From Lingula anatina (Eukaryota > Animalia > Brachiopoda): a stretch of 64,000 nt of DNA. The position numbers and the translations under genes were made by a program. The stretch is from assembly GCA_051362555.1 (NCBI GenBank), contig CM120649.1:4154001-4218000 (forward strand), written 5' to 3'. Every line of letters starts with the position of its first letter. Within the stretch, counting starts at the first letter, position 1. The notes below the pieces were generated by a model. It made no database searches. It was given only the letters and a program-made list of their open reading frames with translations, and was not told where the DNA came from. Shown piece by piece: positions 1 through 64,000 of this stretch.

Positions 1-638
1 ATTGCGACTAGTCTCAGATTATTCGGAGGACGCCTCCGATTAATCGGAGGGCATCGTAGGTCATCGGAGATTGTGTCTGGGATGCCCAAAATGGGTGAAA
101 AATCTTGCGAGCAATCTTAAAATTTTAAGTTCAAAGTTGGGGACCGCGACGGGTGTGGCGATGTCTAAAAAATCTGCGACAACCCGCAGGCATCCGGAGA
201 GCGCCTCCGACGGGTGCAAAATCGTGAGATCTGTCTCAAGATTTTGTTCAAATTTCCCGGGTTTTACCCATCCCCGACGCATCGCAACTGATTTGTGACT
301 GGGCTTTTAGGCTTATTTTCGTCTACAAACCAGTTTGTTAAAATTTATGCCTATAACTTTTATGTAAGGGGATTGCGCGCGCGTCTCTTACTGCTAAGAT
401 TGGCTGGACTCGGTATTACTGTTAGACGGCTAGTTGCCTGTAGGGCTCTGAATAGTTTGCCGAACGGATTGATGTTGGCGGCGCTTTAACGTTTTGACAA
501 CGGCCCATAGGGTTGAATGACTTCTTGACACTTTCTGCCGGCCAGCCGGGTCGGGTTAATGTTCCTGACGTCACGCGCATCCCCCTCGTATGCTGAAGAG
601 AGCTCCTAGTGGTGTCCATGTGAAGATCATGTGCGTTT

Positions 639-2646
639 TTATACTTCGTTTTCTTCCCTGTTGGGGTTTCTGCCATCATTTCCGTCTACTCTGTCGCTTT
701 CAGTCACTGAGAACTGTTTTTCATTTCCGTCATCGACTGTTGCTATACTTGAACGCGACTCTTTACTTAAAACGCTTAACCTATTTGCGGCGTTCTGATG
801 GCTGCGCAGACTCGACACTGACCCCTGATGACGTAGAGCAGGGCGGCAGCAACAAATAATGCTGAACAGGATTTGTCGAAAACGTGCACCAATGAAAGCA
901 TAAACGAAAAAATTGGCAGCCGAATTAATCACGATCAGAACAATATTGATGCCGAAGTAGTACTGATAGTTGACTAAAATCTGTGGATCGATGAAAGCTC
1001 GGAACGCCAGGAAGAACTGAGACAAAAATGTCGGAGTCGCACACCCAAGATAAATCATGATGACCACAATAAACGACCGCGTAAGACTCCGAGACTCCGT
1101 GGCCTCTTTTTCTCTTTTCGTCATAGTTTTCCGTCTGGCATCTGCCCTTTTAAGAGCAAGGATCAGATTATAGTTCACATAAACAAGGATTGTAATAGGC
1201 ACGACGTATAAGCACAGAAGGTGCAGAACTATTCGATACCCTATTCCATAGACCAAGTTATCGATGAATATGTTGTAGAAACAGTAAGCGGTTGGGTTGT
1301 TAACACAGGGAAAAAATCCGATCCGAATCGCACCAAGGTAATTTGGCAAAATAAACAGAATTGCCATGATGACAACAATGACGATGGTTATCCGGGCCCT
1401 CTTGAGAGTGCAGAATTCACTAGCCTTGAATGGCCGACAGACGGCGTGATAGCGGTCCACTGCCACAGCCAAGATAAGCCAATTTGATACCGTCATGAAA
1501 ACGTATCCTGTTGGCCAGGTATATCGCATCATCTTGGGAATGAAATCCATGTACCATTTAAGATATCCTGAAATGAATAAAATGTATTTTTCATGGCGAC
1601 AACTTAATTATAGTTCACAGCAAGTTGATAAACATGTGCAGAGACACGAAATAGGCTATAATATAGCGGTTCCTTGGATTTGGTGAGCCTTTCGGTGCAC
1701 ACTAAAATTGGGGCATAGGTAGGCTCAGCACCTGTGCTATGTTTTATGAGAACTTTTGGGACAAAAAGGCCAATATATGAAGTCACGTCGTGCACGCACA
1801 ATATGAACTGTTACCAGAGACCAAATGCCAGAATTATCAATCTACTCATGGACATAATAAGAGGCCTTCTCTTATTATGTCCATGATCTACTCAACCGTC
1901 TTGAACAGTTCAATATTCATCTGCTATTTCTTATTCAAAATAGGAAAATTAAAATGAAATAAAATAATATAAAGAACCCTAACCCCTTTGCATTTAGCCA
2001 AATCATGGGTCTACCAGCGTTTAGATAAATATCGTTCACTTCTTCATCCGAGTAATTATTGACACTATTCATAAATGTTAGAATGTTTGAAATGCAACTT
2101 CAGAGATTATATTATCTTAAGATCCAATAATCCGAACCATTCAGGGGCCGTACCTGTGTAGGGGTAAATGCTGGGCACCACGTAATGAATGAACAACAGC
2201 ATCAAGAGGAGGCAGTCGGCAACGGCTAGCGCTCGGAGCAGCTCGAACGTCGAGGAGCGCTCCTTGTTCACTGAGAAGACTATAATCGAAAGCACGTTTC
2301 CTGCGATCCCAGCGAGACATATGGAACCTACGATGAACACGTTCACGATGAGATGATACAGAGGGAGGGAACTGCGAGGATATGTGGGCTGTGACGTCAC
2401 ATTGATTGATGATGACGTCACGTTGGTTGGTAGTGACGTCACATTGCTGGTGACAGTGGTCAAAGATCCGTTGAGTTCTGGATATGCGGTCGTTGCTTCA
2501 GTGCTGTTTGCAATGGCGCTCAAAGTCCATAGGGTAATGTTCCAAAGTGCAGAAGATGAAAGAGATTGCTGTTGTACTTGAGTACTGATGGTAGAGGATA
2601 AGGCTGAAGTAAAATTGCCCAGTTCACTATTTCCCGTGGCGCTCAT
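639..2646 (-). CDS. Rhodopsin-family peptide GPCR, FMRFamide/sex-peptide-receptor-like; 2 coding exons (2646-2154, 1567-639), 473 aa
   Basis: ORFs 2107-2646 and 639-1550 join in frame across a phase-1 GT-AG intron (TACACAG|GTACGG ... TTTCAG|GATATCTT), giving ...YPYTGYLKWYMDF.... Motifs: TM1 GIAGN, TM2 LAVAD, DRY (AVDRYHAVCRPF), TM6 CATP, TM7 NSAANFFVY, helix 8 FR followed by CCC. The long N-terminus is Ser/Thr-rich with many NxS/T sites. Confidence 0.93.
1847..1885. mobile_element. 39-bp mini-element or excision footprint with 17-bp TIRs, P-element-like
   Basis: CATGGACATAATAAGAG-gcctt-CTCTTATTATGTCCATG flanked by the direct repeat ATCTACT (1840-1846, 1886-1892). Confidence 0.7.
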
Positions 2647-3090
2647 TGTTGCTCGGTGATACTATGTAGTATTACGTCAGGCGAGTCAATCGTGGCAAAA
2701 CGGCAAAACAGAAAAAACTACTTTGAACTGAGTACATGTAGGTCTACGTCTTCTGATATCTGAAACACATATATGAAGATGAAAATAGGACATGCGCTCG
2801 AGAGTGTTACAGGAAGTGTTGCCTTGTTTTCTTTTAAAAACGCACTGATATAGATTACTTTATTTGTTTATTTGTTCAAATCTGATTAAATCGAATTCGA
2901 CACTAAAATCATGTGCGTGTCACCAAGCCTGTACTAAATAATGCACTGCCCACCTTAGATAATAAATAATGCTCTGTCCACTTGTTCTAAATAATGCTCT
3001 GTCCACTTGTATTAAATAATGCTTTGTCCACCAGTGCTAAATAATGCATGGTAAGTAGAGACATGACATTGCTGATTAAAGTTTTATAGG

Positions 3091-3162
<72 letters not shown>

Positions 3163-3990
3163 TTGATGGTTCTGAACAAATACCAAGCAATCGTAATTTC
3201 ACTCAGACTTAGTGTTTTAGGCTTCACAGCATCGCATACTGACCGCTGCGTACCTCCTAAATACTTAGGTAAAAAGCGCCACGCGCGTAGAGTGACACTG
3301 CCTAAAAAAATATTATTTTTGGGGTTTATTTTCCGGTAGGGGTCGTCTTTATCAAAATGTACCATTAATAACAGTATTTCTGATTTTTCATTGGTTTCAA
3401 AATAGATGAAAATAAATAAGTAAGTATAAAAGAATTAACCGAAATAATACACTGAATAATAAACTTAATTGTTTTAAAAAGTAACATAAATATAACAAAA
3501 AAATTGCTCTAAAAAGACTTTAGTGCAAGTAGGTATTGACAAAGAGTGGAATCGCAGATTATTACGACTCTAAATGTGTGACTTCTTTTTTTTTAAATTA
3601 TAAACGTCAATTTAAACCCGCTGCATGCGACATCACAACGTCATAACAACTTATTTGTTGTAAAACGTTTGGCATAAATTCTTAATGGTCACAATCATAT
3701 ATATATATGTGTGATGCATAAATAACTTACCTTAAAAATCAGAATAGACCCCTCACCCTCGTTAGCCCTTTTTTGAACGACCAGTTTCGATAATATTGTC
3801 CTCCACGGCCGAATTTGATCAGTGTCCAGTGTCGTGGCTTTCTTTCAACGTCCAATCACTTAAATTTCTACTCTCCAGTGTCTAATATCTTTCATTTCAC
3901 CAAGCACTTACAGTACACGCTGTTTAGCGCTCCGATGTATTCAGCGGAAAATGGAAAATAGAGATAATTGCTGAAACAATCTCCTTTATA
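2647..3990 (-). promoter_or_regulatory. Putative GPCR 5'UTR structure and TATA box
   Basis: Minus-strand acceptor TGTTTCAG with exon start at 2759; donor AAG|GTAAGT with exon end at 3731; TATAAA at 3990-3985, implying a TSS near 3960. Confidence 0.5.
3095..3156. repeat. (AT)n microsatellite
   Basis: About 30 perfect AT units. Confidence 0.95.
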
Positions 3991-4049
3991 AACGTAGTGG
4001 CACTCTCGCTCGTCAGGTGGCGCTGCGTACTATTGAACCACCAATATTA

Positions 4050-4306
4050 GGCTTCGTTCACATGCAATGTCTATTTTCTAATTTCTATTTTCTATTTGCG
4101 CTATCTTATGATCACAGTCTGTGCCCTGAATATCCCGCCGCATAATTACTGGCAGCGCGAGCCAGTTACTTATAGTAACTTATAGTAACTGGCTCGCGCT
4201 GCCAGTAATTACGCCGCGGGATATTCAGGCCACAGACCGTGATCATAAGACATACCGCAAATAGAAAATAGAATTTAGAAAATAGACATTGCATGTGAAC
4301 GAAGCC
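4050..4306. mobile_element. Palindromic MITE, PIF/Harbinger type
   Basis: Nearly the whole element is an inverted repeat (GGCTTCGTTCACATGCAATGTC ... GACATTGCATGTGAACGAAGCC) with TTA on both sides. Confidence 0.85.
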
Positions 4307-4685
4307 TTATTCTAGCATACTGGTACATGTACAGTAGAAGATCATGTTGAGAATGTAGAATCTCAAACTACAACCTTCAGTTTAAAATGGGTCGCTATGG
4401 GAGCACAGAGCTGGAGAAAGGAGAGTGTTTAGCTTGTCTTTCTTAAAACGTCGTTCATAAATTGAAAGTGAGGAGTTTTGATGTCGTTAAGAATGTAATT
4501 GCACATGTACAGTTGGGCTCAGAAAGAACGATCTAGATTGTTTTCTGTTTGTCACCTCTTGTTACCATAAGTTACTATCTAGCTAACAACATGGACAAAA
4601 TTACGATATACGTTATTATGCCCAAGCTAACAGCGATAATTATAGGGTATAAGAGGTGGCACCTCTGTGGCCACAGTCTGTATAG

Positions 4686-4862
4686 GGACCATTCAGAATG
4701 AGAAGAGACGTGTGCTAGCTAGGCCACGACATAAATATGGCGGAGCTACATGAAAGGAAGACCGCATAATCCTTTTATGGTCTCACACGCCTCCCCACGC
4801 GTCGTCCCTGCAGTAATTAAAGGGACGACGTGTGGGGAGGCGTATGAGTGGCGGAGAGACCA
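4686..4862. mobile_element. Partial copy of MITE family B (full copy at 46527-46852)
   Basis: Shares CCATTCAGAATGAGAAGAG...GCTAGC...CATGAAAGGAAGACCGC with the arms of the 46527 element; internal hairpin at about 4788-4842. Confidence 0.7.
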
Positions 4863-4947
4863 GTACAGGTTTCAGGGCAAAAACCACCAAATAATTTCCC
4901 ATTGACGACCATACTAAGAAATGCCTGCAAAACTGTATGAACAAAAT

Positions 4948-5141
4948 GACTCTGTGAATCGATCAATCTCCAAGGGAATTCTCGCTAAATTGCAATCAAT
5001 GTTAGTGGCTTAGCTGTCTGTCACGCCTACTGAAACTGGCATGCCAGAATCCTAAGTCGCTTAAGCTGAAAGCAATTTAGTGAGAAACCCCTTAGTGTAG
5101 AATTGATCCTGTTAGATTGATCTAGCTATGGGAACACAGCC
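4948..5141. mobile_element. Diverged copy of MITE family A
   Basis: GATCAATCTC...CTCGCTAAAT...TGTCACGCCTAC...TTTAGTGAGA...CTATGGGAACACAGCC|TAA resembles the copy at 57796-58040. Confidence 0.6.
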
Positions 5142-6833
5142 TAATGCTTGTTACACGTTTTACTTTCATCCTAATCCACTGTTGTGCAGAATTAAATTTT
5201 GATGTTCGCTTTGCAGTTAAGCATAATACATTAGTGCATCAGAATTGACAGTATCCTATTTTCTGCATTTTTATTTTTTGCTTTTTGTATGTACATTTGA
5301 CAGCTTTGCTGCCTTGTTTTAATATAAAACAAAGCCTAGCTAGCTTTCCCCGCAGTACGGTACGATTGAGTAGCCAGCTGATTGCTATCTTTATTGGATG
5401 TGAACGGAAGTACTCTGAATGGTACTATCACAAAGACCCAGCGTGTTTTTGTGCTTGGCATTACCTCACCATTGTTTATTGCAATTACTACCCTCAATGA
5501 AACTGAGAAAGCAATTATATGACGGCACTTTTTCGTTAATAAGGAGTTATCATGCATGTAGATGCACCTCGCTGAGCTTATATAGCTGATCTATCGCGGA
5601 CGCGGAACTTTATAATGTACTGTTTCATAAACATGGGATTAATGTCCAAAACATTTATAATTTGTGTACGCTTAATTAAAGCGTGGGCTCGAAATAGGAC
5701 ATTGCGTGTTCGTCCTGCTTAGTGGATAACGCAATCTGAAGACTCCACGGTTCATGTCAGATTTACGCACGGTCGTGCAAAGAAAGCCCAAGTCCACATA
5801 ATGACCAGTTAAAAGATTTATTCCTCGACGCTCGGTATCAACATGTACTTATTTTAAGTGAAGTCTCCAACTCCTAACTCTCCGAAACTACGTCCGTCTC
5901 CGTGCTCCGTCTCTCCCAGTCTCCTCCTCCTTCTTCTTCCTCTGTCTCCTCTCCCCTCGGATGTCAATTCCTATCGCTTATATACTTATTTCTTATCTAT
6001 GTTCGATGCACGCAAACTTTAATTACTTATAATTTTGTATAATTAATTTTTTTACCTCCGCGTCATACAAAGAAGCCGCCACATTACTCGACAACTATTG
6101 GACCACAAAACGTTGCATCATATGACCTCATAAGATATCTTTATGTCGGACACGACATATTCCTTCCATTTTTCCAGAAAAACTTTTTTTGTTTCTCTTG
6201 TTGGAGACATTCACTCTAAATACTATTTACAAAGATTATTTCACACGTAAAATTACACAGAATTATATATTTTAGTGTATAGGCGCGGAGGAAAACCAGA
6301 GATAATACCCTTTTGAGTATTAGTTTCTTTTAGAATATAGGGAAAAATAATAAAAAATGACAGTAAATTGATTATTCTGTTTTATGTAAAAAGGATGTTT
6401 AAAATGGAAAGAAAATCATTTCAGTACAGTTATCTCTTGTTTACATTTTGGCATTTTGAAGGTGTGACTCTGCACTTCTATGGGCTTGAAGACTTGCCAG
6501 TCACATTTTCTGAAAATCCATGATATTTTTATTTTATGATTAAAATTGATGGTCATTATGCTGTAAAGCATCCCCCTCATCCCCCCCCACCCCCCCTCTC
6601 AGTCGCTGAAAATTTTCTTGAATGGTGATCTACCTCACTTAACATCTCCAAAACACCTTATAAGTCTCTGGTCAAGCCGACACCTCGATGTGACTCAGCT
6701 GGTCTTAAAGAACACTATTCTCTCTTCATAGCACTGCATCAATTTTTTTCTCCGCATACTGTCATTGTTAATGGATTGACACTAAGTTACATAACAAGCC
6801 GTCAGAATCACAGCCATATTATTGGGTTAATTG

Positions 6834-6918
6834 TGACGTCACAACTAAGAAAATATCGCGAGACTGCTTTTATTGTGACGCAATAACGAGAACGTCGTTA
6901 AGATAATCTATGACGTCA
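6834..6918 (+). promoter_or_regulatory. Two perfect CRE palindromes upstream of the coiled-coil gene
   Basis: TGACGTCA at 6834-6841 and 6911-6918, plus a TGACG half-site near 6877, all 120-200 bp before the ATG at 7036. Confidence 0.5.
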
Positions 6919-7035
6919 TGCATCATCCTTCGCAACAGCGACGTTAGCAGCAGCAGCAGTAACATCTCCTGAAACCATCTCTCGCCATTCCTCTTACTGC
7001 TGACCAGTATTCAGGACAACTGACCATCAACAATC

Positions 7036-7589
7036 ATGCCTGGACCAAGGCGGGCAGCCCCTAGTTCGGCCGCTGGGCAGTCATCGGCGCGCGGGAGGCA
7101 AAAATCTAGACAGGAACTTGGTGAGCCCCCTTCCCTCGACAGCACCTTCCCTCTCTCTCTCTCTCTCTCACTCAAGCAGCTTTATTGTAAAATATATGAT
7201 ATCATTGCTAATACTTTTGTTACTTTTCTTTTATAAATCACGGACATCTCATTCTTTTCTATTTTAATCTACTAGTCTATTCTATCATACATGTACGCGA
7301 AATGTAAATTTCCCTTTCAGGTTGGTTTTAAACTCTTTCCTTTTTTTAACTTTTAAAATTTATTTTTGGTGCTATTTCCCTTCCAAAATATGTAGATTTT
7401 TTATCCAGCTCCTGAGATGGAAATGGAAGTGATGTCAATGGAGGAAGATCCTGGTTTGACTTCACTCTTTACGCCCATGATAGACCTTGATACGAGGAGA
7501 CCAAGTGCCTTAGAGCTGCATTTAGCAAGGATTAGGGGGGTAATTTTTCTATTTCTATTTTATTAAACTAGTCTAATACTGAAATTCAC

Positions 7590-7648
<59 letters not shown>

Positions 7649-8119
7649 TCTTCGTCAAGTTTTGAAATATAGACTACAGTATAAAAAAATTTCAATTAAT
7701 TTGCGGTGAAAATTGTGTTGATCAGTACAACATCAAACCAGTATCAGTCCTCATGTAGAGCAGCCTTCTCTTAAATTTATGCTATTTGTACCAATCAAGT
7801 TTATCTTACGGCCACGTGCATCAAACTCAGTTTTCAGGGGGGGGGGGTCAGGGGGGTCCTGACCCAACCCACTTCGGTTTCTGAAAAAAAAAATCACATC
7901 GATATCCTGAATTTGAAATTAGAATTTTGACTAGTTTGTTTATAGTTCTTAACCGTTCGAAATAGTACCATTTGCCCTCCAAAACATTATTAAATTTAGG
8001 GCTCACTCAGCGGGCCTCAATCCCCACCACGAGGGGGGCGAGGGTCGGCTTCGTATATCCGAGGGCTTTCTTTCATTCCAAAAAATTATCCTGGATCCGC
8101 CTCTGAAACTACTTAAGAA

Positions 8120-8182
<63 letters not shown>

Positions 8183-10296
8183 GATAGAAAGGGTCCATTT
8201 GTCCTTGTTAATGAAATAAAGAAATTAAATTACAGAATTATGGATCAAAATCCATGCCGAATTTTGAGAACAAATAACTCTTATTTTTCACCTCGAAATT
8301 TCTATCTCGTAATTTCTTTTAAATTTCGACCCTCATTCATTCTCTTATTTAGTTTTTCAAGGAAGGAATGACATCTCAGAATATGTTACAAATACTCCAA
8401 AACAAATGTTTCGGAAACATTTACAAAATGAGGAAAGTGAACTTTAATATACCTGTCTGAGACAAGGTTTGTAATGAAGCAATTTTACAAATAAAAAATA
8501 TAATTTATTTATTCCCCTTTTTTAGGCAATCTCAGACTTTGAGACCATGTACACAGAAAGTTCCGGGAGTCGGGTAAGATATGCCCATGTGCGAGGTATA
8601 ACATGAGTCGCTGTTAATGAAATCAATTATACACAGTTTTTAAAAGCCAAGGATGACGTCGCTCCCCACAAATAAGAAATAGCACTGCTACTTTAAGGTG
8701 TGCTTCACCTGCTTTGCAATACATAATTTTGCTTATCCATTTCAGCCATCCGTTATCTGTATTTAGGCCTATTTATTTATTTATTTATTGTAGGACTCAT
8801 TGCTGGATGACGTATCGTCACGTGTGGATGACATGACAGGAGAGGTGCGTACAGTACGAAAAACCCTCCCCCCCCCTCCCCCCAAACTCCTCTTTCCCGT
8901 CACTCAAAATTTGCTGTAAAGGCATTCAATTTCTGTCGGGCATCTCTTTGATAATCTTTCAGAATACAAAGAACTTGGTGAGCAGGCAGGTTTCAAGTAT
9001 GATCAAGTATGTAGGCTACTTAAGGCCACACTTTTTTATTTTTATGGATGACATCCTCTGGGGACCCCAAAGTCGGTGCGAGCGGGCGAAAAAAAAAAAA
9101 TAGTCCAAAAAAAAAACTGCTTAAGAAAAGTTATGTTTTCAGTACACAGCTGGAAACACTTATTTACCACAGAAACACGTATCAAACTAACAACATGTCT
9201 TTATCCATGCTCTCAAAATATTAAAGCATTGTGAATAGGGCCTACTTCGTAGAAAGGTAAAAAGTCATGAATATATATGCTGCATATTACCAAATCTATT
9301 TAAGGTTATTTCATGCATTCTGTTGGTATAGAAACAAATAAAACAAATATCAAATAAATAGCGTGTCTTTATTTGTACTCTCAGAAAATTAAAGCATTGT
9401 AAACACTTCACAGAATTGTTAAAAAAATTAAGCAAAGATAGGCCTATGCTTCCTACTACTAAGGTAATTTCGGTCGATGCCATTTTGTCTACTTCGACTC
9501 ACACGCTAGCAGCCAACTATCGGGTGGCCTGTCCGACCTTCAGTCCACCAAATACCGCGACGCTCTTGTCGACCCTTTTTTCGCTCCAAAAAGAAACTGG
9601 TATGTGCTGCTTTGGACAGAATGTCACTGAAATTTTCCGGGCGATGATTGCTGGCCGCGGCCAGCCTTTCGTAAAATTGTAAAAGGGTGATATCTCCATG
9701 TCCAATATCAATGGCAAACCAATCCAAAACGACGGCCCCCGTTCTCTTTATGACTTTAATTGTCGTGTATTTTGAAATTAATGCTAGAGATGAAGTTGAC
9801 GGCAAAACGGCCATATTTCCATGTGGTGATAATACGCATGCGCAGAAAGCTCATTTTCCCCACTCGGAACTACTCGGATGTCTCCGCAGTCGACAATGAC
9901 AGTATGGAGCTTGCGGAATTAGCAGAGAATTGCCGATTGCATTTTCCGGCAAATTCAATAACGATGTTTGCGACAACCGACTTCCTTTGGGGGGGGGGGG
10001 CGGTTTGGGGGGGGGGGGGATTTTTTTTTTTTTTTTTTGGAGAACAGACGAAAATCGGTGCGCGCGCAGGATGTCATCCATAAAATTAAAAAAGTGTGGC
10101 CTAAATTTACTTAGAAAATTGGCACAAACGTATAGCCCAAATCTTAGCTATGTCTACTTTTCACCAAAATTATTCTTAGTAGAAATCTAAACACTGTACC
10201 TGCTATAATTCAAAACACGAAAAATGATGTCTCAGCGTAATACTCACTGTGTTCAATTGAATGATCATGAATTTTTATTCTTCACTGAAAGAGAAC

Positions 10297-10346
<50 letters not shown>

Positions 10347-10894
10347 TCGGAGGGTTTTAACCAAATTTCGGGCTAAATTTTAACTTTAAGTTCTTTCTTG
10401 ATGCGCTGGTCCCAGTTTTTCCTTCGATCCTACAAAGGCTTTAATTAATACCGAAAAATGAGATCCAAATGATTGGACAATTTACGCGCTACCGGTAGAT
10501 GCACAGGTGTGTATTGAACTCTGTGTAGCAATGAAGATAATTTCGGCTGACAATGAAGCCATTGTTTGAGCGTCACGTTAATTCGTCACGCTCTGAGCTC
10601 TTTATGAGAAATTTCTAGTGCAGTGTGCGTCCCTAAGGAGTGAGACTGCCAAGTGCAACCTTAGATATAACCTTTGCGAAACCAATTAGAGGAATTATAA
10701 TTGTTCGGTACAAATGTGCGCGCTGGTCCGTGTGTCCTTTGGGAATCACTGTTGATCGGCATTATGTAGAGCACTAATTGAGTTTACTACTAGAACTGTT
10801 AAAATTGTTGCAACTCTTACTGTCTAGTGGTTGTTCGGTGTCTCATCTTTCTTTCTCTTTCTCTCAAACAAGTACACATACACACACGCGCTCG

Positions 10895-10938
<44 letters not shown>

Positions 10939-13900
10939 AATGTTCGCAATCACTAAACGCAGTCCACAAATCTAGTAATGTTACTTTGAGTGTTTTGCGA
11001 TTTTAAAGGCAATAAAACCGTGAAAAAAGATAATTTTGAACTCACCATTTTATTCACTTCACTTTTTTTTTCAGGCCAAATATCAGATGAAAAGTTTCAT
11101 TGAAAAATATAAAAAGATGTCCGCTAAGCTGGAGGAAAGCACAGAGGAGAGAGACGAAATACTCATGTCCCTGGCTGACGTAAGTGACATAGACAGTGTA
11201 ACTGATTTTCATGTTAGGACGACAGATGGAGCCACTAAGTACACATGCTAAATACCAATGCCACAACGCGTTAACGTCCTATCGATGGGGTTAATATTAA
11301 TTGCAATTACAAATAAATAAATGAAAATAACGTTAAACTAATTCATAAGTTAATTGTTAAATCAATAAAGTAATTGTTTTTTTCAGCCAGGGATTACTAG
11401 ACTTTAATGGTATTTGTTATTTATCTTAAGTGAGAACGTAGAGATAATTATGCTGTCTCATCTCTATCTTTTTTGAAACTAAATGAAGAAATCACTCGTC
11501 TACCTTGTATTTCTACAGTGTGCCGTCAGTAACAACAGCAGACTGCCTTTAGTTACAGTTGTACTGTCTATCAGAATGACGTACGTGACTCAGGTTTATA
11601 TAATTATTATTTTAGTGCAACGGCGTGTATATGTTAATAGCTTAGTTTTGTCGTTTCAGTGGTTCAGCTTGAATCAGTTCAATGTAAGTATATTTTTGTT
11701 TTATTGCCTTTTGCTTTTTTTTACCATCATCTTGATAACGAGATATCCAAAAACAAGCAAATATAGCCTAAATTCGCCATGCCTGATGGAATTAAATCAT
11801 AAAGGTGATATACAGATATATTAGACAGAGCAGTGAAAATAAATATTTGTAATTGTATGAAAATGTTTTTAGAATAACGTCATAGTTTGTTCTTTACTTC
11901 ACAGGATCTCTCCGATGTCAAGACAAGCGACGAGTTTGAAACTCCAATAAGGTAAGTGTGGTTTCTCTAGACTCAAATTCACTGCAGCCATGGATATTTT
12001 TCTTTGCTGAAAATCAACGAAATTATGCTGAGAATAATCGATATATTTATGGTCTTAATGTCGGAGTCGATTTTCAAATATTTACATTTTGACATACATG
12101 TACATAATAAAATTTAATGGCCTGGATAAATTCATGTGCAACTTAAACGCATTATTTTAATGACCTTAGATTAACTTAGCCGTGGTCTTTTTGTTAACTG
12201 ATTATCTTTTTATTTGCTAATTAATCTTTTTATTTATTAATATCAGTATGATGGACACAAAATTTGAACTGGACAAACTTAAACGCCTCAACAATGAGAT
12301 CCTGCGATTATCCCGATCCGGGGAAGATACAAAGCAACTCCAGAAGTACGTGGCGTTTAGTTACAAACAACAAAAACAATGTATGAAAACGGTGCGGTTA
12401 ATTTGAACCTCTGATGTGATTTTAATATTAACCGTATTTAAATATCAGTGTCATTTGAAAGACTACAAGCACATAAATTAATGTAGTGTTTATACCTGTG
12501 TAATCGCCTTGCACATCATATTGAAGGCGGTTTGTTTAAACAATTTACTAATGACTAAAAACAATTCCCATTCTCTCTTAAAAGAGAGACAGACAGACAG
12601 ACAGACAGAGAGCAGCCACATAAACTTAATTACCTTTTCTAACACGAATATTATATATTTATAAACATTACTTTTTAAACTTTTTGACCTTCGATATTGT
12701 TTACTAGGGAGAAGGAGAGACTCCAGAAAGACGTGATCAAGAACGTAGTCGGCTTGAAAGAAGGTGAGCAACATGTTTGGTGGTGTGCGCGAGCCTTTTG
12801 TTTATGCTTATTATCTGCCGCTTCGAACAGCTAGGGGATAATTTAATATCGTGTGCTCATTAAGCTGATTCCACTGATTGCACTTTCATATCGAGGATCC
12901 CTGCAGAGTTGGACCGACTCAGCCAGTACAATGAGTGAATAAGAATGCGCCCCTACCGCCTAATTTTTAACGTTATTGTACGACGAGTTACAAGTGTTAT
13001 TTTTACATTAGAGCAAAGTTGTAATTTGAATAACAGAATACATATGCCTATTCTTTTTTGAAAATATTTCTTTTCGTGTAACTTCTCTTTCGCCCGATAA
13101 GTGGACTCTGGATGAAATCAGACGAAAGCATACTCTCTACCTGATAACCAGGCCCGCGGAAAATATGTGCACTCTTCTATATCGCTATCACAGAAAACAA
13201 AATGACCATATATTTATCGAAGTACATATCTCTGAATATCTAGTGAAATGTCAATCTATCGCCCTGGTGGAGGGTAGCGAAACCCCAGGTGAAATCCGTT
13301 TCACAAAATCCGTTTTAAAATGGATGCTGGTATTTTGTACAAAAATTGCCTGCATTGCCTAAAAATCTATCTATTACCAGTTGCAATGTTTCTTTTTTTT
13401 TTTTTTAGTAAGTTTTTAAAAGTGTTCTTCTCTTCAGCAAACGAACAAAATATGCGTAAAATAGTGCAACATGACGTGGCACAGGCGCTTAAGTTTGCCT
13501 CTGGTGAAATTGTCGACCTTTTGCGCTCTTATCGCGAGGAGGGGGCAACAATGGGTAAGCTTGCTTCTTTCTTTCTTTCTTTCTTAACAAAGAAGTATAT
13601 TAACAGTGGGTTGTTTGCAATTGACGGTTTTCATCTTCCCCACGAGTGAGTGCTTGTAATGTCGAAACACATGTAGCGGTTCTTAAAAAAGGTCTGGTAG
13701 GTATACATGAATTGTTGAGTTGATAATTTCACAGACAGTGCTGTCCTACCGTCAAATGCTCTATAACAGGTCAATGAGTACATCACAGCGTTAGATAATC
13801 AGCGCATGACTAGAGGAAGGCTCTTGAATAGAGCCGAAAATTGGACGGTATAGGTAAGGATTGTCTGCGACATTATTAATTCAACAATTCACACATGTAG

Positions 13901-15658
13901 CGTTGCTAAGGACCGCACGTGCCTGGATTGACGTGACGCTGTAAACAGCAGAGGACTACAACGTCCCCTGCGCCACGTTGTTCCTGGCATGCGAACTTTT
14001 CATACCTGCGATAGATCAAAATCATCAATTGGGAAAATATTTCTGATTAATGATAACTACTTACTTTTGAGGACCAAAGATACAGGTCACACCTATATTA
14101 TTCTAACATGTATAAAAAAACGAGAAATATGAAAACGAAAATTAATGCATCAGCTCAGGTTAGACAGTTGTAACAGTTAATAGATTAATTAATGACCAGA
14201 TGAATGAATGAATGAATCAATTAATAGGTAAATTTTTGAAATATGTATTCTTATAATCAGGTTCGTCTTCCTTGGAGCAAAGAATGCAGGAGATACTGCA
14301 GATGATGGAGACGCAGGCGGAGACTGTCGCCCTGTAAGCTGACATTTGAGATCAGAAAAGCAATCATAATAATAATAATATACATATATCACAGTGGGGG
14401 ATTTAGGGTGAGGTCAGGGGGTCCTGACCCCCCTTCGGTTTCTGAAAAAATCATACCAATGGTCCCCTCTTGAAATTAGAATTTTGACTAGCTGAATCAT
14501 AGTTCTAAACCATGCCAAATGGCACTGTTCGCCCTCTAAAACACGAACATTTTTGTGGGCCCTTCGGGGGTGGGGGTGGTAAGGTTCGGTTTTGAATCTG
14601 TGCCTCCCCCCCCCCCCCCCCCCCCCCTTCAAATAATCCTGGTTCCGTCCCTGTATCATTCTGTAAAAGTTGCATGGAATTGCCAATTGCGTTAGTGAAA
14701 TACTTACAAAGGGTATATTGTGGTAGGTAAGATTTAACTGGGACAGTCTTGCTGCTGAAAATAATATTCATTTTTTCATTAAGGGCGCATTCCCATACAT
14801 TTTAGATCGATTTATCACCGTGGGGAGTCTCGCTAGATTACTGTCAGATAATCCGGCTTAAATGTCCGTTCCGCCTACTACAAGCTGTAAGGGGGTAATT
14901 AACTTTTGTGCCCGCTCGGCTGACAGCTATTTAGCGTGAACCCCAAGGGAGTTAGGTCGATCTAGGTGGATCGATCAAATCTCTGGGAATGGAATCTTGG
15001 AGAGTATGTGATAACATTTATTGAGAGTAGGCTGTTAGTTTCCATCTGAAATTTAGTACAAAAACTGTAAGAATTTCATGGTAGTTTTCAGCACTTCTAA
15101 AAAAATTCAATACTGTAGATTTTTTAAACAAAAAAATATTCAGTACTTCAACTTTTGATTTCATATTTTTTTAGAATGGAAATTCAGTTACTAGAGAAAT
15201 CTGAGGTATGTTTCTTTCTGCTCTTTCATACATGGGTACACACGCACACACACACTCACACACACACACACACACACACAGGCACAGAATTTTGTATTTT
15301 TTCTTTCTAAACATTAGAGAAACGTAATTTGTATCAACTATGCATCACTATACGACTTCCAAAAATCAAAGCATAACTGGATTTTAGATTTTATTTTTGT
15401 AGAGTATTTCATTGATATTTGTTAACTTATTTTTAATTGATGTTGCAGATATTTCTGTTATTTTTCAAACATATCTTTTTCATCATTTAGATGGTAAACA
15501 GGTACAGTGATGAAAATCAAGAGTTGTTGTTGAAGAACATGGATCTCAAAGCTGAGAAGAAGAAAATCAAGGAAAATCTTCTGACTCTGACGAAGGTATA
15601 GAGGATCCATGGCAGATCCAGAAATTTGAAAAGGCTCTGTGTGTGTGTCTGTGTGTGT

Positions 15659-15689
<31 letters not shown>

Positions 15690-18222
15690 GGGGGGAAGAC
15701 GGGCATGAGGAACAATGATAAGAATTTTACGTCACTTAAACGGAAAGGAAGACTACGTAATATTTCACCGGTAAAGGTGAAGATGAAACCTTTTAAGTTT
15801 CAATCATTTAACTCTTTTTAGCACTTTAAAAAACACTAAAAAAGATGAGATTCTATTACTTTTTTCAACAATTTTGGGTTTTGGTGGTTCAGTTGAAATT
15901 CCCAGTTTTATTTATTTATTTATTTCTTTGAGGTTATAGATCTTAATTTTCTTATTGGTGTTGGGCAGGATATACCTTACTGTTTAAATTTTCATGATTT
16001 TTTTCTTTTTGTTATATTAAGGTGTTAATCAGTGCATTATACGCTTTTATGCTGAACCTAATATACATGTAGTAAAATTTAGCAAGACACAAGCCTCCCC
16101 CCCCCACGACACACACACTACCTCCCCCCCCCACATACACACATGCAAACTCATACACGCCACACACATACACGCCACACACATACACGCCACACACACT
16201 CATGCACACACACACATATATACACACACATGCACACACACGCGTACACACACACATGCACACACACGCGTACACACACACACACACACACTTACAACAT
16301 TGTCTCGTATTTTTCCAGAGAATGCAGGACTATGAACCAGGTAGACAACACATTACAGTAGATCTTGGCAAAGATGAGGAAGACGAGGATGAGGAGGAGA
16401 AGGAGGAAGGCAGACGAATACACGGTACATCTTTGGGCGGTGGAGCAAGTGCTTTGCCACCAAGGGTAGGCATGCTGTTCAATTAAACTTTCATTCATTC
16501 TTTATAATACATGTATTAGGCCCTCTATGAAAACTCACAATACCATCAATTTTCACATAAAATTTATCCTTTTCCAGTCTGCAATCTCAAAGGGCATGAT
16601 CACTGAAGATCCCGTCATCTTGAAAGCACAGTTGAGGGAACGCACCAACAGAGTAGAAATCCTATCACAGGTAATTGTGGAAAGTCCTGGGTCGCACAGC
16701 ATAGAATCCTATTTTAGATATTGCACACACACACACATGCACACATGCGCACACACACACACACACACACCGAGTGTGAACTGATGCAAAGACTGTTACT
16801 GTTTTGCCCATAAAACTCAATTTCATGAAGAAATTTATCTGAAATTTTGACAAGTTACATTTTAAGGTTTTTGTTTGATAATGTGTATCAGGAATTTTTA
16901 TCTGCACATATTTTTAGATTTTCTTTGAACTGTTTTTCTATTCAAAACACAACCCAACAGTTAGTATTTCATAAAATTTCTTTAAATGAATTTAAACATT
17001 CTTTAATCTAAATGAGCCATTTACCATTTTACCTTAATATAAAAGCCTTGTAGAAATATTTTGATTTCAACACTTATTTTCATTACAAAAAGCATCACTG
17101 TTTCCTTAATGAATTACACAATTCCTATTAAAAATGAAACTTGCATATAGTTTGCGTTAAACATATTTGATGATTATCTTTGGAATTATTGAGTTTCAAG
17201 TTATCACAGTAACCAAGTATTTTGTTTTATTATTTTTTTTCTTGGTTAACAGGAAAATCAAGAATTCAAGGAAAAACTTGAAGAATTGGAGCAGGCATTA
17301 CTTGACAAGGTACTATTCTAGCATGACTGAGCTAAGGAAATTGGCATAATCAGTTTTTTTCCTTTCTTTTCTTTTTTTGCCATTATCAGATATATTGTAC
17401 TAAAATATTTTGAAAATGTTAATTATCAAAGAACTTCCAGTGATCACTTGGATGTTAGCCTTTTATTAATTAATTAATTGTTTCAGGAGTGTGAAGTGGA
17501 TGCCTTAGAGGTAGATAAAGCCAATCTAATGAAACAGATGAAGAAAGCGAACTTCAGACCAGATGTCAGTTCTCTCTCGAATACCTCATTCAGGTGATGG
17601 ATCTTTTGGATATAATTTATTTCTTTGCATTTAGAACTAATTTAGAGTGCAGGGTTTTGTCAGGAAAAAAAAAGGTAAATGCTGTAAGGGATAACATTTT
17701 TCTTTAATTATCAGGAGACCAGAATTTTGCATCACTTTCTTTGCATGTTTTTATAAAAACAGTACAGATACCTTAAACCTTTTTGAATTTCACAACCCAA
17801 TATCTTTTTTCCTTTAAGGGCACATTCACAATAGAAATAGCATTCCATGTAGATCACTCCAACTCCTCTGGGACTCTCCCATAACAAGATTATTTACTCC
17901 CAAAGAAAATTTTTCTGTCTTGAACCCACTCTACCATGCAGGGTATGTGGCAGAGTGAAAATTTTCACAAGTTCTTTACAGATATTTCTCTTTCTATTCA
18001 CTAGCTGTTCACACTTCTGTACTTTCTGTCTTTTTCTGAATCAGTGGAAGAGCCTCTGGAAGTGCTATAAAACTTGTCCAGCGAGAGGGATCCAAGACTC
18101 ATAGGTGCAGCAAGTGTCACTGTCATCTTAAGCAGGGCAGTGAAAGCGAAACAGCTATGGTAAATTTTGGCTGGGGCTTTTGTTACATTGTTGGGACGTA
18201 CAACTGTGGTAGCTGTGATTGT

Positions 18223-18253
<31 letters not shown>

Positions 18254-21200
18254 GGAGGGGGACTGGGCAGACTGACTGGGATCATTTGAGGGGGCTAGTC
18301 TCACCAATTTTAACCATGCTTTTTAATAAGTGCAAGAAATAAGAATAAAGAACTCTTTCCACTTCTTTAAGTCAAATGTATACTCATTATGTTAAACTCA
18401 AAAACTCTTTCTGCTTGGTTAACCCACTCACACCCTAGCACTAACACAAAATTGGCTTCCTGTGCATCATTTTACACTGTAATTAATTTTCAGTGAGTTA
18501 TTTTTTTAATTAAAATTAACTGCAAGTTTTTTTTTTCATAAAAGAAAGTCCTACTCACAGTTTTACAATATAGTTTAGACTTGTATAATCTTTTTAAATT
18601 AAAAAATAAAATTTGTGTTTCATAAATGAGAATTATCAAACACAAATGAAAAATTTTTCATACCATTAGCTTATGGCCAACCTGGACATCAGTCTGCTGA
18701 AAGATTTCGGCTTGTGTTTGATCATTTTCATTTATGATCCAACTACCAAGCTAATGGACATTTTTAAAAAACATTTTTTTTTGTTTGTTTAAAATTTAGA
18801 TGTCTAAAGCTGGTCTGACAAAGACAGCTATAGAGGAACTTCAACGTGAAAACAAGGAATACAGAGAAATGATAGAGCAACTCCAGGTGTCCTTAAACTC
18901 TGCCCAAGACGAGGTCCAACAACTGTGTCAAGAAAAATCCCAGGTACATATACTTATACATGCATGTACATTTTGTGTCCCAAGCCAATGGCACTGATTG
19001 TTATCTTGCACCTTGGACCACACTCACCTTTTATACAATATAGTAACTGACACAGAGACCGTTGGGAAAAGGTAAATTAATAGGACCTATAGCAACAAAC
19101 AGACAAATTTGGGTCCAAAATGGCAGAATTTCATAAAATTCAAATGTCTGGAATTACTGAGCACCTCCCATTTTATGAATTTCGACCAAGACAATCCTTT
19201 ATTTATTTTAATTAATTCCATTTGTACTAAATTCATGGCACATTACTGTATTTGGTCAGGTCCATCACCCACCCTGAAGCTATGCTTAGAGGTGCCTTTT
19301 TCATTCTGCTCAGAGGGTCATCATTATTTTTAAAATGAGACAAAAACTAGTAATAGTTTTAGCCCTGAGCAGCCCTGCATTATATTTGAAGTATCCCTAT
19401 AGCTACATGTATTGTTTTATAGTTATTTGCATTTAAAAAAAAGGATGCAAAAAAAAAATCTTGTTTCTCTATGAGGAGTAATAAATGATAAGCCTAATGA
19501 AATTCCCTTTCATGGAATATTTTGCACATGAAATTTACAAAATTATGACAATAGGCTCTGTTATAACAGAATATGCTAAAAAAAATTTGTTGATCATACA
19601 TGGCATTTTGGTTGTTTAAGAAGAAAATGATCATAATCATTATACTACAGTGCTTTAATTATGTGCTTGTTTATTCTGTAAGTTATTATTATTTTAGATT
19701 TTAATATTTTTCTATAATTTCCTTTTTAAATGTTGATCAGTGGATAAAATCACCTACGGAAGAGAACCTGAGAATTCAGTCTTCTGAATCAGAAAAAGAA
19801 CTTGGAGACAGTAGAAGAAACGTGCCAACAGTGGTTAGAAAAAATGTGTTTACTTTGATATTTATATGTAATGTTTCAAGTCAAACAATGAACATAAAGC
19901 CCTTATTAACCACCAAACTCTGATATGAGTACATGCTATTTTTTCTGTGGTTTTGAATAAAGCATATACCTTAATTGGTCATAAGAGAAAAATTTTCTAT
20001 ATGATTCCCAATGATTCTAACTTTTGTGCTATTGTAACATGTAACATGCATTTAATGCCCTAGAAGTGTCTTCATTTTAATTTTTGTGAATTGACGGACT
20101 TTCATTCATTCCCAACATTGTAATATCTTAGTATTAAAAAGAGTTGAAACAAAATAAAAACAAAGATTAAAACACTTTGTGATTTTTTAAAAATTTCTTT
20201 TCTCTTCAGTCAAAAATTGTGGTATCCCAACACTACAGTGATGAAGATGATGAAGAGGATCTTGTCGATGAAAACAACAGAATTGAAGCTTCCAGTGTTC
20301 ACCGTCTTGGCGAGGTGTTTAGTCCGTCAGCATTGAATGTGTTTGAGATGCTGGGAGTTCCAGGAAAAGAATGGAGTAACGAGGGTGGTAAACAAATGGA
20401 ACGAGGCAGTGCTATCAGAGCTCAGATGTCCAGTAAGGTATGCAAAGGCAGATCCAAGGGGTGGCACAGAGAAGCATGTGTCCCCCTCCCCTTACTTTCA
20501 TCTCCCCCCCCCCTCTCAAAAAAAAAAAAAAAAGGTATAGACAACTAAGATATGAGACAAGTCTAAGGCATTTTTTTTCCTTCTCTCTACAGATTCCAGT
20601 ACAATTGATCTTGTCAACATTTTCAAAACATTTTTCAAAAAAGAAAAAAATAACAGCTTTGCCCTCCCTTCTACTTTGGTTTGACTAACAAGTCCAGAAT
20701 GTGAAGCTTATAGAGGTTTATTTGGACTGGGAAGGGAGGGGTACAAAATGCCTTCCCTTCCTCTTCCCAACCACCAGCCATACTATAGACTGTGGTAAAA
20801 AGTTTCAAATTAAGCTTCATGAAGTGAACACATTGGTACAAAGTAAACAGACAGTATGAAACATATTTTATCAAAGCTGAATGTCTTAATTCCCTCCTGT
20901 TTCTGAAGGCTGTTTTATCCCTTTATTGGATGTTAAATTGATTTTATACACTATACGTGTATATTGGATTCTCATGTTTAAAAGAGTATACACACACACA
21001 CACACACACACGCACCATTGCACTGTACTGTTAGTATAAGTGTGTAGACTAATAGAATGATTTAATTTATAATACGTAACTTTATTTTATTTCCTTTAAT
21101 CACTTTAAGGCTACCCAAACAGAGGAAAGCTGGGATTCTATCATAGAAGTAAGTGTTCTGAAAGAAATTTATTAAATGGAGGAAATTGCTTTCTTTTAGA

Positions 21201-22416
21201 AACATTTTAGAAAATGTGAATAATTTTCATATGTACAAAATAAATATTTCCAGTGCAGTGCCTTTTTGTATAAGCTTTGTTGTATTTTTTATTATAACTT
21301 TAATTTTTTAATAACTTTTTATGACTGTCAGTGTCTGAATTAGACAAAATATTTTGCATAATTTTTCAAATCATACATTTTAAAGAAATTAGGAAAGAAA
21401 AAGTGGACAGAACGAGATATCACAGCAGTTTCAACGGTGGTTCCATCTACGGTCAATGTTGCCAAAGCAATGATGTCACATGGTCGCCCAAATGTGATCC
21501 ATCAAGTGGAACAAGATGCTGAGAATTATTTGCAAAATAATGTGAGGAAAATATCTTATCTGGTTATGTTTAATTTCATTTGCTGATTATTAAATTTATT
21601 TGTTGTTCAAGCATAAATTTGCTTACTTAATCATTATACAGTATGTAGCTTACTAATTCTTTGTGTCAAAGTCACTTGCCTTAGTTGTATTTTGAGCTGC
21701 CCATTTTTATTTGGCAGTGCGACATTTCTTTAGATATGATATGATGGTTTTCAACATACCCATTGCCTCAACTTTCACAACTGTAAGAACTGAGGAATAT
21801 TTTTCAATGTCCCAAGACCATGAACATTTACAGCCATTTTAATCAGATTATTTCAAGTACTTAGCTTTGATTACACAACATGGACTATGTTTGTCCCCAG
21901 CTTGATGAGATGGTAAACGGCATGAACAATTTCTTTGAGAACTCGGCTCAGATGATGGGGGAACAGTTGGGCATGATGACCAAGGCCAATCACGACCTCA
22001 GGGCCAACCTTGACCCGCGGGAGGCCTTTAAACTGGACAGGGTGAGTCCAAGTGACATTAAAAACTTCTGTGTTTTTTTTTTACATATGACTTTCATAAG
22101 GGGGGCGTCTCGATAGTTCGAAGGTTCATTGGTCCGAAAAGTGGTAACATTTTCATCGATTTTTTATTCAAGGGTTCATTGGTCCGAAGGTTCTACAGTG
22201 AATATTCGGACCAATGAACCTTTGGACTATTGAACCTTCGGACTATTGCTACGGCCCCTTCATAACTAGCTAAGTAAACTGTAGTCAAAAAGGCAAAGAA
22301 AATGGGATGAATCTTTATTGCATTCATTTATGGGCAGGTGTGGTGATTACTGAAAAATATACCAGTACATTTGTGTCAGGGTAAGTTTGTACACATACAT
22401 ATGAATGCACTCACGT

Positions 22417-22452
<36 letters not shown>

Positions 22453-24035
22453 ATACAGTTTTACTTGTTCAGAATTCATAGTCTAAAATCACATAGGAAA
22501 AAAAATGATAATAAAATTATGATTTAAATATAATTTCATTAACCTATAGTTCAAATTGAATTTATTGGGATGTACTAGTATATGAGTGTTGAAAATGATT
22601 TCCATTTTTATTGGACTAAAAAGTTTTAATTTTCATTCTTACTTTTAATGAATTTTGAAAAAATTTATTCTTACTTCCTCTAAATTGTTTTCTGTTCTTG
22701 TAATGTCATATTTAGCGCCTAGAGGCTATGATGAAGGACATGTTTGGGTCTGAGGCCTACAACATGGAACAAGAAATTCTCCAAAGAGGAAAGTAAGTGC
22801 TAAAAGTTTTGATTTTTTAGTTTATATATTATTTAAATTAAATGATTTAAAAAAAGATGTGATTAGTATGTCTTCAAGACTGTGAAGTTCATGGGAGAGG
22901 AAACATACTTTGGGATAATATTTTCCAGATTTTTATACACAAATCTATGAAAGATTATAAGTTACCATATAAACTGTAATTTAACTTGAATTTTTTACTA
23001 TGTACCATTCAGTGCTGGGGTACCATGAAATAACACATTTCCCAGCAAAATCAGTCTTTATCAGCTTAGACCCACCTAACAAATAAATATGACTTGTAGG
23101 TGCTTGCAGGCCCAGGATAAATAATGCTTTTTTACAATAAATAGAAAATAGTAGACAAGGACAATTTCACTATTTACCTGTATTTAGGGCACAGGTATAA
23201 AAAATAATATTTTTGTCTCCATTTGTATATGATGCTTTTTTATTGGGGTTGAAGGAGATCCTTATAGGGATACACATGCTCCTCTGAAATTAGTTAGGGG
23301 AGGGAGAGAGGGCCCACATACAATACCATTCCCTGTCTTCACCATTGGATGGATCCTACTTTGAAAAGATAGAGATTTAACTGATAAAAATACATTAGCT
23401 TATGTGCCAATAGTACAAATAATGTTGTTGTATTTTAATAAACAAAGACTGAATTTTTGTCTTGTTTAGGAGGTTTGGAGGTTTCGATCATACCAAGCAA
23501 GTGTTGGACTTCTCTGGTGAGTGATGTATATTTTTTTATTTGGTTCATTGTTCAATAACAATGCAACTTCTAAAATGTCATGTATCATTAAGTGTTTTAT
23601 AAAAAATTACTTTTAATCTTCAAGGTTTATGAGAACCCTTAAGAAATAAAATTTGGAATCTCAAAGGAAATACGAAAAGATGCTACATGTATTATCATAA
23701 TTAATTTTTTTAAATATAAATTGATAATTAAAATTATAACCTTTTATAAAAAATATTTTAAAACTATCCTTCTTAGACATAATGCGGGGAAAGGGCCTCA
23801 CCCCTGAACAGATCAACCAGAAGATTCAGGAGCATTTCACACGTATCAGACAAATGACTATGGACATGATGTCACAGACATATCAACTGATGAAATCAGG
23901 ACTCAAATATCAGGTGAAGAATGTGCCCCTATTCCTCTTTCCCTCTCCCTAACTTTTTTTCCACTCCATCCCTTAAGTCTCCCCCCCTCCCTCCCTCTTT
24001 TACTCCTCTCTTTCTCTTTTTGTACCCCTTTCCCA

Positions 24036-24084
<49 letters not shown>

Positions 24085-25610
24085 GAGCACATTTTTTCCA
24101 TTTTTTAATGATGATTATACCTTGAATCATCTGAAAGACAAGTTTTTCTTTACCTTAAAATAGCTACAATAAATGTATGAAAAAAATTATATGTTATTAC
24201 ATTTGTTGCACTTAAATTTGTTTTCAGGTTTTTCCTTAAAATTCCTATTCATTTGTTTATCTATAAATGCTACTTGTATTTACTATTTCCTTAAAAATGA
24301 TTTATTTAAAGACCCCTTTATCACCATAGCAACAAGAATATGAGGAGGTCTACAGGGTGGTTGAAGCCACAAAACCAGAAGTTCTGGAAACGCATCATGC
24401 AGGGCCAGTCAGAAGCAGACAGGATGCCTTGAACGTAAGTTTGATTTTCTTTCCTTTTTTCTAAGAAAAAACGCTCATGCATCTCATTTTGCAATATGCT
24501 AGAAAATGATTAAATCTATGACAAAAACTGGCTGCTTGGATGCACCACAGGATAAGATATATATTGAAAGTAGATTAGTAAGTAGATGCCTCATGTACAG
24601 AGATTTTTAATAGCACATTGTGCTGAAGAAGACTGGTGTTACAACTAACACATTGTGCTAGACCACCCAAATGCAATGGTCAGGGTTTTGGCGAGAGTGT
24701 TGGAGGCTGTGGGGTAAAGATACAGGTGCGACTCTCTCCTTAATAACAAAACAAGTACCAGTACACAAGATATGAAAAAATAAATAAATACTGCACATAT
24801 GAAGAGTATGAAAACTTTTAAGACCAAAATTCTTTTTTTTTTTTTTTTCAGGAAAAAAATTAGTTTAAAAACAGATTCTTTGTAAGAATTTAATTTTCTG
24901 TTTTTTTATTTTTAACCCCAGTGGCTCCTCCTTCTATATTAAAAATACTGCTTACACATTGAGAAAATTTAACTTTTAGCACATGAATGGCCATTGAAAT
25001 CTCCATTGATACAATTTTACATTCCTTTTTGTGTGAATTATTTGCTCATATTGTTGAGAGTAAATATGTTTATAGAACCAACTGCTTGGTAAACATTGTT
25101 CAGGCAAAAGTCTTGTTTAATTTGTCAAGTGCACAAAATTTCCATTTCAATACATTTGTTACTCTGCCTGCTCTATGTAATACTAGCTACATGTTTGTAT
25201 GATGTCTATTTTAAAATCATTATGATTATTCATTTTATTATGCTAAGGTAGTGCTAACACTCTCCAATTTGGCCAAATGCTAAAACTGACTTAAATTGGC
25301 TAAACAAAATAGGGTTAGTTTGATTTGTTTTAGTCAAATTTAAACCAATATTGCAGAAGAAAGTGGTGAAAAAGTAGCAATTTGGCTAAGCAAAAAAAAA
25401 AAAAAAAAAAAAAAAATATTGCTAGTGCTTCGTACCCCAGCATACTCACACATTTTTGTCTCATCAGAGGGAGAAAGGAGACATCAGATAGCAGGCCAAT
25501 TATACTTTTGATCATGGTAAATAAGCAAATTTGTTTAAAAAAGTTAATTACAAAGTTGGATTACACTGAAAACTTATTCAAATTTTGATTCACTAAATGA
25601 GTTTTCTCTG

Positions 25611-25649
<39 letters not shown>

Positions 25650-28600
25650 AGGGAAAAAATGTGAAATACATCAACATCAAAACAGCTAAAAAGAAATAGC
25701 ACTTTGAAAAAGGTAGCAAAGTCATTCTCTCACATACTCCCTATGACGCACGAGATAACCTCAGTTTCATATTAACAATTAGTTTTAGAGATCGAATATC
25801 AAGAATAATAAAAAATGCTAAAATAATAACATTCCTTCACGTGTCTTCGATTAAAATACAAATTCCTATGAAATAAAAAGAACTGTGCAGAGGCATCGGC
25901 TGAGAAAAATAACCAAATTCCTGATAAAATATTTATAATAGTGGGTAACAGTTGTCCGATACTCATTCAAAATATTGCCATAAAGGGCAGAATTATTGAC
26001 AACCCGTATTTATAAACACTCGCAACAATTGAAGTGCATAATAGGCCCAGCAGCTTGTTCAATACTATGCTTGGATGAATTTGATAAATGGCCATTTTTG
26101 TTTGCTGTGCTATTGTATACTCCTTAGTGACTTTTCTTTTAATGTTCACACAATCCAGAAAAGACTTCCATTTTTCCCCCAGCTTGGTCATATTAGTGCC
26201 CCGTCTGTGTATAACCAGTGAGTATATTTCTTAACCCATACTCCAGGCCCTGGGAGATCATATTCATGGCCCGAAGCGAGGATAACAATGGCTTATTGTG
26301 CAGTTTTTCTGTGTGAGACTGTTATTTCATTAAATCTCTTAACTTTAACATAATACCCCGCACTAAGGTAATGCAAATAACTGTTGATAACCAACGGCCT
26401 TACAGACCCTTACAACCCAACATGGTTCAACCAGACTAACACAACAGACCAAGTTACACAACTGTTGCTTTGAGAGTGAAAGGAAATATTATTCTTTGGC
26501 GGCAAAGTAGAGAATTTGGACTCTAAGACTTTATTTTTGCGAGAGAGGGTGCTGTGATGCTGACAATGTGCCTGGGTCAAGTAAAGTGTTGTGTTACAGC
26601 CATTGATACTCCACTCACAGTACACTACAGCACAGGTGCATGGAGGCATGGGGGCAAGAGACGGCAGACAACTTTATGAATTCTTGTTGACAACAACATA
26701 CAATTGAAGAAAATTTGATGGAGATTTGAAAGGAAATGTTGGAACTTTCAAGCTGTAATCGGAGTAATAGGAAGATATTAATCATCTAGTAGCTGGACTG
26801 AACAAGACGTGTTCATTCTTCTTGGCTATAGTTCAAGCTGCATGGCTGTAGAGTGTATTACCATTAATTTTCAGCTCAAGCAAGAAGCAGTCACAACTGA
26901 CTAAAGGAATTAGTTGACTGGGATTAATTTCTTTTAGATCCATGAGCGTAAATCAAAAAGGAGAAAAACACAGCTTGTAAATAAGTAAATTGACACATGT
27001 ACTATTCAAATGGGAAAACAACAAGAGACATATATTTTGAAGGAATTTTATAACTCTTTAGAAATGTAGAACATTTGAAAGCAAGGGAGTACACAAAACA
27101 CAGGACAGATATTTTTCTCACTGGAAAAGTAACCTACAATAGCAATCCAGGATCATATATCCAAGTTTAATTTATTAATGAACATTATATTCAGCCATAG
27201 TAACCACCTTCGACAGCATTAGTCTGTATATATACAAGTACGAGAATAGCTGGTAACAATAGCTTTCAATTCATACTGGCAATCTTTCTATCGACCTTCA
27301 ACAGCAGAATTTCCTTGATTGTTATTCCTAGGAGTCACACAGGAAGCACTGGGTTGCATTAATTCATAGAATTGACCTGGAGAATGAATTTCAATTCATT
27401 TCAGGCTGAGATAAAAGCAGGTATAGATTTCCAACCAAGTGTGGACTTAACATTCAAATTATCACAGCGACTCTAGAAAACCAGGAGGATTTTGAGTTTG
27501 ACTGTACTCCGTCTGTATTGAGAAAAATCTCATTTCTCAGTGGACAAGTGGAAATTTAATGTTCTGTTCATGTCTTAACTCACGTGCTATGTCAACATTC
27601 ACCTCCGCTAGGTAATTAATATCATTAATTAATTCTCCTGAAGAAGTTGATTATATTTGCACAAGGACACCAAATTGCTTCACGAGTAATGCAGTATATA
27701 CTTCAGTGTGATAATTAAGGACTGAAATATTGTGTCAACCTCTTGGTGACAACACTGAACTTCATTATCATTGGATTTTGGGAGGACCAGGATTCCAACG
27801 GAGCGATAACGTCCTCACTACACAGGTATCACTTGCTGTCACTTTCGTCAGACAAGGATTAAGTCAACAAATTGTGTTTACCAACATCAGAAGTAGATAT
27901 TCTGATACACAGTAAATGAAAAAGACGAGGTAATTTGACCCGCAAGGACTGTGAGGAACTGTAACAAAGCCTGCAGGAATTATTGGCTGAAGTTTACATG
28001 TTTGTTGAACACAAGATAGTGAGAATTAAATTGATCTTTACAGTATACAGATCATATATCATACATTGCATAACTGATACCATCTGCATTATAAGCAAGG
28101 CAAAGAGGTAAATGACATTTAGTTGGACAATACATGTACCCAAAATACTGACAATAAGTGGGAATTTTAATGACACAGAAGATGCTAAGACTTTAATACA
28201 GTAATCATCTGTTGCAAGCATTTGCAAAAATTATATATATTTTTTTAACCTGAGGCCTACATTTAAGTACACAGAGATAGATAGGACACTCAAAGATACA
28301 GCATTTGTGACTTCTTTATCCTGCTGACATTATTGGTCAAAGTTTAAGTGAACCCACCTGACACAAACTGGTGTAACCCAAAACCACTCCAACACTTTGG
28401 AGAGGTAGAATTTGGTATCGAGAGGAATTTCAAGTTCATTGGGTGCAGACTGGAAATGTTTTCAGCGTTTATTGATGTTGGCTGCCAACAGAGAAATATT
28501 AGTACATGATACTTGATAGATACAGTTTAGAGGACAACATATTTTTGCTCAGTGGGAAGGATCTACTAGAGATTACAGTTTTATATAATTTTTTTTCTGG

Positions 28601-31600
28601 GCAAAGAAAAGTGGGGAAGAGTTTATTATGTTATCATTTCAGAGTCAAACTTTGTGAGTAATTTTCTTCCTCAGTCAGCTAAAGGATATATTCTAGTTTT
28701 TTTTTTTTCTCCATGAATGTGGTACATTAATTGCTTTCAATATTTACATATTTCATTGAAAAACAAATTGCTAAAGGATATGACTCCTACTATCTCTGCC
28801 ACACAACTACAGCAATGAAGTCAAACATGACATTAACTGAGACAAAAATGGATTTATACAATATACGGAGGAGTTACACTACACTAGATCAGCCTACGGG
28901 ATCTGGCTTCTCGGCTCAAGCTCAGGTTTCCCGTCCCCTCACCAGAGGGAGCCATCGTCACCATGACCACTATAGCAACATTTACCATGGAAATGGTCAC
29001 CAGAGACAGGTTTGTAATGGACTGTGATTTTGATTTTCTGTAGGAAGCTTTGTATCTGATGCTACTACTTCTGTTTTCAATATTTTTCCGAGTTCAGGTG
29101 TGTTCAGATGTATTTTTTCCCACCTTTTTCAGCCATAATGTATAAAAGCACATGATATTTAACACCCCAGTTCCATAGATTAGATCGACCTACTTTAGAT
29201 CGACCTAACTCCCTGGGGGTTCACGCTAAATAGCTGTCAGCCGGGCGGACACGAAAGTTAATTACCCCCTTAAAGCTTGTAGTAGGCGGGACGGACATTT
29301 AAGTTGGATTATCTGAAAGTAATCTAGTGAGACTCCCCGGGGGGATAGATCAATCTAAAATCTATGGGAATAGAGCCAAACAAATATTATGTAATGAGGG
29401 AAAGGGCTATCTGTTCAGGAAAAAGCTGCTTGTTTCCTGTGCTTATGACTGACATCATGCAGCTAGGCTGCTGACATGGTTATAAAGAAAAATTTGTGGG
29501 ACAAACCTCCCCCCTCCAACAGCACACACACACAGCTCCTAAGTACTTGTGTTTAGGTATAAACTGGTATGCAGTCTCTCTGTCCATCTGTCTGTCCATC
29601 TATATATAATAATCTATATTAGGTGTCTGTATGTCTGTCAGTTTGTCTGTCTTTCTGTGTGTCTGTGCCTTTGTTTGCTTGTCACCTTAGCAGCTGATAT
29701 ATTACACTTTACCTATTACAGGTGGACAACCAGACAGCCCACCTGACGGAGAGTCTGATGATCCGTCCACTCACAGTGTCCAATATGAGTGTGGACCAAG
29801 TCCCGTCCAGGACTTCCCACTCAGCTGGTCTTGCAGTGGAGGTAATATTAACAAGGCTTTCATATTGAAAAAATATTGCATTTTTAATAAATTAGGTTGA
29901 AATTTCATTAAATGATTTCCAAGCAGTGGATCTTGCTGAAGCATAAAGAAGTTCAAATATTTTATTTTATTTTTATCTTAACATGGCATCTTTAAAACAC
30001 ATGATATGTGCTGTTTTTCTTTTTTTTTTAATTTTGTTTTGTTTTGTTTTGTCACAAAATTACCTTAATTTTGAACACAACCCCCCCCCCCCCCCACACA
30101 CACACACCATTTTATTCCACTTCAAATTTTAATTTGAACACTACAAGAATGATGATTTTATAAGACTGACATCAAAAAATCTACATCTAGTTAGATAAAA
30201 CTGTGAACACTGGATGAAAGTCACAAAAGCATGAAGATATATGCAAACATATTCACAATGATGACAAACCATTTCATTATTCAGAATGTCTTGGATATTT
30301 TACCAGTATACTAATGCCATGCACTCCTGATGCCTAAAATGTGAATTAGACCTTGATTTGGCAAAATAATATGTTTTCCTCAAAATTCCAGCAATTTTTT
30401 ATGTAACATCTATTAGTAGGAATATCACATTTAACACCATTGAAAAAATTAATTATGATCAGAAAACCTGTTTTCTAGTTCTAATTTTCTATTCATACCA
30501 CCATGTGAAATCCACCAGTCTTCTGATCAGCCATCTTTATCACAATTAGGAGAGTGATACAGAAACTTTAAGCTTGGTTCTGGATATGGCATACCATAGT
30601 TATTGTGGAAAAAAGATTTAAAATTTCCAGGAAAATTAAGATATGACTGTATAAAATTCTGTGCCTTTAAGGAGGGTAGGGAATACCTTTTGTGTTCCGC
30701 GTGATTGGCCTTATTTTTTGAGTGTGATGCGTTATTTGAGCCCAATATTCTGCATGAAATGTGGTTCAGGAATTCTTGGTGATCAATTGGTAATTGACCT
30801 AGATATATCTTTGTTATTGGTGATTGAGCTGTTTTAATTCTTGGTGATTAAGGGGGTGGGGGGGGGTATTCCCTACCCTCTTTAAGAGAATTTTTTTCTC
30901 TGTCAGCGTTCGCAAACGAACATGTACATCCCTGGCAAGGGCCGCCCAGAGAGACAACCAGAAAAGATGGCTGTGATGTCCAACAGGGAGGAGGCACCCG
31001 TTTCCAAGGCAACGGTGCCTAAGAAAGGATTGATAAAGCTCACAGCACTCCAGTTTGAGCAAGACGATCCCAACTACTTTGACAGAAGTAAAGGTTTGTA
31101 TGAATAAATGAAAAATAAATAAATAAACAAAAAAAAAAAAAAAAAAAAAACGAATAAATATATACAGCTTTTAATTGATTTGACAGGATGTTTCAATAAG
31201 AAAAATGACATTAGTATATCGTAACTGTTATTATTTGGAATTATTAGAATCTATTGCACATTATCACGTGCACCATATAGCAGTTTTATTTTGCTTCAAC
31301 AAATTATGGCATTTTTTTAAATCTTTTTTTAAAATAAATTGGGCATGCATATTGTTCAAAAATAATTATGTCAGCAATTAATAATATTGATCTTACATTC
31401 TAAAGACCATAAATCAGCCAGTATTTTCATTTGATAATACTTTTTAAATTTACAGAACAAAGAGAAAAGAATAAATGGAAAACCAAGCCATTGCCAATGA
31501 ACCACAAGAAACTAATGGACAAGCAGAGAAAATTGGGAACCGGCGGCCATGACAGGTGGCAATCTGCCGAACCTGCTGACACCTGGGCAGATCTTGTTCC

Positions 31601-32480
31601 AGAAGAATATACTGTTGGTGACTTGCAGAAGAAGATATTACAGTTTGCTGTAAGTACATTTATAGACTCAAAATTGGGCCCGAGATTCATTTATTAAAAG
31701 TACTAGTATGTGTTATGCTCATTAGACCAATTACAATTGCAAACCCAGAAAATTAGTGGCTCTACCTTCATAACCAAGGTTGACAAAACTATGATCTGTA
31801 AATCCATTTATTTTTTGCGTTATAAGTTTCTCATTTTTACTGCTACAAATGATGTTCAATAGTCTCTGTGTCTATAATAAGAGTTGCAATGTATTCAAAT
31901 ACTTGTCTTGTTACCCAAAGTACATGTAGAACATTTGGATATTATACCTTGGTAATTAAGGGAAAATTTTTGCTATATATTGAACTTCAAGAACTAATTG
32001 TGATAGGCATTGTTTGACTTAAAAATCGACTTTTCTTGACTTTGTGGGTTTTCATACCTGCACACAACTCTAAAGTAACAATTGACATTTTCATGAGCCA
32101 AATCAAAAATTAAATAACATATAATGTGTCAAAAGTATTATATAAAATGTTTATTTTTGAAATTATAAACAAGGGTAAGTGAAAAACCTTCATAATTGCA
32201 GGACTTTGCTGGTGCTGATCGCAATCCTTATCTCCGCTTAAATGCCCGCCAGCCAGCTAATCAACAGCAGGGACCACACATTCTACCCCAGGGTGCACCA
32301 GCCATGAGCTATGACATGGATGTGGAGTCTGTGACATCAGAAGTAACCATGGCAACCACAGACATGGCAGCTATTCCAAGTAAAAAAGTCGCAGTGGTTC
32401 CTCGAAATGTGCTTCCGACTCTCCCGCCCTCAGAGAAAAGGCGCAAACCAGACTCTCGTTATCCTGCTTTGCGGTCTTGA
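7036..32480 (+). CDS. Uncharacterised large coiled-coil protein, about 35 exons, about 1,220 aa
   Basis: Phase-consistent GT-AG exon chain: 7036-7120, 7409-7539, 8526-8573, 8794-8844, 8963-8977(?), 11075-11179, 11660-11683, 11905-11951, 12247-12345, 12708-12763, 13438-13554, 14261-14333, 15175-15205, 15491-15595, 16319-16465, 16578-16670, 17253-17309, 17487-17593, 18045-18159, 18800-18943, 19741-19833, 20210-20437, 21110-21148, 21386-21541, 21901-22041, 22716-22792, 23470-23516, 23777-23913, 24330-24434, 27405-27420(?), 28813-29009, 29722-29841, 30907-31093, 31456-31649, 32202-32480. E/K/Q/L-rich heptad segments (e.g. AIEELQRENKEYREMIEQLQVSLNSAQDEVQQL), acidic tracts and a disordered C-terminus. 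Family not recognised; the two marked micro-exons are tentative. Confidence 0.82.
7835..8105. mobile_element. hAT-like MITE (CAGTGGCGGATCCAG-type ends); related copy at about 14391-14653
   Basis: Ends in CTGGATCCGCCTCTG and shares GTCAGGGGGGTCCTGACCC...TTCGGTTTCTGAAAAAA...GAAATTAGAATTTTGACTAG with 14413-14490. Confidence 0.6.
9024..10101. mobile_element. Non-autonomous PIF/Harbinger-type DNA transposon, 1,078 bp
   Basis: TIRs of about 34 bp (GGCCACACTTTTTTATTTTTATGGATGACATCCT / AGGATGTCATCCATAAAATTAAAAAAGTGTGGCC); TAA target duplication at 9021-9023 and 10102-10104; no transposase ORF. Confidence 0.88.
13670..13920. mobile_element. Degenerate fold-back (old MITE)
   Basis: TGAATTGTTGAGTTGATAATTTCACAGACA pairs imperfectly with TGTCTGCGACATTATTAATTCAACAATTCA; outer GCGGTTCTTA pairs with TAAGGACCGC. 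Confidence 0.5.
14391..14653. mobile_element. hAT-like MITE related to 7835-8105
   Basis: CAGTGGGGGATTTAG ... CTGGTTCCGTCCCTG ends and shared internal sequence. Confidence 0.55.
14783..14997 (+). mobile_element. MITE family A copy
   Basis: Core GGGGAGTCTCGCTAGATTACTGTCAGATAATCCGG...CGCCTACTACAAGCTGTAAGGGGGTAATTAAC...GGGAGTTAGGTCGATC is shared with the copies at 29162, 40221 and 47459. Confidence 0.85.
22101..22258. mobile_element. Small MITE with 17-bp internal subrepeats
   Basis: GGGGGCGT...ACGGCCCC ends; repeated CGAAGGTTCATTGGTCC and its inverse; flanking TTCATAA duplicated. Confidence 0.7.
29162..29377 (-). mobile_element. MITE family A copy, reverse orientation
   Basis: Near reverse complement of 47459-47674. 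Confidence 0.85.
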
Positions 32481-34371
32481 TGGCAGGAAAATGAAAAACC
32501 TGCGATATATTTCATCACATAATCAAATAATTTATACATGAAATACAGTATTTATTGGGGGAATTACTGCATAATTATTTGACAGAATCAAAAATGTGAG
32601 AGATGCTTCAGTGTCTTATAAAATGAGGCTGCTAGTATGAAAAATAAAAATCAGCTGCACATTTCAGATTCAGTATAAATGTGCTTGGACGTACATGCTG
32701 AGACATAGCTGATTATTTCAGGGTGATGAATATCTTCCTTTTATTTAAAATTCTTCCCTTTAGGTCACTCCTGAATTTAACAGCAGTTTATAGTTTCCTG
32801 TCACTTGTCATTAGAACCTGTACGATTTATGCCTCCCATGTTCGTAAACGTGCCACACTCTTACCAACGATTTGCACAACAAACCCCACCAGAAAATTAC
32901 TTTTCAAATACAATTTGAGACCACCAAATTCTTAAATCTGTCCTACATTTTTACTGAAGTCAAAAAGTTTGAAGTCTTAAATTTTGTTTCCATCAGTCAA
33001 GGAATAAAGTCATACCTGTACAGTATATAAAAGACCCACCAATATGAAATATTTTTAACAAGGGATTTTTTTTAATATTCCAACAATATTTTCATTTTGA
33101 ACTTTATGAAAGTGTTCACTTCACTGCAAGTGCTTTTTCAGTGTGAATTGATCACCTGTGTGGCTTACGAGTGCTCTTCAATTAAGATATGAATTGATAT
33201 AATTTCTCTGAGTGAATGGATTTTAATAATATGCTGTTGTGCTAATTAATTACCATATTTAAAAACTGTGGGTATAAGATGCATTCAAGTGTAATTTTTA
33301 TACCATAAGGGTAGCTCAGAAAGGATTTGATTAGTATAATTAGTGAAACAAACTTTACTAAGCTAATCTTACACTGGGGAATATTGATATAAAGACCAAA
33401 GACTCTTAATCTCTTAAATGTTCATTCCCAGAAAACGTGGCACAATTTGTGTATTGCCCAGCTGCAATTTATGCTTAAATCAAAATGTCAGACGAAAGGT
33501 AGATCAAAATTATTGTCAGAACATATTGGTACAGAAGAAGAATCTAAATGTCTCACTTTTACTTATATTTGACCTTTTCAAAATTTATCATTTTTCAAAA
33601 ACCTCAAAACAACATATTATTTTCAGGATGGGAGGACACTTGAATGTTCAGTTAAAATTTACATTGTAGAAATTTATCGTTAGTGCATTTTTAAAGGAGA
33701 AAGCACTCACAAACCCCTCATAATTGCTCACACAAAGGCTCAATACCATTAATTTGTTTTACTCCATGTTGTGTGGATATTTCATCAAACATCCAGATGT
33801 GAAATCTTATGACCAGTGGTGTGGACTAGGTTTCTGTTTACACCAGGCATTGGGATCACAAAATAGAATGCCTAGATATATAGGGAAAAATTAGATATTA
33901 TGTAGGCAGGCAATGTTTTACCAGTACAGTATTGCATTTTGAAATTATTCAAATCCGTCCGTTTTACACAACTTAATCGTGCCAAGAAATAATGAAAAGA
34001 TGTTGATGTCATATCTTTAATTCGTAAAAATTGTCTTTTAAATATGCTAGTTAGTAATGTGGCAAACCTGAGTCTGCTTAAATTTATCCTGCAAGTGTGA
34101 AATATATAAGTGTCTGAAAACAGAAACTTTAACTTCTTGATTATACTTGCATAATATATGTATCATCAGTTTTAAGATGGTTATAAGACCTTCTCATTTT
34201 TCATCTCTACAAATCATTAGTAAGACACCATGAACTTTTTGCTCACTCTGTTGTTTCACAACCTCTCTTTCACAGGTGTGCATGAAGTTTTGATGTTAGT
34301 CACTTTACTTTGATCATCACAAGTAATGTTATATCCCGTTATTTGTTACAATCCCACTGACATAAAATGTC

Positions 34372-34377
34372 AATAAA
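34372..34377 (+). terminator. Candidate polyadenylation signal of the coiled-coil gene
   Basis: AATAAA with a second AATAAA about 15 nt downstream, then a GT/T-rich tract. Earlier AATAAA sites near 32643 and 33003 are alternatives. Confidence 0.35.
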
Positions 34378-35710
34378 ATACTGCTTAATAAAGATTGTCT
34401 TTTTGTCTAGTAGTCTTCTTAAAATATTAAAATATTTGCAATAACAAGACCTTGATTTTGCCAAATTCAGTTTTTTTTTTTCAGAATCATCATGAGCAGT
34501 TCAATTTCAGAAAAAAATTAAAATCAAATCGAAAGCTCTTTTGAAAAAAATCTTATGGCCACGTTGGACCACTAAATTCTTATCCACTTACCGAATAATC
34601 TACTTGTCCAAAGAAAAATGTGCTTTTCAACCAGAGTTAACTTATCAAAACTCACATTTCTAAACATTTCTGACAAAACACTTGGGCAAAAATTATCACT
34701 TTATTTTGTCCAAATTTTATGAGTAACTTCCATATGAGACATACACTACTTTCATTCTACGACAAATATGCAACAGAGAAAATCCTCTCTAAAAGCCATG
34801 TTTTATAATCCATTCTGATGGCTAATTGAATTGCATATTGTTTAACAAATGTTTTTCAATTATCACTTTTACCTTTCCTTTGTAAATGCATTACCATTCA
34901 GATTGAAAACCGGAGACTAAAAAACAAGGCAACCCATGTTATTTGGTAAAGATTATGGCACCCATATTTTGGTGCACGATATTCCAATATAACTAATTCT
35001 GATATTAGCATATTTTACCAAAACAAAAATTTTAATTATATTAAAACACACCATGATATCAAAGTTTTAAATTCTTTGGATCGTTATTAGGATTCTGCTA
35101 GTTTAAAAAGGAATTTCATTTAGTAACACTCACCTTCCACTGTAGGGATACATACTATAGCTAGGCCCTGTACATTTTTTTCATTAATAATCCAACTAAT
35201 ACAAAGTAGTTATAAGTATAGTATAATTATGTAGGTAATATAATACCAAATAATCACAAAAATTGTACAGGTTAAACCATATTGTGCTTAAAAGCAACAA
35301 CTGCAAATAAAAGTTAAAAAATGTTTTTTGTCTTCATAACAGCAGCATTAATCCTATAATTTGGAATTTTTTGAAAACAGGAAAATATGAACCCATTAAC
35401 TAAGAAAAAAAAAAAAAAGAAGAAAAAAAAGAGGGGGGGGGATTAGTTTCAATGCCCCAGCACTTACATATGTTAATATGTTATCATCATTTTTTTGCTG
35501 AAGATAACTCAATGTTTACACATAAAATTAACTTAGGTTGACCATCCAAGAAATGACTATAAAAAATTTCATTGGCGCATTTTGTAGGCATTACTTTTGA
35601 AAGTTTTCAATCACAGTTTTCATGATATGTCAGAGAAAATAAGGCTTTCATTGGTTTATAACCAGTCTCCTCGTAAAAACATAAATAAGAAAAATATATA
35701 GACCATAACT

Positions 35711-37317
35711 TTAAATATCACGCATCAGAATTATGTCCATCAGCTTTGCTGGAAGCCCCAAATTCTGTTGTAGTTTTTTGGCACCACATATCACATTGCC
35801 TGCATGGCTTTGCAGACCAAGTCTTAGCGACCTTCGGGCACAGTCCGACAAACTTGGCATGCAACTGTATTGACCAATCAAATCCTTTATAACAGAATCT
35901 GAACTTGGGTCATCGCCAGGGCGCCTTCCGTCGCCAACAGCCTCCACTCCCTCGTCAAACTGCTGGCTGACGGACGGTCTACAACCAGCCGCCAGTAGCA
36001 AAGCCATCAATTCCAAAAGATCCTTATTGGAGTTGTTCTGCTTCAGAACCCGATACAGCACCCAAAACAGATTGTCTTCTGGACATACTGCGTCCGCCTC
36101 TATCAACATCCTTGTGATCTTCAGATAGGTGGCAAACTTCTGACTGGTAATATTTGCAACTCGCAGCATGGCGGACTCCAGCGGAATGGGGTACCTTTGC
36201 ATTATATCTTCAATTTGAATTTTGGTTCTGGTGTTTACTTTTGCCCCTCTATTAAGCAGTATCTCTACAAGTTCAACGTGGCCTTTTTGTGTGGCAAGAA
36301 GTAATGGTGAGACATGACTTTTAGTTTGCAGGTCACAATCACATCCGCGTTCTATGAGCAGTTCAACAAGTCCACGATGGCGAGCAAGGACTGCCAAGTA
36401 AAGCGCTGTTCGACCTCTTCCATCCTGCCAGTCAATATTGGCTCCATGATCCAAGAGAAGCCCAACTAGGTATTCATTCCCATAGCTGGCAGCACTGTGC
36501 AAGGGGAGCCTACCCTGCAAATCAGGCACATTTACGCAGCATTTCTTCTTTATAAGCAACACTGCAGCCTCAACCTTATGATTAATAATAGCCTTATGAA
36601 GAGGTGTCCTTTTCCAAACATCCTGTAAATTTATGTCAATCTTACAACTCAACAAAGCTTCCACGGACTTCACTGTACCCTGGGCTGCAGCAAAGTGTAA
36701 AGGAGTCATCTGGCTGACATCTTGGGTGTTGGGGTTGGCGCCATTTTCGATGAGGAGTTGCACACATTCCCACCACCCCTTCTCAGCGGCCAAATGTAAA
36801 GCCGTCGAACCATATTTGTCCACCTATTTTACAACAAATGCAGGGATGTAACACAAAGAAAATATAATCTTCATTGTTGGAAGTATAACATTGCTATTGG
36901 TTAGCAATTTTTGGCTGGTATGTTTTAGAACTGTAGAATATTAAGGTTTCATCTTATTTGCATAACACACTGAGAGGAATGTGAAGCACAAATTAAAACA
37001 ATTTCATTGTCTAAATGCATACCCTGCACCTCACATTGTTATTATCATCATTTATAATTATTACTTTTGTTATTATTATTATAATCATTAAGAATTCCAG
37101 TAAAAAGTTACATAACTATTATCCCATACATAGACCTCTAACTAGACATGGACTCTGGCAGTCATATAACATGTACCTTCTGATTAATGTCCAGTAGTGG
37201 ATTGAGGAGGGTGTTCCTGACCGTAGGCAGATGACCGGTGGACACTGCATGGTACATGATATTGGCCAGACTGGCCTTCATCAGCTTCTGCTGGTGCCTG
37301 CTCCGAGTATTGCCCAT
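35711..37317 (-). CDS. Ankyrin-repeat and SOCS-box protein (ASB-like E3 substrate receptor); coding exons 37317-37177 and 36823-35711, 417 aa
   Basis: Six clear ankyrin repeats (GSTALHLAA, QMTPLHFAA, KRTPLHKAI, GRLPLHSAA, GRTALYLAV, HVSPLLLAT). C-terminal SOCS box (PSLSDCARRSLR...LGLPAKLMDII). The upstream exon MGNTRSRHQQ...LLDINQK splices in phase 0 (AAG|GTACAT ... AATAG|GTG), so the ORF-track start at 36823 is an internal Val. Confidence 0.9.
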
Positions 37318-37729
37318 CCTTGTCAACCAGGGTCTGGAATTATGAATTGAAAAAAAATCTTAAAACAGAAACTACTTTTTTTCAGTCTAATTCTGGACTA
37401 ATTGCTGTGGTCAGGCCTTGTAAACGGATCTTTTAGCATTTTAATCATATTAAAATATGATTAGGTTTATTTGGGTGCAAAGCTGAGGACTGTGGAAGTA
37501 TTTATTCACACGTACTTGAATGAAGTCAAAAGTAAAAGATGTGTTGGCATTCATTAGGTGTGTGTGAAAGTTATCTTCCAGAGTTTCTCTGAGTCAATGG
37601 AAAGTAAAAGAGATAAACATGACAATTTATAGCAATTTGTAATAAACATCTGAATTAAATTGAATAAAGCAACCTTTTTGATTTAGAACTGAGACTTCAG
37701 TTCTGTTGTTAATGAGACCGGCATCGCTT

Positions 37730-37902
37730 GCTGATATTAACACCCATATTAACCACATAACCCACAAATTAACCAGCACTACCAGAGTGGATCATGAATG
37801 TTAGTGCTAGGTATCGCTTTGTTGGTGCTAAATAGTTTAATGGTGTGTTGGTTAATTCATGGGTTTTGTGATTAATATGGGCGTCAGTGCTAAAATATCT
37901 GC
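37730..37902. mobile_element. Degenerate hairpin (MITE-like)
   Basis: CACCCATATTAACCACATAACCCACAAATTAACCAGCAC pairs imperfectly with GTGTTGGTTAATTCATGGGTTTTGTGATTAATATGGGCG. Confidence 0.55.
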
Positions 37903-39878
37903 AGATAGTGTTAGTACACGCCTAATCCGTTTATAAAGCCTGGTGATGGTCAGTTTTCCGTCCCTCATGCCCCCTCTCCTGGATCCTGATATTCTATAGC
38001 TACTACTACCATAGAGATCCAATGTTGATTGCATTTTTTATGCTTGAATAAGGTACAATTAAGCTTAATATATGTCTAATTCTAAATTCCTTCTGATAAC
38101 TGTTTAACCAGTGAGAGATCTGCTAAAATCAAACAAAAAATTCTTATAACAGTGTATGTTTAATCAAAAATGTATAAATGTCAAATTATTTTTTCTTAAG
38201 TAAGAATTTATAGATATTTACCTGTAACATTCTATTCTTTACTCCTTCACAGTGCTTTATTACAGCAGGCAGTACAGAATCAAGGCTTGCTTCATTATAA
38301 AAACTTCAGGCAGCACTCGGTGGCAGAGATTTTCCATATATATCATAGTTCACACCAGTTTCTCTTATGCAGCTGAAATTATAAAATATCAACATGTTAT
38401 CAATGATGTGTTGTTTAATGGTCAGGTAAACTCCAGAGAGATTTTATGGGATTTGGAGGAGAGCAGACTCAGAATTAATAGCAGGTAATAGAGGTGTGGC
38501 AACCTATAAAAGACAACAGAAGTTATCAATGGATATTTTTCTGATTGTTTTTTTCTTTAACTTAAAAGTTTTGTAGATTCAACAGTTCAAGCTCATCATG
38601 TTTTGTACACATATATGCACACACATGCATACATGCACACACACACACATATCCTATTCTCAAAGGAACTCAGTCAATATCAGAATATACAATGACAACT
38701 CAGGAGCCAAGGCAGTTTTTACTTTGCGTCAAATATGCTGGTTTAACACTTGTTTGATGTTGCCATTATCAAAAATGTTAGAGGCTGAATTTATCAAACA
38801 AAACAAATGATCTGACATGCACAAAACATTCTTTGCAGATGAAATGATCAAACAACTCAAATTTGTTGTCACAAAAAAGAAAAAAGGCTCCAAATTCAAT
38901 ACCCTGTGTCTCACATTTGCCATTGGCACTGGTTGCCATATATATATATATTCAAATTTATCCTATCCAAGATTTTCCCACTAATTTGTGTTTTTCCTTG
39001 AAAATTTTTTCTCTTGCTCCTGAATCATTAATATGCCAGATCCTGCACTTGGATTCAATGTATTATACCAATTTAAAGCGATAATAACTCTTCGTTTCAG
39101 CCAAAAAATGAATTTTCCTGGAGTAAACAACAATTTTCCCATACTTACCAATGATTAATGAATCCATTTTTACATTCAAAGTTAGTCCCTGGTTTTTTTC
39201 TAAAAAGTTTGGTTTTTTGTTAAAATCTCTTAAGAGATTTTAACAGAGTATAGCCATCAATGGAGGTCACGTGGTCTTAAGACAAGCTCAGATATCAGAA
39301 TAATAGCTATAACTGCCTTTTTTGTGGTAAAACAGAATATATTATATTTCTATGAGTTATTCACAATGTTTTTATTGTGAAATATAGATCTCATACAAAG
39401 AGTTATTATCCCTTTAATTAATGATTAAATATTTAAGCTCTAAATGGCAGGCCATCCACTTAGTCAATTTAAATTTCCACCCTACATGCCTGTTATAAAT
39501 GTTATAAATGTGCCTGGTTTAAAAATTTAGCTAGCAGCCATGTGGAAATCAGGGTAAATTCTTCTCTGTACACCAGGTCCCAAATATGGGATTTCCTACA
39601 GAGGGCGCTGTTCCAAGACAGAAAAAAAAAGAAACTACAGTAATAGCTCAATACATTTGAACAACCACAATGAATAATTAACCTTCTCTACACAAAATTC
39701 ACTTTCTTTTTCATACTTAATTTAATGATTTATAAGTTCTTTAAAGTTGAGTAATTCATGTCAGTAAATTTTTGGGTGTCTAAAAATGAAAAATCTTGGT
39801 GAAGTATACCTGCAAAAAAATCACAAAAAGTGATGCATTGGAAAATTTATAAAGATTACCACATGGAAATAATTGCTT

Positions 39879-39912
39879 TATAAGTGAACCTGGTGACAAA
39901 TTTTCATCAGTC
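39879..39912 (+). promoter_or_regulatory. TATA box and initiator of the cysteine-rich peptide gene
   Basis: TATAAG at 39879-39884; TCAGTC (TCAKTY Inr consensus) at 39907-39912 with its A at 39909, exactly 30 nt after the TATA start; ATG at 39955. Confidence 0.75.
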
Positions 39913-39954
39913 TGAGAAGTCAAATTGGAGAGGAGACACACGTACAGCAAAGTC

Positions 39955-41108
39955 ATGAAGATGATGAAGTTCTGTTTTGTTTTAGTATTTCTACTGTTTA
40001 CTATCCCCCAAGGTGAGCTTTCAGAGAAAACAACTCATTTAAAACCAAAATGATGTATATTCACCAATCTAGGTAGATTTACTTAAAATGTAGAATTTAA
40101 TTTTTAGGTTTTTTAATGCATTTTTTTTTTTTTTGTACAATTTTAAAAGACATGAACAGAAATGCAGAAGACTATTTAAAAGATCTTGAAAATGCAAATA
40201 TCAAGGGTGTGAAGCTCTATGGCTGTATTCCCAGAGCTTTTAGATCGATCTATCCCCGCGCAGAGTCTCACTAGATTACTGTCAGATAATCCGGTTTAAA
40301 TGTCCGTCCCGCCTACTACAAGCTGTAAGGGGGTAATTAACTTTCGTGTCCGCTCGGCTGACAGCTATTTAGCGTGAACCCCCAGGGAGTTAGGTCGATC
40401 TAAAGTAGATCTATCTATTCTCTGGAAATGGGGTCTATGTTGGGGGGGGGGGGGGCAGGGGTGGACATAGGGTAGAAAAAATCTATACCCAAATATCCAA
40501 ATTTTAAGATAATCTGCAAGACTCTCATCTCTAGTAGGGGGCGGGGATTCAGGTTTTGAGCCATTCACCCTTTCAACTTGGAAAAAAGTCAACTCTGGGT
40601 AAAATGTGAACTAGTTACACAAAGATTTCATGGTAAAAAGGTCCACTTTTTCAGAAAAAGAACCCCTCCTTTGAAATTGCTGGCTATGGGCCTGATATTT
40701 TTTCATAACAAGCAAGTTTGGTTTGCAATTTAAAATTTATATTCAGCTGACACCAAAGTACTTACATATTTGTACTAGGACCACCTTAACTATATATTCA
40801 TTACTGGTAAGTCAATAGTGATTTACTCAGTATTTTGTGGGTTTTCCACAAGCATATTCTGCTGCAATCTTTACGAAAATTTTGGCTAAAAAATACATGC
40901 ACTATTATCTATTTTAAAGCACATTGAATAAAAATAATGTTTTCCACTCATCTCTTCTTTAGAAGCCCTGTCACAGACTAATCTCTGCCAAAAAGATGCA
41001 GATTGTGTTGCCAATAACTACTGTCGTGGCTGCCTGCCCACAGTGAACCCAACTTGTGTCTTAGAGACCAAAGGACGGTGCACTTGTCCCTATTGTGGTC
41101 CATACTAG
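39955..41108 (+). CDS. Small secreted 8-cysteine peptide precursor (defensin/toxin/protease-inhibitor-like); coding exons 39955-40012 and 40963-41108, 67 aa
   Basis: Phase-1 splice CAAG|GTGAG ... TCTCTTCTTTAG|AA gives MKMMKFCFVLVFLLFTIPQEALS-QTNLCQKDADCVANNYCRGCLPTVNPTCVLETKGRCTCPYCGPY*: a signal peptide plus a 44-aa mature region with 8 Cys. Donor CAG|GTAAGT lies 5 nt after the stop; a 3'UTR exon starts at 43816 with AATAAA at 43934. Confidence 0.88.
40221..40435 (+). mobile_element. MITE family A copy in intron 1 of the peptide gene
   Basis: GGCTGTATTCCCAGAG ... CTCTGGAAATGGGGTC ends with the family core between them. Confidence 0.85.
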
Positions 41109-41188
41109 AGCAGGTAAGTTTTTAATTTTAGTATTCATTTAGTATTCATTTTCTTTCGATGCTTTAAAATCACTCAATCTGTTATGAC

Positions 41189-43596
41189 AACAAGGCAGCA
41201 AAGCTGTCAAATGTACAGACAAAAAACAGAAAATAAATATGTAAAAAATAGGTCATTTTGTCAATTTTGATGCAATAATAAAAAATGCTGTCAATCAACA
41301 TTCTATCAAAAAAGAAAAAAAAAACAGTATAACTTTTGTGAAAATGGTCTGTTCAAGCTGATTTTCTGACTTGACCTGCGTATTATGAATATTCATCAGT
41401 TCCCAAAGTTTCAAGCCAAAAAGTAAAACGGTTTTCCACTTATTGTGTTCTCAGTGTTGCATATATGGTGAAAAAGTGAAAAAACAAGTAATTTTTTTAA
41501 AAATGGCCAGATCATGCTGATTTTCGAACTTGACCTGCATATTATGAATATTTATCAGTTCTGTGAGTTTCAAACCAAAAGGTAAAATGGTATTCCACTT
41601 ACCTTTTTATCGGTGCTGCATATATGCTGGAAAAAGTGGAAAAAACGCATAAATTCTCTAAAAATGACCCAATCATGCTGATTTTCAAACTTGACTTGCT
41701 TATTATAAATATTTATCAGTTCTGTAAGTTGAAAGCTAAGGTACAATGGTTTTTCCACCTATCGTGTTATTGGTGCTGCATATATGCTGAAAAAATTGAA
41801 ATAAAAACAGCATAAATTCCCTAAAAGTGACCCGATCATGCTGATTTTTGAACTTGACCTGCGTATTAAGAATTTTCATCAGTTCTGTAAGTTTCAAGCC
41901 AAAAGGTAAAATGGTTTTCCACTTATTGTGTTATCGGTGCTGCATATATGTAGACAAGGCAGCAAAGCTGTCAAATGTACAGACAAAGAACAGAAAATAA
42001 AGATGCAAATAAGTGAAAAATTAAATTTTCACAAAAAACTGTTAAATTGCCAGAAAAATTTACCAAACAGACTGCGTTGCTTATTGAAGCTGTATGTTAG
42101 ACCCATGTTTCTTTCCTGTAAGTTTGAGAACAGTAAGTGACATGATTTCCCTTAAATGGTCATCATAGGAGCAGTGCCCAAAATAGGGGTTTCTTCAAAT
42201 TTTGATGCAACATTACATAATGTTTAACAGCATAATGACAATCAAATGTTATTAATAAAATATTAGTTAAAAAAAAAAAAAAAAAAAAAAAAACAGACTG
42301 CATTGCCTACTGAAGCTGTATTTTAGTCCCATGTTTCTATCCTGTAAGTTTGAAAACAGTAAGTGACATGATTTTCCTTAAATGGTCATCATGGAAGCAG
42401 TGCCCAAAATGGGGGTTTCTTCAAATTTTGATGCAATATTACATAATGTTTAACAGCTTAATGACCATCAATTTTTAATTATAAAATATTTGTATCACAG
42501 ATATTCAGAAAATGTGACTAGCAAAGGTCTTCAGGCCCATGGAACTTCAAAGTCACGCCTTGATATATGTCCAACTAAGAAAATTGATGAGATGGGAAAA
42601 GTATCAATAGAACAGTGTTAAATGTCCAATTTCCTCCATTCTGAGATTCTGAACATAGTGGATGATTGAATCTGACAAACTGCAATGATATGAGTTTATT
42701 TCCATTTTTGACACTTTATTACACAATACATGATAACAAGTTTACCATGTTTTTTACATAATCAACTAACAATGTTGTAAAGATGCAGGAAATATCAAAC
42801 AAACACTTTTAGGCATCTTATTAGTTAAATAATGAGACTTTTAACATGCCTAATAATTGAATCTGAGGAAATGTGAAAAAACAGTATAACTTCTTAAGTA
42901 ATGGCCCGATTATGCTTATTTTCGAACTCAACCTGCGTTTAAGTAAGACTGACCACTCCTGTGAGTATAATTACAATTGGCCAATCTGTTTTTCTTATAT
43001 TGTGTTATCAGTGTTGCATTTATATTGAAAATAGTGAAAAAACAGCATAAATTACCTAAAAGTGACCCGATCATGCTGATTTTCGAACTTGACCTGCGTA
43101 TTATGAATATTCATCAGTTCTGTAAGTTTCAAGTCAAAAGGTAAAATGGTTTTCCACTTACTGTGTTATCGGTGCTGCATATATGCTGAAAAAGTGAAAA
43201 AACAGCATAAATTCCCTAAAAATGGCCCAATCATGCCGATTTTCGAACTTGACCTGCATATTATGAATATTCATCAAGTTCTGTAAGTTTCAAGTCAAAA
43301 GGTACAATGGTTTTCCACTTATCGTGTTATCGGTGCTGCATATATGTTGAAAAAAGTGAAAAAACAGCATAAATTCCCTAAGAGTGACCCGATCATGCTG
43401 ATTTTCGAACTTGACCTGCGTATTATGAATATTCATCAGTTCTGCAAGTTTCAAATCAAAAGGCAAAATGGTTTTCCACTTATCGTGTTATCGGTAAAAG
43501 TGCACGGCGACGGCGACGATGGCAACGACGGCGACGGCGACGACAGACGCAGATGATGGCTATATGTACAGGCACATCTGTGTCTGTACATAAAAA
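41189..43596 (-). mobile_element. Helentron/HINE-like composite element with about 160-bp tandem repeats
   Basis: Terminal block AACAAGGCAGCAAAGCTGTCAAATGTACAGAC at 41189, again near 41953, and inverted at about 5290-5318. Repeat units about 160 bp apart (43041, 43201, 43363). (GACGGC)n microsatellite at about 43505-43545. Stem-loop TATGTACAGGCACA-tc-TGTGTCTGTACATA at 43563-43592, then an A run. Confidence 0.72.
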
Positions 43597-43815
43597 TTAG
43601 GCAGCAAAGCTTGCAAAAGTAAAGACAGTACATATTACCAAAGCATTTATTCTGCAATGATCCATCAAAATTGACAGCAAAGCTTGCAAATGTACAGAGA
43701 GCACATAACACCTCTGCATTTATTCTTCAATGATCCGTCCAAAGGACACATCATCTCTTTGTTTACAAATGTCCCATATTTCATACATAATATCAATCTT
43801 TTTTCTCAATTTCAG

Positions 43816-43955
43816 ATAAAACCTGTGCAACATATGAATTCCAACAGCAAGAGATGCTTTACTTTTTAACGTGGACTTCTTTGCTCTGAAAGCAAATTTA
43901 GAAATTATTGTTGAATAACTTGGAAGTTAACCCAATAAAATATCTATAAACAACA
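43816..43955 (+). other. Non-coding terminal exon and polyA signal of the peptide gene
   Basis: Strong acceptor CTTTTTTCTCAATTTCAG ending at 43815; AATAAA at 43934-43939; T-rich tract downstream. Confidence 0.6.
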
Positions 43956-44084
43956 CATATTTTTTTTTTATCAGGAGTGCCATGCAACCTCTTTATTTAT
44001 TAAAAGCAAAGTAATAATAATAAAATTAACAATAATAATAATAATAATCAGGATTTATTGTACCACTTAAAATCTATACAAAAG

Positions 44085-44205
44085 AGAGGCAGAGAGAGAG
44101 ACCATTACAGGATTAAGCAGTCTTCCTTTCATGTAGGATCCACCATATAATTATTTGATCCTTGAACCAGTTGATACTTGGGTCTTCTATTCTAAATGGC
44201 TCCTA
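44085..44205. mobile_element. Diverged partial copy of MITE family B
   Basis: GAGACCATTACAGGATTAAGCAGTCTTCCTTTCATG matches 46753-46788. Confidence 0.6.
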
Positions 44206-44926
44206 AGAGACTTGCATTACATAATTTAGATGTGCTATACTCAGCACCTTGGTGTGAAATGGCTTCCGCTGACAAATACAAATGTAAGTCTGGCAAGGAA
44301 CACATATATTTATTACATATATTTATTACACATATTTGTTACATATAATCCCACAGGGTTAGATACATTACTGGCACAATAAATTTTAATTACTTCTAGC
44401 GGACACTGTAGTCAGAGTGCAGAAAAATATCCATTGCGAGCAATATACCTTTCCAGTTACTGCAACATTTCTGATTCTTAGAGTGGGATCAGCTTCCAAA
44501 CATAGACTCAATCAGTTCATTTCAGTGCGGTGAGTGTGCTAGAGGCGACTTATCATATTTTAATTTGTTTAACAATTGCATTGTTTGTCTCAGTATTCAG
44601 CCTCACTATGCAGGTAAGGTCTGATCCCACACACCCTGTGTTTTTGTCAAGATGTGGATATTTATAGCCAAGAGAGTTTGAAACACAGGGTGGAATGAGC
44701 CAGAAAGTACCTACAGGCCCATAGCCTGCAATTTCAAATAAGGGGTTCTTTTCTGAAACAGTGGACCTTTTACCATAAAACCTTCATGTGCCCAGATCAA
44801 ATATTACCCAGAGGGGACATTTTCCAGAGCTCTTTTTGAAACTAAACATAGCAGTTAATTTTCTGTGTTTTTAATTTGATTTATTTTATTTCATGTACCG
44901 GTAATTTTGTACATGTACCTCTTGCA

Positions 44927-45690
44927 CACGCTCGGCTGTCACCTTGATTGGATAGTAAACGGTTGTCGTAAAATCGCTAAATGATATTAAAACCCGGTGC
45001 ATAAACTTGAAACCACCAAGGACAACCTTGGACTGCCACATTAATCCAATACAATGCAAAAATAAACTAGAACAAGTGGTTAAAGCCTTCAAACCGAATG
45101 TCGTAAAGTCCCCATATACCTCCATAGAGACAATAAATTAGAGTCAGCTTGTGAAACAAAACTCAACCAACTTAAACATAATAATCGAAATAAAATACTG
45201 CCGGGCATCGGAGCGGCCTAAAACTTGGCACGCTTACCGCAAATACTGCAGGCTACATCATCCCGTCACTCGTTTGTAAATTCCGTGCATGGCATACGCA
45301 CAATCAAACCGTAAAGCCAAATTCCACCTCTGATGTTTATTTTGGTCCACTCTAACCTCCAATTAAGAAAAAGAAGCCATGCCATTGGACAATACGACCT
45401 CTGCGGTTACGTCACTTCCTGATTTGAATAGTGTAGAGGACCAAAGTTGGTTGAGTTTTGTTTCACAAGCTGACTCTATTTTATTGTCTCTATGGAGGTA
45501 TATGGGGAGTTTACAACATTCGGTTTGAAGGCTTTAACCACTTGTTCTAGTTTATTTTTGCATTGTATTGGATTAATGTGGCAGTCCAAGGTTGTCCTTG
45601 GTGGTTTCAAGTTTATGCACCGGGTTTTAATATCATTTAGCGATTTTACGACAACCGTTTACTATCCAATCAAGGTGACAGCCGAGCGTG
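44927..45690. mobile_element. Young non-autonomous DNA transposon with 247-bp TIRs and an 8-bp TSD (hAT/P-like)
   Basis: Arms 44927-45173 and 45444-45690 are nearly perfect inverted copies starting CACGCTCGGCTGTCACC; CTCTTGCA is duplicated at 44919-44926 and 45691-45698; 270-bp spacer. Confidence 0.92.
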
Positions 45691-46250
45691 CTCTTGCAGC
45701 TAAAGTAACTTGAGATTAACTTTTGAACCTTACACTTAATGCGTATTGCTTTGCATTTCACATCAAATCCCATAGTTCTTACCTTTTTTTTCCCAATACT
45801 AGTACATGTTCAACGGCTATGCCGCTTTCATTTTGGTAAAGATATCTGACAGATGAAAATTTGTCACTTTCAAAATTATGCTCTGTTTACAATTCCATTT
45901 CCGATGCTGGTGATAGAAAGTACCTAGCCACGATAATGTCGTTATATAGGACAGGTGCCTTTTTCTAGCACTGACCAGTACATGATACATAAAAAACTTT
46001 AAATGATATCAATGTTATATTATCAACGGAAAATGATATTTTGGAGAATACCTGTCGCTTATAGCATTTGATTTTCTTGAACGGCATACTGTCAGTGGAT
46101 ACGTTACTTCACAACTGCGCAAACTCAGCGGAAGTCAGCTGGGCACGTTTTGTAAGGGACCTTTTGTAAGTGGCTTGTCGTAGATTTGCCACAACTGAAG
46201 TGTTTTTTCTTTTCGATAACTCCAGAACCGCTCAGAAGCGTTTTCACACA

Positions 46251-49200
46251 ATGACGATCTTCAGACTTGCCGGGCCTTTTGGGCGGAGGGCATTTTTAAG
46301 TCAACTAAAGGCACGGAAGGTGAGTACGAATCGGCTGCTTAGCTGCTTATGGCTCCGTAACCCGAAAGCATAGCGAATTTCGAATAGCGATATCACCTTT
46401 TATTTCGAGGCTACTATATGGGGCGAGTAAATCCTGAGTTACGGAAAAGAGGCGCTTGCGCTCGGTGGCAATTCGCGATGGTTTTGAGTTACGGAGCCTA
46501 GGTTCCACGCTTGGGAAGTCGTCTTAGAGGCCATTAAGAATGAGAAAAGCCGAGTGCTAGCTTGGACACGACCGAAATATGGCGGACTGACTTCTGCTGA
46601 GTTTGTGCAGTTGTCACCCCTTAATCCTGTAATGGGTTCCCCGCCTCTCACACGCTTCCTCACGCATCACCCCTGCAGGGGCACAGTAATTAAATCTCGT
46701 GTCAATTCAAGTGGTTGAGGCACGAAGCGTGGGGATCTGTGTGAGAGGCGGAGAGACCATTACAGGATAAAGCGGTCTTCCTTTCATGAAGGTCCACCAT
46801 ATTTAGGTCGTGGCCAAGCTAGCACTCAGCTCTTCTTATTCTGAATGGCCTCTTAAGCGGTAGATGAAGCTACAAACTATATTAAATGGCTCTTGTGATG
46901 CTAGACTAGACTACAAGATTTCTGCATTTAAGTAGTAATGAATGCTTTTGTCATTTGATGTGTCTTGTAAGATGATATGATGTTTCCATCTTTAATTGTT
47001 TCAGATCCGTGTGGCTTCCTATGCAAAAGCTGCTGGCAGTGATGAACTGGTAAGTATAAGTAAATGATAACATGCTTTGAGTGTATTCATTTTTATTTGG
47101 TATTACATATAAATTGGTTTGGACAAGACTTGTGTTGTACAAGACCTTAAATGATCTATATTTCTTAATTGTGTATTATATGTACATTGTGTGCCTGTGT
47201 GTGTGGAAAGGGGGTGAGCATCCTTCACTTTCTGAAATTATTATAAATGAGATACCAGTTGAAATGAGGAATTTCAAAAGTTTGTTGTTTTACAGAAGTC
47301 ACAGGAAGTCAAGCTGCTTCGAAACATAGGGGTCTCTGCACATATCGACTCTGGCAAGACAACACTGACTGAAAGGATATTATTCTACACAGGAAGAGTG
47401 GAGGAAATGCACGAGGTAATGCAGTCTATCTGAAAGATGATTCGTAAGGGGCCTTTTAGGCTCTGTTCTCACAACTTTTAGATCGATCTATCACCGCGGG
47501 GAGTCTCACTAGATTACTGTCAGATAATCCCCCTTAAGTGTCCGTCCCCGCCTACTACAAGCTTTAAGGGGTAATTAACTTTCGTGTCTGCCCGGCTGAC
47601 AGCTATTTAGCGTGAACCCCCAGGGAGTTAGGTCGATCCAATGTAGGTCGATCTAATCTATGAGAATGGGGTGTTAAACAGCTACTGATCTAAGTCTATG
47701 AAAATAATGGGACAATGTCCTCATGTAAAAAGAAAAGATGAATTTTGGTAAAATAGATGCATACATTAGTACTCGCAAGGAAAAAGAAAATAAATAAAGG
47801 GCTGAATAAGATTAGAAAGAGAATATATATGCAATCTGGCATGATAGTTTTAGGAGTTGTTATTTGCTTTGGTCACTTTTCTCAGGGGGATTTGCCATCC
47901 TCAGTTGCTCTATATCTAGACGCACAAAGCAGTAAATGCCAAAATTTTTTAACAATATTTCTTTTTAGTTCATTTATATGTTTATTGGTTTTAAAATAAG
48001 TATGAACTTTGAGTTCAGGTGTGACATTTTTAATAATAATGAATAATTCTTCACCATTTGTAAGCATACATAATTTTCATTTCAGGAGATATTTTAAGTT
48101 GTACTGCCAACTAAACATTTTATGGATTTATGACTCTTTATGAATAGGAAAATAGATTGGTAAATAGATTATTCCTACTGCCATTATTATCCTTGTATAG
48201 GTTAAAGGAAAAGATAAAGTTGGTGCAACAATGGACTTCATGGAGCTAGAGAGACAAAGAGGCATCACTATCCAGTCTGCTGCTACTTATACACACTGGA
48301 AAGGACATAATATTAATATTATTGATACTCCAGGTACTTTCTCTCCTTCTCCCTCTCTCTCTCTCTCTCCCTCCCTCCCTTAACAACTCTCATTAAAGAG
48401 ATAGTTATGATTAGGTATTTATTTTCAATTAGAATAATACACTTAAGGAATTTTGTATTAACCCCACTGTATGATAGGTATATTACAGGCCACAAACTTA
48501 AAGTTAGCATTATAACAATGTAGCTCTTTCATATTAGTCACAATGTCGGTATATTACAGGTCATATAGACTTTACAGTAGAAGTGGAGCGTGCTCTCCGC
48601 GTCCTAGATGGCGCCATATTAGTCGTCTGTGCTGTGGGCGGAGTCCAGTGTCAGACGATGACAGTGGACAGACAGATGAGGCGTTACAAGGTTCCGTGTG
48701 TGACTTTTTTGAACAAAATGGATCGATTGGGGGCGGATCACTACAGTGCTTTAACACAAATGAGGTACTGTTTTACTTGATTTTTCTTTTTTTTTTTTTT
48801 CTTTTTTTTTTTTCTTTTTCCTTTTTTTTTTTCAGAAAATGTTGTTAAAGTTTTTTTTTCATTTGCCCCTCAATTTGGTTTTAATTTTCAGACCCAGTTG
48901 GTCTACTTCTGTTCGAGGTGCTTTTATAGTAGTCCACTTATAAAAATTTAAAGTTGGTATTGGTTAAAAACATCACTTTCTTGTTATGAACACCGTTGCA
49001 GTGTTTCATTTACTGGATGTAACACTTCAAATTGGTTCAAAATTTAATTTTTTGTCAACAAAATGTCCTGGCTAATTTTTAGGCTAAAGTCTTAATGTGA
49101 AATGAGTCTTTATTTAAAACATATTGGCGAAGTATTATTTTTATTTTTTTATTTTATTTTTATTATGTCTTCTTTTTCTTCAATCTTCAGAAAACGGCTG

Positions 49201-52200
49201 GAGCATAACTGTGCATTTGTCACGTTACCAGTAGGCAGAGAGTCCCAACACAGTGGGGTCATTGACCTCATAGAGGAGAAAATGTTGACTTTTAATGAGC
49301 CATTTGGGTAGGTGGTGATTAGGCCCTCTTTACACTAGACGGCCTCCTTTCTGCTTCCTGCAGTATGACCCCCTGTTTGAGAATTAAAAAAGCAATACTT
49401 TATGTGCCGCCAACTGGCCAGTCATTGAGCATTTACTGTGCATCCAAAGCGGTGCTTTTGCCTCTCTTCTATGACCAAAGCAATGCCAGAAAGTACGCTG
49501 TCCAGTGTAAAGGGGATTTAGAGAAAGATATCATTCTTTTTTTCTTGCTTTCAAACTTACAAGAAGAAGGGTTTTTTCTTGTCATTTGATGTAATTTTTG
49601 GTAAAGGGTAAAAACTTGAAAATTTTGTCACTTGAAAATTAGTTAATATTTTTAAATGCATGAATCTGACACGACCATATTGAGTGATAAAGAGGCCCAT
49701 TTTAAGGATTGACAAAATTTTCAAAGTGAAAAAAAGTATCAGCAGTGAATCTGCTTCCAACAAAATTTTCAAGACTGTACTGAGGTGATTTCTTTGTCTA
49801 CTAAAACCAGGTCATCTTTATATTTTCTAAAGTATTTTTATTGTATTGGAGTGCTATCCAGTAAGCAGTTTTTTTTTTTCACTCATACTTTTATGTGATT
49901 CTAATGTGATGGCTGACATTCCATATAAACTTATTACAGTACAAATGTAGTGGCGGATGCCATCCCAGCAGACATGTTGGCTGAAGTAAAGGAAAGGAGG
50001 CAAGAGCTGATAGAGTGCGTGGCCAACGCAGACGATCATTTAGGGGAGATCTTTTTGGAGGAGAGGACACCTACCATTCTGGAAATAAAGGTAACCAGGA
50101 AACTTCCGAAAGAAGCATGTTCATATGTGTTGAATGAATGAATAAATGTGTGACTGGGATAAAATTTTTGAGTTGATGGACACTATGAATAGAAGGAAGC
50201 TTGGAGAGGTAAGCTGAGAAGTTGCCCACACACAGACGGGTAAAAAGGTTGAGTTTAAATTAAATTATTATTAATTTAATTGAATTATTTTGATGGATTG
50301 ACTGATGGTCTAAAGTACAGTTCATCAACTTGATTTTTTTTTTAATTTTGAGAGTGGTACAGGTGTAATTATGTATTTAACAATTTGATTGTTTGTTGAT
50401 GGATTTGTTGGACAAAAGTTTTATTGTTTACCTCTATTTTCTTCAAGTTTGGTTACTGAGAACTTGAGAAGGGTTGGTTGGTTGATCCAAGTGCTTTATA
50501 GACCAGCAGGGGCGGATCCAGAGCTATTTACTGACAGTCTTCCAAATTATCTTTGTTGGTCCATCCTCCAATTTTGACCGTCTTCCAACAGAAAAAATTA
50601 GATACCCGTCAAATGTTTACTTGAAAATCTGACCGTCATCTGGAAGACCCAAAAGACGGCCTAAATCTGCCCCTGACCAAAGTACAATTGATCAACTTGA
50701 TTTTTTCAAACTCAGTGAGTAAAAAGGGAATACAGAAACAGATGTAGAACAATTTTAAGTACGGTCCTCTTCCATTCAGGCGGCCATAAGAAGAGCGGTG
50801 ATAAGTCAACAGTTTAATCCGGTCTTCTGTGGATCAGCACTGAAAAATAAAGGCGTCCAACCTCTTCTGGACGGGGTGGTTGATTACTTGCCAAATCCTA
50901 CAGAAGTTGAAAACTTTGGGATGGTGGAAAACAAAGACCCTTCTGGGAAAAAGTAAGTAGCATATTGAGGTCCAAAGTGAAATTTTGTTATCAGGTTTTG
51001 AAAGCATTAATAACATTGAATTTTATTGAAATTGAATTTTAATACTTTGCAAGTTTATGAGAAAAAAAATTAGTCCACATTGACTCGAGAATCAAGAAAG
51101 ACTAGTAGTCCCACAAGTGAAATACTTTGTGCCCATTTCACAACTAGAAAGACATTGGCAATGTTTCATACCAACACATTATTTATTCATTATTGGACTT
51201 TAATAATTGTACCACCAGCGTTAGCGCTGGCGGTACACATGGTTTCGGTCCCGTCCGGATCGTTCCGCCGGCTCCGCCGGCTCCGTTGGCTCCGCCGGCT
51301 CCGCCGGACGGCTACCGTTACCGCTTCTCCTCCTAGACGGTAAGGGCCCCCGTACCCATCTCATGGATTTAGGTCACCTATAATCTCAACTCGTTCCACG
51401 TAAAATTTGGGCTTTGTCGGTATTGGGGTCTGGGTGTGGCACTCATTGCAATGCACCCTTGTCTAAAAATAGCAAAATTAAATGCTAATTATCTACCCTA
51501 CGGAAGGAGTTATGGGAAAAATTTCTATAGACGGCTTTCCAAAAGTCATATGTGTAGATTTCAAATGTACCCTTGGATTTGACCTTTGACCTTTACTTCA
51601 AGGTCAAATGGGCCAAAATTTTCAAAAAAATGAAATTTTTTACGAAAAAAATTTTTTTTGCCCTGTTATTCAGACACCACACAGACTTAACCAATAATAT
51701 TATTGGAAAGTGTTACCCTTCAGGTCATCTTTCATCTCCATGAATTTGGGGTCAATCGGTGCATTTTCACGGGAGTAGCGGCCATAAGATACCGAAACTG
51801 AAAACTGTCTCTAATTCGGGAACCGTTAATGCTAGAGACCCATTCTTTTTTGCATTTTGTAGAGCATGTAAAGCCCAACACTGGAGGTGGTCTCGGTTTT
51901 TTTGTATTCCATACGGTTTTCGAGTTACGCTGTATCAAAAAGTACATATTGGTGGTAAAAGCAAAATGTGCAGTACGGTAATGGATAATAAATTTTGAAC
52001 TCGGGAAAAATAAAACATAAGGCTTGGCAAAGCAGACAACTTGTGTTCAAAAATGACATTATTTCATCAAATTTGAACTTCTGAAACTTCAGAGCACATC
52101 CTATTTCAAGAATTTTGACCAAAATGACATTTTCTTTATTTTAATTAATTTTTTCTGTACGAAATTTAAGGCACATTATGGTAACTCCAAAATTATAACA

Positions 52201-55200
52201 TCTAGTCCCTTATATCTCCAAAACTGGCAGAGATAGGTCCATAGTTACTATTGAAGTTGAATAGGAAGTCATATACTGGCAATCTTACTATGACCTTGAA
52301 ATTGACCTTTGACCTACTTTTCACCATGAACTGAACTTTGCAAATTTTTCTTCCCTTTTATCTCCAAAACTGGCAGAGATAGGTCCATAGTTACTATTGA
52401 ACTTGAATAGGAAGTCATATACTGGCAATCTAAATGTGACCTTAAAATTGACCTTTGACCTACTTTACACCATGAACTGAATTTTGCAAATTTTGCTTTC
52501 CTTTTATCTCCAAAACTGGCAGAGGTAGGTCTGTAGTTACTATTGAACTTGAATAAGAAGTCATATACTGGCAATCTATATGTGACATTAAAATTGACCT
52601 TTGACCTACTTTTCACCATGAACTGAATTTTGCAAATTTTGCAAATTTTGCTTTCCTTTTATCTCCAAAACTGGCAGAGATAGGTCCGTAGTTACTATTG
52701 AACTTGAATAGGAAGTCATATACTGGCAATCTAAATGTGACCTTAAAATTGACCTTTGACCTACTTTTCACCATGAACTGAACTTTGCAAATTTTTCTTC
52801 CCTTTTATCTCCAAAACTGGCAGAGATAGGTCCATAGTTACTATTGAACTTGAATAGGAAGTCATATACTGGCAATCTAAATGTGACCTTGAAATTGACC
52901 TTTGACCTACTTTTCACCATGAACTGAAATTTGCAAATTTTCTTCCCTTTTATCTCCTAAACTGGCAGAGATAGGTCCATAGTTACTATTGAAGTTGAAT
53001 AGGAAGTCATATACTGGCAATCTAAATGTGACCTTAAAATTGACCTTTGACCTACTTTACACCATGAACTGAATTTTGCAAATTTTGTTTTCCTTTTATC
53101 TCCAAAACTGGCTGAGATAGGTCCGTAGTTACTATTGAACTTGAATAGGAAGTCATATACTGGCAATCTAAATGTGACCTTAAAATTGACCTTTGACCTA
53201 CTTTTCACCATAAACCGAACTTTGCAAAATTTGCTTCCCTTTTATCTCCAAAACTGGCAGAGATAGGTCCATAGTTACTATTGAACTTGAATAGGAAGTC
53301 ATATACTGGCAATCTAAATGTGACCTTTAAATTGACCTTTGACCTACTTTTCACCATGAACTGAACTTTGCAAACTTTTCTTCCCTTTTATCTCCAAAAC
53401 TGGCAGAGATAGGTCCATAGTTACTATTGAACTTGAAAAGGAAGTCATATACTGGCAATCTAAATGTGACCTTAAAATTGACCTTTGACCTACTTTACAC
53501 CATGAACTGAACTTTGCAAATTTTGCTTCCCTTTTATCTCCAAAACTGGCTGAGATAGGTCCATAGTTACTATTGAACTTGAATAGGAAGTCATATACTG
53601 GCAAACTAAATGTAACCTTAAAATTGACCTTTGACCTACTTTACACCATGAACTGAATTTTGCAAATTTTGCTTCCCTTTTATCTCCAAAACTGGCAGAG
53701 ATAGGTCCATAGTTACTATTGAACTTGAATAGAAAGTCATATACTGGCAATCTAAATGTGACCTTAAAATTGACCTTTGACCTACTTTACACCATGAACT
53801 GAATTTTGCAAATTTTGCTTCCCTTTTATCTCCAAAACTGGCTGAGATAGGTCCATAGTTACTATTGAACTTGAAAAGGAAGTCATGTACTGGCAAACTA
53901 AATGTGACCTTAAAATTGACCTTTGACCTACTTTACACCATGAACTGAATTTTGCAAATTTTGCAAATTTTGCTTTCCTTTTATCTCCAAAACTGGCTGA
54001 GATAGGTCCGTAGTTACTATTGAACTTGAATAGGAAGTCATATACTGGCATTATAAATGTGCGTTAAAATTGACCTTTGTCCTACTTTTCACCATAAACT
54101 GAACTTTGCAAATTTTGCTTCCCTTTTATCTCCAAAACTGGCAGAGATAGGTCTGTAGTTACTATTGAACTTGAATAGAAAGTCATATACTGGCAATCTA
54201 AATGTGACCTTGAAATTGACCTTTGACCTACTTTTCACCATGAACTGAATTTTGCAAAATTTGCTTCCCTTTTATCTCCAAAACTGGCTGAGATAGGTCC
54301 ATAGTTACTATAAAAGTTGAATAGGAAGTCCTATACTGGCAATCTAAGTGTGACCTTGAAATTGACCTTTGACCTACTTTTTATCATGAACTGAACTCTG
54401 CTAATTTCTTTCTCTTTTAACTTCAAACTTGACAGAGATAGGTCCATAGTTACTCTTGAACTTGAATAGGAAGTCATATACTGGCAATTTACTGTGACCT
54501 TGAAATTGACCCTTGACCTACCTTACGAAGAACTTAAATTTGATTGTACCCTATATTTTTTTTGCAATAGTTTAAAAATTCTTGTTGATTGCATTTTTAC
54601 AGCTTGTCAAGCACAAAACTGGTGGCTTATTTTGTGTATGTGGGGGTCTATACGAATGCGCTTGCTCCAGCTGGTGGTACAATATTTGGAAGGGGTATCG
54701 CCTCTCTGATCCTCTAGTTATGGATTATGGATTTGTCAAATTTTGCTTTCCTTTTATCTCCAAAACTGGCTGAGATAGGTCCGTAGTTACTATTGAACTT
54801 GAATAGGAAGTCATATACTGGCATTATAAATGTGCGTTAAAATTGACCTTTGTCCTACTTTTCACCATAAACTGAACTTTGCAAATTTTGCTTCCCTTTT
54901 ATCTCCAAAACTGGCAGAGATAGGTCCATAGTTACTATTGAACTTGAATAGAAAGTCATATACTGGCAATCTAAATGTGACCTTGAAATTGACCTTTGAC
55001 CTACTTTTCACCATGAACTGAATTTTGCAAAATTTGCTTCCCTTTTATCTCCAAAACTGGCTGAGATAGGTCCATAGTTACTATAAAAGTTGAATAGGAA
55101 GTCCTATACTGGCAATCTAAGTGTGACCTTGAAATTGACCTTTGACCTACTTTTTATCATGAACTGAACTCTGCTAATTTCTTTCTCTTTTAACTTCAAA

Positions 55201-58200
55201 CTTGACAGAGATAGGTCCATAGTTACTCTTGAACTTGAATAGGAAGTCATATACTGGCAATTTACTGTGACCTTGAAATTGACCCTTGACCTACCTTACG
55301 AAGAACTTAAATTTGATTGTACCCTATATTTTTTTTGCAATAGTTTAAAAATTCTTGTTGATTGCATTTTTACAGCTTGTCAAGCACAAAACTGGTGGCT
55401 TATTTTGTGTATGTGGGGGTCTATACGAATGCGCTTGCTCCAGCTGGTGGTACAATATTTGGAGGCGGTATCGCCTCTCTGATCCTCTAGTTATGGATTA
55501 TGGATTTGTCTTTACTAGAAAATAGACTGAAGTCAGGGCTTGACACTAACTTTTTTCCGTACTGGCCCGAGATATTGGTAAATATTGCAAGGATGATTTG
55601 ACACATGACCTTTTACTTGCTCTTTGGGCCAGTGACCACATCGATTCAATGGCCCTAGGTTGGTTTTCATTGGCCCAGGGCCAGTGGGCCACCCTTAATG
55701 TCAAGTCCTGCAAAGAAGTAACAATTAACACCAATTTTCAGGCTAAAGTGATTTTGTGTAAATAGCACCAAGTTGAGACGGTTCCATCTGAAGAGAAACC
55801 GGACCATTTGTTCCTTAGAAAAAATTAGTTTTTCATCATCTCTTTTCTGTGGAGACTTGTTTGCTAACTGTGAAGCATGGTGCTTTGAGGTTTTTATTGT
55901 GCCCAGCTAACATAGGCCAGGGTGTTTTTACGGGAATTGCCCTCATATGGTGACAAGGTAGTCATTAAGACGGCTCTAGGAGGAAGATTTGAAATGTCAC
56001 ATCTCGTGGCAAAAAAAAAACAGTTACTCAGTTCTGAACTGATTGTGTACTTTTTTATTATGACTTTTTTTTTTTTCAGGACCACAGTGGAGAAAGTAAA
56101 GCTGGATCCTACCAGGACCCAAAAAAATCCTCTCTTGGCGCTGGCATTTAAATTGGAGGTGAGCAGACTTCAGCTTTTTCCACGGAAATGTGGAATTTTG
56201 CATTCTTTAATTCAATGCTGATTGTTCCTGAGATTCATCAAGATCTGCAATTAAATCTAGTTTCGAGTTTTTTTTTTAACCAAGGCTCATGACTGGGTGA
56301 GACAGCATGCAGAAATTAGTATAAGCTCCTCTTGAGTTGGTTAGGGACATCATTTGCGTTGAGTGTTGGTGCAATTCGCAAGCTACCATGTTGCCATGCA
56401 GTAAATACTACATCGATCTCCTCTAATTCTTGATAGAGTTGACAACCAGTGAACTGCGTGGTTAAAATGTTGCAGTGATGTGTATTCATGTTGAAGAGTG
56501 TCAGAAGTTTGTTCATATGTTAACCAGTTACAGTTACGAAACTCAAATTTAGTCCCATTGTTTTTACCCAATACTATGGACGTTCACATATATATATATA
56601 TAAAGCATAGAAACAGTTTGAATAGCGTGTCCCCACAGACAGAGAAAATGTCAATGAAATATTGAGAGAACAGTTTCATTAGCTCTGTATGTATAAATTC
56701 AAATTATGGTTTTTCTTTTTATCAAGAGCTTGTAAAATATGTGGGTATTACCTCCAATATTTCTGTGACTGTCAGTCACCATCATCAGGGTGAAATGACT
56801 AGGGTCATTTACTCCCTGATGATGGTGACTGACAGTCACAGAAAATGACCCTAGTCATTTACTCCCTGATGATGGTGACTGACAGTCACAGAAATATTGG
56901 AGGTAATACCCACATATTTTACAAGCTCTTGATAAAAAGAAAAACAATAATTTCAATGAAATATTGTTTTCTATTATTGTTTGGATCCAATTTAAAGATC
57001 TCTAATTTAACAACAAGCACATGATTTGATACTTAAGCAAAGATGTCGTAGAATTTTGGTCAGCTGACTGTCATGTGTTGACTGGATGGCATGCCACGCC
57101 TCATAGGTAGAAACCATGTGAAATTTTGCAGCCTCTAATGAAACTTTTTTTTCACAATTTTTTTACAATTCTGAATTTTTTTTTTTTTGTTCCAGGCTGG
57201 TAAGTTTGGGCAGCTGACCTACATGAGAGTCTATCAAGGATGTATCGCAAAAGGAAGTACGCTCTTAAACACGAGAACTGGGAAGAAAATCCGTGTGGCC
57301 CGACTGGTGCGAGTCCACTGCGACACAATGGAGGTTAGTTTTTTTTATGATAATTAATTCCTCATACAACAACTAAGATAAGTATTTCAGTGTTTAACAG
57401 GACACCTTCATCAGGGAAAGAGGTTACAGGTGTTACAATATCCTTTTTATAGTTTCCTTTTTATACATTGAAAGGATGTTTTGGCTTTTTAAGCAGCAGG
57501 GCTAAACAGGTCTGTAGGTTTAAAGTTTTGCAAACCGAGGCTGTTTCTATCACAATTTCTGTGAGGTTTGGTATAATAGCCACTTATAGATTTTTCATGT
57601 CTGCTCTAGGGCATGTTCCCAGTGATACTTGTTCCCATGTAGATTGGTCCAACTCTGCTTGGGACACTCCTGAAATGCAATCAGATGAACTGAATGACGC
57701 CCCTCCAGGAGCTGCAAGGGGGCGATTAATTTTCACGTGCATTTGCACTCCAAACTGCCAGAAGCTGAGCAGACACACAAGTTTATCGTCCCTTAGGGAC
57801 CATTCCCACAGATATTTGGATCAATCTAACTCCCTGGGGAGTCTCACTATATTGCTGTCAATTTGGCTGGCTTAAATGTCTGTCACGCCTAGTAAAGCTG
57901 TTAGGGGGTAATTATCTTTACCCTAGCTGATTCGGTAGGCGTGACAGACATTTAAGCCGGTTAGTTGATAACAATTTAGTGAGACTCCCCAGGGAGTTAG
58001 ATCGATACAGATAGATCGATCTATGTATGGGAACCCAGTCTTACTCCTGGAGGCGTGTCATTCAGTTAATGTGATCATATTCAGCGCAAGCCCCTCCCCG
58101 GGAAAAATCGATATATGTAGAACAATATTTTTATTGGAAACACACCCCTTAATTTTTTTAAAATTCTTTTTGGTGTGATTTCAGACATTAACAGAGGCAT

Positions 58201-61200
58201 ACGCTGGAGATATCTGTGCTTTGTTTGGCGTGGAATGTGCCAGTGGTGACAGCTTCGTAGACTCTGCCAAATTTGCTAATATGTCCATGGTAAGTGACAA
58301 TGATCTTTGACAACATCATAATTTGTAGACACCTACCTTTGCAAATATGTCCATGGTAAATGATGATGATATTTGACAATGTCAAGGAAATAAGTTATTT
58401 ATATACCTGTGATAGGTAACGGTAATTGTAGATACTACCAAATTTGCAACAGTGCCTACGGTTATTGACAATGATCTTTGACAACACCATGTTTTGTTGA
58501 CACAAACGCCTTTAAGTTAGTTATATACCTGTTTTAAGTGACAGTGATTGTAGACAACACCATTTTAATTTGTGGATAGAAAGTGACAAGGATCATAGAT
58601 GTACCAATGGGAATGAGAGAGTAAGATGACGCCCACGTGACAAAACAAAAGACGAACACGAGTGAAGAAAATACATTCATACGGCTACATTCACCCCCCT
58701 TCTCAAAGAAATGTCCTTCCTGATTACACTTAAAGCAAACAATTGGCTTTGCATTTCTGTTCCGTGACTCACTCATTTTTTCCTCCAAATCACTTACCCG
58801 ACGGCCGATTTTTTCCATGCCCGACACCAACAAATCTAATTTCCTATTTATTTCTAAGACAGAGAAATTTTCATCTTTGTCTTCATAAACACAATTTTTC
58901 CGTTGAGAAATGTCATTTGGATCAGAGTGCTCTAAATCTGATATGCGAGAAGCTAACATATCTACTTTTTTCATCAAGTCTACGGAAACATCAGACTGAG
59001 GCTTACCTTGGTATGAGGAAGTTTCACGGGAGCCTGAAAATTCTAATTCTGCCACACGTGCACTTACCATCAATTCCTGAAAAGTTTCTCCGGAATGGTA
59101 ATGATGCCTCAATGCATGCTTAACGTTGACTGAAAACAATCCAGAGAAAAATTTCGACCGTAAAATTCTATCACGTTTTTTTCCTTCCCTAACTTCTGGA
59201 TCTACTCTACTAATTGTATCCACTAAATTACTAAATTAATTGTTGATTTACTTCTGGTAAACCTGTGTTTAGGTCATGTAATATGAAGCAGTGTTGATTC
59301 AAAAGTAAATTGGCATCAATACAATGGCATCATGTCAGAACTTGCGTGGATATTTATTAGTATATGATACTGTTAATCAGTCAGGAGCTTTCCCGACTAC
59401 TGGCGGATCCCCAGCTTTTTGGGAGCCAAAAATATCACTCCTGAGTTTGATGCAGAGGGCCCCCTGGCCCCCACGCCATATGTTCAGACTTTTTGACTAA
59501 ACGGCCATCTCAATCCTGTGTTAATACAGTGTCTATTATTGGTTATTTTCTAGGAACCTATTCATGTGCCTGAGCCTGTGATAGCTATGTCAATCAAATG
59601 CGAAGACTCCAAAAAGGCAGACAATTTCTCGAAAGGAATAGCGCGTTTTACGCGGGAGGACCCTACCTTCAGAATGGAATACGATGAGGAACACAGGGAA
59701 AGCATTGTAATGGGGATGGGAGAGCTGCATTTGGATATATACTCTCAGGTTTGTATGGGTGCATGCATGCATATGTGTGTGTATGTTTTTTTTCTGTGTG
59801 TGTGTGTGTGTGTGTGTGTTTATGTGTGAGAGAGAGAGCAAGAGGGAGAGTGCATGCGCTTTTTTGCAAATCTGTTATCAATTACTGTGACGTAAGTGAC
59901 TATTTTACAAAACAAAACAAATTTAACTATAAATGTATTTTGTGCATGTGTATATTTATTTGTGGGAGAGAGAGAGCAAATTGTTTATCTTATTTAAAGG
60001 CTATTTGTGAACTAACATGTCCATGTAACTGTAGAATTTGGCATGTTTACATGGGCTTTTTTGTTGGTAGCAATGTCAAAAGTAAAATGATTGAATCCGG
60101 TGAAAAAGTCATATGTTTCTTAAAAGACCAAACATATTAAAAAACCTCAGAGGCATGATGTTTTTCAGTATTTTTCTACGACCATTTCAAAAGATAGAAA
60201 AGACATAGTAGAACTATTGTCATGGTGTGATTAAATTTGTGATTTCAGAGACTGGAAAAAGAGTATGGTGCTAAGGTGATATTGGGAAAACCACGAGTTG
60301 CTTTCAGAGAGACATTACAAGCACCATGCGAGTAAGCCTTTATTTAGTGTAGTGGAGAAGTAAAATGGGATAAAAATGATAGTATATGAAAATTTTAAAA
60401 AATAATAATAAAATAATAAATGATAGTTATCAAGTTAAAGGCAGCAGTTTTCTGACCATCAGTTAGGTTGTTTTAAACTTTTAAGCTTTTCAAGAAACTA
60501 TTTATCACAACTTGGTATTTATGGATTCGTATTGAATGTCTGACATTGTTATGCTTCAGTAGAACAGGTTTTTCAGTGTGTAAAGATGGTAAAAAGTAAA
60601 TTCTTTCTAAAAGTCAATATCTGTATATTTGTCATCTTAAGCTACCTTTTTACAAGTGTCCACCTTGAATTCCAGATCATGATAAGATCATTCTTAATAT
60701 TTTAAAGATTATTTATTTATTTATTATTATTTTGTCAATAAATTTAGTTTGTTTTTTTCTCTAGGTTTGACTATCTCCACAAACGTCAGAGTGGTGGACA
60801 GGGGCAGTATGGAAGAGTTATTGGAATTGTTGAAGTAAGTCCACCCACCTGCCAAAAATGTATTTTCCTTATAGCCAGAGACCTAGTTAACAATATTTTC
60901 AACCAAGCAGAAATTTTGAGATTAACCAATTTGGACAATGAGTTAAAAAATTGGTGAAGAAAAAGTTAATTGTTTCTATAGAAGTTATATGTTTTGACCC
61001 TTCATCAGAAAGTGTTGATCACATGACTGAGTTCTGGAAGAAACAGCTCACTTTCCCACTATCTTAATACAAAAGGCAACAAAATTGCATATGTGGAAAA
61101 GAAAAAAAATGCTTTTGCAAATCTCATATTATAAAAAATTACAGATATATGATGTTTAAATATATATTAAGAAGGCATTTCACCTTGAATTGTATTTGAA

Positions 61201-61385
61201 AGTAAAACAACCACAAATGTGACCTTGATTTTTTTTTTCAAGGCAAGACACTTTACAAAATATTAAGATCATTTTTTATTTCCATCTTTTAGCCTCTCCC
61301 TATAGAACAGAATACAGAGCTGGAATTTTACGACGAGTGCACAGGAACCAACGTGCCTAAAGGATACATGCCAGGCATTGAGAAG

Positions 61386-61420
<35 letters not shown>

Positions 61421-62907
61421 CGGAAGTAGTAATAATTTATTCCGACTTCCAATTTTTTTAGCAGAATTCTGACTTGGGCAGCCTTCTTACCTGTGGTGTC
61501 CATGACAACAAACCATAACTGCCTACCTTTTTCTCACAATATGTATCGAGTAGCTCCAAATTTTTTTTTAATAAAAAAAAAAAGAAAAAAAATCAGTTAA
61601 TTTTAAAGTTAAATAACCTTAGCCATTATTGAAGATATTGCAATGAAAATTGGGATATTTTAGGAAAATGAGGTTTTTAATAAATGCTAAAAATTTCATG
61701 ACTCTACCTTTCTTAGTTTTGCTACACCAAAAAAGATTTAAAAAAATTTTTTTTTTGAACTTAAAAGTCATGCTGGCCTATGCCATGCTGGCCTATATGA
61801 CAGGTGCCTGTGTCTTGCAGTTTTGACAGCTCTCATTATATTTTTGATTTTATGATAATACCAAAACTGTTTCACTTTAACACTTGAAAAAATCACAGGT
61901 GAGCAATAATAATCTATCAATAAAAATGTAGAAAGCAAAATTCACATTTTGCGTTAACTGTTGTAATGTACTGAAATTACTAACTTTTTGGAGCCACCTG
62001 ATATAGTATACTAGTAGTAATAATAAGAGTAACAAAATTAGAGACTTCACATTTTTTATGGCATGACGTTGCAGACTTTACAAACCCACTACTTATCCAA
62101 TGTCTTTATAAAAGAGACAGTGAAATATGCATTTGAAATTGTTGGTTTGATTTTAATTCAGCTCTGTCTTTCCAGGGTTTTAGGACTACAGCAACAAAGG
62201 GTCCTTTGATAGGAAAACCAGTTTCAGGAATATCATTTACAATAAGAGATGGTATGATATCTTTTGTGTTGATAGAATTATTGATGAAGAGCAGTTGATT
62301 GCTGCTTTTTTTAGTGTAAAAAGTCAGTAGGGATGGGGGAAGGAGGTTAGTGTTGCTGAGATGAAAGGTCCCTAAACCCGAATGAACTTTTCCCTTGTTG
62401 ACCAGGGACAACAGACTGCCTCTTTAAATTGAATATAGAAAATTATGTTAGTTGAATGGGAGCTTTGCAAACTTTGAATCAAATTATTCTAGATGTAGAA
62501 CAAGCACTAAACCTTTATAAAGAGGAAATCAGATTTTCCAGATAAGGGGAGACTTTTCTCACTGATCAATTTACAAAATATTAAATCATTTTGAATTTGA
62601 GTTTTCCATCTTTTGAGTCACACTCCTAATGGAGACTGATGTTTTTCACTCATAAGAGTAAAAAATAGAAACTAATAACTGAAAGAAAAGCATTTACAGA
62701 TTTAATATTGTTTTGTGACGGACATGATTAAGAGAAAAATTTTAAAATTGGCTGGAACTTTTATTTGTTGTGCATTAATGTCTAAAGCGAGTTGTATGTC
62801 ACTCCTCAGTTTAAAATAAAGACCTGAATTCTTTCCAGGGGCCAGCCACAGCGTGGACTCCAGTGAGTATTCCTTCTTCTGTGCCGCTGAGGGAGCAATG
62901 AAGCAAG
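46251..62907 (+). CDS. GFM1: Mitochondrial translation elongation factor G1, exons 1-17 (about 640 aa); gene continues past the window end
   Basis: Exons 46251-46319, 47005-47049, 47296-47415, 48201-48333, 48560-48764, 49191-49307, 49940-50090, 50780-50952, 56080-56158, 57196-57333, 58185-58289, 59554-59748, 60249-60331, 60765-60834, 61293-61385, 62176-62251, 62839-62907, all phase-compatible. Arg-rich mitochondrial presequence; [84 protein letters not shown]. Confidence 0.97.
46527..46852. mobile_element. MITE family B, full copy (PIF/Harbinger type), GFM1 intron 1
   Basis: TTA|GAGGCCATT...AATGGCCTC|TTA with long imperfect inverted arms. Confidence 0.82.
47459..47674 (+). mobile_element. 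MITE family A copy, GFM1 intron 3
   Basis: Family core as at 14783, 29162 and 40221. Confidence 0.85.
50507..50675. mobile_element. hAT-like MITE
   Basis: CAGGGGCGGATCCAG ... CTAAATCTGCCCCTG inverted ends. Confidence 0.55.
51203..55492 (+). mobile_element. Helentron/HINE-like element carrying a 146-bp satellite array, GFM1 intron 8
   Basis: Terminal hairpin GTACCACCAGCG-tta-GCGCTGGCGGTAC near 51209; (CTCCGCCGG)n microsatellite; subterminal inverted repeat TTGTACCACCAGC / GCTGGTGGTACAA (near 54670 and 55443); CTAGTT end. Confidence 0.75.
52210..55300. repeat. 146-bp tandem repeat array, about 20 monomers in two blocks
   Basis: The unit TATCTCCAAAACTGGCAGAGATAGGTCCATAGTTACTATTGAACTTGAATAGGAAGTC...TGACCTTTGACCTAC recurs; ORF coordinates 53344, 53490, 53636 and 53782 step by 146. 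Confidence 0.95.
53965..55510. repeat. 773-bp direct tandem duplication (53965-54737 and 54738-55510)
   Basis: ORFs at 54494 and 55267 are offset by 773 and differ by one residue; the junction is ATTTGTC|AAATTTTGC. Confidence 0.9.
55534..55710. mobile_element. hAT-like MITE
   Basis: CAGGGCTTGACACTAA ... TTAATGTCAAGTCCTG inverted ends; TSD not clean. Confidence 0.6.
56701..56953. mobile_element. Penelope-like inverted-repeat remnant
   Basis: Near-perfect inverted arms of about 90 bp (56701-56790 and 56864-56953), an internal 50-bp duplication, hammerhead motifs, and the flanking direct repeat TCAATGAAATATTG (56651-56664, 56953-56966). Confidence 0.65.
56859..56906 (+). ncRNA. Minimal type I hammerhead ribozyme motif (Penelope-type)
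   Basis: UUACUCC (stem I 5') - CUGAUGA (56866-56872) - stem II GUGACUG/CAGUCAC - GAAA (56891-56894) - UA-UU - GGAGGUAA (stem I 3'). Confidence 0.65.
57796..58040. mobile_element. Palindromic variant of MITE family A, nested in an older fold-back
   Basis: TTA TSD on both sides; internal inverted arms CTTAAATGTCTGTCACGCCTA / TAGGCGTGACAGACATTTAAG; outer inverted pair at about 57688-57711 and 58044-58067. Confidence 0.75.
58590..59223 (-). mobile_element. Internally deleted Ty3/Gypsy LTR retrotransposon fragment (gag, PPT, start of 3' LTR)
   Basis: The 229-aa ORF has a gag-like region ([13 protein letters not shown]...LRHHY...[13 protein letters not shown]), a coiled segment and a zinc knuckle CFKCNQEGH cut before its last Cys, followed directly by the polypurine tract GAGAAGGGGGGTGAA and TGTAGCCG at 58689. 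Confidence 0.78.
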
Positions 62908-63923
62908 GTAGGGTTTATCAAGATGGCATTGAAAATGGGATTCCCTTGTGAAGTAGCACCCCCTCCCCCCCCAAGCCTCAGGGCTTGAGAGAGAATTGCT
63001 CTCCCCTTTTTGCCCTCCCAGCAACTCGCCCCCCTCCAAAAGCGTTAATGAAAACAAAGACTTAACGAGACAAAAACCAGCAAATTTTCACTCCCTAGGA
63101 ACTAAATTTACATATTTAACAAGCAAAGGATCGGGGGCATTTTTTAAAAAAAATTTCAATTCTAGCCTGTCACCCCTTCCCCTTCCTTACCCTGTACCAG
63201 AAGTGTTTAATATATTTTTGTAATTTGGACCCAGCAGTGATTGCGAAAGCCGTCGGACCACGGCCATATGCCGGCAAAAGTTCTGTGGGCTGGAAAACCC
63301 TTTTAACTCATCGGCCCACATGTCCGACAGACTAAAGTCAGTTTCTTTAACAGACACCTCGCCTCATATTTGAATGAATTTATCGTAAAGCTCTAAGTAC
63401 GCACTAATTCGCAAGTAAAACTTTAACTTGCGCCATACTGGCGCGTTTTGTAATAAAGGTCTTGAAGTGTGCGTAGCGATGGTGTGAGGGCTGACGTGTG
63501 ACCCGTTTCACAAAAAAATGTATCGAAACTGAAATTACTACAGGTCAATGAAAAACGTACTGCTCAAGACTCTGAAAACAGGCCGCTCAAACTGCTTACG
63601 ACTGGCCACGCGCGGACCTCTGAGAACACCTAACTACACGTGCTGGGTAAACAAGTATGGCTTCCGTCGGACTGCATGTTGAGTAAACGATAAGTGAAAA
63701 GGAGAAATATTCATTTGCTTTTTAGATGGGTGCTCTTAACTAATTTTAACGGATATTTTAAGTCATATTGCGCCTTTAGCGGTGCTATATGTCAAAATGA
63801 GGGACAACATCATTTTCCATGCGGAAAATCCGCAATGGCACAGTCAGGGTGCAAAACTGTCCATTACAGTATATTCATCTAAACTTTAGTCTTAGATATT
63901 GAATAAAAATTCTTTTCAGACTC

Positions 63924-64000
63924 TGGCCCATAGCCAGGGATGGTTCAGGGGTTTCGAAAGAACCGCCTCTTATGCTGACAAAAGGTCCACTCTTGGTAAA
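63924..64000 (+). mobile_element. Start of a short repeat family also seen at about 40570-40695 and 44716-44825
   Basis: Shared GGCCCATAGCCAG / GGGGTT / AAAAGGTCCACT blocks. Confidence 0.45.

Follow-up and report, generated by a model that had tools for sequence, protein, structure and literature searches.

Anatomy of the locus

The analysed window, a 64,000-nt stretch of Lingula anatina DNA, holds what is probably a real split gene for a secreted peptide, predicted to have four disulfides. Its parts as read from the sequence are the following.

39879..39884, + strand: TATA-like box TATAAG
39907..39912, + strand: initiator-like TCAGTC, with transcription predicted to start at 39909
39955..40012, + strand: coding part of exon 1 (58 nt, 19 codons plus 1 nt), encoding the greater part of the predicted 23-aa signal peptide
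40013..40962, + strand: intron 1, phase 1 (950 nt)
40963..41113, + strand: exon 2 (151 nt), comprising the end of the signal peptide, the mature peptide, the stop and 5 nt of 3'UTR
40974-41105, + strand: predicted 44-aa mature peptide, within exon 2
41106-41108, + strand: stop codon TAG, within exon 2
41114..43815, + strand: predicted intron 2, in the 3'UTR (2,702 nt)
43816..43955, + strand: predicted non-coding terminal exon, with AATAAA at 43934

The sequence confirms how the exons are laid out, that the frame is open and that there are eight cysteines with the stated spacing, and the coordinates, TATA box and initiator, phase-1 intron, exons and AATAAA of the initial annotation all check in the sequence. 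The A of TCAGTC lies 30 nt 3' of the start of TATAAG, and no ATG is found between the initiator at 39907 and the ATG at 39955. The signal region reaches a 9-residue hydropathy of 3.41, the donor of exon 1 is AAG/GTGAGC, and intron 1 ends in an acceptor with 88% pyrimidine followed by TAG. Exon 2 has a GC content of 49% as opposed to 25-29% in its flanks, is open in a single frame on the + strand and is followed by the donor CAG/GTAAGT, 5 nt after the stop. In quality these splice sites match or surpass those of EF-G, a neighbouring gene. In the region 41150-45800, position 43816 is the sole acceptor with at least 80% pyrimidines; the third exon is on less firm ground, since two further AATAAA lie near the beginning of intron 2 (41232 and 41277). 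As to repeats, intron 1 contains two, a dispersed MITE-like element at about 40218-40434 and a short one at about 40590-40700, and intron 2 consists mostly of tandem repeats of 159-161 nt and 226 nt. Rfam gave no match in the region 36000-47000. The precursor has 67 residues, and hydropathy and the -3/-1 rule place a 23-aa signal peptide directly before the mature part of 44 residues, the cysteines of which are separated by gaps of 5,5,2,7,7,1,2.

Searches for relatives and structure models

Searches of Pfam, NCBIfam, the PDB and the ESM Atlas brought up no homologue, with no defensin at E up to 10 in the first three, and a word search of 5.8 billion proteins, covering lengths of 25-83 aa, gave no candidate; the supposed lack of a database relative held throughout these resources. 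The best ESM Atlas score was 0.76 with no usable named match, a result that is evidence of neither absence nor novelty. Metagenome and viral scans yielded one locus each, both being chance matches of the last 10-21 residues to unrelated microbial ORFs. The array is unreported and three short motifs of the peptide are absent in the literature searched, most subscription papers and figure-only sequences lying outside its scope. The peptide gene is single copy in the 64-kb window, where no paralogue was detected, and the word "family" of the initial annotation thus found no second member there. For the ankyrin ORF, the candidates that were scored likewise included no near relative, the best full-length one reaching 35%.

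Structure prediction and fold searching had likewise been proposed, and models were indeed obtained, but these are of low confidence and disagree with each other. The two single-sequence models (pLDDT 58 and 61) are mutually inconsistent, that of 44 aa having a low-confidence helix that spans C2 at residues 8-14, with bridges close to C5-C6, and that of 41 aa a low-confidence β-hairpin at C2-C3 but no helix. For neither of them did Foldseek or VIA-align give a significant match or a defensin.

The likeness of CxxDxDC to WAP domains and knottins, put forward at first, failed for both arrays. The WAP four-disulfide core has an adjacent CC pair, while the peptide has no CC and no Pfam match. For the inhibitor cystine knot, the consensus of which is CX3-7 CX3-8 CX0-7 CX1-4 CX4-13 C (PMC4942781), all 28 subsets of the cysteines deviate by at least 3.

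Interpretation

The explanation that we tentatively place first, while holding it to be somewhat short of an even chance, is that the peptide is a remodelled CS-αβ defence peptide of the mussel and oyster defensin type, secreted and held by four disulfides. The signal peptide would then be cut after Ala-Leu-Ser, and the exposed Gln may cyclise to pyroglutamate, giving, with four disulfides, a predicted mass of about 4,792 Da. The cysteines would pair 1-5, 2-6, 3-7 and 4-8, and the working surface would presumably be the Gly-Arg-Cys hairpin at the C-terminal end. Given a net charge of +1, the binding of a specific microbial target seems likelier than membrane lysis, in the manner in which oyster defensins bind lipid II. 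Expression may be limited to one tissue or be induced, which would account for the RNA runs described below being empty. The 50-nt rule for nonsense-mediated decay is well established, and the message would be expected to escape such decay, since only 5 nt separate its stop from the last junction.

A broader reading, which we regard as possible if doubtful, is that the peptide is the founding member of an undescribed family of four-disulfide miniproteins, with either a defensin-type scaffold that dispenses with the supposedly obligatory CxxxC helix motif and links bivalve defensins to I84 modules, or a wholly new fold, and that annotation has overlooked it on account of the very small size of its two coding exons. 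Invertebrate genomes commonly contain cysteine-rich peptides that are orphans. As a class, small peptides rich in disulfides make stable scaffolds and often yield antimicrobials, protease inhibitors and channel probes, and they escape gene finders. Should the pairing prove defensin-like, the CxxxC motif by which the superfamily is defined and mined can be stretched, and motif searches would therefore miss members. The peptide is short enough for synthesis, and the question is therefore cheap to settle.

Competing explanations

That the peptide is a secreted protease inhibitor, descended from a single module of the I84 (cvSI-type) or a similar CxxDxDC-led kind that gained a disulfide and is cut short by a stop ahead of the second module, is rather unlikely, although the noted resemblance to these inhibitors did stand up in several traits. 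I84 genes have three exons and a phase-1 intron that splits the signal peptide, their exon 2 encodes the first six cysteines, and C-T-C is the most conserved part of the proteins, the motifs of which include C-X5-C and C-X7-C-X4-CTC (PMC9198434). The peptide also has a C-X5-C with two Asp, a C-X7-C and a G-x-C-T-C, and its gene has the phase-1 intron in the signal peptide, a trait that is however common to many secreted-peptide genes. The low charge furthermore fits a protein binder, the Foldseek matches listed include a single small disulfide peptide, the squash inhibitor MCoTI-V (E 9.9), and exon 3 read in phase 1 has a Cys at its fourth codon. Against this, the peptide has 8 cysteines in one module as opposed to 12 in two (6 + 6, on exons 2 and 3), and the module array CX5-8 CX4-5 CX7-9 CX4 CTC is missed by 4 residues even by the best 6-of-8 subset, which is for module 1. 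In addition, the pI of 7.7 lies outside the 4.98-6.11 of I84, read-through would put the second intron in phase 2 rather than 1, exon 3 has one Cys in that frame and is predicted to be non-coding, and I84 has been reported as molluscan only.

An independent four-disulfide scaffold, for instance a disulfide-directed hairpin with a C1-C3 bond, serving as toxin, receptor ligand or signalling peptide with a convergent likeness to defensins, we consider unlikely. It would agree with the absence of a homologue in all searches made and with the hairpin at C2-C3 in the 41-aa model, and CxxDxDC-x4-YC may resemble the hairpin modules of the Dickkopf/colipase type. The eight isolated cysteines furthermore formally equal conotoxin framework XXII (PMC4494067). 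The tail and the C3-C5-C6 distances resembling those of the mussel defensin MGD would in this case be a coincidence of about 2%, a figure arrived at after the fact and for a single superfamily: four gaps are shared with any of 22 reference arrays by 2.3% of random 8-Cys arrays, and 1.8% of them end in CxCxxC. The precursor moreover has no propeptide, the gene is alone of its kind in the window, and the cystine-knot array is lacking. Potassium-channel blockers have a Lys just before C5, which the peptide does not.

That the gene is silent or recently dead, or that its signals were assembled by chance, is quite improbable. Zero reads fell on either coding exon in four of four RNA runs (9.5-12.4 million records each), these being 4 of 9 raw-read runs, matched by species label with the species match unproven and without a positive-control gene; the claim of a complete gene is hence borne out in its anatomy but not in its expression. 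The failure to find a homologue likewise fits such an origin. Stop-free stretches with eight cysteines are indeed frequent by chance (374 in 2,020 simulated 64-kb windows), and for 136 of the 374 a loosely defined signal exon was available to join, so that loose models turn up in about 7% of the simulations, while many windows are tested in a genome scan. Under strict criteria, however, a model arose in 0 of 300 simulated windows, and the real locus scores 10 of 10 gene features, a value that none of 1,644 simulated windows reached (101 null models, the best scoring 9 and 7, one each), albeit with features chosen after the locus was seen. The predicted promoter, third exon and polyA signal come in addition to this score, the GC content is like that of coding sequence, a single frame is open, and there is neither a frameshift nor a damaged splice site.

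It is very improbable that the peptide binds zinc through its two CxxC pairs and was taken over from a RING finger, namely from its C-terminal half. The RING domains of TRIM34 and TRIM5 are the only PDB sequence matches (E 0.042-0.43 in one search and 0.01-0.26 in another) and align on CxxC...CPxC, but such scores are weak for a Cys-rich query, and TCPYCGPY gave chance matches to microbial proteins that are unrelated. RING fingers have a C3HC4 ligand set and no signal peptide, the histidine and the first CxxC pair are missing here while two extra cysteines lie inside, and a secreted peptide would be oxidised.

Comparison with known cysteine arrays

The preference for a remodelled defensin stems mainly from comparison with the 8-Cys CS-αβ peptides. 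The peptide shares their eight cysteines, CxC and C-terminal cysteine end, and the GXC/CXG triad of the γ-core (PMC5116183, PMC11395145) is present as G-R-C at C6. Its spacing of 5,5,2,7,7,1,2 matches 0 rows of a published 533-row CS-αβ table, in agreement with the unusual framework first proposed, but it is less alien than that wording implied, since it lies near the array of the mussel defensins MGD-1/2 with gaps of 5,3,6,3,7,1,2 (PMC5116183 supplement 1). The C1-C2 gap of 5, the C5-C6 gap of 7 and the CxCxxC end are those of MGD-1/2, so that four gaps are identical to those of MGD-1, and the C3-C5 distance is 10 in both. The array can accordingly be described as that of MGD-1 with two more residues between C2 and C3 and with C4 four places earlier, and once C4 and C8 are set aside, the core reads 5,5,10,7,1 compared to 5,3,10,7,1. 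The tail RCTCxxCG is furthermore that of MGD-2, and RCTCxxC is found in Cg-Defh1/2 and in VpDef, the net charge of which is 0 (PMC5484132 Table 4). The supposed resemblance to 8-Cys mussel defensins is thereby upheld.

The layout is likewise similar. In Cg-Def precursors an 8-Cys peptide of 43 aa comes directly after a 22-aa signal, and the Cg-defh genes consist of three exons, their second intron falling where the mature peptide ends (PMC3390580); the present gene has a predicted 23 + 44 aa, three exons and a second intron 5 nt past the stop. Bivalve defensins (MGD/Cg-Def) nonetheless differ in having C-X3-C where the peptide has C-X5-C, in their GxC before C5 and in their N-terminal GFGC, neither of which the peptide has, and they show no detectable sequence similarity to it; its net charge of only +1 is a further point of difference. 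The CxxxC helix motif is indeed absent, as had been noted, the gap being 5 in the MGD register and 2 in that of drosomycin, while in the CS-αβ table the gap at this position is 3 in nearly all rows, 4 or CxxCC in a few and 5 in none.

In the register of drosomycin and the plant defensins, with C1-C8 as the outer bond, the summed gap distance is 10 and thus the same as for MGD-1, and C3-X2-C4 stands in for the helix pair, but this is a CxxC rather than a CxxxC, just two gaps are identical, and a Gly falls inside the would-be helix. The scorpion potassium-channel toxins HsTx1, Pi4, Pi7 and maurotoxin (5,3,5,4,4,1,2) share the starting 5 and the final 1,2, but differ in the four inner gaps and give no sequence match, and the peptide is not strongly basic. 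With framework XXII of conotoxins and teretoxins it has in common eight cysteines of which none are adjacent, a pattern class only, with no propeptide in the precursor and no sequence link found.

Structure and genomic setting of the peptide gene

The predicted gene at 39879..43955 (plus strand), which the initial annotation had presented as a hidden three-exon gene for a secreted eight-cysteine peptide, is best called, tentatively, a gene for a secreted disulfide-rich defence peptide with a cysteine array absent from the sources compared (the 533-row CS-alpha-beta table, bivalve defensins, I84 and knottins). The hidden gene is convincing and its description correct, and every feature named for it is present at its position:

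39879, plus strand, start of the TATA box TATAAG
39907, plus strand, start of the initiator-like TCAGTC
39955, plus strand, start codon of exon 1 (coding part 58 nt, donor AAG/GTGAGC)
Intron 1, plus strand, 950 nt, acceptor with an 88% pyrimidine tract and TAG
40963-41113, plus strand, exon 2, carrying on the reading frame in phase 1 (stop codon 41106-41108)
43934, plus strand, AATAAA downstream of the acceptor at 43816

No upstream ATG occurs between TCAGTC and the start codon, and exon 2, which has a single open frame on the plus strand, resembles the neighbouring coding exons in GC content (49% and 47-49%, respectively, with 25-29% in its flanks). The exon 2 donor CAG/GTAAGT sits 5 bases past the stop codon, and the acceptor at 43816 is the sole one with at least 80% pyrimidines in 41150-45800. 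Early intron 2 also carries AATAAA (41232 and 41277), and a two-exon message is therefore possible, judging from these signals. The predicted non-coding exon 3 reads open in phase 1 for 23 codons (within 43816-43890) and has a cysteine near its beginning, a possible trace of a decayed second module, though just one cysteine is found there.

Microsatellites, MITE-like elements and tandem repeats abound in the window, which is animal DNA and, going by its repeats and genes, probably from an invertebrate. The peptide gene sits between a minus-strand ankyrin-repeat gene and a plus-strand EF-G gene starting near 46250. The former (35711-38373) has six repeats, a SOCS-box-like end by eye and a likely start MGxxxS of the myristoylation type, its best full-length relative being just 35% identical. 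The latter (46250-64000) is a multi-exon elongation factor G, probably mitochondrial, whose introns hold, besides a 146-nt satellite array (52206-55321), a gag-like fragment with a zinc knuckle on the minus strand (58534-59235). A CpG-rich stretch at its start (46040-46500, observed/expected 1.26), with a donor-like site near 46053 on the minus strand, is possibly a head-to-head promoter, and should it serve the ankyrin gene, the peptide gene would be nested antisense in a 5'UTR intron of that gene. A two-exon rhodopsin-family peptide-receptor-like gene (639-2661, minus strand; 7tm_1, Srw) occupies the left end of the window. An internally palindromic, dispersed MITE-like element lies at 40218-40434 and again at 14780, 29164, 47456 and 57815, and thousands of RNA reads carry it from other copies, and a young foldback element (44927-45690, 247-nt arms, 99% complementary) separates the peptide gene from the EF-G promoter.

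The predicted peptide and its possible functions

The precursor has 67 residues and the predicted mature part 44, with eight cysteines (C1-C8) at gaps of 5,5,2,7,7,1,2. In the mature part, four residues are basic and three acidic, and the pI is 7.7. Single-sequence structure models are poor and mutually discordant, the 44-residue model showing a helix at 8-14 (pLDDT 58) and the 41-residue model a hairpin around C2-C3 without helix (pLDDT 61), and fold searches with them gave no significant match. Neither Pfam and NCBIfam, nor a word-based search of 5.8 billion proteins (25-83 residues), nor the ESM Atlas, nor metagenome and viral contigs (just two chance matches) yielded a relative, which is weak evidence of novelty since these collections are poor in invertebrate small-peptide sequence. 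There is likewise no paralogue within the window.

In the most likely reading, which we hold tentatively, the precursor would enter the secretory route and lose 23 residues, a pyroglutamate and four disulfides would form with bonds in the defensin pattern, the helix would be lengthened or bulged, and the peptide would defend its host by attaching to a specific target on microbes in place of charge-driven lysis.

A one-module protease inhibitor like the cvSI-type family I84 is a rather doubtful alternative. Going by the family's definition (PMC9198434), the peptide has the split signal, C-X5-C and CTC in common with I84, but it lacks the twelve cysteines and acidic pI and is off the I84 array by 4. 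Every cysteine subset deviates from the knottin consensus (PMC4942781) by at least 3.

An independent scaffold with a toxin or signalling role is unlikely; the likeness in cysteine spacing to mussel defensins would then be coincidence.

That the gene is silent or a product of chance seems distinctly improbable. Simulation readily yields stop-free eight-cysteine stretches, 374 of them in 2,020 windows, and a loosely defined signal exon could be joined to 136 of these; under stricter criteria, a gene model arose in 0 of 300 simulated windows. On a ten-feature score the locus reaches 10, and among the 101 null models obtained from 1,644 windows a single one scored 9, another 7 and none 10, figures that are a guide because the features were picked after the locus was seen. 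The gene is very probably real, living or very recently dead. Four of nine RNA runs, from three studies, were examined over 39600-41230, each contributing 9.5-12.4 million records, or 6-26% of the run. Depth was zero in all bins across both coding exons, and reads were confined to intronic repeats apart from 40755-40919, where two runs had a depth below 3. This speaks weakly against broad constitutive expression, because the runs were matched by species label only and had no positive-control gene, and it says little on tissue-restricted or induced expression.

A zinc binder derived from RING is very improbable, the PDB matches being only weak ones to TRIM RING domains.

Comparison with CS-alpha-beta and bivalve defensins

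The array equals none of the 533 rows in all five parts of the CS-alpha-beta table (PMC5116183 supplement 1), though closer ones may sit in alignment figures or other supplements, and the helix pair is never five residues apart in it; that this pair can stretch to four is shown by a nematode row (6,4,2,4,4,1,2; PMC5116183). Four gaps are nevertheless identical to those of the eight-cysteine mussel defensins MGD-1/2 (5,3,6,3,7,1,2; PMC5116183), and the six-cysteine cores read 5,5,10,7,1 and 5,3,10,7,1, respectively. Among random arrays, 2.3% have four gaps in common with any of 22 reference arrays of our own choosing from that table. Furthermore, as far as the available part of PMC5484132 goes (Table 4), RCTCxxC is found in MGD-2, Cg-Defh1/2 and VpDef, the last with a net charge of 0. 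Oyster defensins, in the accessible portion of PMC3390580, have precursors of 22 + 43 residues, three-exon genes with the second intron at the peptide end and disulfides paired 1-5, 2-6, 3-7 and 4-8, and they bind lipid II. The preferred reading of target-binding defence would make the peptide similar to the bivalve defensins in working mode, but it is not filed among them because the defining CxxxC is absent; confirmation of a defensin fold free of CxxxC, or of a new fold, would raise its significance.
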